A DNA stretch of 64,000 nucleotides from a bacterium (GTDB lineage: Bacteria; UBP7; UBA6624; JBBIMK01): contig JBBIMK010000009.1 of NCBI GenBank assembly GCA_037444445.1, forward strand, positions 6-64,005, in the 5' to 3' direction. The notes beneath the pieces are model-generated. The model searched no databases. It had not been told where the DNA came from and saw nothing but the letters and a program-made list of their open reading frames with translations. Positions within the stretch are counted from its first letter, which is position 1; each line of letters starts with the position of its first letter. The position numbers were made by a program, and so were the translations under genes. Shown here piece after piece: positions 1-64,000 of the stretch.

Positions 1-440
1 GCACCTCCCTCAGGTGGTGGTCCGAAGCCAAAACCAGGCCCACCTGGCGGTGGTCCCATCGGCCTGGGCTCCTCAATGACTATCTTCTTCACCAGTTTAA
101 GCGTCTTTGCCTCATACTGGAAAAGAGTGTTGCCGAGGAGGATGTAGATAGAGTCACCGACGGCTACCATAGCAGATGGAGGAGTGGAGGGAGGAAATGG
201 CATCATCGGACGCATTTCCCCAAATCCTGGACGAGGTCCACCTGGCTGAGGACCAAAACCAGGTCCACCCGGCGGTGGTCCACCCGGTGGAGGTCCAAAT
301 CCTGGACCACCGGGTTGTCCGGGAACGGGTGGTTGAGCCAGTGCCACCGGTGCTGTGGAGTTTCCAACGGTCAACCCTACCACCAACCCCACCACAAGAG
401 CCACCAATGTTACTGCGAAAAGCCACTTCTTACCGACCAT
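1..440 (-). CDS. Secreted Gly/Pro-rich repeat protein, partial (N-terminal part only; C-terminus lies beyond the left edge)
   Basis: Open frame on the minus strand from the ATG (complement of 438-440) to the window edge with no stops. GGAGGTGA Shine-Dalgarno sits 8-9 nt upstream. The N-terminus MVGKKWLFAVTLVALVVGLVVG is signal/TM-like, followed by GGPGFGPPPGG-type repeats. It is not in the supplied ORF table because it has no stop inside the window. Confidence 0.5.
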   Translation of the reverse strand, partial: MVGKKWLFAVTLVALVVGLVVGLTVGNSTAPVALAQPPVPGQPGGPGFGPPPGGPPPGGPGFGPQPGGPRPGFGEMRPMMPFPPSTPPSAMVAVGDSIYILLGNTLFQYEAKTLKLVKKIVIEEPRPMGPPPGGPGFGFGPPPEGG

Positions 441-676
441 CTATACTCACCTCCGATCAATTAAACTCGCCAGAGAAGAAAAAGTTTCACCCATCCGGAT
501 TCCCCTGTGGTCAACAAGCCCCTCCCCTACATCACACTACGAACCGTGTGTCATTCTGAGTCGAAGGCAATGCATCCGCCTCGCTTTTCAAAATGCCCCC
601 TTTTGGGGTCAGGCACCAAACGGTGGCATTCTTAGGCGATTCATCGCCGCTTTTGGAAGTGAAAGCGGATGGGTGC

Positions 677-1231
677 CTACAATTTCGGTAGGGTGATGCC
701 CATTTGTTTCTGGTATTTCCCCTGTTTATCTGCGTAAGAGATGAGACACACCTGGTCGGCTTCAAAGAAAATCACCTGGGCAATACCTTCGTTGGCATAG
801 ATTTTGGCTGGCAGGGGTGTGGTGTTGGAAATCTCTAATGTGGCAAAGCCTTCCCACTCTGGCTCAAATGGGGTTACATTGACGATGATTCCGCACCGGG
901 CGTAGGTGCTTTTCCCGAGGCAAATAGTGAGGATATTTCGGGGGATGCGAAAGTATTCCACGGTTTTAGCCAGGGCGAAGGAGTTGGGCGGAATTACGCA
1001 ATAGGCCCCCTTCATCTCCACGAAACTTTTCTCATCAAAGTTTTTTGGGTCCACAATGGTGGTGTAGATATTCGTGAAGACCTTAAATTCGTCCGCCACA
1101 CGGATGTCATAGCCGTAGGAAGAAAGCCCGAAGGAAATCACGCTTCTGGAAATCTGGCTTTCCACGAATGGCTCTATCATTCGGTGTTTCAGAGCCATTT
1201 CCTTAATCCAGGAGTCGGATTTAATGCTCAC
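677..1231 (-). CDS. dcd: dCTP deaminase
   Basis: 184-aa ORF with the dUTPase-like beta-barrel family signature ([40 protein letters not shown]). Its length is typical of Dcd. Confidence 0.85.
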
Positions 1232-1234
1232 AGG

Positions 1235-3553
1235 TTATCCGCAGTTGGAATAGCCGCAGGAATAGCATTTGGCACAACCTTCACTCATCACGAGGATTCC
1301 GCCGCAGTCGGGACACAGGTCCGGGTCTGCCTTTTTCCCTTTGGTTTCCCCCGAACGATTGGAAGATTTGATTTCAGGTTCTTCTAACTGGAAGAGGAGA
1401 GCGTTGCTATCACCATTCAGCCCCAGATACTTTTCAATGGCTTTGGCGATGGCATCCGGAATGGAGTGGGTGATGGAGCCATCCTCCTGGCGTTTGGACA
1501 TAATACTGCGTATGCCTTTGAGTTGTTCAATGACATCATCGGGGCGGAGGCCGGAGCGGAAGGCGAGGGAAATGAGCCTGCCAACGGCTTCCGTCAGGGA
1601 AGCCAGGGCAGAACCGGTTTTCCCGATGTTAGCGAAGACTTCAAAGATGCCCTTCTCATCTTCATTGATGGTGATATAGAGGTGCCCTAATTCGGTGTCC
1701 ATCTTAATGGTTTTTCCGGAGGTAATCTGGGGGCGGGGGCGGGGCTTCAATACCTTCTTCGTGCCCTCAAACTCCGTCTCTTTCGTCCCCACATTCAGAA
1801 CCTGCTGAGGACGCGACCCATCCCGATATACGGTCACTCCCTTACAATGTAACCGGTAAGCCAGGTGATACGCTTTCCCAATGTCCTCCATCGTAGCGGA
1901 GTTGGGCAGGTTGATGGTCTTGGAAACGGACGAATCTACATACTTTTGCCCGGCTGCCTGAATCCTCACATGCTGTTCCGTGGGAATGTCAAAGGTGGTT
2001 TCAAAAATCGCCCGAATATAATCTGGAATCTCCTTCAATCCTTTGATGCTGGGGGCTTCACTGATTTTCCGGAATAAAGCCTCAGTGTAGAAACCCAATT
2101 CTTTGCTTGCCTGCAGGAAATAAGGATTGGCGTAATACAATTTCGTGCCTTCCATCACATGCTTCATCCACACGATGGAAAAATGGGGTTCAATCCCACT
2201 GGAAGCATCCGCAATCATAGAAATGGTGCCAGTGGGTGCGATGGTGTTCACGCAGGCATTCCTCATGGGCGTGCCCTTGAAAATACTATACTCTATCCAG
2301 GGGAAAGACCCTTTCTGCTCCCCCAGCTTTCGGGAAGCCTCCCGGGCTTGCTCATACAACACTTTCATCAGTTCCTCACAGGCCTGAAGAGCATCCTCAG
2401 AGGAATAGGGAATGCCCATCAGATAAAGCAAATCGGCGAAACCCATAATCCCCAGGCCAATTTTACGAGTGTTCTTCGCCATGCGCTCAATCTCCTGTAT
2501 CGGATACAGATTTGCGTCAATTACATTATCCAGGAAATGGGTGCAGAGGCGCACTATCTTCCCATACTCATTCCAGTCAAAGCGGTTACGGACTTCTTTC
2601 CACCGGGCGGGGCGTTTCTTCTCCAAATACCAGGGAGTTCCCGGGTAAAACTTCGCCACATGGATGGAGCCGAGATTGCACACTTCATACGGAAGGAGAG
2701 GCTGTTCTCCACACGGATTCGTGGCTTCAATCTGAAATTCTGGATGATGAACGGGTGTTGCCTCGTTCATTTTATCAATGAAAATCACTCCAGGCTCCCC
2801 GTTTTTCCATGCCTGATAGCATAGTTTATCAAAGACTTCTCGTGCCCTGAGCCTGCCAGTAGTTTGCCCGGTCCTCGGGTTAATCAGGTCATACTCCGTA
2901 TCCTCTTCCACCGCCTCCATAAAGGCATCCGTGACCGCCACCGAGATATTGAAATTGGTGATTTCCCGAACATCATCCTTACAGGTGATGAATTCCAGGA
3001 TGTCCGGATGGTCAACTCGGAGGATGCCCATATTGGCGCCTCTGCGTCTACCGCCCTGCTTGATGGCTTCCGTGGCGCCGTTAAAAACCTTCATAAACGA
3101 AACGGGGCCGGAGGCGACTCCGCCAGTGGTTTTCACCAGGTCGCCACGGGGACGCAGACGGGAGAAAGAGAATCCTGTTCCGCCACCCGTCTGGTGAACT
3201 TTCGCCGCATTCTTCACCGCCTCAAAGATTCCTTCAATAGAGTCTTCCACAGGAAGCACGAAGCAGGCAGATAACTGCCCGATTGGAGTCCCCGCATTCA
3301 TTAGCGTGGGCGAATTGGGCAGGAATTGAAAATTGGTCATCATCGTATAAAAACGGTGTGCCAGTTCCTCTATCTCTTCCCCGGTGGCGCCATAATTTTT
3401 TTCCACATCCGCGATGGCTTTCGCCACCCGCCAGAATAACTCCTCCGGCGTTTCTACCACCTCTCCCCGGTCATCTTTTCTCAAATAGCGATTCCGAAGC
3501 ACCGTCAGTGCATTTTCTGACACCTTTATCGGCTCTAATACCCCTTTTTCCAT
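1235..3553 (-). CDS. nrdJ: Adenosylcobalamin-dependent (class II) ribonucleoside-diphosphate/triphosphate reductase
   Basis: 772-aa ORF with the RNR catalytic core (NPCGEQPL, thiyl-radical Cys region). C-terminal Cys cluster CPDCGG...CAKCYSCGYSNCG is typical of NrdJ. AGGAGGG Shine-Dalgarno lies upstream of the ATG. Confidence 0.9.
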   Translation of the reverse strand: MEKGVLEPIKVSENALTVLRNRYLRKDDRGEVVETPEELFWRVAKAIADVEKNYGATGEEIEELAHRFYTMMTNFQFLPNSPTLMNAGTPIGQLSACFVLPVEDSIEGIFEAVKNAAKVHQTGGGTGFSFSRLRPRGDLVKTTGGVASGPVSFMKVFNGATEAIKQGGRRRGANMGILRVDHPDILEFITCKDDVREITNFNISVAVTDAFMEAVEEDTEYDLINPRTGQTTGRLRAREVFDKLCYQAWKNGEPGVIFIDKMNEATPVHHPEFQIEATNPCGEQPLLPYEVCNLGSIHVAKFYPGTPWYLEKKRPARWKEVRNRFDWNEYGKIVRLCTHFLDNVIDANLYPIQEIERMAKNTRKIGLGIMGFADLLYLMGIPYSSEDALQACEELMKVLYEQAREASRKLGEQKGSFPWIEYSIFKGTPMRNACVNTIAPTGTISMIADASSGIEPHFSIVWMKHVMEGTKLYYANPYFLQASKELGFYTEALFRKISEAPSIKGLKEIPDYIRAIFETTFDIPTEQHVRIQAAGQKYVDSSVSKTINLPNSATMEDIGKAYHLAYRLHCKGVTVYRDGSRPQQVLNVGTKETEFEGTKKVLKPRPRPQITSGKTIKMDTELGHLYITINEDEKGIFEVFANIGKTGSALASLTEAVGRLISLAFRSGLRPDDVIEQLKGIRSIMSKRQEDGSITHSIPDAIAKAIEKYLGLNGDSNALLFQLEEPEIKSSNRSGETKGKKADPDLCPDCGGILVMSEGCAKCYSCGYSNCG

Positions 3554-3844
3554 CCCTTTTCCCTCCTTCTCCCTGCGGTTCCCCGCAGGAGGTCATTTCC
3601 CTCCACAGGGTGTTTTCCCTGTCTCGGTAAATCTTACTATAATACACCCTTCAAGTTTTGTCAACTTTTATGAAAAAAGTTAGTAAATCCCTGCGATTTC
3701 CCCCTTTTATCGCCCCTTATGTTACTCCTTCATTTCCTCACTCCCAAATATAGTATACCTGAATTCTCATGGAAGAGAAATGAGGAAACGATGCCTCAGG
3801 CGAAATGAGAGGAGCCACATCCGGGCAGGGATGGTATAATCAGG

Positions 3845-4798
3845 GTGATGCGGTACTGCCAGAGTGTGATACGGCGAGGAGGTTTCTTCATTATTATTTG
3901 CTGTGCCTTCGTGCTGATTGAACGCTTCTCGTGGCCCGCCTCCCTTACAACATCGGATTCGGATAAGACTTCACCATTACCCGGTAGATATTTCCACCAG
4001 TTGAAAGGGAAGCGGGTGGGAGTTCAGGTGCAAAGCATTGAGTCCACCAACGCTACGGACACTCAGGATTTTAGCCTGGAGAACGACGCCGGGAAGCAAT
4101 TTCTCGGACGAATTCGCATCCCTGTAAAAAAAGGAAAGTATCCTGTGGCTTTCCTGGTGGCCGCTCTGGAAACGGGGCGAACTGTAGTAGACCTCATCCC
4201 TCAGTACGATGACCTGATTGTAGTAAGCCTGGATTATCCTCTAAGCGTGGAACCCATCACCCTCGGAAATGCTCTTCAGGAGATTTCAGCACTTCGCCGG
4301 GGAGGGGCGGAGACCGTGGCAGGCATCTTGCTCACCCTGGACTGGCTGTTAACTCTGCCGGTTGTGGATGTGAAAGATGTCACCCTGATTGCGGTAAGTT
4401 TCGGCGTTTTTACAGCCATTCCAGCGGCAGCCGTGGACGCCCGGATTACGCGCCTCGTGATACTCCAGGGTGGCGGAGACTTGTCCAGAGTCATTTCCGC
4501 CAATGCCTCTCGTTTAGGCCTCCCTCTCCCGCCGAAAATAACTGCCTGGCTCGGAAGCCTGTTCCTCTCACCTTTCGAGCCCAGCTCTTATATCGCACAG
4601 GTTTCCCCCAGGCCTGTCATCATCGTGGCAAGCCAGGATGATGCCTATTTCCCCCGCTCCACAGTGGAATTCCTTTACCGCCGAGCAAAGGAGCCGAAAG
4701 AACTCATCTGGTTCTCTGGCGAGCATCTCGGGCTGGAAAAAGTGGCAATGCTCCAGGAATTTACTCTCTTCATCGTGAAGAAATTGTATGGGAAATGA
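3845..4798 (+). CDS. Membrane-anchored alpha/beta-hydrolase fold protein (dienelactone-hydrolase-like)
   Basis: 317 aa with an N-terminal hydrophobic anchor. It carries a nucleophile-elbow-like AVSFG and alpha/beta hydrolase-like segment pattern. No specific family was recognised. Confidence 0.5.
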   Translation: MMRYCQSVIRRGGFFIIICCAFVLIERFSWPASLTTSDSDKTSPLPGRYFHQLKGKRVGVQVQSIESTNATDTQDFSLENDAGKQFLGRIRIPVKKGKYPVAFLVAALETGRTVVDLIPQYDDLIVVSLDYPLSVEPITLGNALQEISALRRGGAETVAGILLTLDWLLTLPVVDVKDVTLIAVSFGVFTAIPAAAVDARITRLVILQGGGDLSRVISANASRLGLPLPPKITAWLGSLFLSPFEPSSYIAQVSPRPVIIVASQDDAYFPRSTVEFLYRRAKEPKELIWFSGEHLGLEKVAMLQEFTLFIVKKLYGK

Positions 4799-5065
4799 GG
4801 GATAAACCCTCCCCCTGTCAGCACAAGATACCTTTCATTTCTCGCTCATTCTTCACAATACCTGATGGCCTGACACACCAGTGGTTTGAATCTATTCCAG
4901 TGAAAAGATTTTTTCAAACTGTGTTGGTTCATATCCCAAAAACTCGCCCGTGGCTTTTCAGGGTCTAACCTCACAATGTCTTTTACTTTTCGTCCCTGTT
5001 TCAGGATGTGCATTTGCCTCGCTGATTTATGAATTCTTTCCTCCAGCGTATAATGGAAGCAGAGG

Positions 5066-6268
5066 ATGGCGAAAATGGGGAAGGAAGGACAGGTAGAGGT
5101 TGCAATCATTACTTACAATCCGGATTCAGCCATCCTTACCGCCCTTCTGAAGGCTTTGAAGGAGCAAACTTATCCAGTGAGGCAAACCCGGGTGGTGGAT
5201 AATGGCTCCACGGAGCCGGAGAAGGTGAAAGGGATGGCAGGCGAGGTGGAGGTGATTCTCCTCGGGAGGAATGAAGGGTTTCCGTCAGCGGTGAACCGCT
5301 CCGCTCACCTCTCCACCGCTCCTTATCTTCTCATCTTGAATGATGATGTAGTGCCCGAGAGAACCGCCGTGGAAGAGATGATAAAAGTGATGGAGAGTTA
5401 TCCGGATTGCGCCGCCGTGGCGCCCAAAATCTATCTCACTCATTATCCTGGCTTCCTGGATAGCGTGGGAACCCTCGTGAATGAACATCTTTCGGCTTAC
5501 AATCGGGGCATCGGTGAGCCGGACATCGGGCAGTATGACATCGTAGAAAAGACCTTCGGGGTGTGCTTCGCCGCCACTCTCTTGAACCGGAATCTCTTCT
5601 TGAAGATGGGCGGGCTGGAGGCTTCCTTCTTCTCGTATTACGAAGATGTAGACTGGTGCTTCCGTGCCAATGCAGCAGGATGGCATATCTATACCGCTCC
5701 CTCAGCCCGTTTTTTCCACCTCCACGCCCGGGCATGGAGAAAGGAAAATCCACATCGCCGGTATTTTTTAGTTCAGCGAAATCTCCTCCGAACCGCATTA
5801 TGGAACCTTCGCCCACGGGCTTGCCTCCGAACCATCTGCCACAAATTCAGAGAACACTTCCGACGGTTCATTCAGACCCCAGAATACCGCTTTGTTACCC
5901 TCCAAATTTTTTCTTCCTTTCTCCCGGATGTTTTCACTTTCTACCCCCATCGCCTTCGCAGGCAAAAAAAAAGGAAACTCGCTGACCACGACATTTTCCG
6001 CTATTCCTACGGCTATGAACCGCATTTTGACCCGCTGAATTATCGCCCGCTTTATACCCTCGGTAACCTTCATCAAGCCTACAAACGCCTCTTTGAAATC
6101 ACCCTGAAAGATGAAGTCGGCCTAAAGGCCGAAGCGCTGAAAGGATTACAGGAGCGAAGCAGAAGTTTACCTCTCCCCTTTCTTCAACAGAAGTTGAGAG
6201 AGATTTTGAAAGGAGAGCCCCCCATCATCCACCAATTCATAGATAACCTGGAGCCGGAAAATGAATGA
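5066..6268 (+). CDS. Family 2 glycosyltransferase
   Basis: N-terminal GT-A fold signature (VAIITYNPD...LKEQTY, VVDNGSTE, LILNDDVVP with DxD-like motif). 400 aa. Confidence 0.75.
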   Translation: MAKMGKEGQVEVAIITYNPDSAILTALLKALKEQTYPVRQTRVVDNGSTEPEKVKGMAGEVEVILLGRNEGFPSAVNRSAHLSTAPYLLILNDDVVPERTAVEEMIKVMESYPDCAAVAPKIYLTHYPGFLDSVGTLVNEHLSAYNRGIGEPDIGQYDIVEKTFGVCFAATLLNRNLFLKMGGLEASFFSYYEDVDWCFRANAAGWHIYTAPSARFFHLHARAWRKENPHRRYFLVQRNLLRTALWNLRPRACLRTICHKFREHFRRFIQTPEYRFVTLQIFSSFLPDVFTFYPHRLRRQKKRKLADHDIFRYSYGYEPHFDPLNYRPLYTLGNLHQAYKRLFEITLKDEVGLKAEALKGLQERSRSLPLPFLQQKLREILKGEPPIIHQFIDNLEPENE

Positions 6269-7259
6269 ATCCGAAATCGCCAGCGAAACATATCTACAGG
6301 CTATCCAGAAGGAATCCGCTTTCTGGGACCATTTCAACGAGGATGCCGTGGCTCACGGCATCCCTCACTGGCTGGATGTCCGGAAAGCCACTCCTTTAAG
6401 GCGAGGAATCTGGTCGCCATTTGATGACCCGAAATATGAAGAAATCCTTCGGGGTAGTATCAAGCGAACCTACCTGAAAATAGCACTGCAGAAGAAGGGA
6501 AAGGCACTGGACATTGGCTGCGGGCTGGGATGGCTGGCTCTGGAATTAGCCCGCCACGGCATAGATGTCCTGGCTCTGGACATCAGCCAGAAAAGCCTCC
6601 AAATTGCTAAAGCGTATTATGAGAAAGAAAAACCCCCGGGTAAAATTGAGTATCAATGGGCGGATTTGAACCGCATCTCCCTGCCTGAAAACGAGTTTGA
6701 CCTTATTGTCGTCTGGGATGTCCTCCATCACATTACCAATCTAAAGGGCTTATTTTCCGAAATTTCCTCCACACTGAAGCCCGATGGAAGATTATTGATT
6801 TTTGACCATAAAGGGATGGAAGAGAAGAATTTAAGATTCTACCGTTGGTTTCACTATTTCGTCCCCGCCGCCCCTGAAATGTATTTCAATAAAATTCGCT
6901 TCTGGCTGGAAAAAGGGGGCTTTCTACACCCTCGGCCGAAACCTCACCCGCCTCCCAATGAACCTGTGATTGCCGATGCCCCTTTTGAACACCATTCAGA
7001 GAAAGAAATCCTCCCCGTCCTGAAAGAACATTTCCAGGAAATTCAGGTGGAAACCCATCTCTGTTTTGCCATGCACCTGGCTCATTTCCACCGCCTGCCC
7101 AAGCTCGGCGAATACTTCTACTTACGCCTTCTCAGACGCCTGGACGACTGGCTCATCCGGAAAGGATTTCTCACAGGCGAATACTTCCTCGCCATCTACC
7201 CGCCTCCGAGAAACCCACCCATGGGTTCTATCGGGCTGTCGCCCCGCCATCTCCAGTAG
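6261..7259 (+). CDS. Class I SAM-dependent methyltransferase
   Basis: Motif I LDIGCGLGWLALELARHG, acidic motif II VLALDIS, motif IV-like DLIVVWDVLHH. It overlaps the GT2 stop by 8 nt, which suggests an operon. Confidence 0.75.
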   Translation: MNESEIASETYLQAIQKESAFWDHFNEDAVAHGIPHWLDVRKATPLRRGIWSPFDDPKYEEILRGSIKRTYLKIALQKKGKALDIGCGLGWLALELARHGIDVLALDISQKSLQIAKAYYEKEKPPGKIEYQWADLNRISLPENEFDLIVVWDVLHHITNLKGLFSEISSTLKPDGRLLIFDHKGMEEKNLRFYRWFHYFVPAAPEMYFNKIRFWLEKGGFLHPRPKPHPPPNEPVIADAPFEHHSEKEILPVLKEHFQEIQVETHLCFAMHLAHFHRLPKLGEYFYLRLLRRLDDWLIRKGFLTGEYFLAIYPPPRNPPMGSIGLSPRHLQ

Positions 7260-7341
7260 ATGACAGGGAGCCGGAGCACTCAATATCAACAAGGATTTGC
7301 ACCGGGTGGATGCCTGACTGCATACTTTCCTATGAAAGATG

Positions 7342-7349
7342 GTATAATA
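7342..7349 (+). promoter_or_regulatory. Extended -10 promoter element (TGgTATAAT) upstream of hrcA
   Basis: tggtataat lies at 7341-7349, 16 nt upstream of the hrcA ATG (7365). No good -35 is present, consistent with an extended -10 promoter. Confidence 0.35.
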
Positions 7350-7364
7350 TACGGTGGAAGACGG

Positions 7365-8396
7365 ATGGAAGTGCTGACGGAACGTCAGAAAAGGATTTTA
7401 ACCACGATAGTAGAGAATTATTTTGTTCATGCGAAGCCCGTGGCTTCTACCCCGCTGGCAGAATCCGGGGCTTTTCCTTACAGTTCCCCCACGATTCGCA
7501 ACGATATGCTGAAACTGGAGAAAATGGGATATCTCGTGAAACTCCACGCATCCAGCGGGCGAATCCCTTCGGAAAAAGCCTACCGGCTGTATGTGGAGAA
7601 CCTGTTGCTATTCCCCCCCAGAGTTGTTTTTCCAGGCGTTCAGCGGCTGGCTCGGAAGTGGAAAAAAGTGGAGTCGGAACTGAGAACATTCCTGACGGAA
7701 GCATTGAACACCCTTGCTCAGGAGGCTTCAGCGGTTGCCTTTGCCTCTCTTCCTCTTCTGGACTCGGAAGAAATCCAATTCCTGCGGATTACACCCTTTG
7801 AGAGCACCCAGATTTTAGTGTCGCTGAGAGGCGCTTCTGGATGGCAAGAAACTCGCCTGCTATATCTCCCCGAATCGGTTCAGGAGTTCCGCTGGGAAGA
7901 GATTTCTTCGGAACTGACGGATTGGCTGAAAGGACGTCGGATTTCTACGATTACTCCCTCTTTCCTGAATCGGATGTTTTCAAATGTGAAAGAGAAAGTT
8001 CTTCTGAAGGCGGTGTTATCGTCTTTTTTCTACAGCCTTCAAAGTTCCGAGCGTTTCTACCACGAGGGGCTCTGGTATCTTCCTGCCCAGCCGGAGTTTC
8101 AAGCCTCACCGGAGAAGGTGGCAAAACTGCTACGGCTGTTGGAGGAGCCAGGGGACCTGATAGATATTCTGGTGGGGATGGAAGAAAAAATCGGTGTGGT
8201 GTGGGAAAGCGCCCTTCGTTCCATAGGCCTGGAGGGGTGCGTGATTGTCAGCCAGATTTATTCTCCAGGCGGTCTTCGGGGGTTCGTGGGCGTTGCCGGT
8301 CCCATCCGGCTGAATTATCCCCGGGTGCTTCCCCTTTTACAATCCCTTTCCACCACATTGGCTCATCATTTTCACTCCATGCTCATCTCCGAATGA
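7365..8396 (+). CDS. hrcA: Heat-inducible transcription repressor HrcA
   Basis: N-terminal winged-helix MEVLTERQKRILTTIVENYF...PVASTPLAE and overall HrcA architecture. The internal ATG at 7365 was chosen over the table start (7260) because HrcA homology begins there. A CIRCE operator is present in front of groES in the same window. Confidence 0.85.
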   Translation: MEVLTERQKRILTTIVENYFVHAKPVASTPLAESGAFPYSSPTIRNDMLKLEKMGYLVKLHASSGRIPSEKAYRLYVENLLLFPPRVVFPGVQRLARKWKKVESELRTFLTEALNTLAQEASAVAFASLPLLDSEEIQFLRITPFESTQILVSLRGASGWQETRLLYLPESVQEFRWEEISSELTDWLKGRRISTITPSFLNRMFSNVKEKVLLKAVLSSFFYSLQSSERFYHEGLWYLPAQPEFQASPEKVAKLLRLLEEPGDLIDILVGMEEKIGVVWESALRSIGLEGCVIVSQIYSPGGLRGFVGVAGPIRLNYPRVLPLLQSLSTTLAHHFHSMLISE

Positions 8397-9139
8397 GTGT
8401 CCCCAGGGTATTCCTCCCCCATCTTTCCTCGGGGGCAAAAAAAGTAATTCTGCGTAAAGACTCATTTCATCATCTGGTGCATGTCCTGCGCCTTTCTCCG
8501 GGAGATGAATTTACCGTTTATGGCTGGGATGCCGAAGAAGCCCGTGTGGTGGTTCAAGAGGTGGGGAAAGATTATCTAACGGGAGAAATTCTTTCCCGCT
8601 CCCCTTTACCCAGACCCTCCCTCCAGGTTACTGTGCTTCAAGCCCTCCTCAAAGAAAACTCTATGAATACCGTCATCCAGGGGCTTTCCATGCTGGGCGT
8701 CCATCGGCTCATCCCGTTTTATTCTCGCCGAAGCGTCCCTCAACCGGTGCCAGCCCGGGTGGAAAATAAAATGAGACGATGGGGAAAAATCGCCCTCCAC
8801 GCCGCTTCTTTATCCCATCTCCCTTCACCGATGGCTATTCACACACCGACCCCGTTTGCGGAAGCCGTGCAGATGATGCCGGAGATTTCCTGTCGGTGCT
8901 TACTTTATGAGGAAAAGAAGCACTCCGGCTTCGTTTCTTTTCTCCAATCCAGCCCCCCCGCCTCAGAAGTCCTATTGATGGTGGGACCGGAGGGAGGATT
9001 TGAGAAAGGCGAAGTGGAAACCGCACAACAAAACGGCTGGCTACCCCTGTGGCTGGGGCAGCGCATCCTTGCCTCCTCCTTTGCCGGTATCATTGCGGTG
9101 GCGATTCTGCAGGCCTGCTGGGGTGACCTGGGGAAATGA
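8393..9139 (+). CDS. rsmE: 16S rRNA (uracil1498-N3)-methyltransferase RsmE
   Basis: RsmE/YqeU family pattern (N-terminal PUA-like domain, then SPOUT domain with LLMVGPEGGFEKGEVE and C-terminal LGQRILRAETA-like LGQRILASSFA). The ATG overlaps the hrcA stop (ATGA). Confidence 0.85.
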   Translation: MSVPRVFLPHLSSGAKKVILRKDSFHHLVHVLRLSPGDEFTVYGWDAEEARVVVQEVGKDYLTGEILSRSPLPRPSLQVTVLQALLKENSMNTVIQGLSMLGVHRLIPFYSRRSVPQPVPARVENKMRRWGKIALHAASLSHLPSPMAIHTPTPFAEAVQMMPEISCRCLLYEEKKHSGFVSFLQSSPPASEVLLMVGPEGGFEKGEVETAQQNGWLPLWLGQRILASSFAGIIAVAILQACWGDLGK

Positions 9140-10497
9140 TGAATGATGAATCCCCCGATAAAAATCGTGGAAATCCCGCCACAGGGCGCGATACGATGAG
9201 GAAAACCTTTTATATTTTTACCCTCGGGTGCAAAGTGAATCAGGCAGAAAGTGAGGGCATGCGGGCTATGCTCCAGCAGAATGGATACAGACCTGTGGAG
9301 AAGGCAGAAGACGCCGAGACGGTGATTGTTCACACCTGTGCGGTGACGCTGGAGAGCGAGAAGAAATCCAAAAAGTATATTCGCCATTTTCGTCGTTTTC
9401 CCCACCATCCGCAAGTGATAGCCACGGGATGCTACGCCACATTGAAGCCATCCGAGGCGGCGGGAGTCGGCGCCTCGGCAGTGATTCCCAACTCCCGACG
9501 CTCTCATTTCCTAAAATTCATCGCCCCACAAAGGCCTGCACCACCCCCGGCTGTAAACGAAGGCTATCCGTCTCCCCGAACCGGCTTTTTTGATGACCTG
9601 CCCCAGCCGCCTCCTGCTCAACGGACCCGCGCCTTTGTGAAGATTCAGGATGGTTGTTCTCACGGCTGTTCGTATTGCATCATTCCTGCCCTCCGAGGGC
9701 GGGAGCGCAGTCTACCCCCTGAACGGGTCTTGAAAATCCTGGATGAAATGGAAGAGCAGGAAATTCCGGAAGTCGTCCTCACAGGCATTCATCTGGCGGT
9801 TTATGGCAGGGATTTGACCCCGAAATTTTCTCTGGCGAAATTGCTTCAAGCCATTACCCGTCGCTCTTATTCTTTCCGCGTTCGCCTCTCTTCTCTGGAG
9901 CCCCAGGATGTTCGGGATGACCTGATACAGGCCGTAAGCGATGGCGCTCCAAACATCTGCCCCCACTTTCACCTGCCTCTCCAATCCGGAAGTGATAAAA
10001 TTTTGAAACTGATGAGGCGAGGTTACACTTTTACGCAGTTCACCAGGCTGGTGGAACATCTCCGTCGGGCGATTCCAGATGTGGGCATCAGCACAGACCT
10101 CATCGTGGGGTTTCCCGGAGAGGAGGAGGAAGATTTTTCTGCCACCCTCTCTGCTATGAAACTCCTTCAATTTGTTCGGGTTCATATCTTTCCGTTCTCT
10201 GTTCGTCCGGGCACGCCAGCCTCTCTCCTGCCGCAAATCCCTGAAAAAACGAAGTGGGAACGCCAGCAGGAACTCCTGCGATTAGACCGGTGGCTCCGTA
10301 GAAAACTTTCTTGTCAGCAAATCGGAGTCTCGTATGAAGTCATCCCGGAACAGCCATCTGACGAGTTTCCCGGCTTCTTCCAGGGATATACGCAAAATTA
10401 TCTTCCCGCCCTCATCTCGGGAGTATCCCCTGGGACCCGGGTGCGCGGGAAAGTGGTTGACATTCGGGATATTTTCCTTCTGGTGAATCCCGTTTAG
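9136..10497 (+). CDS. mtaB: Radical-SAM methylthiotransferase, MtaB/MiaB family (tRNA t6A/i6A methylthiolation)
   Basis: MTTase N-domain (FYIFTLGCKVNQAESE), radical SAM CxxxCxxC (CSHGCSYC) and a C-terminal TRAM-like domain. It sits next to rsmE, as B. subtilis yqeU-yqeV do. The start may instead be the ATG at 9196 (MRKTFYIF). Confidence 0.8.
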   Translation: MMNDESPDKNRGNPATGRDTMRKTFYIFTLGCKVNQAESEGMRAMLQQNGYRPVEKAEDAETVIVHTCAVTLESEKKSKKYIRHFRRFPHHPQVIATGCYATLKPSEAAGVGASAVIPNSRRSHFLKFIAPQRPAPPPAVNEGYPSPRTGFFDDLPQPPPAQRTRAFVKIQDGCSHGCSYCIIPALRGRERSLPPERVLKILDEMEEQEIPEVVLTGIHLAVYGRDLTPKFSLAKLLQAITRRSYSFRVRLSSLEPQDVRDDLIQAVSDGAPNICPHFHLPLQSGSDKILKLMRRGYTFTQFTRLVEHLRRAIPDVGISTDLIVGFPGEEEEDFSATLSAMKLLQFVRVHIFPFSVRPGTPASLLPQIPEKTKWERQQELLRLDRWLRRKLSCQQIGVSYEVIPEQPSDEFPGFFQGYTQNYLPALISGVSPGTRVRGKVVDIRDIFLLVNPV

Positions 10498-10511
10498 AAA
10501 AGGAGGATGGG

Positions 10512-10862
10512 ATGAAAAAAGAAGATTGTATCTTTTGCCGAATCGTGACCGGTGAAATTCCCGCTGACATCGTGTTTCGCACCGAGAGAGCCCTTGCTTT
10601 CCGTGACATCAATCCTCAGGCCCCTCTCCATTTCGTCGTCATCCCGAAAGACCATGTGGAAACAGTGAGCCAGTTGAGCAATGAGTTTATGCTTGCCCTG
10701 GGAGACATCTTTCGTCTAACAGGAATCCTGGCGGGTTCTTTCGGTGTAGACCAGAAGGGGTTTCGCATCGTGTTCAATGAAGGCCCTGACGCAGGGCGGA
10801 CCGTCCCTCACGCTCACTTTCACTTTTTAGCGGGCAGACCCCTTCACTGGCCCCCCGGATAA
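10512..10862 (+). CDS. HIT-family (histidine triad) nucleotide hydrolase
   Basis: 116 aa with the HxHxHxx motif (HAHFHFLAG) and N-terminal CIFCRIV zinc-ribbon-like motif typical of the Hint branch. Confidence 0.85.
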   Translation: MKKEDCIFCRIVTGEIPADIVFRTERALAFRDINPQAPLHFVVIPKDHVETVSQLSNEFMLALGDIFRLTGILAGSFGVDQKGFRIVFNEGPDAGRTVPHAHFHFLAGRPLHWPPG

Positions 10863-10942
10863 AACAGGGAAATGGAGTGTAAGGAATGGAAATTCGTAGC
10901 AGAGTGCTCGTATTTCATGCGAAGAGGTGAGAACACCAAATT

Positions 10943-11890
10943 ATGCCCTACTCGGAGATGAAAATTCGGTTCAAGGACAATGAGGAAGCGGTGGAACTTC
11001 TGGGCGCTGGCGATGAAAACATCCGCTGGTGGGAGGAAGTCTTTGATGTTCGCTTCCGCCTGAAAGGAGATGAACTGATGATTTCCGGAGAGAAAACGGA
11101 TGTTCAAAAAGTGGGCGAAGCCCTCAAGCGCGCCCTGAAAGATGTTCAGACCGTCCCTTACGAGAACCGGCGGGCTTATTTACTTCGTGCCTTCCAGTCC
11201 CCGCCAGAGGGCAAAGTCCTCAGTATCACAGCCAGCGGAAAGCCCATCAAACCCTTGAGCGAGGGGCAAAGAATCTATGTGGAGCAAATCCTCACCAGCG
11301 ATATTACCCTCTGCATCGGACCGGCGGGCACCGGCAAAACCTTCCTCGCTGTAGCCTGCGGCGTGAACTTCCTGAAGGAAGGAAGGGTGGAACGAATCAT
11401 CCTTACCCGCCCTGCTGTGGAAGCAGGAGAATCCCTCGGCTTCCTCCCCGGAGATATGATTCAAAAAATCAATCCCTACCTCCGCCCGCTGTATGATGCC
11501 CTCTTTGTTGTCCTCGGCTTAGAGAAAACCCGTCGGCTGATTGAGAAAGAAGTGATAGAAATCGCTCCACTGGCGTTCATGCGTGGCCGCACCCTCCGCA
11601 ATGCTTTCATCATCTTAGATGAAGCCCAGAATGTGCGAAAAATCCAGATGAAAATGTTCCTCACCCGACTGGGAGAAGATTCCCGCGCCGTCGTCACGGG
11701 CGACATCACCCAGATTGACCTTCCCACTTCCGAAGATTCCGGCTTGATTCAGGTCATAGAAATTCTGAAAGGTATTCAGGGCATTTCCATCGTCCGCTTA
11801 ACTCATAAAGATGTCATTCGGCATCCTATCGTTACACGCATCATTCAGGCTTATGAGGAGACTTCAAAAAGTGTCCGACCCTCCCAGTAA
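10943..11890 (+). CDS. phoH: PhoH-like ATPase
   Basis: Walker A GPAGTGKTFLAVA and the PhoH/YbeZ family C-terminal region. Its position upstream of the 7TM-HD gene and ybeY matches the conserved phoH-ybeY neighbourhood. Confidence 0.9.
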   Translation: MPYSEMKIRFKDNEEAVELLGAGDENIRWWEEVFDVRFRLKGDELMISGEKTDVQKVGEALKRALKDVQTVPYENRRAYLLRAFQSPPEGKVLSITASGKPIKPLSEGQRIYVEQILTSDITLCIGPAGTGKTFLAVACGVNFLKEGRVERIILTRPAVEAGESLGFLPGDMIQKINPYLRPLYDALFVVLGLEKTRRLIEKEVIEIAPLAFMRGRTLRNAFIILDEAQNVRKIQMKMFLTRLGEDSRAVVTGDITQIDLPTSEDSGLIQVIEILKGIQGISIVRLTHKDVIRHPIVTRIIQAYEETSKSVRPSQ

Positions 11891-13517
11891 GCGCCTCTTC
11901 AAAATCCTTCGCTTCCTTTTTTATCCGTTATTTCTCGTCCTGCTTTCACTTTTCCTGAATCTCTTTTTCCTTCGCTGGACCACCCTGCCTGTAAAGGAAG
12001 GGGCTATTGCACCCCGCACCATCACGGCGCCTCGGACTCTCACCTTGATGCTTCCAGAACCTTCTCCCGGAGGTGTTTCCGAAGGAGCGTCAGTTCGCAT
12101 TCTCACCCTCTCTCCCGGTGACCTCATCGTCCAGAAGGGAGAACTCGTTTCCTCCCCTCTTTACCATGCCCTCCGCGCCCAAAACCTCGTTCCCCCGGAT
12201 TTCTCCCCCCTCTCCCTCTTCTCTATTTTTCTCTATTTCGCTTTCCTCTTCGGGGTTCTCTTTTTCTTTTTCTCCTCTACCCTCAAAAAAGAGTGGAAGT
12301 TTTCTTTACACCGCTTGTTCCTATTTGCCCTGTATGCCTTCACCCTTACTTCCCTTTTCTTTCTCGCAGTGCTACGGGAGAAAACTGGCTGGGATTGGGT
12401 GCCACTCCCGGCAGGCATTGCCGTTCTTCTTTTACACCATACCCTGGGCATCGCTTCGGTTCCCTTTTTCCTTCTCTCCATCCCTCTTCTATTCCCGGGG
12501 ACCATTCTGGGATACGAAGTCGTCACTTTTCCCGTGCTTCTGGCTGGCCTTGCTTCCTCTGCCTCGCTGACCACTGTGAAACAACATCAAAAATCTATCT
12601 TTGCCGGCGTATTCTCTCTCACCCTCCTTTTGAGTCGGATTCTATCCGGCGAAACTCTTCATCCAGCCCCCCAGGAAGGCCTCACACTCGGGCTGATGTT
12701 TCTGGGAATCTACGGGATTGGGTCTGGATTGCTCCGCGTCCTGCCGGGTGCCTTTGGATTTACCAGCCGGGAGAGGCTGTTGGAACTCTTGAACCCGGAT
12801 TCCCCGTTGTTAAAAGAGTTGGCCGCCAGAGCCCCTGGAACTTATGCCCATTCCGAGCAGATGGCCTTGCTGGCAGAGCAGGCGGCGGTGGCCCTGGGTG
12901 CTGACCCGCTGGTCACCCGCATCGGTGCCCTCTACCATGACATCGGCAAAATGAAGCACCCGAAATTTTTCATTGAAAATCAATCCGCGGGAAAAAATCC
13001 CCATGATGATTTGCCCGCCACTATGAGCGCTCGCATCGTAATGTCGCATGTGAAAGAGGGGGAGGAACTTGCCCGTGCTCATCGCCTCCCCCCGGAAATC
13101 ATTTCTTTCATCCGCACCCACCATGGCACATCCCGAGTGAGTTTTTTCTACCAGAGGGCGGTAGAGGATGCGGGTGAATCTTTCCTTACCCCGCCTCCAC
13201 CGGCTGAATTCCGCTATCCCGGCCCCCTCCCCAGAACCCGGGAGGAAACCCTCATCATGCTCGTAGATTCTATGGAAGCCATCCTCCGCACTCAGCCTCA
13301 TTCTTCCACCGACTCCATCCGCCAGACCCTCTGGAATATCACCTATCAAAAGATGAGAGACCATCAACTGGATGAATCGGTCCTCTCTCTGTCCGAATTA
13401 TCACGAGCCATTGAAAAAATGCTGGAGTTCATCTCAGGAGGTGCTCACAAACGCGTTGAATACCCGCAACCGGAAGTATCTCATCCGGATCCGGGGGCCA
13501 CGAATTCCCGGATTTAA
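11853..13517 (+). CDS. Membrane-associated HD-superfamily phosphohydrolase (7TM receptor with intracellular HD domain)
   Basis: Multiple TM helices are followed by an HD domain (ALYHDIGKMKHP...IRTHHG). It is the YqfF-like gene usually found between phoH and ybeY. Start is uncertain: 11811, 11853 ATG or 11871 GTG, all overlapping the phoH 3' end. Confidence 0.8.
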   Translation: MRRLQKVSDPPSKRLFKILRFLFYPLFLVLLSLFLNLFFLRWTTLPVKEGAIAPRTITAPRTLTLMLPEPSPGGVSEGASVRILTLSPGDLIVQKGELVSSPLYHALRAQNLVPPDFSPLSLFSIFLYFAFLFGVLFFFFSSTLKKEWKFSLHRLFLFALYAFTLTSLFFLAVLREKTGWDWVPLPAGIAVLLLHHTLGIASVPFFLLSIPLLFPGTILGYEVVTFPVLLAGLASSASLTTVKQHQKSIFAGVFSLTLLLSRILSGETLHPAPQEGLTLGLMFLGIYGIGSGLLRVLPGAFGFTSRERLLELLNPDSPLLKELAARAPGTYAHSEQMALLAEQAAVALGADPLVTRIGALYHDIGKMKHPKFFIENQSAGKNPHDDLPATMSARIVMSHVKEGEELARAHRLPPEIISFIRTHHGTSRVSFFYQRAVEDAGESFLTPPPPAEFRYPGPLPRTREETLIMLVDSMEAILRTQPHSSTDSIRQTLWNITYQKMRDHQLDESVLSLSELSRAIEKMLEFISGGAHKRVEYPQPEVSHPDPGATNSRI

Positions 13518-13536
13518 ATCCCTCTTTCATCGGGCT

Positions 13537-13941
13537 ATGGAACTCCTCCACATCCCCGCACCCTCTGAAATTAGCCTCCTGTTCACAGATGACCGGGAAA
13601 TCCGAATATATAATCAGCGCTATCTTCATCGTTCTTACTCTACCGATGTTCTTTCTTTCCCACTCTGGGAAAAGGCTGGTGAATGGATGTGCATCGGAGA
13701 TATTGCGATTTCTCTGGAGTCAGCAAGAAGAGATGCGAAATTACTCCGCTCTCCCTTCCGGGTTCACCTTCTAACACTGGCGATTCACGGGCTATTGCAC
13801 CTCTTAGGCTATGAGGATTCCACTCCATCTCTGCGTCAGAAAATGCTTCGCCAGCAGACCCGTTTGGTGAACCGGATTCTGCGTGAACTGGAAGCCGGCA
13901 GGAATGCAAGGGCGAAAAGCCAGATGGAAGAGGATGTATAG
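13537..13941 (+). CDS. ybeY: rRNA maturation endoribonuclease YbeY
   Basis: Zinc-binding HGLLHLLGYEDS (H-x-x-x-H-x-x-G-Y-D) motif. The internal ATG at 13537 was chosen because the table start (13372) overlaps the previous gene. Confidence 0.88.
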   Translation: MELLHIPAPSEISLLFTDDREIRIYNQRYLHRSYSTDVLSFPLWEKAGEWMCIGDIAISLESARRDAKLLRSPFRVHLLTLAIHGLLHLLGYEDSTPSLRQKMLRQQTRLVNRILRELEAGRNARAKSQMEEDV

Positions 13942-13998
13942 CACGATGCCCGCTCAATTCTTTCATTCTTCCACTCCTCCATTCTCTATCGTCCGGCT

Positions 13999-15297
13999 AT
14001 GAGCCTTCTGACTTCTCTCCTGTTCCTGCTCTTCACGGCCGGGACGGCAGCCATGGAAGCGGCGGTATTCTCCACAGACCGGGGGCTACTGCGAAGGCTG
14101 GAAACTCAGGGACATACTCGCGCCAGGCTCCTCCTCCACCTCCTTTCTTCTCCGGAACGCCTCGCCGCTTGTCTCCTCATCACCCTGAATGTTTGCGTCA
14201 TCTTCTTTACCTACACCGCCACCCTCTTTTTCATCCATCTTTCCAGGGTTTATCCTCACTGGAAGCAGGGGATTCTTGTCGGTGGTGCTTCCCTCACCAT
14301 CCTTCTCGCTCTTCTGTTGGGCGAAGTCATTCCAAAAGCGTGGGCTGTGCATCATACCCCCGCTTTCTCCCTTCGTGTGGCACCCTTACTGAACCTTCTC
14401 CAGCGGGTCCTGGCTCTGCCCGTCTCCTTCATTCTGTGGTTTCTACAAAAGCCCCGGCTGGCTATGGGCAAGGCGGCGGAAACGGCTGTCTTTGAATCCC
14501 GCCTGCGCACTCTCGTGGATTTGGCACAGCGCTCGGGAGCCCTGGAAGAGGAGGAGCGGAAGATGATTGAAGGTGTATTTGAATTTGGCGACCGAATCGT
14601 AAAAGATGTCATGATTCCCAGAATTGACACCGTAGCACTGGATGTGGATACCCTGCTGAAAGAGGCTATCCAGACCATCGTGACCACGGGCCATTCCCGC
14701 ATCCCCGTCTACCAGGAAAGCATTGACCGCATCCTCGGCATTCTGTATGCCAAGGACCTGCTGTCCAGGAATTTCTCCCCACACGAGGTGGCCACTCTCC
14801 CCATTTTTGGGCTTGTCAAGCCTGTTCTGTTCATCCCTGAAACCATGCCTGTCTCGGAGGCATTTGCGAAACTCCGACGGCAGAGAATTCACCTGACTGT
14901 GGTAGTAGATGAATACGGTGGCACAGCGGGAATCGTCACCATTGAAGACCTCCTCGAAGAGATTGTGGGGGAAATTCAGGATGAGTTCGACCGGGCGGAA
15001 GCCCCACCCATTGAATTCCTCACCCCGAATAAATCCCATGCCATCGCACTGGGCCGTCTCACCATTGATGAACTCAATCAAGAAATGAACCTGAACCTTC
15101 CCGTGGATAAAGACTACGACACCCTGGCAGGGTTCCTGTTCCACGAAATGGGACGCATCCCCAAAAAAGGGGAATCCTTTCACTATTCATTCGTGGAATT
15201 TCAGATTCTGGAAGTCAGGGGAAACCAGATTCAAAAGGTGAAAATCCTGCGCTCACCCGCTTCTAAAACCCCTGAACCTTCCTCTCACATCTTATGA
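13999..15297 (+). CDS. corC: CNNM/CorC-family transporter-associated protein (DUF21 TM domain + CBS pair + CorC_HlyC domain)
   Basis: N-terminal 4-TM DUF21 region, a tandem CBS pair (DVMIPRIDTVAL..., HLTVVVDEYGGTAGIVTIEDLLEEIVGEIQDE) and a C-terminal CorC/HlyC transporter-associated domain. It follows ybeY as in E. coli ybeZ-ybeY-ybeX. Confidence 0.8.
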   Translation: MSLLTSLLFLLFTAGTAAMEAAVFSTDRGLLRRLETQGHTRARLLLHLLSSPERLAACLLITLNVCVIFFTYTATLFFIHLSRVYPHWKQGILVGGASLTILLALLLGEVIPKAWAVHHTPAFSLRVAPLLNLLQRVLALPVSFILWFLQKPRLAMGKAAETAVFESRLRTLVDLAQRSGALEEEERKMIEGVFEFGDRIVKDVMIPRIDTVALDVDTLLKEAIQTIVTTGHSRIPVYQESIDRILGILYAKDLLSRNFSPHEVATLPIFGLVKPVLFIPETMPVSEAFAKLRRQRIHLTVVVDEYGGTAGIVTIEDLLEEIVGEIQDEFDRAEAPPIEFLTPNKSHAIALGRLTIDELNQEMNLNLPVDKDYDTLAGFLFHEMGRIPKKGESFHYSFVEFQILEVRGNQIQKVKILRSPASKTPEPSSHIL

Positions 15298-16277
15298 CCA
15301 TCGGGCTCTGGATTCTTCCTCTTTCCATTCTTTTCGCTTGCCTCCTGTTTTCCTTCCTGTTTAACCTCGCTGAAATGTCCTTTTTGAATATAGACCGGGT
15401 AAGACTGCGGAAAGAAGTGATGGACCGCATCCCTTCCGCCCTGGCAATCCATCGTTTAACCTCCAACCCCCTATCCCTTTTCGGCACCTTACTGCTGGGA
15501 ATTACCGCCTTCCTTCAAATCAGCAGTATCCTCTTCACCTATCTTTTTTATCCTCTCGTTTCTCACATACCCTACCTGATGGATATTCTGGTTCTACTGT
15601 ACACCCTCATTGTTATCCTGTTCATTGAGGCTTTTCCACAGATTCTGGCGTTGCGGGAGCCCTATCACTTTGCCCGGCGCACACTGCCTTTTGTTCGCCT
15701 TTTTCAGGTTCTTGCTTATCCTGTGGTCTGGCTCCTCACGCTGATACCGCGAACCCTGATGGGAGACACATCCGCCCGAAGTTTTCTGACCATTCCACCC
15801 CCTTCCCGAAAGAGGCTGTTTGAATCCCTTTTAGAGGGTCCGCCTTCGGAAGAAGCCACGGTCATCTACCGTGTTTTACGGGCGGCTGAAACCCCCGCCA
15901 CCGCTGTGATGACCCCCCGGAAGAGCATCGTGTTTGTAAAATCCAGCGACCCTTTGGAAATAGTTTTCAAAACCTTTCAGGACACCCAATTCTCCCGCCT
16001 CCCCGTCTGCACCAAATCCCTGGACGATGCCACCCGATTCCTCCATGTGAAAGACCTCCTCCAGAAGCTGGAAACCCCTACCGAGGACTGGCTGTCCCTC
16101 ACCCGCACCCTCCCCTCCTTCCCCGAATCCACCTCCCTCTACGACCTGTTGAAACGGATGCGTGGACAGGCTTACATCGTCCTCCTTCGTAACCCCAAAA
16201 ACCAGGTCTCAGGCCTCCTCACTATGGAAGACATCCTGGAATACCTGAAAGGCGAAATAGAAGACGAATACGACTGA
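15294..16277 (+). CDS. CNNM-family paralog (DUF21 + CBS pair, lacking the CorC_HlyC domain)
   Basis: Overlaps the upstream stop (ATGA). Hydrophobic N-terminal half, then a CBS pair ending LTMEDILEYLKGEIEDEYD. No C-terminal transporter-associated domain. Confidence 0.7.
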   Translation: MTIGLWILPLSILFACLLFSFLFNLAEMSFLNIDRVRLRKEVMDRIPSALAIHRLTSNPLSLFGTLLLGITAFLQISSILFTYLFYPLVSHIPYLMDILVLLYTLIVILFIEAFPQILALREPYHFARRTLPFVRLFQVLAYPVVWLLTLIPRTLMGDTSARSFLTIPPPSRKRLFESLLEGPPSEEATVIYRVLRAAETPATAVMTPRKSIVFVKSSDPLEIVFKTFQDTQFSRLPVCTKSLDDATRFLHVKDLLQKLETPTEDWLSLTRTLPSFPESTSLYDLLKRMRGQAYIVLLRNPKNQVSGLLTMEDILEYLKGEIEDEYD

Positions 16278-16332
16278 ATTTTTCTCCGATATGGCGGAGT
16301 CTTCTGTTTATTTGTGGTAATCTATAAATGAA

Positions 16333-17073
16333 ATGATGAATGGCGAGGAACCGATTCGGCAGAGAACGCCTCTGCCAGGGAATCGCACCGAGGCAGCCTC
16401 GCGGATGGACTTCACCTTCCTCCGCCACGATGCACCTCCGGAAGCATTCCATCGGTTTCTTCAATATACTCTTTTCTATCCCTTCGCCTGCATTATCGTT
16501 CCCCCGGCTTTATTCAACACTGCACGCACTTTTTATCAACAGCAGGGAGTTTCTAAACCCCTCGGCAGTGTGGTGGGTTTCCCTTTAGGATTTACGCCCA
16601 CTGAAATCAAGAAGGAGGAAGCCCGCTTCCTTCTCCAGAACGGTGCTGTGGAAATAGATATGGTGGGGAATCTTTACTGGCTGAAATCCGACCTTTCCCG
16701 ATGGCAAAAAGAGGTGCAGGAAGTTTCTTCTCTGGTTCACTCTTATCACGGCGTGTTCAAAATCATTCTGGAAACTTCTCTGCTGACTTCGGAAGAAATT
16801 ACTTCTGCCAGCCGGGCATCCATTCCTGCGGGTGTGGATTTTGTGAAAACCTCAACGGGTTATTTTGGCGGCGCTACTGTAAAGACGGTAGCCCTGATCC
16901 GGCAAGCCGTGGACAGGCGGGTAAAAATCAAAGCCTCGGGCGGAATCCGCACCCGTGAGAATTTTCTCCAGATGTTAGAGGCGGGCGCCGACCGCATCGG
17001 CACCTCCCACGCTATCCCCATCTTGCAGGAATTTGAAGATTTTGAAAAACAAGATTTGAAACAGGTGGAATGA
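16333..17073 (+). CDS. deoC: Deoxyribose-phosphate aldolase
   Basis: DeoC class I aldolase motifs (VVGFPLG, Schiff-base Lys region VDFVKTSTGY, IKASGGIRT). The start could be the internal ATG at 16405. Confidence 0.8.
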   Translation: MMNGEEPIRQRTPLPGNRTEAASRMDFTFLRHDAPPEAFHRFLQYTLFYPFACIIVPPALFNTARTFYQQQGVSKPLGSVVGFPLGFTPTEIKKEEARFLLQNGAVEIDMVGNLYWLKSDLSRWQKEVQEVSSLVHSYHGVFKIILETSLLTSEEITSASRASIPAGVDFVKTSTGYFGGATVKTVALIRQAVDRRVKIKASGGIRTRENFLQMLEAGADRIGTSHAIPILQEFEDFEKQDLKQVE

Positions 17074-17645
17074 GGCATCACACCATTAAAGCACTCGTGA
17101 TAAAACGGCGCATTCTACCCGACGGAAGCAAATTTCTCACCCTTTTTTCGGAAGAAATGGGGAAGGTGGAAGCCGTTGCCCGGGCGGGGGCCAGGCCCTC
17201 CCGCTGGTCGGGCAGATTTGAACCTCTCCTCCTTCTTTCCCTTTCCCTCTTCGGCTCCCGCTCTCCCTACCGTATCACGACCGCTGAGGTGCTGGAAGAT
17301 TTTCCAGCCCTCACTTCCTCTCCTCAAACCCTCCAGAAAGTGGCTCCATTCATCTTTCTTCTTACCCGTGCCTTCCCCATTCAAGACCCCTATCCTGACA
17401 TCTTCTCACTCGTGCTGGAAATCCTCCACATATTGCCCGATTGTTCTCGCTCCGATTCCATCTACCTTTACTTCAACTATCGCTGCCTCCTTTCTCTTGG
17501 AGGCATTCCCCCAGAGCCTGCCCTTGCCCCGATAACCCTTCAAGAAATCTGTGAAAACCAGGTTCCCCTCCTGCAGGATGCAGGTTTTCATTCTCGTCTC
17601 CGCTCCGCCTGGCTCATTTCCTTAAACCTGAATCTCGCCCCCTGA
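17070..17645 (+). CDS. recO: DNA repair protein RecO-like (short form, no C-terminal zinc finger)
   Basis: N-terminal OB-fold pattern typical of RecO (KALVIKRRILPDGSKFLTLFSEEMGKVEAVARAGARPSRWSGRFEPL). Only 191 aa with no CxxC pairs, so the assignment is tentative. Confidence 0.5.
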   Translation: MRHHTIKALVIKRRILPDGSKFLTLFSEEMGKVEAVARAGARPSRWSGRFEPLLLLSLSLFGSRSPYRITTAEVLEDFPALTSSPQTLQKVAPFIFLLTRAFPIQDPYPDIFSLVLEILHILPDCSRSDSIYLYFNYRCLLSLGGIPPEPALAPITLQEICENQVPLLQDAGFHSRLRSAWLISLNLNLAP

Positions 17646-17669
17646 GTTTATCCAGAAAGTCCACGAACA

Positions 17670-17695
17670 AAAAGCACTCATTCAGTGCGTTTTCC
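17670..17695 (+). terminator. Putative intrinsic terminator after recO-like gene
   Basis: aaaaGCACTcattcAGTGCgtttt: 5-bp GC-containing stem, 5-nt loop, flanked by an A-tract and a T-tract. Confidence 0.35.
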
Positions 17696-17738
17696 TTCGG
17701 TTTTACCGAAGGATTGAAAGATGTAGCCACTTATGCAC

Positions 17739-17766
17739 TTGACAGAATTGGCTAATATGATAGAAT
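17739..17766 (+). promoter_or_regulatory. Sigma70-like promoter for the SLH-domain porin gene
   Basis: TTGACA (17739-17744), then a 16-nt spacer, then TAGAAT (17761-17766). It lies about 35 nt upstream of the GGAGGTG RBS and GTG start. Confidence 0.5.
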
Positions 17767-17802
17767 AATCCATTGCAAGATGACAGCGGAGGTGGTTTTA
17801 TC

Positions 17803-19389
17803 GTGAAAAGGTTGGGGCAGTGGGCAGGAATTCTCGTTTCTATCGGTATCTGGTGCACCACCCTGTGGGCAAAACCCGGTCCCTTCCCCGATGTCCCCAT
17901 CGACCACTGGGCTTATGACGCCGTGGAGTATCTGGCTTCCAAAGGTTTTGTGGAAGGATACCCCGATGGGGAGTTCAAGGGGGACCGGACGCTGACCCGC
18001 TACGAGTATGCCATGATTATCGCACGAATGGAGCGAAAACTCCTTCAGGAACTCAAGGAAATGGCAGGGCCATCAGCGGAAATCCTCTCCATGATTCAGC
18101 AGATGAAGGATGAATTCTCTGCTGAACTGGAGGATATTAAAGCCAAACTGGCTTCCCACGAGATGCGGCTGGAAGATTTAGAGACCCAGGTCGGTGGATT
18201 ATCCCAGCGGACGACTGCTCTGGAGCAGAAGGTGGAGAAGCATGAAGAAATTCTTGCCGCTCTGAAAAAGATTGATGTCTCAGGCTCCGCTTCCTTTGAT
18301 TATATCTGGGGAAGCGGGCAGAAATTTAATCCCACCCTTGCCGACTTCTCTCAGTCGGATGTGGACTTCTCCTTCGTTCTGGCTCTCCATATCCCTGTTG
18401 CCGAGACGGTGACCCTGGATTCTAAGGTAACCACCCTGGGACCACTGGGGACGACGAACATCTATGGCGGTGCTGGCACCGACCCTCCCCAGCCCTGCCC
18501 TCAGGGCATCGGCAAGCCCTTTGACCCCCTCGTTTCCTATAACTGCATCACCTACGGGAAATATGATGTTTTCCGCACCGGCGATTATCGCCTCCCCTCC
18601 ACCAACGACCAGACGAACAAAAGTTTTGACCTGAATGAAGCCTACATCACCTGGACGAAGGATTGGGGAAATATTCAAGCCACCTTCTGGGGTGGGAAAT
18701 TCAACCCCCACTGGTTTTCCTCCCCACTGTTCTTCAACCCTTACATCGGATACGAAGGCTTCGGCGCCATCTTCAACTGGAGAAAGAAATGGAACCTGAC
18801 GCTGGTAGATATGCGGACCGAGGACTTTACACAGGGTGCCCTCCCATCCCTTAATGACACGGACCTGGAATTGATTCAACTTTCTTCCCAGAATCGGGCG
18901 GTAAAAAATCTTGACTTCTCCTTCGGCTGGGTTTTCTCCAATACTTCCGACCTTCGCCAGGTCATCTCTGATTCCCCGGAAACCTTCCTCACCCATCTGG
19001 CTTATCGGATTCCCTACCGCCGCCCGCTGAAAATCTATGCCGCATTCGCTTCCAACGGTGAAGAATTCCGTGGCCCTCCCAATGCCAGCACGGATTACGC
19101 CGATGACATCTTCGCCAACTCCTGGATGATTGGAGTGAAACTCCGAAAAGCCGAAAATATTCGGGATTGGGCTCTGGATGTCAACTGGAAGGATGTGGGG
19201 CTGAACACGGGCTTGCCCGGCTACTTTACCCCGGATACGAAATTCCTCACCGCTACCTTTTCCTACCGGGCGGCTAAAAATACCCTCTGGAGCCTCCGCA
19301 TTGATTCCGGCACCTTCGGTGATAATGCCAGCATCCCCCGAGAGCCTACCGTTACCTCCTTCACCACAGGCGTCACCACCACCTTTTAA
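17803..19389 (+). CDS. S-layer-homology (SLH) domain outer-membrane protein: SLH + coiled coil + C-terminal beta-barrel (OmpM/Slp-like OM-peptidoglycan tether/porin)
   Basis: Signal peptide after GTG 17803, with GGAGGTG 8 nt upstream. SLH motif DVPIDHWAYDAVEYLASKGFVEGYPDGEFKGDRTLTRYEYA. Heptad-rich segment at about aa 90-170. Alternating beta-strand-like C-terminal half ending in aromatic Phe (TTTF), typical of OM beta-barrels. Confidence 0.78.
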   Translation: MKRLGQWAGILVSIGIWCTTLWAKPGPFPDVPIDHWAYDAVEYLASKGFVEGYPDGEFKGDRTLTRYEYAMIIARMERKLLQELKEMAGPSAEILSMIQQMKDEFSAELEDIKAKLASHEMRLEDLETQVGGLSQRTTALEQKVEKHEEILAALKKIDVSGSASFDYIWGSGQKFNPTLADFSQSDVDFSFVLALHIPVAETVTLDSKVTTLGPLGTTNIYGGAGTDPPQPCPQGIGKPFDPLVSYNCITYGKYDVFRTGDYRLPSTNDQTNKSFDLNEAYITWTKDWGNIQATFWGGKFNPHWFSSPLFFNPYIGYEGFGAIFNWRKKWNLTLVDMRTEDFTQGALPSLNDTDLELIQLSSQNRAVKNLDFSFGWVFSNTSDLRQVISDSPETFLTHLAYRIPYRRPLKIYAAFASNGEEFRGPPNASTDYADDIFANSWMIGVKLRKAENIRDWALDVNWKDVGLNTGLPGYFTPDTKFLTATFSYRAAKNTLWSLRIDSGTFGDNASIPREPTVTSFTTGVTTTF

Positions 19390-19490
19390 ACTTCTTATCC
19401 CACCCTCATCCCCTACCTCTTCCCATAAGTCCTGCCCACAGAAAAGGTCGTCTCTATTTCAGCCATTCTTGTGTGTAAGGTATTAGAAGA

Positions 19491-20717
19491 ATGAGATATC
19501 GTTTTCTTGTGGTGGGTGATGATGTAATTTCTCTTCTCCTTGCCAGCCGACTTCAGCAGTCAGGCCCAACCCTCCTCATCCGCTCCTGGGCTGGCTCTCC
19601 CCTGATGGAGATTTCCCATCGCCTCTTTCCTCTCCTTCCCCCTTTCTCCCTCCAAACCCTTTTACCTTTTTCTACTCCAGCCACGGGCATTTTGATACAC
19701 TCTGCCTTCCAAAATCAGCTTCACCCTCCAGCAGTCGGTCTGAAGATTCAAGGCGACCTTCTCACCTTCTTTCGCCACCTGGAACAGGTCTTCCCTCAGC
19801 AGGCTACAGTCCTTGCTTCCCTGCACCAGGATTTCTTCTCCCGCTATCCCGCCTTTCCACCTCACCTTCACGAATATCCCCTTCGCCAGATTTTTGAGCC
19901 CTTCAGCATCTACTTTTCACACCTTCCTCTCCTCAGTCTTTCTTTCCTTGCTCTTCGGAAATCCTTTCAGCAGTTTTCCCCCTCTCTTCTTTCTCTCGGT
20001 GAATTTACCCGAACCATAGAAAGGGAATTCCGCAAAGCAGGAGGTGAAATTGCAGAGTCCACCCGGGTTCACTCTTTTCTTTACCGGGGTGTTTTCCCTT
20101 CTGGTGTGTCCACCGTGGATGGTGAACCCCGTCACGCTCACTCTCTCTTTTTTGGGAACTCCCCCTTCCTCCATCAAAGGTTGAAAGCATTCTCCACGGG
20201 GATTTCTCCCTTTTTAGGCTATGGAATCTTAAAAACTCCCTTAAACCCGGAGGTTTCATTCATTTTCCGGATTTTTGACCGGGATTTTCCTCCGGTGGAA
20301 CAGAATTTCTTCTTTGCTTTTCTACTTCCCTGGGTGAAAGGGGAAGCGGAATATCCAGAAATTCGTGTGATTTTCGGCTATTTCAGTCGTGAAGACCACT
20401 GGGCAGGCTCTGGTGAAAAAGTAGAAAAGCGGTACCGGGCAACCCTTCTGGAAGCGGTGTCTGAAAGTGTGGGCCAGGTGGAGATTCTGCAGTTCCTCAC
20501 ACCGCTGGAAGTTCGGAATCACTCGCTGTTCTACACTTTCCCCACGCCCACTTACCTTCCCGGTGAGATTTCCCTTTCACGCAGGATGAAGTTCCGTTCC
20601 GCATTTCCACCCGCCTGCCGCCTACTGATTTCACCCGAGATGATGACAGGGGAGGCGGGAGCGTGGATTCTGCAGGCTGAACGCCTGGCGTTGCCCTACC
20701 TGAAAGTCCCGATGTAA
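19491..20717 (+). CDS. Hypothetical protein, weakly FAD/NAD-oxidoreductase-like (degenerate Rossmann N-terminus)
   Basis: 408-aa ORF. N-terminus RFLVVGDDVISLLLASRL resembles a degenerate dinucleotide-binding fold. C-terminal GE-containing segment resembles amine-oxidase/phytoene-desaturase C-termini. Composition is unusually L/P/F/S-rich. Confidence 0.4.
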   Translation: MRYRFLVVGDDVISLLLASRLQQSGPTLLIRSWAGSPLMEISHRLFPLLPPFSLQTLLPFSTPATGILIHSAFQNQLHPPAVGLKIQGDLLTFFRHLEQVFPQQATVLASLHQDFFSRYPAFPPHLHEYPLRQIFEPFSIYFSHLPLLSLSFLALRKSFQQFSPSLLSLGEFTRTIEREFRKAGGEIAESTRVHSFLYRGVFPSGVSTVDGEPRHAHSLFFGNSPFLHQRLKAFSTGISPFLGYGILKTPLNPEVSFIFRIFDRDFPPVEQNFFFAFLLPWVKGEAEYPEIRVIFGYFSREDHWAGSGEKVEKRYRATLLEAVSESVGQVEILQFLTPLEVRNHSLFYTFPTPTYLPGEISLSRRMKFRSAFPPACRLLISPEMMTGEAGAWILQAERLALPYLKVPM

Positions 20718-21255
20718 ACGCCAGCGTCCCGTCGCCTGCAGATTTTTTATTGATTTCTCCTCCCCGGGAAATGCGGAAAGAAAGTCAAAAACAGAAAAAG
20801 ATAGATTCTTTTACCTGTCCTTCCTACAAAAGATTGATTTTTTTACATTTCCTTTACACTATATAATGCCAGTGAAGTTAAAGAGAGAAAGAAACCGAAA
20901 TTTTTCGTTTTTCCCATTTACCGACTCTCTCTCGTAGTAGCCGTTGGTGGCAGGCTTTTTTCCTATCTCTTTGCCATTTTATACCCCTTATTATTCGGGA
21001 AAAGGCAATTCCTTATAGCCAGGCGACTGGGATATGAGAGCATTCGGCTGGAAGAGCGTCCTGCACCAGAAGACCCCACTCGCCCCGATTTCACGCTCCC
21101 CGATGTGCCCATGCCCCCAGAACCCGAACCACCCCCTGCACCACCCCCCTGAAGAGGAAAAGAGGAGCATTCTACTTTTTTATTGCCGTTGTCATCGCCT
21201 GTCCACCAGCATCCGCACAATTCTTGGGCAGATTTTCTTCTTTTGTGTAATCTTT

Positions 21256-22572
21256 TCAGTCTACCTCTTTTCTCTTCACGCCTTCTTTCAAGGAATGAGC
21301 GTCAACGCTGTGGATGATGTGCTCAAAATCAGGGCTCCACTGAGAAGTATGGCACTGCCGGCATTGAGTCCTGCGAGGCACGCTTACTTTCACCGAGGGA
21401 TTCAGGGTATGCGGAAGTGCAGGATTATGACAGGCTTCACATTGCACATTGATGAAGGTGGGCGTGTCTTTGATGTTCATAAACCCACCCGGTTTCCCAA
21501 ATCCCAGAGTATGGCAGGTAAGGCATTCGGGGTTATATTCATCCCGTGTGGGAATAAGAGAATTGATGGCGCGAGCGTGGCGGGAAGAAACCCACATTTC
21601 ATAGATTTTCTCGTGACAGCGCCGGCAGGAGAAAGCACCGGAATAATCTTTAGGTTTCCACCCCCGGCTTAACCCCAGGATTTCCCGCTGTTTCATATAC
21701 TCTTCCAGTAGAGGCAGAAGGGTCTTTGCATCTTCCTGCGTAGCCTTCACTGGATGCCATTTCACCTGCAGTTGGACAATGCTCCCGGCACGGATTAGCA
21801 TCACCAGCTCCGCCACCCCGAGTTGTGTCGCATTCCAGGACAGGATATGCACTTTACCGTATGATTTTGCGACGACAGGGGTATCTTTCTCCCGCATATC
21901 AGGAATGCTTCCCAGAACCAGGTCCACCTCTGGATACTGGTTGAGCCATTTCATCACATCCTTCAGCCTGCTCTCGTGAACCAAAAGGGCGAGGAGATTA
22001 CTTTCTGCTTTCAGCGTTTGCATGGCTTCTTCTAATTGTTGGGGATTTAGTGTAACATCCCCCATAGAAGGAATGCTTTTGGGGATGGCAGTAGCCACTC
22101 CGAGGACAAGTCCTCTACCAATCTCCTTTTTATAGATTCGGGGCAGGGTAGGGGATTCAATGTAAGTTCCGACAGCGGTGCACTTGCCTTCGGACAGGGA
22201 TGTCAGGATGCGGGCGCTGGTGAGAATTTCCTGCGGCCCCAGGGCGCAAACATCCACCCCTGCATCATCAAAACCCTGCCGAAATAGAGCGGCGCTCTGC
22301 TTCGCCATCACCAGGTCAGGCGGCAAAAAATTCCCCCCCTCCAGCGTAACCTGGATATTTCCCGCAGAGCGGAGCTCCTTTACTATCGCTACCTCTTTTA
22401 CCCACCCACCCCCCGAACCAGAACTCAGGATTCTTCCGTCCTCCCCATAAAGCCAGAGAAAACGAACAGTTTCTGACCTGTAAATGCTACAGGTGGAAAG
22501 GACGAAGAAAATCAGGAAATAACGGCGTCTCCACAACAGATTCACGGGCAATGTTCCATTCCTGCTACCCAT
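21256..22572 (-). CDS. Secreted multiheme c-type cytochrome (four CxxCH motifs) with a roughly 300-aa N-terminal domain of unknown function
   Basis: N-terminal signal/TM anchor. C-terminal 120 aa contain CRRCH, CLTCH, CEACH and CRQCH heme-binding motifs. Confidence 0.7.
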   Translation of the reverse strand: MGSRNGTLPVNLLWRRRYFLIFFVLSTCSIYRSETVRFLWLYGEDGRILSSGSGGGWVKEVAIVKELRSAGNIQVTLEGGNFLPPDLVMAKQSAALFRQGFDDAGVDVCALGPQEILTSARILTSLSEGKCTAVGTYIESPTLPRIYKKEIGRGLVLGVATAIPKSIPSMGDVTLNPQQLEEAMQTLKAESNLLALLVHESRLKDVMKWLNQYPEVDLVLGSIPDMREKDTPVVAKSYGKVHILSWNATQLGVAELVMLIRAGSIVQLQVKWHPVKATQEDAKTLLPLLEEYMKQREILGLSRGWKPKDYSGAFSCRRCHEKIYEMWVSSRHARAINSLIPTRDEYNPECLTCHTLGFGKPGGFMNIKDTPTFINVQCEACHNPALPHTLNPSVKVSVPRRTQCRQCHTSQWSPDFEHIIHSVDAHSLKEGVKRKEVD

Positions 22573-22616
22573 TCTCCCTGGGAGTGAAAAGATGCGGAGA
22601 ACGAAGGCTTCTTTCT

Positions 22617-22865
22617 TCAGTGTTCTATATCCTCTCGGGCTTCCCAGTAAGGGCAGTAGAAGGGATGGTCCTGAAGGAGCACCCGTCCATCAGAGTTTCT
22701 CATCACCGGCTCCATCATCGGATATTCCTCTCGCTTCCATCCTAAAAGATGGCAGGTTTCCTCTACACACAAAGTATCCTCCAGCCCTTGAACAGCATAC
22801 CCGCGCTCTTGAATCTCAAAATGTCTGCAGTTGATGCAGTGCTGAAGGATGGGTTTCATACCCAT
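22617..22865 (-). CDS. Small cysteine-rich protein (possible metal-binding), translationally coupled to the FBP aldolase/phosphatase gene
   Basis: 82 aa with Cys at CxxC (CINC), CVEETC, CPY. Its ATG overlaps the upstream TGA (TGATGG). Function unknown. Confidence 0.4.
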   Translation of the reverse strand: MGMKPILQHCINCRHFEIQERGYAVQGLEDTLCVEETCHLLGWKREEYPMMEPVMRNSDGRVLLQDHPFYCPYWEAREDIEH

Positions 22866-23965
22866 CAGGATTCTTTCTGAAACCGGTCCTTCAGCCTTTC
22901 AATAATTTGTGGGATGGTGGTGTATTCCATATTGGGAAGGGAAAGGCGGTGGGGTTCAAAAGGTCCATGAAGGCGCATATAAGAGGCAATTTCACCGGCA
23001 AAATAGCGGGAATTGTCAAAGGCAGGGTCGTCAAACAGGTCCACAGGACCCACCAGTTGCCCATTCGCCAGTTGAAATCCTGCAGAAATCACCCGGGGAG
23101 GTCCGTCAAATCGGCTGGTCTGGGCTTCCCGAAAGGGCACGGGGAAAAGGGGTCCAAAGTGGCTCCCCCGATTCCACCCTTCCACCAGATGAGGGAAGGC
23201 AAAGGCTTCCAGGATTTCCCCCACAGCAGGCAACCCGGCTTGCGCCCGAACTATCAGAACCGGGTCATCCTTCCCTACATACTTCCCCGCTATCAAAGCA
23301 AGTTTCTGCGTGGAGGCAGAGGCGCAAACCATTCCACCTCTGGTGAATACCTTCCGGACAAGATACCGCTCCACTGCTCCAATCAATGCCAGCAAATCAT
23401 ACATCTCTTCCGGGCAGTTGAGGCGAATGCTCTGATTTTCTTCTATATCCAGGATTTCAAACTGGAAGCCATCGTGCATTTTGGGGTCAATCACCAGGCC
23501 AGCGGTGCAGAAAGGGTCGGCAAACATACGATATACAGGAAGATTCCAGGCGCCCGGTGAACATTTATCCCCCATAAAAATCACCACCGGCTCTGATGGG
23601 CGTTCCTCTATTTCCATCTCCGCTACCCCCGGTCCTAAACCTTTCACATTCCCGCTGAAGGCATCTTTCAGAAGGTCCTGCCCTGCCCCATACAACTTCA
23701 ACTCCTTCGCCACCTCCGTGCATCCGACAAAAGTATCCCAGGCGATTTTGTGAATCTGCTCGCTATTTTCACCCATTTTATGAGTGAGAATCAATTCCAG
23801 GTCATCCCCGCAGGACATCACACAAAAATCAACAAGAACCCCTTTTTCCTTGTGAGCCTGAAGTTGCTCCTCAGCGGTGTCAATCAGGTCTTCGTGGATA
23901 TGCGAGTGCCCCACATACCCCCCCACATCTGCTTTAATCACACTCAGCGTTATTTTTTCAGCCAT
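22865..23965 (-). CDS. fbp: Bifunctional fructose-1,6-bisphosphate aldolase/phosphatase (archaeal-type, class V FBPase)
   Basis: N-terminus MAEKITLSVIKADVGGYVGHSHIHEDL matches the hallmark FBPA/P N-terminus, with family-wide similarity over about 366 aa. The internal ATG at 23965 was chosen; AAGGAGGG Shine-Dalgarno lies 7 nt upstream. Confidence 0.88.
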   Translation of the reverse strand: MAEKITLSVIKADVGGYVGHSHIHEDLIDTAEEQLQAHKEKGVLVDFCVMSCGDDLELILTHKMGENSEQIHKIAWDTFVGCTEVAKELKLYGAGQDLLKDAFSGNVKGLGPGVAEMEIEERPSEPVVIFMGDKCSPGAWNLPVYRMFADPFCTAGLVIDPKMHDGFQFEILDIEENQSIRLNCPEEMYDLLALIGAVERYLVRKVFTRGGMVCASASTQKLALIAGKYVGKDDPVLIVRAQAGLPAVGEILEAFAFPHLVEGWNRGSHFGPLFPVPFREAQTSRFDGPPRVISAGFQLANGQLVGPVDLFDDPAFDNSRYFAGEIASYMRLHGPFEPHRLSLPNMEYTTIPQIIERLKDRFQKES

Positions 23966-24497
23966 CCGGCATCCCTCCTTTCGTTCTTCGTCCATACTCA
24001 TTATAACAAATTGTGGATGAGCGTTCGCAGTAACCCGCCCGAGATTTTTCCTCACTCTATGAAATGAAACTTTATCCCGACCCACTCGTGATTCCTGAAA
24101 CCAGGTATGTCATTTTCTGATTATTCCTATTGTCTACTTCCTGAATTTCGTGGTTGAGGATATTCCTCACCTCCTTTCCATAAGAGGAATGGAAGAATAC
24201 GCACGAGGGATTTTACCTGACCATTTGACTTTGGAATAATTTTGTAGTCATATTATCGTGCTCATGCTATGAGATTTGATAAGGGAAAGAGGAAGCCTTT
24301 TATGACAATGAGGGGGCAGGGAGAAAGTGGTAGGGTGCCGGGTTTTATCTCCTCCTTATGCCTTTGCTTTTCTATATCTACCCCCCCCCGTATAATCGCC
24401 TTTTCAACCCTTTCTGCTGGCTCATCCCTAAAATTCCTCTCTTTTTGGGAACTTTCTGGCAAAAAAGGAAGTCCACTTTATCAGGAGGTGGTAAAAT

Positions 24498-26918
24498 ATG
24501 AAGCGAGGGAAGGTGGGAATTCTGCTGAAGGCAATCTGGGGCGCCTTCCTGTTGTATGCACTTTTTTCCTGCGGCGGAGGGGGTTCCGCTACTACACCTG
24601 CGCCTGCGGCCCGAAGCCAGAAAATAATAGTGCCGTTTTCGGCGGGAAGAGGTGGTTTGCCGAGCAGCTCCCATAGAACTGCAATGACGAACCCGGCTGA
24701 GAATGCGACAGATACAACCAGCTCATCCCTGCCTCCAGCGACCCTGACACAGGAAGGTTTGCTGGAAGGACCGCCGGATTGGCGAGTCAACGAGCATCTT
24801 CCCTCTGTCCCGTTCCCGGAGTCGTTTCTCTGGGAGTTTGTGGATTCCCGGGGCCGCGCTTTCACGGAAACCGGCAGGGCTCACATAAATGTGCGGGAGT
24901 TCGGGCTTGTCCTCAGGGACTCCACGACACTGTTTCAATTGTCAGAACTGCTTCACCTCACGGATGCGTCCATATTGGGCGCAAGCCCAAAGATGAAGAT
25001 GCTTTTTGTGCGCCTCAAACAGCGACGGAATCTGGACGAATATCTCGCCTTGCTGAATCGTTTAGAAGAAGACCCCCGAGTGGAGAGGGTGATTCCGCAA
25101 GTGACTGTGTACAAAGCCTCAGCGCTCGTTCCTACTGATGAAGCAGACTGGCGCTGGGAAGTCAGTCCAGGTGGAGGCAACTGGAATTTTGAGGCAGTAA
25201 GAGTGCCCCAGGCATGGAGCCTTATGGGCTGGATTTACAGGAGACAGAATCTGGTCACCGGGGGCATCGTAGACGAGGGTTTTTTCCTTCACCCAGACCT
25301 CTCAATGAACCATGAGGAATTGAACGGTGCCAATCCAAGACTTGACAATCATCATGGAACCGGAGTTGCTGGAGTGTGGGCTGCCCTATGGGGCTCCACC
25401 GTGCAACAGAGATGGCTGGACGGAGTGCTACCGAACTCTATTCTGACCCTGTGGGGTTTAACGGGGCGAAATGTGCCGCCCCGCGGACCCGGTGACCCTC
25501 GCTGGCCCCCTCCCTGCGACATTTTCGGGCCCCAGGATGACTACGGCAAACAGTGTCTCTTCTGGCTCCAATTGTTAGATGACCTTTTCTCACAGAACAA
25601 GTTTCTGGACCTGCACCCGGAAATCAGCGTCCTGAATCTCAGCATCGGATATGGGTGTTTGTTCGCAGGCGATGCGGCGGATCCTCCCGGTAACCCTCCT
25701 GACGAGCGAGCCCGTCAAATCGCTGAGATGCTGGGCAGGGATTTTGCGCACCACTTCCAGAGCCGGGCAGACACTCTTCTACTGTTCCAGGCTGCTATGA
25801 ACTGCTACCTGAGGCGCCTGGATGAAGCCGAGGACGATGCCCGCTGGAATTCTCCCTCCTGCTATGCGTCCATAGTGGGCGACCCCACCTCCAATCCCCC
25901 TGTGCCACCCCAACAAAACATCATCTGCGTGGAAGCCACGAAGAACGCGGCGGGTTATCCGCTCGCCGGTTTCTCCAATGTGAGCGGGCAACTCTCCGCC
26001 CCGGGAAATAGCGTCACAGTATTGCTTGGAGTAGATGAAACAGCCGGGACTTCCGGCACATCCTATGCCAGCCCGCTATCCGCCGGTGCGGCATCCCTTC
26101 TGAAGTCATTCCGTCCGAGCCTGACGGTGACGCAGATTCGTCAGGCGCTTCTGACCTATTCCCGCTCCACGCCGGCAAACCAGCCTGAACCTCGGCGCGC
26201 ACCGATGCTGGATGCCTTCTACGCTCTCACCGGGCTGGACCTGATGGCAGGAAATACCGATGTCCAGAGGGAACTGGTGGATGCGGATGATGGGACGGTG
26301 GACGGGAACCTGCGGATGAGGGTATTCACCAGCGACCCGAACCCGGATGATGTTCACGCCATCCCGCCCGGAGGAACAACCCCAGACCACCGACGCGGGG
26401 ACGGGTATGTGACCCCACGCGATTTCCGCACCTTCCGGGATGTCTTCCTTCAGGTTCGCTCTGTGGAGGATGCCAATCTCGCTCCGCTCATCTCTCTGGA
26501 CGGTTCTGCGACGCATTTCAAGAGGGATTTGAATATGGACGGATGTTTGAGGGCGAGGGCGGATGCCTGCGACCCCAGCACCAATCCCTGCGTCCCCGCC
26601 AATCCCCCACACCCGGTGGACATCCCTACTCCCACCAACTGCTCGGCAGAAACCGGCGCTCCGGTGGAGAATGTCTATCCCCGGTATGATTTCAACGGGG
26701 ATGGGAGAATCACGGCTAATGCGGTCAATCCCGCCTCCGGCGATGTGGCGCCGTTCAAGATTGACCCGGACACCCACTGCACCGGGCTCAACCAGCCTGC
26801 CGGATGTCTGCGGGATATAGATGTGATGGCGCAGGTGTGGGATGCCTCTTCCTGCGAGCTTCCCGCCGGAGAATCAGCCGGTTGCCCGTCAGCACTATAT
26901 AGAGAATGTGGGCAATGA
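24498..26918 (+). CDS. Subtilisin-like (S8) serine peptidase lipoprotein with C-terminal Ca-binding dockerin/EF-hand-like repeats
   Basis: GGAGGTG RBS, then a signal peptide with lipobox LFSC. S8 triad motifs are present: Asp region GGIVDEG, His HHGTGVAG, Ser GTSYASPLSAG. Downstream are D-x-D/N-x-D-G loops (YDFNGDGRI, DLNMDGCLRA). Confidence 0.75.
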   Translation: MKRGKVGILLKAIWGAFLLYALFSCGGGGSATTPAPAARSQKIIVPFSAGRGGLPSSSHRTAMTNPAENATDTTSSSLPPATLTQEGLLEGPPDWRVNEHLPSVPFPESFLWEFVDSRGRAFTETGRAHINVREFGLVLRDSTTLFQLSELLHLTDASILGASPKMKMLFVRLKQRRNLDEYLALLNRLEEDPRVERVIPQVTVYKASALVPTDEADWRWEVSPGGGNWNFEAVRVPQAWSLMGWIYRRQNLVTGGIVDEGFFLHPDLSMNHEELNGANPRLDNHHGTGVAGVWAALWGSTVQQRWLDGVLPNSILTLWGLTGRNVPPRGPGDPRWPPPCDIFGPQDDYGKQCLFWLQLLDDLFSQNKFLDLHPEISVLNLSIGYGCLFAGDAADPPGNPPDERARQIAEMLGRDFAHHFQSRADTLLLFQAAMNCYLRRLDEAEDDARWNSPSCYASIVGDPTSNPPVPPQQNIICVEATKNAAGYPLAGFSNVSGQLSAPGNSVTVLLGVDETAGTSGTSYASPLSAGAASLLKSFRPSLTVTQIRQALLTYSRSTPANQPEPRRAPMLDAFYALTGLDLMAGNTDVQRELVDADDGTVDGNLRMRVFTSDPNPDDVHAIPPGGTTPDHRRGDGYVTPRDFRTFRDVFLQVRSVEDANLAPLISLDGSATHFKRDLNMDGCLRARADACDPSTNPCVPANPPHPVDIPTPTNCSAETGAPVENVYPRYDFNGDGRITANAVNPASGDVAPFKIDPDTHCTGLNQPAGCLRDIDVMAQVWDASSCELPAGESAGCPSALYRECGQ

Positions 26919-27717
26919 TTCCGGGGACGAAAACAATGACCCCTTTCAATGCGACTCCACCTGGAGGTGGCAGCCCCGCCGATACCTCCTTGCTGACCGG
27001 AACAGCGACCAGAGAATAGATTACCTGTATTCCGTGGATTTACATTTTTCGGGGGCGGCGCTTCCCTCTTCAGGAGCCCCCTCTATTCTCATCGTTGTCA
27101 AATCCCGGATGCCGGATGGGAATAGGCAGGATGATGATGGAGATGGGATGATAGATGAACCCTATGACCGTTCCTTCACCCGGCACATTCGGATTCCTGC
27201 CAGTGAGTGGGCATCCCAGCGGCTGGTGCTCACCGTTCCTATCTATTCCCTCGTCGCACAGGACCCACCGCCGCCGGACCAGTTAGGGAGAATTCGTGTA
27301 TCGGTCAAAGGGGTGAGCATCCAGCCTTCTTGCTGGGAATATTTCCCCCTTCATTACGGGCAGGATGTGGCGGTGCCGCCCCGGCAGGGCGTTGACCCCG
27401 CCACCCCCTGCCCTTCCCCTCCCACCCGGGCCATACACCTCGGGGGTCCCAACGACCGGCTGTATAAAATCCTCACCTTACCTGACGGCGGTTATCTGGC
27501 GGTGGGCGGCACCTACACAATGGCAGGTGGAACCCCACCAGATATGTGGGTTTTCCGGCTGGGAAGCGATGGCAATGTTGTGTGGGCGAAAGCCTATGGA
27601 GACCCCCATATGGGCAACATTTATTTTGGCAAACAGGATAGCGCAACGACTGCCGCAATTATCCTTCAGGTTCCCTACAGACTCCAGCAAGCCTCTATAA
27701 TAGCCAGAAGCCAATAG
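26827..27717 (+). CDS. Probable frameshifted continuation of the S8 peptidase (Ca-binding repeat / beta-rich C-terminal domains), or a separate overlapping ORF
   Basis: Frame +1 relative to the peptidase. The first stop-free codon is at 26827, right after an in-frame TGA at 26824. It overlaps the peptidase ORF by about 90 nt and has no signal peptide of its own. It carries the same kind of acidic Ca-loop motifs (NDSGDENND, ADRNSDQRIDYL). Confidence 0.4.
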   Translation, partial: WRRCGMPLPASFPPENQPVARQHYIENVGNDSGDENNDPFQCDSTWRWQPRRYLLADRNSDQRIDYLYSVDLHFSGAALPSSGAPSILIVVKSRMPDGNRQDDDGDGMIDEPYDRSFTRHIRIPASEWASQRLVLTVPIYSLVAQDPPPPDQLGRIRVSVKGVSIQPSCWEYFPLHYGQDVAVPPRQGVDPATPCPSPPTRAIHLGGPNDRLYKILTLPDGGYLAVGGTYTMAGGTPPDMWVFRLGSDGNVVWAKAYGDPHMGNIYFGKQDSATTAAIILQVPYRLQQASIIARSQ

Positions 27718-27845
27718 CGATTGGCGAATGGCAGATTCAGAAACAGTGAGATTTTGCAGGCAACACAAGAGTGCAAACCGTCTCTGCACGCCCCTGCCTG
27801 ATATTCGTTTGATTCGTTGAATCCTGCGACCTTTGCTCCGAGCGA

Positions 27846-28451
27846 TTAAGGGTAATACTTGACCCGAACCCCTGCGAGGTAAGTGTCCACTATCGTTTTG
27901 GTTTTCAGGCTATTCGTCCGATAAACATAATATAACTGGTCTTTGATGTAAGGTTTAATACGCTCAAAAGTGAGTTCCGACGGCTTTAATCCGTAGGTCT
28001 TCATCAGAGTTTGGTTCCATACCTCTTTATTTTCCTCATAATATCTGCGAACCTCCTCATCCGTGGGCTCCAGCAGGGAACGAAAGAGAGCGTCTTTGAG
28101 CAATTGATTCCGGATATACTGGCGATAATCTTCGTCCGTTAAACCCCTTTCTTTCAGCCATTGCTGGTAGTGCTGGAGGTTCTGGAAGCGTTCCGAGATG
28201 TCTCGCGACAGGGCTTTATCCACCGTGGAATCCGAAACGCTGAAGCCCCGGGCGACCGCGGCGCGAACCAGGACAAAATCCTGCACATATTCGTCCAGAA
28301 ACCGCTGGAATGATGGGTCCTTTACCAGGTCCTCGGTTAGTATAGGAACCTCGTTAATCCACAGTATTGGACGGGCAGTGGGCCCACGGCACGAACCCCA
28401 TAAAACAAAAAAGGCTATGACCCCCAGCGGTTTCAAAACCCTCATTTTCAT
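27846..28451 (-). CDS. Periplasmic SurA-N-terminal-domain-like chaperone (no PPIase domain)
   Basis: Signal peptide, then a helical region resembling the SurA/PpiD N-terminal chaperone domain. Overlaps the upstream stop by 4 nt. Confidence 0.5.
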   Translation of the reverse strand: MKMRVLKPLGVIAFFVLWGSCRGPTARPILWINEVPILTEDLVKDPSFQRFLDEYVQDFVLVRAAVARGFSVSDSTVDKALSRDISERFQNLQHYQQWLKERGLTDEDYRQYIRNQLLKDALFRSLLEPTDEEVRRYYEENKEVWNQTLMKTYGLKPSELTFERIKPYIKDQLYYVYRTNSLKTKTIVDTYLAGVRVKYYP

Positions 28452-31279
28452 TTCTCCTCTCCCTCCTTAGAAATCGGGATAACCCCGGCATCCAGCCAGG
28501 GACTCCAGAAAAGTAAAAGACTGCCCCGCTCCATTGATGTCCCGCGATATGAAATTCTCATTCTTCTTTCCCCTTTTACTTCCTCCAGCCAGAGCACCAC
28601 CTCATTTCTCCCAATTTCCATGCCCTCCTCCGGGGTAAGACCTGTAATTCCATAAAATTCTACTCCTGTTGCATGGCGGATGTGAACACATAGAAAAGGG
28701 AGTGGCGCTCTTGGAACGAGGGAAAGGAAAAGAGAAGAGCCATTCACATCTGATTGAAATTCCGTTCTGACCTCCAGCAAAGAAGGAGAAAGGGAAGTGC
28801 AGGAGGCTGAGGTAGGCTTGCCCAGATGTCTATCGCGAAGGGCTTCCTCAGGAAACAGAGTGCACCGCACAGGAGGCTTTCCCTCTATCACGGGCTGAAC
28901 CACAGAGCGGAGATAATCACTCATAGGGAAATTCGCAGGAAGCAGTGGAAGAGGAGAAATTTCAGAGGCTTTCTTCAGGAGAAAATGGAATGGGAAAGCC
29001 GATGGAAGAATAGAGAAAGTTTTCATTCCAGGGGGTCGCAGAAGAGAAAAAACAGCGGTGGCAAACGGACTGTAAGCGGTAGGTTCTTCCGGCAGGAAGG
29101 CACCGGCTTTCGCTACCACGCCCTCATCCACTGCCTGCCCTTTCTCCTGCAGCGCTCTTAAAGCCAGTAGCGCCCATGCGGTGGCCTCTACATTTCCCTT
29201 CTTCATCGTTCGCAAAAAATGAAACCCCCCGTCCGACTGTTGAAACCGATAAAGCCAGCGGAGCAGGATAGAGTCGGAAAATTCCCTATCCGGGAGGAAG
29301 GAACGGGTGAGCAAATTCAGAAACGAAAAATCTTCAGAGCCTGCAGAAGCCGTAGAGACTTCCGCAATAGATTGAGAAAACAGGAGCGGTTTCCCTTCCA
29401 CTGAAAAGGCCCGGATGGTAATCGGCCAGGATGGGTCAACAGAATTCATCGGGAGAACCCTCTGGAATGAGGTTCTTTCGCCCTTCCGCAGGTCCACCCG
29501 CACCGGCACATCGCTACGAACCACCAGAGTGGGGTCTGAAACTGTGGAGGGTAAAAAATCCGCCTCCAGCCTTTTCTCCTGAGTATCAGCGATGGAAGAT
29601 AGGCGAACCTGAGTATAAATGCCCTCAGGAACCTGTAAAATTCGCGATGTGAATGCGTAAGAACCCCCCGCAGGCTCAATCAGGCTCAACCGATAATAGC
29701 CCGGCGAAGGTGGTAGCGAGATCCGTGTTTTCTCATCACCTGAAATCGGCTGAAGCAAAAATGCTGATGACAGTCCAGAGGATGAAAAGACAAAGGTGGA
29801 GTGCTTTTCCACTCTCAGGGTGGAAAGAGGAAGGGGAGGTGGAGTTCCCCCAAGGAACTCCGTCAGGCGGAAGGAAGGAGGAGTCAGTAAAAGCCATCCC
29901 TCTTCTACCTCCGGATGCTGAACCGTTAGCAGGGCTCCACCCAGAAGCACCTCCTCGGTCTGATAAGTCAAAGTCGGTGGCGGAATATTCGCCACCGGCA
30001 CGAAGGTCTGTTGAACCTGCAATCGGCCAGATTCCACCCATTCCTCACTCATCCAGAAGCCCGGTGCATAGGCTTCCGCAAGGGGCAGACGAACCTCCTG
30101 CCCCGGCTTGAAAATGCGAATGCCATCAGGCAAATAAAAATAAATCGTCTTGAAATCTGAAGGAGGCAAACTGTAAACCCCTCCGCTATTCAGGGAAGAA
30201 TCTTCCTCTCCGGTGAACTTCCAGAAATACTCCTCTCCATCTCCTTCAAGCCAGACAAAAGAATAGGGGCTGGATACAGTGGATAAGGGGGGTGCAAGAG
30301 TTATTTTCCCCGAAGTCCGGGAGTCAAAAATTCGGGTGGACGAAATCCATTCCTTTTCTCCATCTTTTATTCCATACACCGCAACCTGAAAAGGCCGGGG
30401 TGCACGGGGAAAGTAACTCAATCCCTCGCCGTCCGAGGTTAACGGTGGAAGTAGAAGAAATCGGGAGGGCTGGATGATTTCCACCCTGTAAGGCTCCCTC
30501 CCATACCCCTCCAGTTGCACTTCAATTTCTTCATCAAAAGGCTGGGGAAGGTGAAAAAACTGGAGTAAGGAAGAAACGGGAGAAAAGTAGAACAATCTCC
30601 GGGAAGAATCAAAAATCCTGAAAGAGCGGTGCTCTCCACCCCGCAGGAGTAAAGAAACTGCCCTCTCATCAACGGTATAGACCCCATCCGGAGAAACGCC
30701 CTCAGGAGCCGATGGAATTTCTATCGGAAGTTCATCTATGTCTTGCCCTTTCTGAACCCTGAGGATAGAGCCTGCGGGAACCATATCCAGTGAAACTTTT
30801 CCGCCTCCATCCGTTAGCCCGAATAGAAGTTTTTCCTGCTGGAAGAAGAGAGAAAAGGACACACTTCCCACCGGTTTTCCTGTTCTTCGCTCCACCACTT
30901 CCAGATAGAAATATCGCCCTGTTGGGTGGAGTATCATAGATAGGGAAGTAATCAAAAATGTCCGAACCGCTTCGCAGGCGCCGGATTGGAAAATTGTGCG
31001 ATAATATCCTCGTTCCAGGGGCTTCTTCAGCGGTCCCGGGAAGGGCCCGGAATAGAGAGACTCAAATCCTCCCTCATCCTCCAGAAATTCTCCCTCCCAT
31101 TTTTCTACTTGAATCGTGAACGGTGGAGGGCAGGGAGGTTCACCCAGGGAAATCGTTTCACCGGGTGAAAAACGCCAGAGAGATGAAGCAGGGGTGGAAA
31201 CAGAAGCCACAGAACCTGCCATTAGAACCGCTAACCACCAGAGTGGAATTCGTGAAATTGAAAATGGGAGGGGTGTCAA
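28448..31279 (-). CDS. Large secreted alpha-2-macroglobulin-like / prenyltransferase-squalene-oxidase-repeat (alpha/alpha-toroid) protein
   Basis: 943 aa with a signal peptide. N-terminal beta-rich modules. C-terminal region has the QxxDGGF repeat (LLRWLYRFQQSDGGFHFLRTMKKGNVEATAWALLALRA) characteristic of the A2M thioester domain and of terpenoid-cyclase-like toroids. No CxEQ thioester motif was found. Confidence 0.45.
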   Translation of the reverse strand: MTPLPFSISRIPLWWLAVLMAGSVASVSTPASSLWRFSPGETISLGEPPCPPPFTIQVEKWEGEFLEDEGGFESLYSGPFPGPLKKPLERGYYRTIFQSGACEAVRTFLITSLSMILHPTGRYFYLEVVERRTGKPVGSVSFSLFFQQEKLLFGLTDGGGKVSLDMVPAGSILRVQKGQDIDELPIEIPSAPEGVSPDGVYTVDERAVSLLLRGGEHRSFRIFDSSRRLFYFSPVSSLLQFFHLPQPFDEEIEVQLEGYGREPYRVEIIQPSRFLLLPPLTSDGEGLSYFPRAPRPFQVAVYGIKDGEKEWISSTRIFDSRTSGKITLAPPLSTVSSPYSFVWLEGDGEEYFWKFTGEEDSSLNSGGVYSLPPSDFKTIYFYLPDGIRIFKPGQEVRLPLAEAYAPGFWMSEEWVESGRLQVQQTFVPVANIPPPTLTYQTEEVLLGGALLTVQHPEVEEGWLLLTPPSFRLTEFLGGTPPPLPLSTLRVEKHSTFVFSSSGLSSAFLLQPISGDEKTRISLPPSPGYYRLSLIEPAGGSYAFTSRILQVPEGIYTQVRLSSIADTQEKRLEADFLPSTVSDPTLVVRSDVPVRVDLRKGERTSFQRVLPMNSVDPSWPITIRAFSVEGKPLLFSQSIAEVSTASAGSEDFSFLNLLTRSFLPDREFSDSILLRWLYRFQQSDGGFHFLRTMKKGNVEATAWALLALRALQEKGQAVDEGVVAKAGAFLPEEPTAYSPFATAVFSLLRPPGMKTFSILPSAFPFHFLLKKASEISPLPLLPANFPMSDYLRSVVQPVIEGKPPVRCTLFPEEALRDRHLGKPTSASCTSLSPSLLEVRTEFQSDVNGSSLFLSLVPRAPLPFLCVHIRHATGVEFYGITGLTPEEGMEIGRNEVVLWLEEVKGERRMRISYRGTSMERGSLLLFWSPWLDAGVIPISKEGEEK

Positions 31280-32457
31280 ATACTCCCGACCATGGCATCA
31301 TCCGGCCGGTCAAACGGATAGACTTCAATTTCCGTCTTTTTCGCTTCCCGCAGAACCTGAAGTTTTAACTTATCATCCGGTCCTAACTGTCGGATGTTCA
31401 GCGCCAGGTCTCGTGGACTTTTATACAGGATTTCCTCGGTCACCAATTGGCCAGCGGGGGATTGGCGCGTGAACTTGGCGCCCAGGATAATGTCACCCAC
31501 CCGAAGCCCACGCTTGGCCGCAGGTCCTTTGAGATCCACAGTATCCACGATAATTCCTGCATCCTTCTCTATCCATTCTTCAGGCATACCGGCGAAAATC
31601 CGAAGGAGTTTCGTGGTGGGTGAAGCGATGACCCCAAACCAGGGGTGATAGATTTTCCGTCCCGCAATTAAATCAAAAGCATACTGCCGAAGGTCATTGG
31701 AAGGGAATACAATGTTCAAATTCTGCACTTCCCGCACCAGTTCTGTGGGAATGATAGTGGATTGCTCCACTGCCAGGGCATTGATGCCCAGCACCTCACC
31801 TCGCATATTCGCCAGCGGTCCTCCCAGATTGTATAGGTAAAAGCGAGCATCCGTCTGAATCACCTTCGGAACGAAGTAATCCCAGTTCATGTAGTAATCC
31901 CGAACGGAACTAATGACACCCACGGATGCGGCTACCGTTTCCCCCAGCGGATATCCGAGAGCCAGCACGGTTTCTCCCGCTTGAACTGCGGAGGAATCTC
32001 CGAAGGTAACAGCGGGGAAAGGACCCGGGCCCAGAATCTGGATGATGGCGAGGTTATTCCAGCGGTCATAATTCGCCAGACGGGCGGGCAGAATCCGCCC
32101 GTCGTGGAGGCGAACCTGCATTTCCTTCGCCCCCTTCACCTGTGTATACAGCGTAACCGCATACCCCTCGGGTGATACGATGAATCCTGAAGTTCCACCC
32201 TGGGCTATCAGACGCTGGAAGGAGCGACGAAACACGGGCGACTGATATAATGTCGTCACCACTTCCACAGACACCACCGCCGGCGCTACCTTCTCCACTG
32301 CTTCCACGAAGGCAAAACTTCCAGGGTCAAACACATAGGTGGGAGTCATTGCAGAGCAAAAAAGCAACAGGCTTACTCCCACCACCCAGAAGATGGAACT
32401 CTTCTTCCCCCGGCTATCCATCTTTTCACCCCTTTCCCGCCATTGGCTCCCAGCCAT
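31276..32457 (-). CDS. HtrA/DegP-family pseudo-protease with PDZ domain (catalytic triad replaced)
   Basis: Trypsin-fold + PDZ architecture. The His box reads VTLYTQV (no His). The Asp box reads NNLAIIQI (Asp to Asn). The Ser box reads YNLGGPL instead of GNSGGPL (Ser to Leu). Confidence 0.7.
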   Translation of the reverse strand: MAGSQWRERGEKMDSRGKKSSIFWVVGVSLLLFCSAMTPTYVFDPGSFAFVEAVEKVAPAVVSVEVVTTLYQSPVFRRSFQRLIAQGGTSGFIVSPEGYAVTLYTQVKGAKEMQVRLHDGRILPARLANYDRWNNLAIIQILGPGPFPAVTFGDSSAVQAGETVLALGYPLGETVAASVGVISSVRDYYMNWDYFVPKVIQTDARFYLYNLGGPLANMRGEVLGINALAVEQSTIIPTELVREVQNLNIVFPSNDLRQYAFDLIAGRKIYHPWFGVIASPTTKLLRIFAGMPEEWIEKDAGIIVDTVDLKGPAAKRGLRVGDIILGAKFTRQSPAGQLVTEEILYKSPRDLALNIRQLGPDDKLKLQVLREAKKTEIEVYPFDRPDDAMVGSI

Positions 32458-32466
32458 TTCTTTGCC

Positions 32467-33669
32467 TCAAACGGTTCCCCCGGCGCCCGCAGGGGGCTGG
32501 GGCTGCTCTTCTATCCGCAAAGTCACCAGTCGGAACACACCGCCCCGCCGAATGAAAAATTCCACCGAGTCCCCCACTGACATACTCCGAATCATCTTCC
32601 GAAGTTCAAAGGCATCTTTGTATACTTTCCCGTTAACGGAGTAAATCACATCCCCGGCGGCAAGCCCCGCCTGCTCCGCCGGCGAGCCCGGAAAAACCCC
32701 CTTGATTTTTACCGGATATTTCATTCCCTTGTAAAATTCATCTAATCTCAGAATCTCTTCCTTGATATAACGCTGAATATCCTGCTGTGGATTAAACCCC
32801 TGCTCTACACCGGGCCAGCCACCGATATAAGTAGGATTCCTCTCCTGAGGGGTCCAGAAGATGAAGAGCCCTGCCCACGGGTAAATCACCCGCCCGTATT
32901 TTAAGATGTCTTCCGCACTCTTCTTCGCATCGTTGATGGGGTAGAAAAGATTTTGTGCCTCCATCGCACTGGAACCCCAGGAGTTAATCCCAATCTGCTC
33001 GCCCCGGGCATTAAAAGTGGCTCCCCCGCTGTTACCGGCATTGATGGTGGCCGTGGATTGAATTATCCAGGTGAGTTCCTTACCATAGTCCGGATTATTG
33101 AAAACATCCTCCGCACTCATCAGCGGAAATGGATATTCAAAATCCTTCACAATACCCACCGTTACAGTGTTCACCAGCTGGAACTCTTTGAGCCGGAATC
33201 CCGGGTTGAATTGCTCAATCATAAATCCTAAGGAGGCATCGCCGGGAGAGCCAATGGCGAAAACCAGGTCATTTTTCTGAATCTTCTCAGAATCCGCCAG
33301 GTCTACATACGGGAAGACTCTGGGTTCCGGGGTGATGATTTTCACCAGGCCGAAATCCACCTTCACATTAGTGCCCACCACTTTCCCGGGAAGCACCTCC
33401 CCATTATCCAGAGTAATATCTACGAGTTTAGCGGAGGTGACCACATGCCAGTTGGTGTAGATATAGCCATCCGGCGAGACGATGGAGCCGCTTCCTCCAC
33501 CCCCCCCTGCTCCACCGGGGCTCCGATGTAACACCCGAACCATGGCAGGCTTCACTTTCGCCACCACCGGCGTCAGGTCCATCGTCGCTATCCCTTCCGC
33601 TCCCTGCTCCTCCGTTGCTTCCAGCGACAGCACCATAAAAGAAAGCAAAAGGATAGAAAGTTTTTTCAT
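32467..33669 (-). CDS. htrA: HtrA/DegP-family serine endoprotease with PDZ domain (catalytically intact)
   Basis: Signal peptide MKKLSILLLSF. His box YTNWHVV, Asp box VDFGLVKI, Ser box GNSGGATF, C-terminal PDZ. The ATG at 33669 overlaps the upstream stop (ATGA). Confidence 0.8.
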   Translation of the reverse strand: MKKLSILLLSFMVLSLEATEEQGAEGIATMDLTPVVAKVKPAMVRVLHRSPGGAGGGGGSGSIVSPDGYIYTNWHVVTSAKLVDITLDNGEVLPGKVVGTNVKVDFGLVKIITPEPRVFPYVDLADSEKIQKNDLVFAIGSPGDASLGFMIEQFNPGFRLKEFQLVNTVTVGIVKDFEYPFPLMSAEDVFNNPDYGKELTWIIQSTATINAGNSGGATFNARGEQIGINSWGSSAMEAQNLFYPINDAKKSAEDILKYGRVIYPWAGLFIFWTPQERNPTYIGGWPGVEQGFNPQQDIQRYIKEEILRLDEFYKGMKYPVKIKGVFPGSPAEQAGLAAGDVIYSVNGKVYKDAFELRKMIRSMSVGDSVEFFIRRGGVFRLVTLRIEEQPQPPAGAGGTV

Positions 33670-34706
33670 CTTTTCATCCCTCCTTTCCACTCGGCGATGG
33701 TCACATCTCGCTCAAGGATGCGGCCATCCCGCCAGATTTTCACTGAAAAAGTATCCCCGATATTCAACTGATTCACAGGAATCCAGAAGTCCTGAGGCAG
33801 GGTAAGAGATTTCCCCCCCAGTTCCAGCAGGAAATCGTTGGCACGAATCCCCGCTTTATCGGCTGGACTCCCCTCATCTACGAAAGTAACAAATAGTCCA
33901 TAATCATACGGGTATCCGTAGCGGGTTCGCTGGGTGTCATCCACCACCAGCAAAGATACCCCGGTCCAGGGGCGGGCGAATCGCCCCTTCTCCACTATCT
34001 CCTTCACCACTCTCCGCACCGTATTCACCGGAATGGCAAAGTGCAAGTATAATTCCTTATATTGCTGACGCAGGAAAGTAAGAACCCCCACCACTTCTCC
34101 TCGGAAATTCAAAAGAGGTCCCCCCTGCATTCCGTAGGAAATAGGGGCATCCGTTTGAATAAAGGTAGTCACTCCACCTTCCGCCCAGGGTCCCGCGGTG
34201 GGCAGTGCAGAAAGTATCCCGAAAGAAGGTGTGAACAGCCCATTTGAACTCACACCGACGGCAATCAGAGGCTCACCCACTCTCGGTGATTCGTTCTCGG
34301 GCAGGAAAGGAACCGCGGTCAGTTTCTCCGCCCGGATGCGAACCACTGCCACATCCGTCGGCTCATCCATTCCCAACAGCACCCCCTCATAACTTTTCCC
34401 ATCTGAAAGAATCACCTGGATATAACGGGCATACTTCAAGGTTTGAGCCGTCGTGAGTATATATCCCTTTTTGTCATCAAAAATGAATCCAGAGCCTACT
34501 TCCGTAAGGGTTGCGTCACCCAGAATCCCTCGCTTACGCTCTAAAAAACGAACCTTCACCTGCACCAGAGCCGGTAACACTCCGTTGGAAATATCATTCA
34601 TCCGCTGGGCATAAGGATGTATTTCCCGGGGCACGGTGGTGCCGAAAAGGAACACCATACAGACCCCCCCCACCAGTCCAGCCATTTTCAGCCTGAGTCC
34701 TTTCAC
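33666..34706 (-). CDS. HtrA/DegP-family pseudo-protease with PDZ domain (His and Ser replaced)
   Basis: The His box reads LTTAQTL (His to Gln). The Asp box PTDVAVVRI is retained. The Ser box reads GMQGGPL (Ser to Gln). Signal peptide and PDZ domain are present. Confidence 0.7.
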   Translation of the reverse strand: MKGLRLKMAGLVGGVCMVFLFGTTVPREIHPYAQRMNDISNGVLPALVQVKVRFLERKRGILGDATLTEVGSGFIFDDKKGYILTTAQTLKYARYIQVILSDGKSYEGVLLGMDEPTDVAVVRIRAEKLTAVPFLPENESPRVGEPLIAVGVSSNGLFTPSFGILSALPTAGPWAEGGVTTFIQTDAPISYGMQGGPLLNFRGEVVGVLTFLRQQYKELYLHFAIPVNTVRRVVKEIVEKGRFARPWTGVSLLVVDDTQRTRYGYPYDYGLFVTFVDEGSPADKAGIRANDFLLELGGKSLTLPQDFWIPVNQLNIGDTFSVKIWRDGRILERDVTIAEWKGGMKR

Positions 34707-34719
34707 CGCATTCCTCCTC

Positions 34720-35091
34720 TCATTCCAGTAATCCTGTAACTTCCTGTTTTCCGGAGACCTTCAAATTATTGATCACATCCCTCACCTTCTCCACACCTCG
34801 GGCAAGGGCCTCTGCTTTTTTCTTCTGCTCCTCCGTTTCCAGCTCCCCATCCAGGATGACCACCCGATTCTTCACCGTAATTTTCACATTTTTCAACTGA
34901 AGGGCAATATAGGGGTCAGAAGCGAGGCTCTCCAGCACAGTGGTCTGGATGGCCATATCAATGCTTTCCACCGCCATATGCTGGGGCGCCAGAGAAGTTC
35001 TCTCCCGCATCGTCCTCCCCTTCCCCTCACACGCCACTCCCATTCCTATCGCCAGCACCAGCGCCACAAGTACACTCCCTCTCATCGCCAT
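34720..35091 (-). CDS. BON-domain (OsmY-like) periplasmic protein
   Basis: 123 aa with a signal/lipobox-like N-terminus. BON-domain pattern: LKNVKITVKNRVVILDGELETEEQKKKAEALARGVEKVRDVINNLKV. Confidence 0.7.
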   Translation of the reverse strand: MAMRGSVLVALVLAIGMGVACEGKGRTMRERTSLAPQHMAVESIDMAIQTTVLESLASDPYIALQLKNVKITVKNRVVILDGELETEEQKKKAEALARGVEKVRDVINNLKVSGKQEVTGLLE

Positions 35092-35151
35092 TGTTCATTT
35101 TACCACATCTTTTCTAAAAACTGCAAGTCAACTGCTCCTTCTCCGACTCCA

Positions 35152-36492
35152 TCAGACGGAAAGCCCCCGCAAAAGGCTTCGGTCAGGGGTAAACGCCGAG
35201 GCCGCCTGGGCTGCATAATTCTGCACCAGGTAATATCCCACCCCTCCCACCACCAGCGCAATGAACACCACAGAAATCAGCAAGGCTCCCACGGCATTCC
35301 CCCGTCGCATATGCCCGAATTCCGCCAGGGCCACGATGGTCAAATACAGCCCCCACAGAAATAGAATTCCTGCAAGCCCATACAGGACAGCGGAGCCCGA
35401 AAGAAATGCCATGTCCCCCGCATATCCAGAGAGAAAAAAAGGCACAAACAGGAAGGATGACCCCTTCCAGACCCAGGGAAAGGTGGTATATTGTCGGAGT
35501 ATCACCAGAGCGAGGAAGAAACTCACGGAGTAGACCAGCCAGAGAGCCAGAACAAGGAAAGGAATGAGGTAAGGCCCATAAGTGAGCATTTGCTCATACG
35601 GCTGGAGAGCACGGCGCCGAACATCATACAGAAGCGCCTGCCTCATATCCTCATCCTTCGTCATCTGGTTAATGGCTGACACAGATTGTATCTGAGCCTG
35701 AGTCATAACCATCTGGTCAAAGTTTGCCATCAAATTGTCCGCATTTTGAAACATTCTTGCCGAGGTCAGAGAGCCCGTAAGCAGGACGATAAACAGGGGG
35801 TAAAGGAAAGTGGCTCCTCGGGCGGTGTCCCGGAAAACATCCCCGGGTGCTACCACCAGCCGATAAAGGTCCACCCAGAAATCTTTCCACAAAAAAATCA
35901 AAATAATCAACGCCAGAAGAACCATAGAGAAAGCACCCATATTCCGTCCCGTGACCGTCCAGAATGGGGTTGCCCAGACCAAACGGTAGTTCCCGGTGAA
36001 TTTCAGCGTCCGAAAAATTTGGTCCACTCCTTTAACATCGGATGAGAACTCTGCCGCCGGCGCCTCATACCGGAAGAGATAATCCTTCAGAACCGTTGGA
36101 ATCGCTGCCACATATATCCGCACTGAAGCGCTCTCCTTCCGAGCCTCCAGGATTTTCACATACTGCCCATCCACCCGTAAAAGCCCTGCATCCGAAACCT
36201 TGAACCCCTCCTTTTCCAGTCCTTCCCGGAGAGCCTTCACTTTCCGGTCCGTTGCCTCCACAGGCCGGTCCAGGAGCTCTTCCTCGGTGGTAATGGTCAA
36301 AGTGGCTTTTCCAGAGAATTTCAGCACGAGAGTTCCCTTCTCCTCGGTAACGGAGAGGGAGGAAGGGTGACGAAAAAAAAGCCCCCATTCTGTGTTGTAA
36401 TAAGGGGTCGTGCCAAAATTCTGCAATACCGTGCACCCGGACAGCACTCCCACAAAAGATAACAAAATCCAACCTCTCCTCTTCGCCATCAC
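35152..36492 (-). CDS. Lipoprotein with periplasmic domain and C-terminal multi-TM (Yip1-like) domain, function unknown
   Basis: Lipobox LSGC, then about 180 aa that are predicted soluble, then 5 or more hydrophobic helices. Confidence 0.45.
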   Translation of the reverse strand: MMAKRRGWILLSFVGVLSGCTVLQNFGTTPYYNTEWGLFFRHPSSLSVTEEKGTLVLKFSGKATLTITTEEELLDRPVEATDRKVKALREGLEKEGFKVSDAGLLRVDGQYVKILEARKESASVRIYVAAIPTVLKDYLFRYEAPAAEFSSDVKGVDQIFRTLKFTGNYRLVWATPFWTVTGRNMGAFSMVLLALIILIFLWKDFWVDLYRLVVAPGDVFRDTARGATFLYPLFIVLLTGSLTSARMFQNADNLMANFDQMVMTQAQIQSVSAINQMTKDEDMRQALLYDVRRRALQPYEQMLTYGPYLIPFLVLALWLVYSVSFFLALVILRQYTTFPWVWKGSSFLFVPFFLSGYAGDMAFLSGSAVLYGLAGILFLWGLYLTIVALAEFGHMRRGNAVGALLISVVFIALVVGGVGYYLVQNYAAQAASAFTPDRSLLRGLSV

Positions 36493-36640
36493 TGATGAAA
36501 GTGTATGACGAAATCACAAAAAAATCAAGGGATTCCTGATTTCCACCTCAGAGGATGTTACAGGATGCCAGTGTGGAGCCTTTCCCCTCTTGGCGGGGCG
36601 GAGATAGAATCCCCCCTGAATGTATCACCGAGGAATGCGG

Positions 36641-36666
36641 GTGGGCGAGCCGACAGGCTCGCCCAC
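36641..36666 (-). terminator. Strong stem-loop downstream of groEL (possible terminator/processing site; no U-tract)
   Basis: GTGGGCGAGCC gaca GGCTCGCCCAC: perfect 11-bp stem, 35 nt after the groEL stop. Confidence 0.3.
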
Positions 36667-36701
36667 GAAACCTGCCTCACCCCTCGGAAAGACAGCGGGT
36701 T

Positions 36702-38324
<1,623 letters not shown>

Positions 38325-38340
38325 TCATCCCTCCTTTTGC

Positions 38341-38631
38341 TTAATCTTCCACGATGGCGAGAATGTCATCTTCCCGGAGGATTAAGTATTCATCCCCCTT
38401 ATACCGAACCTCATTCCCGCCATATTTGGAAAACAGCACCTTCTGCCCTTTCTTCACTTCCATGGAGGCTCTCTGCCCATTCTCCAAAAGCCTTCCGGGT
38501 CCCACCGCAATCACCTCACCGAGGATGGGCTTATCCTTCGCTACATCCGGTAACACGATGCCGCCTTCACTGACGGCTTCCTTCTCCAGACGCTTCACCA
38601 CAACCCTGTCTCCTAACGGCTTTAACGCCAT
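38341..38631 (-). CDS. groS: Co-chaperonin GroES (Cpn10)
   Basis: 96 aa, LKPLGDRVVVKR...GEVIAVGPG...VKKGQKVLFSKYGG. Confidence 0.95.
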   Translation of the reverse strand: MALKPLGDRVVVKRLEKEAVSEGGIVLPDVAKDKPILGEVIAVGPGRLLENGQRASMEVKKGQKVLFSKYGGNEVRYKGDEYLILREDDILAIVED

Positions 38632-38667
38632 TCTCTCTACCTCCTGTTAAAATTTTATTTTCCATTT

Positions 38668-38694
38668 TAGCACTCTCGTGCCTTGACCGCTAAT
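38668..38694 (-). promoter_or_regulatory. CIRCE operator (HrcA binding site) upstream of groES
   Basis: On the gene strand it reads TTAGCGGTC-N9-GAGTGCTAA (consensus TTAGCACTC-N9-GAGTGCTAA). One arm is perfect, the other has 2 mismatches, with 9-nt spacing. A TATAAT-like -10 lies immediately upstream on the same strand. Confidence 0.6.
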
Positions 38695-38707
38695 AATTAT
38701 AGAAGAT

Positions 38708-39361
38708 TCAAAAACCCTGTGTCAAGTCCTTCCAGTTACCTCTGGTTTCCCACTCATATTCCAGAATTTGAATGGTTGCTCCTTCCTTCTGAAAGGTTTT
38801 CAGCAGGCGGAAGTTCCACTCGGCCGCCGCCAGCACCGGATTCCCCTGCCAGGGCTCCTGATAGGAAAATCCATAATGGGGATGATAGGTGAGCATCATC
38901 AACCGATACCCGGGGTATCGGATGGGACGAGGAACCACCAGCCCCAGCAAATCCACCACTTCGCAGTCGCAGTAATACCCTAAATACCCGATGTCTGTGG
39001 AAGAAACGGAAATGGGGGGCTGACCATTCTCCTTCAGCCACTCCGCCGCTTCCTTCTTCAATTCACTCTTCGTTTTGTGTTCCTGAAGTTCATCCCACAG
39101 CCCGGCGGAATGCTCCAGAAAAGACGGAAGCAAGGCAATGCCAGCCAAAACAAGCCCGAATCCAGCCGCTGGCTTCCATTTCCCCAGCCATTGCCATACT
39201 TTCCCTGTTCCGATACTCACCAGCAAAAGATAAATCGGATAGATGGACATAAAGTACCACGGCGCTATGAGAGCGTGGGTGATGGAGAAAAACACTAAAA
39301 AAGTCCAGTGCCACACCATCAGCAACAGCCCTTCATTTCTTCTCGCCACGATAGAATACAT
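38708..39361 (-). CDS. C-terminal fragment of a GT39/GT83 (PMT/ArnT-like) membrane glycosyltransferase
   Basis: Its frame is open upstream through the C8 tract at 39455-39462 and would join the N-terminal fragment after a 1-nt change in that tract. Confidence 0.55.
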   Translation of the reverse strand: MYSIVARRNEGLLLMVWHWTFLVFFSITHALIAPWYFMSIYPIYLLLVSIGTGKVWQWLGKWKPAAGFGLVLAGIALLPSFLEHSAGLWDELQEHKTKSELKKEAAEWLKENGQPPISVSSTDIGYLGYYCDCEVVDLLGLVVPRPIRYPGYRLMMLTYHPHYGFSYQEPWQGNPVLAAAEWNFRLLKTFQKEGATIQILEYEWETRGNWKDLTQGF

Positions 39362-39449
39362 CCCGAACAGGTAAAAGGGGAAGAGAAAAATTTTCAGTGG
39401 AGCCAGCGTGTGAATAAAGGGGTTATAAAAGAAAAAATAACCGAAAACA

Positions 39450-40301
39450 TCATACCCCCCCCTGTGGGTGAATGAAATACTGGGACAGAAGCGAGGTATC
39501 TAAAGACCCCATCGCCCCCATCTTCAATCTCCAGATAACATCCGATAAGTCCTTTTTCGCAAGGAGAGGCTCCGGCAGGAGAACTCCATAATATCCATAA
39601 ATCAAAAGGGCAGTCAGAAATGAAAAAAGCCCCAAAAATAGCAGGGTTTTCATTCCCCTTTTCCAGTTTTGATAAAAAAGAAACAGGATTGCCGAGGCAT
39701 CGTAAAATATGGCTTCCGGTCGTGTGAGAACCATTGTCAGCATCACTAAAGACAGGTTGAAAGGCTCTGCCTTCTTCCTCATAAGAACGAGAAGCAGGAA
39801 AAACAAAAAGTGAAAAAGTGGCGTTTCCATCCCCGAGGCTTCAAAAATATGAAAGAAGGGATTCCAGGTGAAAAAAAGGAGGGCAATGGTGGCTGTGCCT
39901 CTTCCCCATTCTTCTTTCACAAAAAAATAGAGGAGGATACAGGTGAATAGAAAAAAAAGCCAGTTCAGGAGGTAAGCCGAAAGAATTCCTTCTACCCCGA
40001 TAGAAATCAGTCCAGCGTTCAACAGCATAAAAAGGGGTGCAGAGGTTCCGAAAATCCGCATCCCCGGATTGAACACCGCCCCCAGCCCATCCGCCAGGTT
40101 CCGGGCATATCGCAGGGTGATCAGAGCATCGTCCGTGGGATATTGAACCAGAACATACGCCAGCAAACGAAGAACCGCACCCGTAAGAATCAGCAGGATT
40201 GCCGTCTTCTCTGTTTTCCAGTATTTCTTTACCTGACGAGTGATTATTTTTCTGCCTGTGCAAATATAAGAAAAACCTGCTATGTGGAAGAGCACACCCA
40301 T
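39450..40301 (-). CDS. N-terminal fragment of a GT39/GT83 (PMT/ArnT-like) membrane glycosyltransferase
   Basis: Multi-TM protein. A first-loop motif YPTDDALITLRYARNLADGLG resembles the DE/DD catalytic loop of ArnT/PMT enzymes. The ORF ends ...HPQGGV* immediately after a G8 run on the coding strand. Confidence 0.55.
   Translation of the reverse strand: MGVLFHIAGFSYICTGRKIITRQVKKYWKTEKTAILLILTGAVLRLLAYVLVQYPTDDALITLRYARNLADGLGAVFNPGMRIFGTSAPLFMLLNAGLISIGVEGILSAYLLNWLFFLFTCILLYFFVKEEWGRGTATIALLFFTWNPFFHIFEASGMETPLFHFLFFLLLVLMRKKAEPFNLSLVMLTMVLTRPEAIFYDASAILFLFYQNWKRGMKTLLFLGLFSFLTALLIYGYYGVLLPEPLLAKKDLSDVIWRLKMGAMGSLDTSLLSQYFIHPQGGV
39455..39462. repeat. Homopolymeric G8/C8 tract at the junction of the two glycosyltransferase fragments
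   Basis: cccccccc at 39455-39462. Changing the tract to 7 or 10 fuses the two ORFs into one reading frame of about 530 aa. Confidence 0.8.
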
Positions 40302-40338
40302 ATGCAGTTCAGGAGGTAAAATGTGTCGGGAAGTGGAT

Positions 40339-41460
40339 TTATTCTTCTAAACCGGCGATCCCGCCTTTGAACTCGGTTCGTGCTTTCCTCAACGAGCGCT
40401 GGCGGACGAAAAGTTTGAAATCGTGTGGGCTGGAAGCCGCATTTAATGCGGTCTCATAGGTGATTTTCCCCTCCGTATATAACTGATACAGGTGCTGGTC
40501 AAAAGTCTGCATCCCCTCAAACTCATCCTCTTCCATAGCCTGGCGGATGAGGGAAAGGTCTTCCCCTTCCTGAATCAATTCTCGGATTCTTGCCGTGGCG
40601 ACCATAATTTCCATAGCGGGGATGCGTCCCCCTCCCACCATAGGCAGTAGTCGCTGGCAGAGAATGCTCTCCAGGGTAGTGGCAAGCATTATCCGAATCT
40701 GGTTCTGAAACTCTGGTGGGAAGTATTCCACAATCCGGTTCAAAGTTTGAACCACATCCATCGTGTGGAGTGTGGTCATCACCAATCTCCCGGTGATGGC
40801 CGCCGTGATAGCCGCCATAATGCTTTCCCGGTCCCGCATCTCTCCAATCATAATGGCATCCGGGTCCTCCCGCAGAATGGTGCGGAGAGCGGAAGCAAAG
40901 TCCGAGGTGTCCAGCCCCACTTCCCGCTGGTTGATGATAGCCTTTTTATCGTAGAACACATACTCAATGGGGTCTTCCACACAGATGATGTGATACGGCT
41001 TGTGAAGATTGATGTGCTCAATCATAGTGGCGAGAGTGGTGGACTTCCCGCTTCCCGTGGTTCCAGTAACAATAATCAGCCCCCGGGGTCGCAGAGAGAG
41101 CTGCGCCAGCAGGGGGGGAAGGTTGATCTCTTCAAAGGTGGGGATGCGAGTTTTCACATGGCGAATAGCAAAGGCGAGGGTTCCTCTCTGGCGGAAGAAG
41201 TTCACTCGGAAGCGCCCCTCAATATCCGGCGCCCGATAGGAGAAGTCCAGTTCATCCCGCTCTTCCAGGAGATGTTCCCGCTTGGCAGTCAGGAGGGTTC
41301 GCCCCGCCGCTTCCAGGTCCTCTTCCGTCAGGATAGGCAGGTCCGTAGGTTCCAGAATCCCATCAATCCGAAGATAGGGAGGGCGTTCAAACCCCAGATG
41401 AAGGTCTGATGCCCCCCGCTCCACCATCATTCGGAGCAAATCTCTGATGTCTATCGGCAT
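40339..41460 (-). CDS. pilT: Type IV pilus retraction ATPase PilT
   Basis: PilT N-terminal, Walker A GLIIVTGTTGSGKSTTLA, Asp box, His box. 373 aa. Confidence 0.9.
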   Translation of the reverse strand: MPIDIRDLLRMMVERGASDLHLGFERPPYLRIDGILEPTDLPILTEEDLEAAGRTLLTAKREHLLEERDELDFSYRAPDIEGRFRVNFFRQRGTLAFAIRHVKTRIPTFEEINLPPLLAQLSLRPRGLIIVTGTTGSGKSTTLATMIEHINLHKPYHIICVEDPIEYVFYDKKAIINQREVGLDTSDFASALRTILREDPDAIMIGEMRDRESIMAAITAAITGRLVMTTLHTMDVVQTLNRIVEYFPPEFQNQIRIMLATTLESILCQRLLPMVGGGRIPAMEIMVATARIRELIQEGEDLSLIRQAMEEDEFEGMQTFDQHLYQLYTEGKITYETALNAASSPHDFKLFVRQRSLRKARTEFKGGIAGLEE

Positions 41461-41510
41461 TCCTCATCGCCCCCTTTGCGTTTCATCTTCATTTTAATTA
41501 TACTCTATTT

Positions 41511-41549
41511 ATAAAAATCAGGGGGGTCTCCTTCAGGAGGAGACCCCCC
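41511..41549 (-). terminator. Rho-independent terminator after the first pilin gene
   Basis: On the minus strand: GGGGGGTCTCC tcctgaa GGAGACCCCCC (11-bp GC stem) followed by TGATTTTTAT. Confidence 0.6.
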
Positions 41550-41589
41550 CATTATACGGGCGCCCCACAGAATTGGAAATGAACTTTCT

Positions 41590-42684
41590 TTACTGTTCTA
41601 CGGTGCCGCCGGTGGCTTGCTCGGTTCCAGCGGAGTAGTAAACCACGACGCCGTCATAACGACCATCCTGGTTGGGTGTGCTCACATCCGTGGCTCGGGC
41701 AACCCCTGGTGCAGGAACAAAGGCCACATTGGGTATCTCCGCCACGCCCAGGAGTGTGCCCTGAGAGCTCACTCCACCATAGCCCGGCTCATTTAACCAA
41801 ATCGAGCCCGGGATAAAAGCGTTAGGATTCTGACGGCATCCGAACCTGTCTACCACCGTGCCTGACAGGGTGCCAAACTCTGTGGGCAGACCGTTTAGTC
41901 CACCGTTTGGATTTCGTGTCCCCCAGCAGTGCAGGACATCCTTCCCCACAGTGCGGACCGAGCCATACCCAGCCAGCAGGAAGTGGTCAATAGAGAATGG
42001 CCTCATAATGCCTCCGGTGGTGCCTAACTGGCGGATAATCCCCGGCGTTACCCCGTAAGCCCGATAGGCGAACTCACCCGGAATCCAGTCCACCGTCTGG
42101 GTGTTATCATCCCCCATGAAGTAGTAAATTACCTGCTGTTGACCAGTGGCTAAAGGGTTATCACTGGGTAACGGACTCAGGGTGCCGCACTGGGAAGTCT
42201 GGGTATTGCAGTTGTTGGTGTCTCGTCCGGGGTAATTCGGGTCCGATAGAATGTTACCCAGAAGATCGCCGCCTTGTGGCCGCGGGGGTAAGCCCGCTCT
42301 CCACCAGCAGCCGAAGCGCGGGTCCAGGTTGGTCCGAATGCAGAGAGAGCTTCCGTCCTTCATAAATGGATTCCGATGGTAAGAAGTTTGATACCCGTAG
42401 AAAATTAAGGGGTCCATGGGCTGTGCAGTAGCGAGAGCAGCCCACCCTTGCCCATTGGTCCAGGAAGCCACATCCCCACCGTAAATATAGTTCGGATATA
42501 GGCCATCCTGATCCGTGGCGTATCGCTCCAGGGATATCTGGATGGCGTGGACGGAGGACTTGGTTTGCACCTCCAGCGCCTTGTCCTTCGCCTTGATGAA
42601 GTTGGGAAGGGCAAGGGAAACCAGTATCCCGATGATGGTGATGACCACCAATAACTCAATGAGGGTAAACCCTCTACGAATCAT
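41590..42684 (-). CDS. Type IV pilin-like protein with class III prepilin signal and a large (about 300 aa) Cys-rich globular domain (candidate major pilin)
   Basis: N-terminus MIRRGFTLIELLVVITIIGILVSLALPNF (G-F-T-L-I-E cleavage/methylation motif, Glu+5). A strong terminator follows immediately downstream. Confidence 0.75.
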   Translation of the reverse strand: MIRRGFTLIELLVVITIIGILVSLALPNFIKAKDKALEVQTKSSVHAIQISLERYATDQDGLYPNYIYGGDVASWTNGQGWAALATAQPMDPLIFYGYQTSYHRNPFMKDGSSLCIRTNLDPRFGCWWRAGLPPRPQGGDLLGNILSDPNYPGRDTNNCNTQTSQCGTLSPLPSDNPLATGQQQVIYYFMGDDNTQTVDWIPGEFAYRAYGVTPGIIRQLGTTGGIMRPFSIDHFLLAGYGSVRTVGKDVLHCWGTRNPNGGLNGLPTEFGTLSGTVVDRFGCRQNPNAFIPGSIWLNEPGYGGVSSQGTLLGVAEIPNVAFVPAPGVARATDVSTPNQDGRYDGVVVYYSAGTEQATGGTVEQ

Positions 42685-42817
42685 AAAAACACCTCCTTTT
42701 TTCCGTCAGGGAGAAAAGGAAGCCCGCTTTTTCAGGGAGAACCCTGTGGGGCGCCCTTTCTTTTTTATCTCTCTTCAATGCAGGCTTCCCTTCCTCTCTG
42801 CACGGAATTTTTATTCC

Positions 42818-43987
42818 TTACTTCAGTTCCCGTTTGGGCTCCTTATCCAATCCACCGTAAACCAGGGTGATAATTTGGTCAGGCGTGCCATCAGGGCCAC
42901 TTCCACTGGGTCCCACCTCATCTCCAGGCTTCAGGGGCGTAATGGTATAGGTGCACTGCCAGGTACTTGGCGGGACTTTGTAGAAGGGGACATTCATCGG
43001 GTCTGGCTCAAAGGAGAAATATCCCGTGAGAAACCCGTGAGCACCGCCGAAGGAGGTCCAACACCAACCCCCCGCACCCGGTGGTTCACAGCAGGAGCGG
43101 TGCATATAATCGTAGCCCAGGGTTTTGATAGAGCCGAAGCCCACGAGAACATATCCGCAGACGGCGTGGGAAAGGATTCGGGCCGCCGGTAGGCTACCCG
43201 TGTTGTTCAAGGCTTCCAGATGGGCATCCACGGTCTCACCGTCGCAGAAAACCGGGTGATAAAAGAACTGACCCGGCACATCCATGCTCGGAGGACCATA
43301 CTGCTGACGATAGCCGGACATGTCATTTGCCCACAAATCCGTCCACACCGATTCGCCTTTCCCCCAGCCGAGGTCGAACATAAGGTTGCCATATCTGCCT
43401 CCCACGGCGTAACCAGGGCTGTAGAGTTGAACATAAGGGGACCCCGCAGCCCAGACGCTGTTGATGTTTGGCGGTATGAACGGATTCTTCGGATACTCGC
43501 TCAGATAGCCGAACATCAACAGCATGTCCATGCAGACTTCCTTGCTCGGGGAGTTGGGACCCCGATACTCCGGAACTCTCTGCTTCAGGGTTCCCAGTTC
43601 AGGCAGACAGTAAGGCCGGTTGGTGTTGCAATCCACAAAGTCCGGCGGGTTTAGCCAACTGCCATCGTAATCCAGGAAGGCAGATTCACCGGCGTTCGTT
43701 CCCGGATTGCATCCGGAGGAACTAGCGTATGGTCCTCCGTCTGCACTGGCGATATTGAACTCCTGGTCACCTCCCGTGACTACCTGTGGATAGAGCCCCG
43801 CATTTTCCACAGCGTAGCGCTCCAGTGCCATCTGAATGATGTGGATGTTGGCTTTGATCTGCGTTTCCTTCGCCTTATCCCGCGCCCGTATATAGTTGGG
43901 TAAGGCGATAGAAACCAGAATTCCCAGAATCACCATAACCACCAGTAACTCAATAAGCGTGAAACCTCGAATCATTCGGGATTTCAC
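42818..43987 (-). CDS. Type IV pilin-like protein paralog (389 aa)
   Basis: N-terminus MKSRMIRGFTLIELLVVMVILGILVSIALPNYIRARDKAKE is nearly identical to the paralog at 44082-45221. Large Cys/Trp/Tyr/Gly-rich C-terminal domain. Confidence 0.75.
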   Translation of the reverse strand: MKSRMIRGFTLIELLVVMVILGILVSIALPNYIRARDKAKETQIKANIHIIQMALERYAVENAGLYPQVVTGGDQEFNIASADGGPYASSSGCNPGTNAGESAFLDYDGSWLNPPDFVDCNTNRPYCLPELGTLKQRVPEYRGPNSPSKEVCMDMLLMFGYLSEYPKNPFIPPNINSVWAAGSPYVQLYSPGYAVGGRYGNLMFDLGWGKGESVWTDLWANDMSGYRQQYGPPSMDVPGQFFYHPVFCDGETVDAHLEALNNTGSLPAARILSHAVCGYVLVGFGSIKTLGYDYMHRSCCEPPGAGGWCWTSFGGAHGFLTGYFSFEPDPMNVPFYKVPPSTWQCTYTITPLKPGDEVGPSGSGPDGTPDQIITLVYGGLDKEPKRELK

Positions 43988-44081
43988 CGCGTATCACCTC
44001 CTTTCAGATTCTTGTTGTTCTCTTTCATTTTTTGGGTTCCTTCGTTTTACCGCCTTTCATCCTCGGATAACGAAGTAGCCT

Positions 44082-45221
44082 TTACGGCGGTGGCCCCTGA
44101 CCTGAGGCTTCGCATCCGGGCTTCCGGGTGTCCATGAGCACCTTCACATCCACGCCGGAGGAGAGAACGGTGATGACACCGTCTGGCAACCCGTCAGGAC
44201 CGTTATACACGCAGTAAGCATCGCGTGCGGAGGCATAGTTCAAGTCCCCCGGTTCCAGTTTGCAATCCCCCTCCGCATCATCACAGGCGAGAGTGCTCTC
44301 TGCGTAATCGCCCAGGACATCATAGACATCGTGCCCGCGATTCCAGCTAGCACCATAGCCTGCCAGATGATAGCCCACCACCTTTGCCTGCATAAAGAAC
44401 CCTGTCCAGACATAATTCGAGTCTGGCTGTATGGGGTAGTAGTAGAAGTTGCCCGGTAGGTAATTGTGGAGGATTTTGTTGGAGGTTTGAGCCTGGGCGG
44501 GGTCGCAGCCGGGGCTCCCTAACTTGCATCGGATGGAATAGGGTGGGTGCCCTGCCCAGCCTCGGGCGGTAACGGTAAGCCCTGATACAGTATTATTCAA
44601 TTGCCCCCCGCGCTGGCAAGCGCCTTTGCCTAACCCATAAGCCCCGGAAGGACCGCAGATGGCTCCGTAAACCCCCTCGCTGACATCCCACATAAAGGAG
44701 TTGGTAGGTCCGCCCACATGTCGACAAGAGGCGTCGTCGGCTGATTGACACCGATTGTTGGGGAAAACCGTGCTGTAGTTGCAGAACACATCGGCGTTGC
44801 CCCCCATGTTATTTGGCCAGCGCGGGTGTGGACACTCCCGCACCTGAAACTGGATTCCGGTGCCCGCCGCTGACATAAAGGGATTGTTAGGGTACCGATT
44901 GAGGTAGCCGTATTCCATGAGTGGGTCCCCATCCCCGCAGGGCTGGCTGATCCTCGGGCAGTATATCGGGGCAAAGGGGGAAGCATTCCAGTCGTCGTAA
45001 TTCCCCCCCAACAGCCACTTGGGAAAGGCCCCGTCATTATCCGAAGCATACCGTTCCAGCGCAGTGCGGATAATGTGCAGGTTCGCCTCCACCTGCTTCT
45101 CTCGCGCTTTGTCCCGCACCCTCGTGTAGTTGGGCAACGCAATGGCCACCAGTATCCCGATGATGACCATGACCACCAGTAACTCAATCAGTGTGAATCC
45201 ACGAATCATTCGGGATTTCAC
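44082..45221 (-). CDS. Type IV pilin-like protein paralog (379 aa)
   Basis: N-terminus MKSRMIRGFTLIELLVVMVIIGILVAIALPNYTRVRDKAREKQ. Its 5' UTR, including the AAAGGAGGTGATA RBS, is near-identical to that of the neighbouring paralog. Confidence 0.75.
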   Translation of the reverse strand: MKSRMIRGFTLIELLVVMVIIGILVAIALPNYTRVRDKAREKQVEANLHIIRTALERYASDNDGAFPKWLLGGNYDDWNASPFAPIYCPRISQPCGDGDPLMEYGYLNRYPNNPFMSAAGTGIQFQVRECPHPRWPNNMGGNADVFCNYSTVFPNNRCQSADDASCRHVGGPTNSFMWDVSEGVYGAICGPSGAYGLGKGACQRGGQLNNTVSGLTVTARGWAGHPPYSIRCKLGSPGCDPAQAQTSNKILHNYLPGNFYYYPIQPDSNYVWTGFFMQAKVVGYHLAGYGASWNRGHDVYDVLGDYAESTLACDDAEGDCKLEPGDLNYASARDAYCVYNGPDGLPDGVITVLSSGVDVKVLMDTRKPGCEASGQGPPP

Positions 45222-45285
45222 CTGATATCACCTCCTTTGAATTGGATTTGAAAGTGTTTCCGGTTCTTTTTCATTTTTTCATCCC

Positions 45286-46509
45286 TTATTTGAACAGGTC
45301 AATGATGTGGAAAATGGGGAGGTACAGGGCGATGACAATCGTTCCCACCACGGCGCCAATGACAAGAATCATCACGGGCTCAATCAGGCTGGCAAGCCCT
45401 TTGATGGTGGCATCAATCTCCACATCGTAGAAATCGGACAGTTTATACAGCATATCCTCCAGGTTTCCCGCCTCTTCGCCTACGGCCACCATGTGGTAGA
45501 CCATAGGGGGGAAAATCCCGGTTCGCTTCATCGCAGGTGCAATCCCTTCCCCTTCTCGCACCCGGTCCCGAATGTAGTGCACACTCTGAGTGACCACATA
45601 GTTATCGGCGGTATCCGAAACCACTTCCAGTGCCTCCAGGATTGGTACCCCACTCTGGGTGAGTGTGCCTAAGGTTCTGGAAAAACGAGTGATAGCCACT
45701 TTCTTGGACAGAGGACCCAGAATCGGAAGACGGATGAAAAGAGGGTCCAGCAAGCGATGCCCCCACCGACTCTTCCGAAACCGCCAGAAAATCATCACTC
45801 CCACAAAAGGAGATGGAAGCACCCACCACCAGTTTAAGACGATAAAGTCGGAAATTTCTACCAGCTTCTGCGTGAGCGCTGGAAGAGGCACATTCCCGGA
45901 AGAAAGGCTCTCATACAGGCTGGCAAACTGTGGCACGATGTAAATTAAAATCCCCATCGTAATCAGGAATGCAATCACGGTAACGAAGGAAGGGTAAGCC
46001 ATGGCGGAGCGAATCTTATGCCGCAAATCCAGTTCCTTCTCAAAGAACATGGCCATACGCTCCAGAATGGCTTCCAGAACGCCACCGATTTCCCCCGCAT
46101 GCACCATACTTACGAAGAAGTTAGAGAACGAACGGGGGTGCTTCTTCATGGCTCTCGCCAGGGTTTCTCCGCTCTCCACATCCAGCCGCAACTGATGCAC
46201 AATCCGCTTCAGGTTGGTGTCCTGGGTCTGCTCCTCTATCACATCCAGGGCGTTGGCAAGGGTAAGACCCGCCGAAATCAAAAGGGAGAACTGACGGGAA
46301 AAAACGGTGAGGGACTTTAATCCGACACCACGGAAGCGACCCATGAAAGCCCCCGCACTCCTTCCCCCTTTCTTTTCCCGAATGCGAACCACCCAGTATC
46401 CCTGGCGGCGCAGTGCATCCACCACCGTCTGGGGATTATCCGCCTCCATTACCCGCGAGAAGGTCTTCCCCCCCGCTCCCCTCGCAGTAAATACAAATGT
46501 CTTCGCCAT
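45286..46509 (-). CDS. pilC: Type IV pilus inner-membrane platform protein PilC (GspF family)
   Basis: Two GspF repeats and 3 TM segments. 407 aa. Confidence 0.9.
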   Translation of the reverse strand: MAKTFVFTARGAGGKTFSRVMEADNPQTVVDALRRQGYWVVRIREKKGGRSAGAFMGRFRGVGLKSLTVFSRQFSLLISAGLTLANALDVIEEQTQDTNLKRIVHQLRLDVESGETLARAMKKHPRSFSNFFVSMVHAGEIGGVLEAILERMAMFFEKELDLRHKIRSAMAYPSFVTVIAFLITMGILIYIVPQFASLYESLSSGNVPLPALTQKLVEISDFIVLNWWWVLPSPFVGVMIFWRFRKSRWGHRLLDPLFIRLPILGPLSKKVAITRFSRTLGTLTQSGVPILEALEVVSDTADNYVVTQSVHYIRDRVREGEGIAPAMKRTGIFPPMVYHMVAVGEEAGNLEDMLYKLSDFYDVEIDATIKGLASLIEPVMILVIGAVVGTIVIALYLPIFHIIDLFK

Positions 46510-46604
46510 TTCTTATCCCTCAGGCAATTTTATATTACCACAGGCAAAAAAACTTGTCAAGTGGGGGGGAGGAAAAAGGGGTAAAAAGATGGAAATGTGC
46601 GTAT

Positions 46605-47747
46605 TCATGGGCTTTCCATTGCCTCCCGGGATGCCATCTCCAGTGCCTCTTCCACACCGCCGGCAGGACCTGCCGCGATGAGACGCTGGAGTTCCTTCGG
46701 ATTATGGGCGGCAGCCATGGCAGTCTCCAGGGTTATCCTCCCGGAGAAATAATAATCTCGCAGACACTGGTCCATCGTCTGCATTCCTAATTTGGTGTGG
46801 GTCATCATGGTGGAGTGAATCTGATAGATTTTTTGCTCCCGAATCAGGTTCCGGACCGCCGGGATGTTGAGCATCACTTCAAAGGCAGCCAGGCGCCCCT
46901 TCCCATCCGCTGTGGGCAGAAGTTGCTGGGATAAAACGACCTCCAGGGCATTGGCTAACTGCGCCCGAACCTGGGATTGCTGATGTGCAGGAAAAACATC
47001 AATGATGCGGTCAATGGATAACGGAGCATTGATGGTGTGGAGGGTGGAAAAAACCAGGTGTCCCGTCTCTGCAGCGGTAATGGCGGTAGAAATAGTTTCC
47101 AGATCCCGCATCTCCCCCACCAGAATCACATCCGGGTCCTGACGGAGCACCCTTCGCATGGCTTCCGCGAAGGAGAAAGTATGGTCGCCCACCTCCCGCT
47201 GATTCACATTGGCTTTTCCATGCGGAATCACATATTCAATCGGGTCTTCCATTGTGACCATGTGAAGAGGCTTGGTCTGGGAAATGACATTGAGCATGGC
47301 AGCCAGGGATGTGGTTTTCCCGCTCCCCGTGGGACCGGTGACCAGAATCAGCCCCCGAGGAAGCATAATTTTCTCCTTCATAATCGGAGGAAGCAGGAGT
47401 TCATCCATGGTGGGAATGCGGCTGGGCAGCGCCCGAATAGCGAGGGTCACTCCCGTGCGGGTCAGGGATAGATTGCACCGAAACCGACCCAATCCCTCCT
47501 GCTCGTAGGAAAAGTCCAATTCCCTCTCGTTCTCAAACCGCTTCCTCCTCTCCTCCCGAATCATACTGTAAGCCAGTGCACGGGTATCCTCCGCGTCCAG
47601 CACCTCGTATTCTGTCAGGCGGACCAGGTTCCCCAGCACCCGAATCGTGGGAGGAAGGCCCGGCGTCAGATGCAAATCCGTGCCGTTGACTTCATGAACC
47701 TTTACCAGCAGGTCCAGAACAGTATATTCGCCCACTCCCTTCGGCAT
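46605..47747 (-). CDS. pilT: PilT/PilU-family type IV pilus ATPase (second paralog)
   Basis: Walker A GLILVTGPTGSGKTTSLAAM and PilT-type Asp/His boxes. 380 aa. Confidence 0.88.
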   Translation of the reverse strand: MPKGVGEYTVLDLLVKVHEVNGTDLHLTPGLPPTIRVLGNLVRLTEYEVLDAEDTRALAYSMIREERRKRFENERELDFSYEQEGLGRFRCNLSLTRTGVTLAIRALPSRIPTMDELLLPPIMKEKIMLPRGLILVTGPTGSGKTTSLAAMLNVISQTKPLHMVTMEDPIEYVIPHGKANVNQREVGDHTFSFAEAMRRVLRQDPDVILVGEMRDLETISTAITAAETGHLVFSTLHTINAPLSIDRIIDVFPAHQQSQVRAQLANALEVVLSQQLLPTADGKGRLAAFEVMLNIPAVRNLIREQKIYQIHSTMMTHTKLGMQTMDQCLRDYYFSGRITLETAMAAAHNPKELQRLIAAGPAGGVEEALEMASREAMESP

Positions 47748-47765
47748 TTCAGCACCACCTCCATA

Positions 47766-49568
47766 TTACGAAATCAGGGGAGCCAGTTTCCGCGGCGCCT
47801 CCGCCAGACCGGGAACCCTCCGCTCGGGAACCCGTTCAGGTATTAACTCCAGAGCCCGTTCCTCGGGTGGAACCACCCGGAGCACTTCCTCCAGCGTCGT
47901 AATTCCCTCCAGGGCTTTGCGAACACCGTTTTCGTACAGGGTCCGCATTCCCTCCCGCATCGCCTGGCTCTTGATTTCCATGTGAGAAGCGCCCGACAGA
48001 GCCATTTCCCGGATCCGGGGGCTCATCACCATAATTTCAAACAGGGCGGTTCGGCCCTTGTAGCCAATCCCGTTGCAGAACTTGCACCCCACCTTGTTAT
48101 AAAGAATCACTTCCTCCGTTTCCTTCCGCCCCAGAACCTTCATCACCCCCGCTATCTTCTCCATCTCGTACGAAGAGGGATGGTAGGATTTCTTGCAATA
48201 AGGGCAGAGGACGCGAATCAAACGCTGGGCAACCGCCGCTATCAGTGTGGCATTCACCAGGTAGGGCTCCACGCCGATGTTCACCAGACGAATGATGGAT
48301 GAAGGTGCATCATTGGTGTGAAGGGTAGAAAAAACGAGGTGACCGGTCAGGGAAGATTGAATCGCCATCTCCGCCGTTTCGTAGTCCCGAATTTCCCCGA
48401 TCATCATGATGTCCGGGTCGGAGCGGAGAAAGTGCCGGAGCGCCGAGGCGAAAGTCACTCCCACCTTCGTGTTCACCTGCACCTGATTCACCCGGTCAAT
48501 TTCATACTCCACCGGCTCTTCAATGGTCATCACATTCACTTCATCGGTGGCAATTTTCATCAAAGAAGCATACAGCGTCGTGGTTTTCCCGCTCCCCGTA
48601 GGACCCGTGAGAAGGATAATCCCGTGAGGGCGGGAAATCAATGAGTTCCACACCTTCATCTCGTCCTCCGAGAACCCCAGGTCCACCAGGCTCATCAACC
48701 CCACCGCCCGGTCCAGTATTCGCATGACAATTTTCTCCCCGTACACCGTAGGAACGGAAACCACACGCATATCAATCTCCCGGTCGGGCATCTGGAAAAA
48801 AATCCTCCCATCCTGAGGCTTTCGTCGCTCCGCCGTGTCCATCCCTGCAAGAATCTTGACCCGGGCCAGCGTAGCCGCTATGGCTTGCTTCGGGATTTCC
48901 ATCTGTGGTATCAAAATGCCGTCCACCCGGTACCGAACCTTCATTTTTTCTCTCCGGGGTTCCAGGTGGATGTCCGAAGCCCGGGAATTTACCGCTCCCG
49001 TAATCAGCGTGTCCACCAGCTTGACAATCGGGGCATCTTCTACCTCAAACTCTTTGGAAATCTGCTTGAGTTCCAGAAGGTCCAGCCCCTTTTCCCGCCG
49101 CTCCGCCACAAACTCTTTGATGGCTTTCTGCGCAGCGTGCTTCACCCCGTAGTGCTGTTCAAAGGCGTGCTTTAAAGCATCCAGGGTGGTGATAGCCGGG
49201 CGAACCTCATATCCAGTCGCCAGCCGTATGTCATCAATCGCAAGAAGATTCAGAGGGTCCACCATCGCCAGCACAAGCGTATTCCCCTCCAGTCGCACCG
49301 GAAAAACCTGATGCCGAAGAATCAGGTCGGGAGTAATCACCCCTTTCGTAATCAGCGCCTGGTCCACGGGCGTCTCAAACAGGTCAATCACCTCCACACC
49401 CAGTTGATGGGAGAGGGTCCGGGTGATATCCTCCGGGGAAGCCATCGCCAGTTCCACAATCACCTCTCCCAGGCGCTTCCCCGTTTCCTGCTGGACTTTC
49501 AGGGCACGCTCCAGGTCCTCGGCAGTAAGTAACCCTGCCTCCACCAGCAAATCACCTAATCTCTTCAT
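47766..49568 (-). CDS. pilB: Type IV pilus assembly (extension) ATPase PilB/GspE with N-terminal MshEN-like domain
   Basis: N-terminal GLLTAEDLERALKVQQETGKRLGEVIVEL, Walker A GIILLTGPTGSGKTTTLYA, and a tetracysteine motif CPYC...CKFC. Confidence 0.9.
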   Translation of the reverse strand: MKRLGDLLVEAGLLTAEDLERALKVQQETGKRLGEVIVELAMASPEDITRTLSHQLGVEVIDLFETPVDQALITKGVITPDLILRHQVFPVRLEGNTLVLAMVDPLNLLAIDDIRLATGYEVRPAITTLDALKHAFEQHYGVKHAAQKAIKEFVAERREKGLDLLELKQISKEFEVEDAPIVKLVDTLITGAVNSRASDIHLEPRREKMKVRYRVDGILIPQMEIPKQAIAATLARVKILAGMDTAERRKPQDGRIFFQMPDREIDMRVVSVPTVYGEKIVMRILDRAVGLMSLVDLGFSEDEMKVWNSLISRPHGIILLTGPTGSGKTTTLYASLMKIATDEVNVMTIEEPVEYEIDRVNQVQVNTKVGVTFASALRHFLRSDPDIMMIGEIRDYETAEMAIQSSLTGHLVFSTLHTNDAPSSIIRLVNIGVEPYLVNATLIAAVAQRLIRVLCPYCKKSYHPSSYEMEKIAGVMKVLGRKETEEVILYNKVGCKFCNGIGYKGRTALFEIMVMSPRIREMALSGASHMEIKSQAMREGMRTLYENGVRKALEGITTLEEVLRVVPPEERALELIPERVPERRVPGLAEAPRKLAPLIS

Positions 49569-49604
49569 CCCTTCTTCACCTGCCTCATCCTTATCCTCTT
49601 TCCC

Positions 49605-51857
49605 TCATCGTTTTTCCCGTCTCATTTTCATTGTAGCATCTTTTTTATTTCTGTCAACTCTTACATCCAGGTGCCTTATACCAGCCTGCAGTGCCACCAG
49701 GGATTCGGGGGATGGAGGCTCTCCCCCATAAAAATACTTCTCCACACAGGTTAACAGCCCGTGAATTTCCCGCTCCGACGATGGTGAAACCCGGAGGACA
49801 GAAACCAGATACTCCCGATAGGTTGCCGAAGGCGAGCGCGGGAACCCGGCTTTCTTTTCCACCCTCCCCACCAGCGATAACAGCCTCTCCCGGAAAGAGG
49901 GCGAACGCGGAAAACGCCCACCCATAGATAAAATGACAGAATGGATATGGTGATAAGCATAAGGGAAAAAAAGAGGCAGCAGGAACGCAAGGATTAGAGG
50001 AACTTTTACCCGGTTGAACCAATTCCCAATAGGCCTCGCAAGCGTAGATACATAATACGACAGCGTGGCGGCGAGGAAAGCCAGACGGTCCTGAAAATAA
50101 TTTCCCGGGCTGAGAGGGTTCACATCCCGGCTGAGACCCCCCACACCACCCGGGTTTGTCACGGAAACATTCTGCAAAACCTCAGGCGTGGGGTCCATCG
50201 TTATCCAGGCATAATTTGGGATATACGCTTCCACCCACGCATGGGCATCCTTATCCTTCAGCGTAAAACTCCCCTGCAAGAAATCATACTCCCCGCCCAT
50301 ATACCCACCCACCACTCGCGCAGGGATTCCCACCGCTCTTAACAGCACAGCCATCGCACTCGCATAAAACTCACAGTACCCACTCCGCCCCTCAAACAAG
50401 AAATAATCCACCGCATCCCGGTCCCTCGGAATCCTCCCCAATTCCAGCTTGTACTGGTAACGCGGCGAATTCAGGAATCTCCGTATCGCCTCCATCTTCT
50501 CATAAGCGGAAGCAAAGCCGTCCGTAATCTCGTGCGCCAGCGCATAAACCCGCTCAGGAACCTCAGGCAATTCCAGATACCGCCTCAGGACCATGGCCTC
50601 CCTGGAGGGTAGTGAATCCACCCGATAAATTTTCAGGGTCGTCTCATCCGTCTTCACCACATACGACTCTACGGAGTAAGAATACCCCGGGTTTAACACA
50701 AAAGAGGTTCGCAACGACCCCTCCCGGTCCGACGACACGAAACTACCCTCCTGGCGGTGAAATGAAAACGGTAACCTCACCGAAACGGGCTCCCACAGGG
50801 CAAACAGCACATTCGGGTGAGGTTTCAACACCCGAAAAGTAGTTCTCACCCTTTCATATTCGTAATCCCGCTCCTCATCAGGCTCTATCAGAGGAATATA
50901 CCCCTTTTCCGAGTCAACCGAATGAGGTGTCAGGGGCGAATGCGAGGGGATTTCCCATCCCCTGCCCGTATAAGTCGTGAACACCAGCCCGCGGAAATAC
51001 CCCGCAAAAGGAGCAGAAACCTCCATCGCAGGCTCCTCCGACAGGTGGATACTTTCCCCCGATGCCAGTTGCAAGTAAGGCGAGAAGCCCGAATACCGCA
51101 CATAAGCGGGAGGCAGGTCATCCGAAAAATTTAACGGCACAAGACTTCCAATGGTTCCGCCGGCAGAGGTGGGTCCAGCCAGCAACACCAGAGACTCACC
51201 CCGGGGAATCTTCGCTACCATCAAGAACACAATAGATGAAAGCAGAAAAGCCCATAGAAAAATGTTCAACCCCAGGCGGAAGAAGACGGGCACAGTCCAT
51301 TTCTCTCGCTTCTCCAGATTTTTCTGAAAACCTCCCCGTTGGATAAACATAGTGGATTCCCCAAAGATGACCAGTAGCAGGCTTGCCAGCCCCAGAATCG
51401 CAAAAAGTATCCCCGTAAAATTATAAAGGGATAGACCCCCGGTGAACAGCGACACCGCTACAGGAAACGACAGGAAAAATAGCACATCCTGAAGGGTAAA
51501 TAACCGGAGGAGAAAAACTATCAACAGCCAGGGAACCAGCCGGCCGATATAGAGATAAAAGTTACCAAAATCCTTCACCCCCTGATAAGTATAGTAAGTG
51601 AACAAAAGGAAGGAACAAATTTCTCCCAGTATCCGAACCCACTTGTGCAGTGAGCGAGGAATGAACAGGCTGAGAAAAAAACTGCCGTTCATCAGGGCAT
51701 AGAGAAGGATTGCCTCATAGGGCTTGTAGGAAAGCGCCAGAAACACCAGCGCAAAACACAAAGAGGAAATCACCCATACCAGCACATACTGGAGGGTGGA
51801 AATGGGCATCTGCCACAGCCCTTTCCCCCTTTGTTTATCCAGAATAGAGTAAGTCAT
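49605..51857 (-). CDS. Transglutaminase-like membrane protein (DUF3488 N-terminal TM domain + transglutaminase core; TgpA-like)
   Basis: Multi-TM N-terminal half. Transglutaminase Cys-His-Asp core with GYCEFYASAMAVLLRAVGIPARVVGGY. Start set at the ATG at 51857, just after the DUF58 gene stop. Confidence 0.75.
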   Translation of the reverse strand: MTYSILDKQRGKGLWQMPISTLQYVLVWVISSLCFALVFLALSYKPYEAILLYALMNGSFFLSLFIPRSLHKWVRILGEICSFLLFTYYTYQGVKDFGNFYLYIGRLVPWLLIVFLLRLFTLQDVLFFLSFPVAVSLFTGGLSLYNFTGILFAILGLASLLLVIFGESTMFIQRGGFQKNLEKREKWTVPVFFRLGLNIFLWAFLLSSIVFLMVAKIPRGESLVLLAGPTSAGGTIGSLVPLNFSDDLPPAYVRYSGFSPYLQLASGESIHLSEEPAMEVSAPFAGYFRGLVFTTYTGRGWEIPSHSPLTPHSVDSEKGYIPLIEPDEERDYEYERVRTTFRVLKPHPNVLFALWEPVSVRLPFSFHRQEGSFVSSDREGSLRTSFVLNPGYSYSVESYVVKTDETTLKIYRVDSLPSREAMVLRRYLELPEVPERVYALAHEITDGFASAYEKMEAIRRFLNSPRYQYKLELGRIPRDRDAVDYFLFEGRSGYCEFYASAMAVLLRAVGIPARVVGGYMGGEYDFLQGSFTLKDKDAHAWVEAYIPNYAWITMDPTPEVLQNVSVTNPGGVGGLSRDVNPLSPGNYFQDRLAFLAATLSYYVSTLARPIGNWFNRVKVPLILAFLLPLFFPYAYHHIHSVILSMGGRFPRSPSFRERLLSLVGRVEKKAGFPRSPSATYREYLVSVLRVSPSSEREIHGLLTCVEKYFYGGEPPSPESLVALQAGIRHLDVRVDRNKKDATMKMRREKR

Positions 51858-53103
51858 CCTCCTGTGATAAAGTATACACCCTGGCTCCCCCGGATGCAAC
51901 CTGCTGGAGAAACTTCTGCACAGGGTCCCGAGGGAGAGAGAGAGGAGAAATCTTGCCTGAATCCGCCCCCCCACCGGAACGAAAAGCCTCGGGATTGATG
52001 TAAAAAAAGGATACAGAAGCCACAACACAACTGAGGTGATGGAGAATCGGAATCATTTCCTCCCTGATGCTGGAGGTGAATAAAAGGAGATGAAGGTTGG
52101 GAGAACGAAGATGAGACAGGAGGCGGAGAAGCACGGTAGAGAAGGGGTTAGAGCCTTTTCCCTGAATGCAGGCTAATTTTTGGAAGGCCACAAGAAGGGA
52201 GGCAGGTCCCGAAGCAAGGGTGAAATCCATTCCATCCGGCTCATCAAAATAAACACTCCCCAGTGCACCCGTAGAGAAATAGTAATGCGCCACGGAAGCG
52301 GCAGAGCGAATAGCCACCTCCAGGGTATTCCGGGGACCATCCCCCAGAATTTGATGGGGGTCCACATCCACCACGATTAAGAAATTCCCCCCCATTTCCC
52401 TGAGGAACTGTTTCAGGACCGGGAAACCCAATCGGGCGGAGGTGAGCCAGTGAATATTCTTAAATGGGTCCCCCGGGACATACGGACGCAGTCCGATGAA
52501 TTCATCCCCCGCTCCTTCCAGGGATACGCTGGGTCGCAGAGGAAGCGGTGAGCCCCCGCCCGCTTCCAGGGGAAAAGAGGTGAGAATGAGAAACCGAGGA
52601 TACACGGTGAATGCCCGTTCTATCCGGAATATCTCCTGCACCTGATATAACTTCATCGGGTCCTGCGATTCCAGAACTATAGTGGAAAACGGATAGATTC
52701 CCCGACGCACACTCCGAAGGCTGAAAGGATAACGCACCTCCTCCCCTTTCTGAATCCGGGCAAGATGAATTTCCAGCGGCGACTCTATATAGGGCGCCTG
52801 AAAACTCACTTTTAACAGAATCTTCTGAAGTGGCGTGTGATTCCGCACCACCACTTCACCCTGAAAACTATGCCCCTCTACATTCCCCTCCGGAACCCGC
52901 AGGTCCACACTCACTCCCCGGAGACTCCGAGTCACCCAGATGAAGGCGATGATGTGTAAAGCCACGAAGAAAGATAGCACCGCATCCAGCGTTTCCACAG
53001 CAGCACTCGTAACAGACAGCACAAAGATAAAAAGGGCAATGAGCAAAAGAGAAATCCCCCGGGGTGCTATGAAATACCGGGTCCTATGCGATGGGAACTT
53101 CAT
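51835..53103 (-). CDS. DUF58 domain protein (vWA-like; MoxR partner)
   Basis: DUF58 signature GLRPYVPGDPFKNIHWLTSARLG, N-terminal TM helices. Positioned between the MoxR and transglutaminase genes. Confidence 0.8.
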   Translation of the reverse strand: MKFPSHRTRYFIAPRGISLLLIALFIFVLSVTSAAVETLDAVLSFFVALHIIAFIWVTRSLRGVSVDLRVPEGNVEGHSFQGEVVVRNHTPLQKILLKVSFQAPYIESPLEIHLARIQKGEEVRYPFSLRSVRRGIYPFSTIVLESQDPMKLYQVQEIFRIERAFTVYPRFLILTSFPLEAGGGSPLPLRPSVSLEGAGDEFIGLRPYVPGDPFKNIHWLTSARLGFPVLKQFLREMGGNFLIVVDVDPHQILGDGPRNTLEVAIRSAASVAHYYFSTGALGSVYFDEPDGMDFTLASGPASLLVAFQKLACIQGKGSNPFSTVLLRLLSHLRSPNLHLLLFTSSIREEMIPILHHLSCVVASVSFFYINPEAFRSGGGADSGKISPLSLPRDPVQKFLQQVASGGARVYTLSQEDDLLYSG

Positions 53104-54022
53104 GAAGAAGAGCCGTGAGAACCTCTTTCTCCGTAAGACCGGAGACCTTCAGATGAGGCTTCAGATACACCCTGTGGGAGAGCAGTGGGACAAAAAGTTC
53201 TTTCACATCGTCCGGAATCACATACTCCCTGCCCCGAAGAAAAGCCAGAGCCTGAGAAGTGCGTAATAGCCCCAGGGCACCCCGAGGACTGGCCCCCAGC
53301 AGAAAATCCCCGTGCCTGCGAGTGGCATCCCCTAACGCCACGATGTATTCCAGAATGGAACCCGACACCTTAATATGCCGTATCGCCCTCTGTAGTTCCA
53401 GAATCTCTTCCTTCCCTACCACTGGAGTTATCGTGGTGATAGGGTGCTGAAGCATCTGGTCTAACAACATTTGCACCTCTTTCTCCGGGGGGAGATAGCC
53501 CAGGGAAATCCGCATCATAAACCGGTCCAGTTGTGCCTCCGGTAGCTTATACACCCCTTGATATTCCACCGGGTTCTGCGTGGCAACAACGAAAAAGGGG
53601 TCATCCAGAGGTGTGGTAATTCCCTCCACCGTCACTTGATGTTCTTCCATCGCTTCCAGGAGAGAGGATTGAGTCCGAGGCGTTGCCCGATTGATTTCAT
53701 CCGCCAGGAGAATATGAGTGAAGATAGGCCCCTTTTTGAAGTCAAAATCACTGGTTTTCTGATTATAAATGTAAGCGCCCGTGATGTCCGAAGGCAAGAG
53801 GTCTGGCGTCAATTGAATCCGCCGAAAGGTGAGTTGGGTGGAAAGGGCAAGGGCTTTGGCCAGTGTGGTTTTCCCGGTCCCGGGCACATCTTCAATCAGA
53901 AGATGTCCACCCGCAAGGAAGCAAACGAGGCACTGCTCCACGACAGAGTCTTTCCCGATAATCACCCGCTGAACAGAATTTTTCAGCTGGGAAGCGAGAG
54001 CGAATCCCTGGTCCCAGTTCAA
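53084..54022 (-). CDS. moxR: MoxR-family AAA+ ATPase
   Basis: Walker A GHLLIEDVPGTGKTTLAKALA, Walker B LLADEINRA, 312 aa. Confidence 0.9.
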   Translation of the reverse strand: MNWDQGFALASQLKNSVQRVIIGKDSVVEQCLVCFLAGGHLLIEDVPGTGKTTLAKALALSTQLTFRRIQLTPDLLPSDITGAYIYNQKTSDFDFKKGPIFTHILLADEINRATPRTQSSLLEAMEEHQVTVEGITTPLDDPFFVVATQNPVEYQGVYKLPEAQLDRFMMRISLGYLPPEKEVQMLLDQMLQHPITTITPVVGKEEILELQRAIRHIKVSGSILEYIVALGDATRRHGDFLLGASPRGALGLLRTSQALAFLRGREYVIPDDVKELFVPLLSHRVYLKPHLKVSGLTEKEVLTALLHEVPIA

Positions 54023-54037
54023 TCTCCTACCTCCTCA

Positions 54038-55393
54038 TCAATAGGCGCCCCGGGCTGACAGCACAGCCACCGGTGTCAAAAAAAGAATTTTCATATCCAG
54101 CCAGGGCGTCCAGTTCTGGATATAATACAGGTCCAGCCTTACCCGCTGTTCATACGACAGGTCCGACCGTCCGCTCACCTGCCATAACCCGGTGAGTCCG
54201 GGTTTCACGGAAAGGAATAAACCTTCTGATGGAGCATAGCGGGGAAGTTCCTCGGGCACTACGGGCCGGGGTCCCACCAGACTCATCTCCCCCCGAAGAA
54301 CATTCACTAACTGGGGTAACTCATCTAACGAATACTTCCGAAGAAATCTTCCGAGAATCGTCACCCTCGGGTCCTGCTTTAACTTGAATTGCTGTTGAAA
54401 TTTCTCCGCCAGAGCGGGCTCCTGCTTCAGCATCTCCTCCGCCTCAGGAACCATCGTCCGAAACTTCCATAAAAAAATCGGCTTTCCCCCTTTCCCTATC
54501 CGCATCTGAAAATGGAATGGGCTCACTCGCACCTCCAGAAAAAGAAGTAAGGAAAGAAGAAGAAACAGCGGAAGGGAAACTATGAACAAAAAACTTCCCA
54601 GGGTGTAGTCCACCACTCCTTTGAAAATTTTTCCGGCAAAGGATGCATATAGACAGCGATGACTCATCAGAGGAATGCCCTCCAGTTCCTCAAAAGATAA
54701 GGTGGAAAACAAAAACCCTGTCACGGGGGGAGTGGCTTTCATCGGAAGACCGTGCTGGAAAGCAAAACGCACCACCTGCGCAAATCTCTCCTCATCTCGC
54801 ACGGGAACCACCAGCAATAGATGAGGTGAATCCTGCATCACCCTGGCTTCTAATCGCTCCATCAAAGTGTCCAGCGGCGCCCAGGAAACGGCAATCACTT
54901 CCGCCCTCGGGTACATCCGCAAAAGTTTACGCTGAACCTCCTCGCCCCCCTCATCCTCTGAAAGAAACAGAACCTTCCACTGAGCCCGCCGATAATGGGG
55001 TAATAGCCATCCATCTTTCAGAACAAGGAAGAGAAAAGAAAGCCCCCAGGAAACAACCAGCACTACGCGGGAAGGGTCAAGGGTGTTCAGAAAAAATGCC
55101 AGTAGTGTGAGGGAAAAAAGCGCAAAAGTGGAGGCATGAAAATAATGCACCGCATTTTTTTTTAGATTAAAAAAGAAATTGTCTAATTCGTAAAACCCGC
55201 TAAAAAGCAGGTAAATAAGCAGGAAAAAGGCAAACCCGAAGGCATGAAATAGATACCAGGGCAGGGGAGCGTAGGAGGGTGAGAAAAAACCAGCCAACAG
55301 CGAAAAACGAAGCCAGTAGGAGAAAAGAAAAGCCAGGAAGGAAACCAAAACATCCAGAACTATCCGATAACTCAAGTTATACCGGGTTGCCAT
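54038..55393 (-). CDS. Undecaprenyl-phosphate sugar phosphotransferase (WbaP/exopolysaccharide priming glycosyltransferase family)
   Basis: N-terminal TM segments. C-terminal bacterial sugar transferase domain with KFRTM and [22 protein letters not shown]. Start uncertain: the table ORF begins at 55453 and overlaps the GT4 gene. Confidence 0.85.
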
Positions 55394-56468
55394 GAGCGGA
55401 TAGAAAACTGAAGAACCTTTCCCGAAAGACCTGCGGAGAAAACCTTCGCGCATAGTTCTGTAGCACCTCCCGGGAGTAGGAGGAGGAGGAGAAGGAGCGA
55501 ACCGCAGACTCCAGAGATTGGGGAGTGGGGGCCGGGAACAGAACGCCCGTTTGACCGGGAATTACCGTTTCCACCGCCGCACCATCGGATAAAGCAATGA
55601 CTGGTGTCCCCGCGGCCATGGCTTCCACAGCACACAGCCCGAAATCCTCTACTCCGGGAAAAATCAGGGCTTGCGCCCGGGCGTATAAGCCACGCAGAAC
55701 ATCTCGCTCCACCCAGCCCAGAAATTCTATATTCTTTCCCGCCTTCTGACGAAGAGTTGAACCCAGGGGGCCCTGCCCTACAATCTTCAAGGGCAATCCC
55801 AGAGAATGGAAGGCTTCTATTGCCATTTCTACCCCTTTATACGGGACGAGTCGGGAGACCAGCAGAAAGTATTCCTCACGAGGCAAACAGCCCGCACTGG
55901 CAAAAAACTCTACATCCACAGGAGGGTAAATCACCTCAGCAGGGCGGCGGTAGTACCGCTCAATCCGCTTCGCCACGAATTGCGAAATCGCCACAAACTC
56001 ATCCACCCGATGGGAGGCCACCACATCCCACTGCCGTAGCGATGGGAAAAAAGAGGCAGCCAGCGGCCGCTTCCACACGGAGAGTGACGAAAGATACACA
56101 TCCCGCTGGTCCCAGATATACCGCATGGGCGTGTAGCAGTAGCAGACATGAAACGACCGGGCAGGGGGAAGAACGCCCTTCGCCACACAGTGATTCCCGG
56201 TAATGACCAGGTCCACATCTTCTATCCGCAAACTCTCCACCGCCAGGGGGAATAGAGGAAGAAGATTCCGGTAATACCGATGGATGCCAGGGAAATTCTG
56301 TAAAAATGAGGGGTGAACCCGATGAACCCCCAGGAATCGTTTCCATCGCCGGGGATGATAAAACAACACATACACCGATGCATTCGGGAAAAAAGTGAGA
56401 AAGTGTGACAGAACTTCTTCCGCACCACCGGGCTCCTCCAACCACTCATGAACCAGCGCGACCTTCAC
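55377..56468 (-). CDS. Family 4 glycosyltransferase (GT-B, retaining)
   Basis: N-terminus MKVALVHEWL. The C-terminal GT4 donor-binding region reads LLVSRLVPYKGVE...GVEDFGLCAVEAMAAGTPVIA. Confidence 0.8.
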   Translation of the reverse strand: MKVALVHEWLEEPGGAEEVLSHFLTFFPNASVYVLFYHPRRWKRFLGVHRVHPSFLQNFPGIHRYYRNLLPLFPLAVESLRIEDVDLVITGNHCVAKGVLPPARSFHVCYCYTPMRYIWDQRDVYLSSLSVWKRPLAASFFPSLRQWDVVASHRVDEFVAISQFVAKRIERYYRRPAEVIYPPVDVEFFASAGCLPREEYFLLVSRLVPYKGVEMAIEAFHSLGLPLKIVGQGPLGSTLRQKAGKNIEFLGWVERDVLRGLYARAQALIFPGVEDFGLCAVEAMAAGTPVIALSDGAAVETVIPGQTGVLFPAPTPQSLESAVRSFSSSSYSREVLQNYARRFSPQVFRERFFSFLSAHGNPV

Positions 56469-57828
56469 CCGTTGAACTCCCTGACGGTGTCGGCAAGGGG
56501 GAAATCCGAATGACCTCCGGCGGAGGCTGGGGAGACATTTCCGGAAATAGATTCACCAAATCCTGTGATTTCATCATTAATATCAGCGGATACGAACGAG
56601 GTGGAAGATTCTGGATATACCACCCTTCCGCTGTCTTCTGCAGGGTAAACTGCACATCAGAGGCGAGAGCAGGATCCACGAGGGCCACAGGCACGAACCC
56701 CGGCGCCCTCGCCACAAGAATCCCTGTATCCTTTGCACCCGTACTCCAGAACACAATCGCTCCCACTCCCCCATTCAGGAAAAAGTAACTCCCGCTCCCT
56801 TCCATCGCCATCCCGGGATAAAGGATTTGATATGAAAACGGCGGATACACAGGCTTCATCCCGGCGAGGAAAGAGTTCATTGAAAGAAACATCACATACA
56901 CAGGCCGCGGTAACCCCTCCGGAGGTAACAACCCATCCATAGAGTTCTCATCCCTGTTATGCAGCGGGTCAACGAACCACCTATCCACTCCCATTGCCGT
57001 CAAAGATACAGCAAGTCTTGCCATAGCGCTCGCTCGTTCCTCCCCGCTTCTCATATAACCCACAACCCCCAGACGCCCCACCACCACATCCTTCTTACTC
57101 CCCACCAGCCGGCGGATATAATCCACCACCCTATAAGTGCGCAAGTATGTAGAGTAATCCCAATAAGTAGAGGAAGAGAAAGGAATCACCAAAGAAATCC
57201 CGTCGGCGAAAGACAAAACCCCTCTCGCTTGAAGAGTCTCCAGGAACACCTCATCCTCACCAGATACCCCTCCCACATACACCTTCGCCAGAGGGTCAAA
57301 GGCGCGGATGGCTTGATATGCCAGCAAAAATGTCCTCCCATAAGACACAGCCAGAGGTTGAGAAAACGAAATCCCACCGATGGGACCCCCTCCCTCATCC
57401 ACATTCTCAAACACCTCATACCCATAAATCAGCCACCGATACCGCTCCGCCACTCTCCCGGCAAACCGTGCGAACGCTTCCGCCCTCTCATCCCCTCCAT
57501 ATAGCAGGTTAGAGCCCGTTAACAGAGCCAGCACATCCAGCCCCAGGCTCCGTGCATGCTGAACCACAGGGTCATAAACTGAGAAGTCATACTTCCCCTT
57601 TATCCTTTCAATCTCATTCCACAGGATGCTCAACCGGATGGCAGAAAAGTTCCCCCTCCGTATCTCTGCCACATCCTTCTGCCAGTCTGCATCCACCGTC
57701 ACATTTACCCCGGCAGGTTCATACACCTCACCCCTCACTTCCTTCCCCTGCACCAGAAAAACCACCGCAGGGGCAATCCACTTTGCTAGATACAAAAAGG
57801 CACTTTCCTTATACTTCATACCAATCAC
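56446..57828 (-). CDS. Hypothetical secreted protein, possibly TIM-barrel glycoside-hydrolase-like (EPS-modifying?)
   Basis: Signal-like N-terminus. Alternating beta/alpha pattern and acidic residues after predicted beta-strands (NEIERIKGKYDF, GYEVFENVD). The family assignment is weak. Confidence 0.4.
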   Translation of the reverse strand: MIGMKYKESAFLYLAKWIAPAVVFLVQGKEVRGEVYEPAGVNVTVDADWQKDVAEIRRGNFSAIRLSILWNEIERIKGKYDFSVYDPVVQHARSLGLDVLALLTGSNLLYGGDERAEAFARFAGRVAERYRWLIYGYEVFENVDEGGGPIGGISFSQPLAVSYGRTFLLAYQAIRAFDPLAKVYVGGVSGEDEVFLETLQARGVLSFADGISLVIPFSSSTYWDYSTYLRTYRVVDYIRRLVGSKKDVVVGRLGVVGYMRSGEERASAMARLAVSLTAMGVDRWFVDPLHNRDENSMDGLLPPEGLPRPVYVMFLSMNSFLAGMKPVYPPFSYQILYPGMAMEGSGSYFFLNGGVGAIVFWSTGAKDTGILVARAPGFVPVALVDPALASDVQFTLQKTAEGWYIQNLPPRSYPLILMMKSQDLVNLFPEMSPQPPPEVIRISPLPTPSGSSTGEGRAGS

Positions 57829-60476
57829 CTTCCTCCGTAAGGCGAGGGTCCCAATAGTTGAAGGAACAGAGAGTCAGCAGCGTTCTGGATGGCCAACGAG
57901 AGAGAATCCACCTTCTTCCCCCCCGCCTGTGCAAAGTGGTCCTGACCTCCTCCCTCTCCCTGAATGATATCCCGAACCTCATGGATAATCGTGCGAGCCG
58001 ACACCCCTTCCTTCATCAGATTCGGTCCTATGGCCACCACCACATACGCTTTCTTCTCGTGGACACACCCCAGTACCACCGCCTTATCCGGGTTTCTCCG
58101 GATGAACAGCCCGGCCACATCTGCCAGTTCCTTAGGGGTCACATCCTCTAATTCTTTATACCCGACAGCATTCCCAATTTTTTCCAGGTGGTCCAGAGAT
58201 TCCACCAGCGTGCGGGCTTTCCATCTCTGTACCTGTTTCCGCAGCCCTTCCAGCAGGCGTTGATGTTCCAGGAATTTCTTTTCCAACGATATGATGGGGG
58301 TAGAAAGGTGGCGGGAAAGGGCTCGGAGAATGCGGTCGGAGTGCTGAACCCACCGGAGAGCCTCCAGCCCGGTGACAGCCTCCAGACGCCGGAGCCCGGC
58401 CCCCACTCCTTCCTCGCCGGTAATCTTAAAAAATCCCACTTCATGCGTCCTGTCTAAATGGGTTCCTCCGCATAACTCCCGGGAAATTCCTTCTACTTCC
58501 ACCACACGAACCGTGCTACCATACTTCTCCCCGAACAGAGCCACCGCTCCAGAAGCCATTGCTTCTTCATACGATTTCTCCTCGGCTTTCACCGGATGAT
58601 TCTGGAAAATCCACTCGTTCACCTTTTGCTCCAGTTCCTCCAGTTGCTCCTGGGATATAGGGTGCAAAGCATGAACATCAAACCGGAGAAGGTCAGGTCC
58701 AACGAGGGAGCCAGCCTGGGTGGCGCCCTCTCCCAGCAGGTTCCGCAAGGCGGAGTGGAGAAGATGAGTGGCCGTATGAGCACGACGAATGGCCGCCCGC
58801 CGTTGCCCGTCCACTTTTGCTTCCACCTCTTCGCCTACCCTCACATCCCCGTTCAGAATTCTACCATAGTGCAGGATGGTTCCCATCTCGTGTCGGGTGT
58901 CCAGAACCTCAATCCGGGCATCCGTGAGGAGGCTTTTAATCTCGCCGGTGTCGCCCATTTGCCCCCCCGCTTCCGCATAAAAGGGCGTTACATCTAAAGC
59001 CACAATAATTTCGTCATTTTTCCGACGGATATATTGAATGTGCGCCGGGCTCTCCAGACGCTGGTAACCCACAAATTGGGACGCCCGGGGTTCCCCCGCT
59101 GCCGCCCACTCCTCAGAAGCCACCCGGTGAGCCCGGCGCCCCCTTTCCCTCTGCCGTTCCATCTCCCGCTGATACCCCTCTTCATCCACCTTCAGCCCTT
59201 GCTCTCTCGCCATCTCTATGGTCAACTCCAGCGGGAATCCGTAGGTATCGTAGAGAGCGAATGCCACCTCACCGGGAAGGGTGTCCTCCCTCAGCCCCGA
59301 AATTTTTTCCTCAAAATATCTCGTGCCTACTTCCAGCGTCCGGAAGAATGCCGTTTCTTCCGCTTCAATGGCTTTCCAGATGAGATAACTTCTCTCCCGA
59401 AAGTTCGGCAAATAAGTCATATCCATGTCAGTGGATTTCCCCACCAGGGTATTGACCCCGGTGTGGAAAAAGGGGCGGGACATTCCCATCTTCACGCCGT
59501 AGCGGACAGCCCGTCGGATGAGCCGCCGAACCACATATCCGTGTTTCACATTGCTGGGACGGATATTCTCTGCCATGGTGAAACACACCGCCCGTAGATG
59601 GTCGGCACAAATCTGCGCCACTTTCACTCTTTCCTTCGGGTCCTTTTTCTCAAACAGGTTCAAATAATGTTGAACAAGAGGGGCCAGAAGATGGGTCTCA
59701 AATACCGAAGTATAGCCATTGACGACGGCACAAAGACGCTCCAGCCCCATGCCCGTGTCCACGCCCCGCTCCGGTAAACGCTCCAGCTTCCCCTCTCCCC
59801 GACGGTTGTATTCCATAAACACCAGGTTCCAGATTTCCAGGCTCTTCTCCTCATCTCCCGGTAGTGCCTTCTCCGTCAGGCGGTAGTATATCTCTGTGCA
59901 CGGGCCACAGGGTCCGGTCTCCCCCATCTTCCAGAAATTATCCTCTTTGCCCCGAGCCAGAATCCGGTCCGCGGGAATCCCCGCTTCACGCCAGAAATCC
60001 CGACTCTCTTCATCCGCTGGAACCTCCTCATCTCCCTGAAATACGGTCACCCACAGTCGGTTCGGGTCCATCTTCAGAAATTCCGTTAGAAACTCCAGTG
60101 CCATAAATATGGCTTGAGCCTTAAAATAACTTTTGGAGCCGAAGGAAAAATTGCCCAGCATCTCAAAAAAAGTCAGGTGCCGTGGGGTGGTGCCCACCTT
60201 CTCCACATCCGTGGTCCGTAAGCAGGGCTGGCAGGTAACGAGGCGTGGAAAAGGTGGCGCTTTTACCCCCAGATAGTATGGCTTGTATTGCGCCATACCT
60301 GCATTGGTGAACAACAGAGAAGGGTCATCCCTGAGCACCAGTGGAGCCGGCATCTCCTCCCTGTGGTCCAGATTTTTATAGACAGGGCGGGTGCGAAAAT
60401 AAACCAGAAACTCCCTCCGCAGGGTTGAAGCATCCGCCACGCTTTCTTTCGATTCAAACCGTCCTCTCTTCATCAT
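57825..60476 (-). CDS. alaS: Alanine--tRNA ligase
   Basis: 883 aa. Class II aaRS catalytic domain (DDPSLLFTNAGM), editing-domain HxxxH...CxxxH motifs (AHTATHLLHSAL, LCGGTHL) and C-terminal DHHA1-like domain. Confidence 0.95.
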   Translation of the reverse strand: MMKRGRFESKESVADASTLRREFLVYFRTRPVYKNLDHREEMPAPLVLRDDPSLLFTNAGMAQYKPYYLGVKAPPFPRLVTCQPCLRTTDVEKVGTTPRHLTFFEMLGNFSFGSKSYFKAQAIFMALEFLTEFLKMDPNRLWVTVFQGDEEVPADEESRDFWREAGIPADRILARGKEDNFWKMGETGPCGPCTEIYYRLTEKALPGDEEKSLEIWNLVFMEYNRRGEGKLERLPERGVDTGMGLERLCAVVNGYTSVFETHLLAPLVQHYLNLFEKKDPKERVKVAQICADHLRAVCFTMAENIRPSNVKHGYVVRRLIRRAVRYGVKMGMSRPFFHTGVNTLVGKSTDMDMTYLPNFRERSYLIWKAIEAEETAFFRTLEVGTRYFEEKISGLREDTLPGEVAFALYDTYGFPLELTIEMAREQGLKVDEEGYQREMERQRERGRRAHRVASEEWAAAGEPRASQFVGYQRLESPAHIQYIRRKNDEIIVALDVTPFYAEAGGQMGDTGEIKSLLTDARIEVLDTRHEMGTILHYGRILNGDVRVGEEVEAKVDGQRRAAIRRAHTATHLLHSALRNLLGEGATQAGSLVGPDLLRFDVHALHPISQEQLEELEQKVNEWIFQNHPVKAEEKSYEEAMASGAVALFGEKYGSTVRVVEVEGISRELCGGTHLDRTHEVGFFKITGEEGVGAGLRRLEAVTGLEALRWVQHSDRILRALSRHLSTPIISLEKKFLEHQRLLEGLRKQVQRWKARTLVESLDHLEKIGNAVGYKELEDVTPKELADVAGLFIRRNPDKAVVLGCVHEKKAYVVVAIGPNLMKEGVSARTIIHEVRDIIQGEGGGQDHFAQAGGKKVDSLSLAIQNAADSLFLQLLGPSPYGGR

Positions 60477-60507
60477 TACCAGAATAATTATATCAGGTGC
60501 CGGCTCA

Positions 60508-61626
60508 TCACAGGCGAACGAGGTATGGATTTTCCCATCGGAGCGAGAGAAGAAGCGTCACCACCAGGAGAATTCCATTGGGAAGCCAGGCGGCAATCAC
60601 AGGAGACAGGGCTCCCCCCTGCCCTACCCGGATGGTTACCGTTACCAGGATGTAGTAAATGAGAGCAATCACGGCGGAGACCCCCAGTCCTATTCCAGAC
60701 CCGGAACGCTCCCGGGTTACCCCCAGCGGCACCCCCAGCAAAGCAAAAACAAAACTGGCAAAAGGAATAGCCACTTTCAGGTGCAGTTGAGTTTCCCATT
60801 TTTTTACCACTTCCGGCTCTATCCCGGCGAGCTTCAGGTGTTGAATGTACCGTCGGAGTTCCCGATGAGTCATCTGCTCTGGTGCCAGGGTTTCTTTCAT
60901 AGCCTCCTCCAGGGTCCTGGAGAAATCTACATTCAGGCGAGAGAAGTCCGTGTTTAGTGAGCGTCCGTCAGGGAAGAATTGAGTTAACCTTCCGTTAAAG
61001 AGTTCCCATTTTCCAGGCGAAGAGGGTTGAGCCCTTTCCGCTGTAGCCAGTTGTCCGGGTTTTCCCTGCTTATCAAATTCTATCCAGGTGATGGCGTAGA
61101 GCACGCCGCCCTGCAATTTCGTGGCGTAAATCACTCTCTGAACCACATTCCCCACCTTCTCCGGGAGAATGATATTTTCTGCTTCTACGGCTGGCTTTCG
61201 GAGGGCATCTGCTTTCACGCGTTCAAATTCCACCGCCGCCCACGGCACCAGGGTCTCGTTCAACACCAGCCCCGCCAGGCTCACGAATACACCGAAAAAG
61301 GCAAATGAACTCAGAATTTGAAAAAATCCTAACCCCGTAGCCAGTAAGGCGGTAAACTCCCCTCGGGAGGAAAGCCGATTGGCTGTTAAAAGAGCCGCCA
61401 GCAATAACCCCATGGGCAGAGAATAGGTGATTGCCTGCGGGACGCCTAACAGAAAAAGCACACCCACATAGGATATATGAACCTTATGCTCCACCAGAAG
61501 AGAAAGTAAAGGGCGCAGCAAAAGGATGGAAATCATCAGGGTGGAAAAAGCCAATACACCAAAAATGAACAGGGGAAATAATTCTGTCAGGATGATTTTA
61601 TTTTTCAGGCTGAAGTGGAATAACAT
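60508..61626 (-). CDS. lptF: LPS export ABC permease, LptF/LptG (YjgP/YjgQ) family
   Basis: 372 aa with 6 predicted TM helices and a periplasmic beta-jellyroll-like insert between TM3 and TM4. Adjacent to lptB. Confidence 0.8.
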   Translation of the reverse strand: MLFHFSLKNKIILTELFPLFIFGVLAFSTLMISILLLRPLLSLLVEHKVHISYVGVLFLLGVPQAITYSLPMGLLLAALLTANRLSSRGEFTALLATGLGFFQILSSFAFFGVFVSLAGLVLNETLVPWAAVEFERVKADALRKPAVEAENIILPEKVGNVVQRVIYATKLQGGVLYAITWIEFDKQGKPGQLATAERAQPSSPGKWELFNGRLTQFFPDGRSLNTDFSRLNVDFSRTLEEAMKETLAPEQMTHRELRRYIQHLKLAGIEPEVVKKWETQLHLKVAIPFASFVFALLGVPLGVTRERSGSGIGLGVSAVIALIYYILVTVTIRVGQGGALSPVIAAWLPNGILLVVTLLLSLRWENPYLVRL

Positions 61627-62417
61627 TAGCCAGTGGGGGCGGAAGGAGAGGGTGGCAGAGATTCCTTCGGCGCTTCCTGAAGTTCTTCCGGCACCCGAAA
61701 ATGCCGACCCAGGTAGTATTCCTTGGCCACCGGGTCCTCCGCCACCTGCCGGGATGTGCCCGACAGGAGGATGCGTCCCTGGTGCATGATATACACTCGG
61801 TCGCAGATGGCAAGAGTCTCACGAACATTGTGGTCGGTCACCAGAAGGCCCACACCCCGGCTCTCTCTCAGCCGGCGGATGATTTGCTGGAGGTCCTGGA
61901 TCGCGATGGGGTCCACGCCGGTAAAGGGTTCATCCAGCAGGAGGAAGGAAGGACTGGTGGCCAGGGCCCTGGCAATTTCCACCCTCCGCCTCTCCCCGCC
62001 GGACAAGGCATATCCTTTCTGCTGTTTCAGTTCCGTAAGCCCCATTTCACTCAAAATCTGCTGAGCAGTTTCCTGTCGTTCCTTCTTCTTTTTCCCCAGT
62101 ACTTCCAGCACGAGGAGGACATTCTCTTCCACAGTGAGTTTGCGAAAGACGGAAGGCTCCTGGGCAAGGTAGCCGATGCCCATTCGGGCTCTGCGATGCA
62201 CCGGCACCCTCGTAATGTCCTTCCCGTCCATAAACACCCGCCCCCGACTGGGGGGGATTAACCCCGTGAGCATATAAAAGGTGGTGGTCTTCCCGGCCCC
62301 GTTGGGTCCTAAAAGCCCCACGATTTCACCCTGGTTCACCTCTATCTGAACGGAATCTACTACCCTCTTCCGCCCATAGCGCTTCACCAGGTCTCGCCCT
62401 TCCAGTTTCTGGTTCAT
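61626..62417 (-). CDS. lptB: LPS export ABC transporter ATP-binding protein LptB
   Basis: Walker A GPNGAGKTT, ABC signature LSGGERRRVEIARAL, Walker B LLLDEP. C-terminal extension typical of LptB. Confidence 0.88.
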   Translation of the reverse strand: MNQKLEGRDLVKRYGRKRVVDSVQIEVNQGEIVGLLGPNGAGKTTTFYMLTGLIPPSRGRVFMDGKDITRVPVHRRARMGIGYLAQEPSVFRKLTVEENVLLVLEVLGKKKKERQETAQQILSEMGLTELKQQKGYALSGGERRRVEIARALATSPSFLLLDEPFTGVDPIAIQDLQQIIRRLRESRGVGLLVTDHNVRETLAICDRVYIMHQGRILLSGTSRQVAEDPVAKEYYLGRHFRVPEELQEAPKESLPPSPSAPTG

Positions 62418-62486
62418 GCCCTCACACCTGAAAATACTCTGATTTTATGAATGGATTATTCTCCCCTTTTATTCCATGAAAGAATA

Positions 62487-62558
62487 GCCGGCGGGCGGAC
62501 TTGAACCGCCAACCTGCTGATTACGAATCAGCCGCTCTGCCGATTGAGCTACACCGGC
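62487..62558 (-). tRNA. tRNA-Thr (anticodon CGU)
   Basis: The minus strand folds as a cloverleaf: acceptor GCCGGTG/CGCCGGC (one G-U pair), D-arm AGCTCAATCGGCAGAGC, anticodon stem GCTGA/TCAGC with loop TTCGTAA (anticodon CGT), T-arm GGCGGTTCAAGTCCGCC. 72 nt, no encoded CCA. Confidence 0.8.
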
Positions 62559-62615
62559 ATCCTATCACCGCAAATATCATATCATAATCCGTTGAGATAA
62601 AATAGAGTTCAGAAG

Positions 62616-64000
62616 ATGAATCGCATCGTCCTCTGGGGATTTATGGGGTCCGGGAAAACCACCGTGGGGAAACTCCTTGCCCAATATCTGGGCTGGAAAT
62701 TCGTGGATGTGGATGAGGAAATCTGCCAGAGAACTGGAAAATCTATCCCTGAATTTTTTCAGCAACAGGGGGAGGAGGCTTTTCGCACCCTTGAATCTCG
62801 CATCATTCGCTCCCTTTCTCACCGCTCAAAAGTGGTGATAGCCCCCGGCGGCGGAGCAGTGATGGAAACAGAAAATGTCATCGCCCTTCAGCCCCACAGC
62901 CTGATGGTTCACCTTTCCGCATCACCAGAAACCCTGCTCCAGAGGTTAAAAAAGGTGAAGACCCGCCCCCTGTTGTTGAAAGGTAAGTCCGTCCGCCAGA
63001 ACATCCTCCGCCTTCTCGCTCTCCGACAGCCTTCCTATGACCGAATCCCTTTCCGGGTTCCCACCGACGACAAAACTCCTGTGGAAGTGGCGCAAGAGAT
63101 TCTCACTTTGCTTCCTTCCCGGATGGAGGAACTCACCCCGAAATCCCCTCGCTTGCCCACGAAAGTCTGGCTGGGAAGGGGCATCACCGCTCATCTCGGT
63201 GATTTCCTCAAGATGGCTTCCTGCACCCCAAAGGTGCTTTTTCTCTCCGACCCGAAAGTGCCTCCTTTCTTCCGCCTTCAGGCAAAAACCTCTCTTTTTC
63301 TCTCTAACTTTCAGGTGCACGAAAGGTTATTCTCTTCTGGAGAAGAATTAAAAAATCTTTCCTTCGCACAAAAAATCTGGTCTGCTCTGTTTGAAATTCA
63401 AGCGGATAGAAGAACTCCTGTGGTGGTGATGGGCGGCGGAACCCTCACCGATGTGGCTGGTTTCGCCGCCTCCACCTTCCTCCGCGGCCTGCCCCTGATT
63501 CTCATTCCCACCACTCTTCTTGCTCAGGTGGATGCCTCCATCGGCGGTAAAAATGCCCTCCACTTCCATTCTATAATCAATCAAATCGGAACCTTCTATT
63601 TCCCCGCCATCGTCCTCATTGACCCCCTGTTTCTGCTGGACCTTCCGGAGAAAGAAATCCAATCCGGTATGGCAGAGGCAGTGAAAGCAAGTATCGTGGC
63701 TAACCCCTCCCTTTTTGCGTTCATCCAGAAAAATGCAGGTGGCATCCTGAATAGAAATCTCCAGGTGCTGGAGAAAGTAATTCGGTCCGCTGTGGGTGTG
63801 AAAATGAGGGTGGTGGAAGAGGACCCTTACGAGAAAGGCAGGCGGAGGGTGTTGAACCTGGGGCATACTTTTGCCCACGCCCTCGTTTCTGCTTATCCAT
63901 TTCTTTCTCACGGTGAGGCTGTATCCATTGGGCTGGTTCTTTCCGCCCGCCTTTCATCCGCCCTCCGTCAGGCTTCCCCATCCCTTGTGAAAACTGTAGT
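62616..64000 (+). CDS. aroKB: Bifunctional shikimate kinase / 3-dehydroquinate synthase fusion (AroK-AroB), 3'-partial
   Basis: Single uninterrupted frame from the ATG at 62616 to the window end. The N-terminal 170 aa are shikimate kinase (P-loop GFMGSGKTTVGK, LID region). From about aa 190 onward it is DHQ synthase (VVMGGGTLTDVAGFAASTFLRGLPLILIPTTLLAQVDASIGGKNAL). It is absent from the ORF table because no stop lies in the window. Confidence 0.8.
   Translation, partial: MNRIVLWGFMGSGKTTVGKLLAQYLGWKFVDVDEEICQRTGKSIPEFFQQQGEEAFRTLESRIIRSLSHRSKVVIAPGGGAVMETENVIALQPHSLMVHLSASPETLLQRLKKVKTRPLLLKGKSVRQNILRLLALRQPSYDRIPFRVPTDDKTPVEVAQEILTLLPSRMEELTPKSPRLPTKVWLGRGITAHLGDFLKMASCTPKVLFLSDPKVPPFFRLQAKTSLFLSNFQVHERLFSSGEELKNLSFAQKIWSALFEIQADRRTPVVVMGGGTLTDVAGFAASTFLRGLPLILIPTTLLAQVDASIGGKNALHFHSIINQIGTFYFPAIVLIDPLFLLDLPEKEIQSGMAEAVKASIVANPSLFAFIQKNAGGILNRNLQVLEKVIRSAVGVKMRVVEEDPYEKGRRRVLNLGHTFAHALVSAYPFLSHGEAVSIGLVLSARLSSALRQASPSLVKTV

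Follow-up and report, generated by a model that had tools for sequence, protein, structure and literature searches.

Locus layout and the three large prepilins

The DNA analyzed here is a 64-kb stretch (hereafter, the window) whose minus strand carries a type IV pilus locus in the order pilB-pilT-pilC-pil1-pil2-pil3-pilT2 (Table 1). The pilB product matched Pfam T2SSE with 428 bits and MshEN with 79 bits and contained an MshE-related c-di-GMP motif (66.9, cutoff 38); its top match in NCBIfam was the type IV-A PilB, at 585 bits under an equivalog cutoff of 675. For pilC, the top NCBIfam match was the Thermus-type PilC, and PilT2 was 44% identical to PilT. This is machinery of the type IVa kind and includes two retraction ATPases of the PilT/PilU type; the three pilin genes occupy the setting of a type IVa major pilin, adjoining pilB and pilC with retraction ATPases present. 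ORFs bearing a class III signal, other than these three, were found nowhere in the 64 kb. A search for pilD and pilMNOPQ, which a first-pass annotation of this DNA had proposed, was run on the window and found neither there, and minor pilin genes were likewise absent from it.

Table 1. Features of the pil locus, with positions in the window
Feature	Position	Strand	Description
TgpA-like membrane transglutaminase	49605..52028	(-)	Pfam Transglut_core, TgpA_N and DUF4129; DUF58 and MoxR upstream
pilB	47766..49568	(-)	Extension ATPase, MshEN-type c-di-GMP-binding domain at N-terminus
pilT	46605..47747	(-)	PilT/PilU-family retraction ATPase; TIGR01420 438 bits (cutoff 319)
pilC	45286..46509	(-)	Platform protein; Pfam T2SSF 218 bits, two repeats
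pil1 shared tract	45150..45237	(-)	Translation-initiation region, leader and first 16 mature codons (alpha1-N)
pil1	44082..45221	(-)	379-aa prepilin, GTG start, leader MKSRMIRG, 14 Cys
pil2 copy of RBS/leader/alpha1-N tract	43916..44003	(-)	74/88 nt matching 45150..45237
pil2	42818..43987	(-)	389-aa prepilin, GTG start, leader MKSRMIRG, 10 Cys
Long stem-loop, pil2-pil3 intergenic	42701..42807	(-)	RNA fold -52.7 kcal/mol, z -3.8
pil3	41590..42684	(-)	364-aa prepilin, ATG start, leader MIRRG, 6 Cys
Intrinsic terminator closing the pilin array	41519..41551	(-)	14-bp stem, 9 G-C pairs, then U-run AUUUUUAUAA
pilT2	40339..41460	(-)	Second PilT/PilU-family ATPase; TIGR01420 431 bits (cutoff 319)

The order MoxR-DUF58-TgpA-pilB-pilT-pilC-pil1-pil2-pil3-pilT2 was found at five loci, namely the window and four other metagenomic genomes (L081, L084, L085 and L086), so that the TgpA-like gene keeps its synteny wherever this trio locus was seen. 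In L081 and L085, the TgpA gene as called runs 4 nt into the called start of pilB. The gene is probably co-transcribed with the pil operon, and a functional link is putative. A sugar transferase and a glycosyltransferase are also encoded upstream, in the conserved neighborhood. An SLH-porin-like protein and LptFG are encoded in the window, which suggests that the organism is a diderm; the nearest matches of its GroEL were from the unclassified "bacterium JZ-2024 1" (77–81%), with about 68% identity at best to named phyla, including Armatimonadota and Firmicutes/Bacillota.

As the first-pass annotation had described, the three ORFs encode pilin-family proteins of exceptional size (364–389 aa) inside a type IV pilus operon, between pilC and a second pilT. 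Their mature lengths are 371 aa (pil1), 381 aa (pil2) and about 356–359 aa (pil3). The leaders are canonical: each ORF scored above the Pfam N_methyl PF07963 cutoff (30.3–32.9 bits, cutoff 21.2) and that of TIGR02532 (33–35 bits, cutoff 16.3), the cleavage context reads MKSRMIRG/FTLIELLVV in pil1 and pil2 and MIRRG/FTLIELLVV in pil3, and Gly-1, Phe+1, Glu5, Gly14 and Pro22 could be read from all three sequences. At the level of the prepilin signal, pil1–3 belong to the type IV pilin superfamily. The description of their globular domains as rich in Cys and aromatic residues was moderately true (14, 10 and 6 Cys; Phe, Trp and Tyr together 10–12%), and Gly (about 12%) and Pro (7–9%) are abundant as well. 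Cys positions were mostly kept within each ortholog group, as expected for exported proteins. Two plus-strand ORFs lying inside the pilin genes (42515-43192 and 43220-43654) were treated as antisense artefacts.

Age of the trio and concerted evolution of pil1 and pil2

Across the five trio genomes, whose PilB proteins are 56–96% identical, the globular domains of the pilins group by ortholog. The C-terminal domains of paralogs were about 30% identical, compared to 43–77% for orthologs; for pil1, pil2 and pil3, respectively, the ortholog values were 64, 64 and 77% between the window and L084 and 49, 43 and 55% between the window and L081. Because the paralogs share so little of these domains, sequence comparison indicates that the triplication is ancient, and the recent duplication first proposed is rejected. 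The pilins evolve faster than the machinery: they were 67–80% identical between the window and L084, compared to 95–97% for PilB, PilT, PilC, PilT2 and GroEL, a contrast that exposed filament surfaces would be expected to show. A tandem pair of pil1-type and pil2-type genes was also present in the distant loci L082 and L087, and in distant genomes the pil1/pil2 pair or pil3-type genes lay away from pilBTC. The most widespread subtype was pil3 (571 homologs at E<=1e-10), and one contig (L089) carried about seven tandem copies of pil3-type genes.

A tandem array in which the globular domains change faster than the machinery and two members have a leader and RBS in common could also represent alternative major pilins, recently duplicated and used for antigenic or functional switching. 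We regard this suggestion of the first-pass annotation as largely refuted and very improbable: the three pilins form stable ortholog groups in a fixed order in five genomes and further contigs, the divergence of the paralogs points to an old duplication, and neither silent cassettes nor invertible elements turned up, nor any repeats outside the 5′ tract. Since each paralog is maintained as a separate ortholog group, switching is disfavored.

The 5′ ends of pil1 and pil2 are a different matter. From -16 to +72, the two genes were identical at 74 of 88 nt (84%); identity dropped to 65% and then 61% deeper in the gene, and was 42% upstream of -17. Both genes use the RBS AAAGGAGGTGATA and a GTG start, the motif singled out in the first-pass annotation occurs exactly twice (43938-43987 and 45172-45221), and TATCACCTCCTTT also has exactly two occurrences. 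The shared leader, RBS and 5′ UTR are real, but calling them "near-identical" is a little generous, as the longest perfect run between pil1 and pil2 in the window is only 21 nt (permutation P about 0.04). A 17-nt direct repeat upstream of both genes was considered as a shared regulatory element and rejected; it is probably due to chance, given its absence from L084 pil2 and its purine-rich surroundings.

Within a single genome, the N-termini of pil1 and pil2 were 69–88% identical, and over the first 58 mature residues the within-genome identity of the two exceeded the between-genome identity of orthologs in 48 of 55 genome pairs. At the DNA level, L081 had a perfectly matching tract of 86 nt (P<1e-4) and L085 one of 41 nt (P 0.002), each taking in the 5′ UTR. 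The pair of L087 agreed at all of the first 39 mature residues while showing many synonymous differences, which indicates that protein-level selection acts too. The shared 5′ ends reflect concerted evolution: the homogenization of the two upstream copies reported in the first-pass annotation holds, and of the origins it offered, gene conversion fits the data, apparently as a recurrent and old process. The third copy is distinct, as had been noted; pil3 keeps its own N-terminal signature, VVITIIGIL..PNFIKAKDKALE, among orthologs and was not homogenized with pil1 or pil2.

Globular domains and putative expression units

Known pilins and GspG matched only the N-terminal 60 or so residues of pil1–3. 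Pfam and NCBIfam gave no match for the globular domains, and no second domain from either collection appeared in pil1–3 even at E<=10; with no curated family matched, the similarity to pseudopilins, minor pilins or adhesins that the first-pass annotation had named as contrary evidence was not seen. All three subtypes have in common the motifs YGY..YP.NPF, PG.F.Y, L.GYG...G.D and DG..D.V, with long variable insertions between them, and hhalign of pil1/pil2-type against pil3-type C-domain profiles gave an E of 9e-51 over 265 columns, a profile similarity that places them in one superfamily. Pil1–3 represent a separate family of very large pilins that has no curated entry; it comprises about 200 cluster representatives among 1.84 billion. 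A profile scan of genome contigs with the family alignment returned only unrelated pilins and GspG of other phyla, through generic N-terminal patterns; some of these GspG sequences were reused as comparison set A4.

Structure prediction, one of the checks initially suggested, gave a confident AF2 model for pil2 (pLDDT 85.6, pTM 0.87) and a pLDDT of 69.5 for pil3. In the pil2 model, alpha1 at residues 11–61 is followed by a long irregular region (62–240) and a C-terminal beta-sheet, and the plan of the pilin superfamily was recovered, with an N-terminal alpha1 helix of about 50 residues and then a globular head with an antiparallel beta-sheet. Foldseek of this model against the PDB matched no fold. 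The model suggests that pil2 would be one integrated domain, in which a loop of about 180 residues connects alpha1 to the beta-sheet.

The size of the three proteins invites another reading, in which pil1–3 are low-abundance priming or tip-complex subunits or adhesins, akin to GspI-J-K, PilVWX, ComZ or the modular pilins PilB/PilC of S. sanguinis, and a small major pilin encoded elsewhere builds the bulk filament. The longest major type IVa pilins have 297 aa (PMC11046646), and the very large pilins characterized to date are minor subunits, with a probable location at the tip (PMC8179133). Moreover, three distinct, conserved and non-redundant subunits resemble a heterotrimeric tip complex, and since the pilin survey covers the 64-kb window of the genome, a gene for a small major pilin of the conventional kind may lie elsewhere. 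Several features of pil1–3 nevertheless make this reading unlikely, though clearly worth keeping in view. All three proteins retain Glu5, whereas the GspK-type tip subunits, to our knowledge, are without it. Major pilin genes usually sit beside pilBC, yet a small pilin was found in this operon at none of the five syntenic loci. The modeled pil2 is a single domain with a huge alpha-beta loop and no grafted module, and multi-copy arrays of pil3-type genes exist.

Two RNA structures punctuate the pilin array. The stem-loop between pil2 and pil3 was not equaled by any of 200 shuffles, and L084, L085 and L086, unlike L081, have strong hairpins of differing sequence at the corresponding site. The stem-loop is possibly an intercistronic attenuator or mRNA stabilizer, and the hairpins at this point suggest that pil1 and pil2 are expressed as one unit and pil3 as a second. 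Beyond pil3, the 101-nt stretch that holds the terminator (41500-41600) folded at -36 kcal/mol (z -2.9), and the terminator hairpin was also present in L084. The first-pass annotation had recognized this strong terminator, which is confirmed, but had taken it as the mark of a major subunit with high expression; it does no more than close the three-gene array and is no marker of pil3 abundance.

The proposed filament and its relation to known systems

Our preferred reading, which we hold with about as much belief as doubt, is that pil1–3 are filament subunits of a retractile pilus in which pil1 and pil2 co-assemble and pil3 is separately controlled. The adjacent pilB-pilT-pilC-pilT2 machine would build a type IV filament from subunits with a standard class III signal, a 50-residue alpha1 helix and then a globular domain of about 300 residues; we infer the steps of processing by PilD, polymerization and stoichiometry. 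Following an ancient triplication, each paralog would have a non-redundant role. In the deeply conserved pair of pil1 and pil2, repeated gene conversion and protein-level selection hold the RBS, leader and whole alpha1 alike in each genome. The two proteins would be made in matched amounts, and their helices would pack together in one filament core. Such a heteropolymeric pilus would exceed the usual thickness, and pil3, separated by the intercistronic hairpin and its own RBS, would be tuned independently as a third subunit. The "wide pilus" filament raised in the first-pass annotation is plausible. More doubtful is a bolder version, a new filament class of obligately heteromeric, thick, retractile pili whose repeat unit would be a pil1-pil2 pair of subunits of about 40 kDa each, the largest shaft pilins known, with a globular fold that the PDB lacks; pil3 would be a third component, and the TgpA-like transglutaminase of the operon might modify or cross-link the filament.

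Several observations speak against the preferred reading. No pilD, pilMNOPQ or minor pilin gene lies in the window. Mature pil1–3 exceed the major-pilin range, and very large known pilins are mostly minor or tip subunits. Copies away from pilBTC and the array of about seven copies recall multi-copy prepilin-like families. The homogenized tract in the window is short and marginally significant (P about 0.04), and the N-terminal likeness could partly stem from shared PilD/PilC constraints rather than from co-polymerization.

Should pil1–3 prove to be shaft subunits, the known upper size of filament-forming pilins would roughly double, and the pilus would be a bacterial heteropolymer of strongly diverged subunits whose core helices are matched by gene conversion, providing a clean natural experiment on the constraints of alpha1 packing. 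Such a bulky filament would raise the question of how a diderm cell moves it across the envelope. If they are instead minor pilins, the outcome is more modest and still useful: a pilin family missing from the curated collections, with about 200 or more clusters, restricted to poorly known lineages and carrying a fold that is confidently predicted (for pil2) yet unmatched.

For residues 1–65, the best curated match was GspG (TIGR01710 / PF08334), with an hhalign probability of 99.5% over alpha1 and the YP motif; by eye, GYL..YP.NPF resembles gYLrr.P.DPWG and the C-terminal DG..D resembles the GspG Ca-binding loop. This top N-terminal match is consistent with a non-pilus use of the pilin scaffold, either as a short endopilus of the periplasm or cell envelope that serves secretion (T2SS-like or Hps-like) or as membrane-anchored or surface binding or enzymatic proteins, as in the archaeal bindosome and the multi-copy DUF1559/H-X9-DG proteins of Planctomycetota. 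Weak T2SSG matches in 11 of 76 family members, the sugar transferase and glycosyltransferase upstream, and the multi-copy arrays and copies away from pilBTC in other genomes point the same way. We consider such a use improbable. The TIGR01710 scores of 46–54 bits lie under the cutoff of 88.85 and cover profile positions 1–61, which is alpha1 only, PF08334 was absent from the window pilins, and pil1–3 are nearly three times larger than GspG. With the trimmed C-domain, hhalign aligned the expected motif without significance (P 0.033, probability 1.5%), and GspG membership was rejected. Unlike in GspG systems, the operon has no other Gsp genes, and two bona fide PilT/PilU retraction ATPases flank pil1–3; we know of no T2SS with ATPases of this type.

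The DUF1559/PF07596 "H-X9-DG" and Verru_Chthon cassette proteins of the PVC superphylum are of similar size (300–400 aa) and likewise begin with a prepilin signal and a GspG-like alpha1; these proteins of unknown function sometimes occur in tandem arrays, comparable to that of L089. PF07596 matched none of the 76 family members in a family-wide Pfam survey, Verru_Chthon profiles scored 13–23 bits for pil1–3 (cutoffs 70–256), and relatedness to DUF1559 was rejected, as hhalign against PF07596-bearing proteins aligned 35 columns of alpha1-C only, with no detectable globular homology. Like S. sanguinis PilB/PilC, Thermus ComZ, GspK and CofB (300–550 aa), pil1–3 carry extra mass on a pilin scaffold. 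In those minor or tip subunits, the mass is a recognizable or separate module, grafted or inserted; in pil1–3, we found no independently recognizable added domain of the kind that defines modular pilins (sensu Raynaud et al., 2021), the model displays no appended module, and all pilins of the operon are large, although a module of an unrecognized kind may be present.

Pil1–3 resemble the type IVa major pilins PilA/PilE (K02650) in their short basic leader ending in Gly, Phe+1, Glu5, Gly14, Pro22 and alpha1 of about 50 residues, in adjoining pilB/pilC with PilT retraction ATPases, and in the fast evolution of the globular domain. They differ in being three distinct subunits instead of one, in a globular domain without sequence or Foldseek match to solved pilins, and in their mature size of 356–381 aa, which falls outside the 42–297 aa (mean 141) of 1,955 surveyed type IVa major pilins (PMC11046646). 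The "large" M. xanthus PilA (208 aa) shows that a pilus can accommodate enlarged globular domains, which pack there into a functional, stiffer filament (PMC11046646).

The closest parallels to a paired shaft are the S. sanguinis PilE1/PilE2 pilus (PMC10628169) and the M. villosus archaellum with alternating ArlB1/ArlB2 (PMC8821640), in which, as in pil1/pil2, two tandemly encoded subunits have matching N-terminal helices. In both systems one core has been proposed or shown, whereas for pil1/pil2 we infer co-assembly. PilE1 and PilE2 are close paralogs along their full length; pil1 and pil2, unlike them, are alike only in alpha1 (69–88%) and about 30% identical in the globular domain.

Large prepilin-like genes and the adjoining pilus machinery

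Three tandem genes, pil1, pil2 and pil3, encode large proteins that are each headed by a class III (prepilin) signal, with the leader MKSRMIRG (pil1 and pil2) or MIRRG (pil3) preceding FTLIELLVV, and all three carry the complete set of Gly-1, Phe+1, Glu5, Gly14 and Pro22. Each also scored above the curated cutoffs of Pfam N_methyl and TIGR02532, confirming the canonical prepilin leaders claimed for these paralogs in the first-pass annotation. Pairwise identity among the full proteins was merely 33-38%, and a six-frame motif scan found no further ORF with a class III signal in the 64 kb window.

Features of the window discussed in the text
Feature	Coordinates	Strand	Description
pil1	44082-45221	minus	379 aa, GTG start
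pil2	42818-43987	minus	389 aa, GTG start
pil3	41590-42684	minus	364 aa, ATG start
pil2-pil3 spacer stem-loop	42701-42807	minus	-52.7 kcal/mol, z -3.8, long stem
Intrinsic terminator	41551-41519	minus	14-bp, G+C-rich, between pil3 and second pilT
pilB	47766-49568	minus	T2SSE, MshEN-type c-di-GMP-binding N-terminus
MoxR AAA+ ATPase, DUF58 protein, TgpA-like membrane transglutaminase	49605-54022	minus	immediately upstream of pilB
Three tandem HtrA/DegP-like paralogs	31276-34706	minus	Trypsin_2 + PDZ; 393, 407, 346 aa
SLH/coiled-coil/porin-like protein	17773-19389	plus	SLH domain, coiled coil and weak porin-like C-terminus in one protein
LptF/G	60508-61626
Fructose-1,6-bisphosphate aldolase/phosphatase and neighbour	21256-24085	minus	archaeal-type (FBPase_3, 590 bits), beside multihaem cytochrome c554-like protein

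On the minus strand the genes are ordered pilB, pilT, pilC, pil1, pil2, pil3, terminator and a second pilT (pilT2). Both PilT paralogs exceeded the curated PilT/PilU threshold of 319 bits (438 and 431 bits) and the top match of PilB was the type IV-A PilB; judged by these matches, the adjacent machine is of the retractile type IVa kind and not a type II secretion system. With two PilT ATPases in the operon, it is improbable that the three proteins act outside a pilus, for example in an endopilus or in surface display. Genes for pilD, pilMNOPQ and minor pilins were not found within the 64 kb window. The N-terminus of PilB bears an MshEN-type c-di-GMP-binding motif that scored 66.9 bits for NF053729 (cutoff 38), so c-di-GMP may control pilus extension.

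Elsewhere in the window, the SLH/coiled-coil/porin-like protein resembles the outer-membrane tethers of deep-branching diderms and, together with LptF/G, suggests that the host has an outer membrane which the pilus must cross. The HtrA/DegP-like cluster, also present in the relative L084, adjoins a 943-aa ORF with no Pfam match and a SurA-like chaperone. The archaeal-type FBPase_3 and its cytochrome neighbour hint at a thermophilic or autotrophic lifestyle.

Age of the trio and extent of the family

The order sugar transferase, MoxR, DUF58, TgpA-like transglutaminase, pilB, pilT, pilC, pil1, pil2, pil3, pilT2 is kept in four other assemblies: L084 (JGI 3300010938), L081 (GCA_054402895.1, 'bacterium JZ-2024 1'), L085 (GCA_900174565.1) and L086 (ENA ERZ24794647). 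In each of the five trio loci the MoxR-DUF58-TgpA block directly precedes pilB (in L081 at 69-4375 and in L085 at 174-4477), and a 4-nt overlap between the called TgpA gene and the called start of pilB in L081 and L085 suggests that the two are co-transcribed. PilB identity to the window in the three relatives compared was 96% (L084), 73% (L081) and 56% (L086). The globular domains, which make up the mature pilin beyond the N-terminal helix (alpha1), clustered strictly by gene position: those of pil1, pil2 and pil3 were 64%, 64% and 77% identical between the window and L084, and 49%, 43% and 55% between the window and L081, and paralogous domains were about 30% identical. These data indicate that the triplication is older than the divergence of the trio genomes and, with gene order conserved in five loci, exclude the recent duplication proposed on first reading. 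Antigenic switching, raised at the same time, is unlikely because each of the three paralogs persists as a separate ortholog group.

In the much more distant genomes L082 and L087, pil2-type and pil1-type genes are still tandem, apart from pilBTC, and the contig concerned in L082 also carries a pil3-type gene at a separate site. At L089:8776-19670, on an 827 kb contig (JGI 3300033153), about seven genes, each encoding 373-389 aa, stand in tandem; an N_methyl match is on record for five of them, and membership of the family (pil3-type) is shown just for P0437. The family can therefore grow into multi-copy arrays away from any pilBTC genes.

A search with pil2 recovered about 90 full-length relatives (340-460 aa), all unclassified metagenomic 'bacterium' records with N_methyl as their sole Pfam domain. 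A family profile built from 76 members matched 197 proteins at E<=1e-30 among 1.84 billion cluster representatives, and most of the best 150 of these were about full length (320-450 aa); pil3-type proteins were commoner (571 matches at E<=1e-10). The pil1/pil2-type and pil3-type globular domains aligned over 265 columns (hhalign E 9e-51) and are, by this comparison, homologous throughout, with the motifs YGY..YP.NPF, PG.F.Y, L.GYG...G.D and DG..D.V common to all subtypes and variable insertions between them.

No match to a curated family was obtained for the globular part: hits in Pfam and NCBIfam (to E<=10) were limited to the first ~60 residues, the best being GspG at 46-54 bits, under its cutoff of 88.85, and in a sequence-profile search of the PDB all matches (pilins, GspG and geopilin) stayed within the alpha1 helices. 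Profile-profile comparison with the GspG set aligned just residues 8-72. Membership of the GspG family was rejected, as the trimmed C-domain comparison paired GYL..YP.NPF with gYLrr.P.DP without significance (P 0.033), and relatedness to PF07596 (DUF1559) was rejected because alignment was confined to alpha1-C. The AlphaFold2 model of pil2, made from a 76-sequence alignment, was confident (pLDDT 85.6, pTM 0.87) and consists of a helix (11-61), ~180 irregular but well-predicted residues (62-240) and a beta-sheet region (241-378). As modelled, pil2 resembles a pilin whose alpha-beta loop is enormous rather than one with an appended module. Foldseek found no PDB match for it (best E 2.8), and the top matches of the weaker pil3 model (pLDDT 69.5), the CofA and TcpA pilins, were not significant (E 1.1-2.9).

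Concerted evolution and predicted expression of pil1 and pil2

The 5' motif quoted in the first-pass annotation occurs exactly twice, and pil1 and pil2 share 74 of 88 positions (84%) between -16 and +72 of the start codon, with a common RBS block AAAGGAGGTGATA, GTG start and eight-residue leader. Mismatches within this tract are synonymous; beyond it, identity is 65% and then 61% deeper in the gene and 42% upstream. The homogenisation of these 5' ends that had been noted is real, yet neither recent nor extensive in the window genome, where no perfect run is longer than 21 nt (permutation P about 0.04).

We compared the first 58 mature residues, spanning the whole of alpha1, across eleven genomes or contigs with both pil1-type and pil2-type genes. 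Identity of pil1 to pil2 within a genome was 69-88% and exceeded ortholog identity between genomes in 48 of the 55 genome pairs, the exceptions being closely related pairs. Leader length and sequence also follow the genome, not the paralog (MKSRMIRG/GTG in the window lineage, MRKG/ATG in L081 and L085). In L081, pil1 and pil2 match perfectly over 86 nt (P<1e-4), made up of 24 nt of 5' UTR, the leader and another 50 nt within alpha1; in L085 the perfect run is 41 nt long and a 26-nt UTR is also identical (P 0.002). The UTRs of L081 are unlike those of L085. Identical tracts that include the UTR and differ between these genomes bear the signature of repeated gene conversion, which had been offered as the alternative to recent duplication. 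In L087:10001-12165, on a distant contig of 2.4 Mb, the pil2-type and pil1-type proteins begin with the same 39 mature residues although many synonymous sites differ, arguing that protein-level selection, besides gene conversion, holds the helices the same. The pil3 gene stands outside this homogenisation: its orthologs in the five trio loci all keep a signature of their own, VVITIIGIL...PNFIKAKDKALE, consistent with the original description of the last copy as more divergent.

Promoter-like sites, as consensus matches only, lie upstream of pilB, pilC and pil1. RNA folding found no hairpin in the pil1-pil2 spacer (z -0.2). The pil2-pil3 spacer holds a long stem-loop, and three of the four syntenic relatives (L084:11189-11316, L085:11228-11336, L086:11117-11260) have strong hairpins there too, unrelated in sequence, with none in L081; no spacer hairpin has a U-run after its stem. 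A possible role for the stem-loop is to set the ratio of pil1/pil2 to pil3, either by attenuation between the cistrons or by stabilising the mRNA. Together with the shared initiation region, this arrangement suggests matched production of pil1 and pil2, with pil3 output set separately. The strong terminator expected behind a major subunit was found, but it merely ends the array and does not point to pil3 as that subunit.

Proposed roles of the three subunits

We judge it quite likely that pil1-3 belong to the pilin superfamily and serve the adjacent machine. In the best-supported reading, to which we give about even odds, they would be the filament subunits of this type IVa-like, retractile machine, pil1 and pil2 polymerising together and pil3 acting as a third subunit. 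This assignment draws on operon position, Glu5 in all three proteins, the five syntenic operons, none of which contains a small pilin gene, the much faster divergence of the globular domains than of the machinery (67-80% identity for the pilins, 95-97% for the machinery), Cys positions conserved inside each ortholog group, and the co-evolution of pil1 and pil2 alpha1. The main alternative, in which pil1-3 would all be minor or tip subunits and a conventional major pilin would be encoded elsewhere, is rather unlikely, even though the very large pilins characterised so far are minor (PMC8179133) and the type IVa major pilins surveyed reach at most 297 residues in mature form (PMC11046646).

As members of a pilin family, pil1-3 are not categorically new. 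The novelty lies in the combination of a subunit size above the surveyed major-pilin range, a globular domain with no curated family or Foldseek match, a conserved trio with core helices homogenised in two members, and confinement to lineages about which little is known and for which the closest named relatives by GroEL share only about 68% identity. Within the filament-subunit assignment, formation of a heteropolymeric shaft is a tentative proposal, somewhat short of an even chance. Two major subunits, as proposed here for pil1 and pil2, have precedents in the PilE1/PilE2 pilus of S. sanguinis (PMC10628169) and in the archaellum of alternating ArlB1/ArlB2 (PMC8821640).
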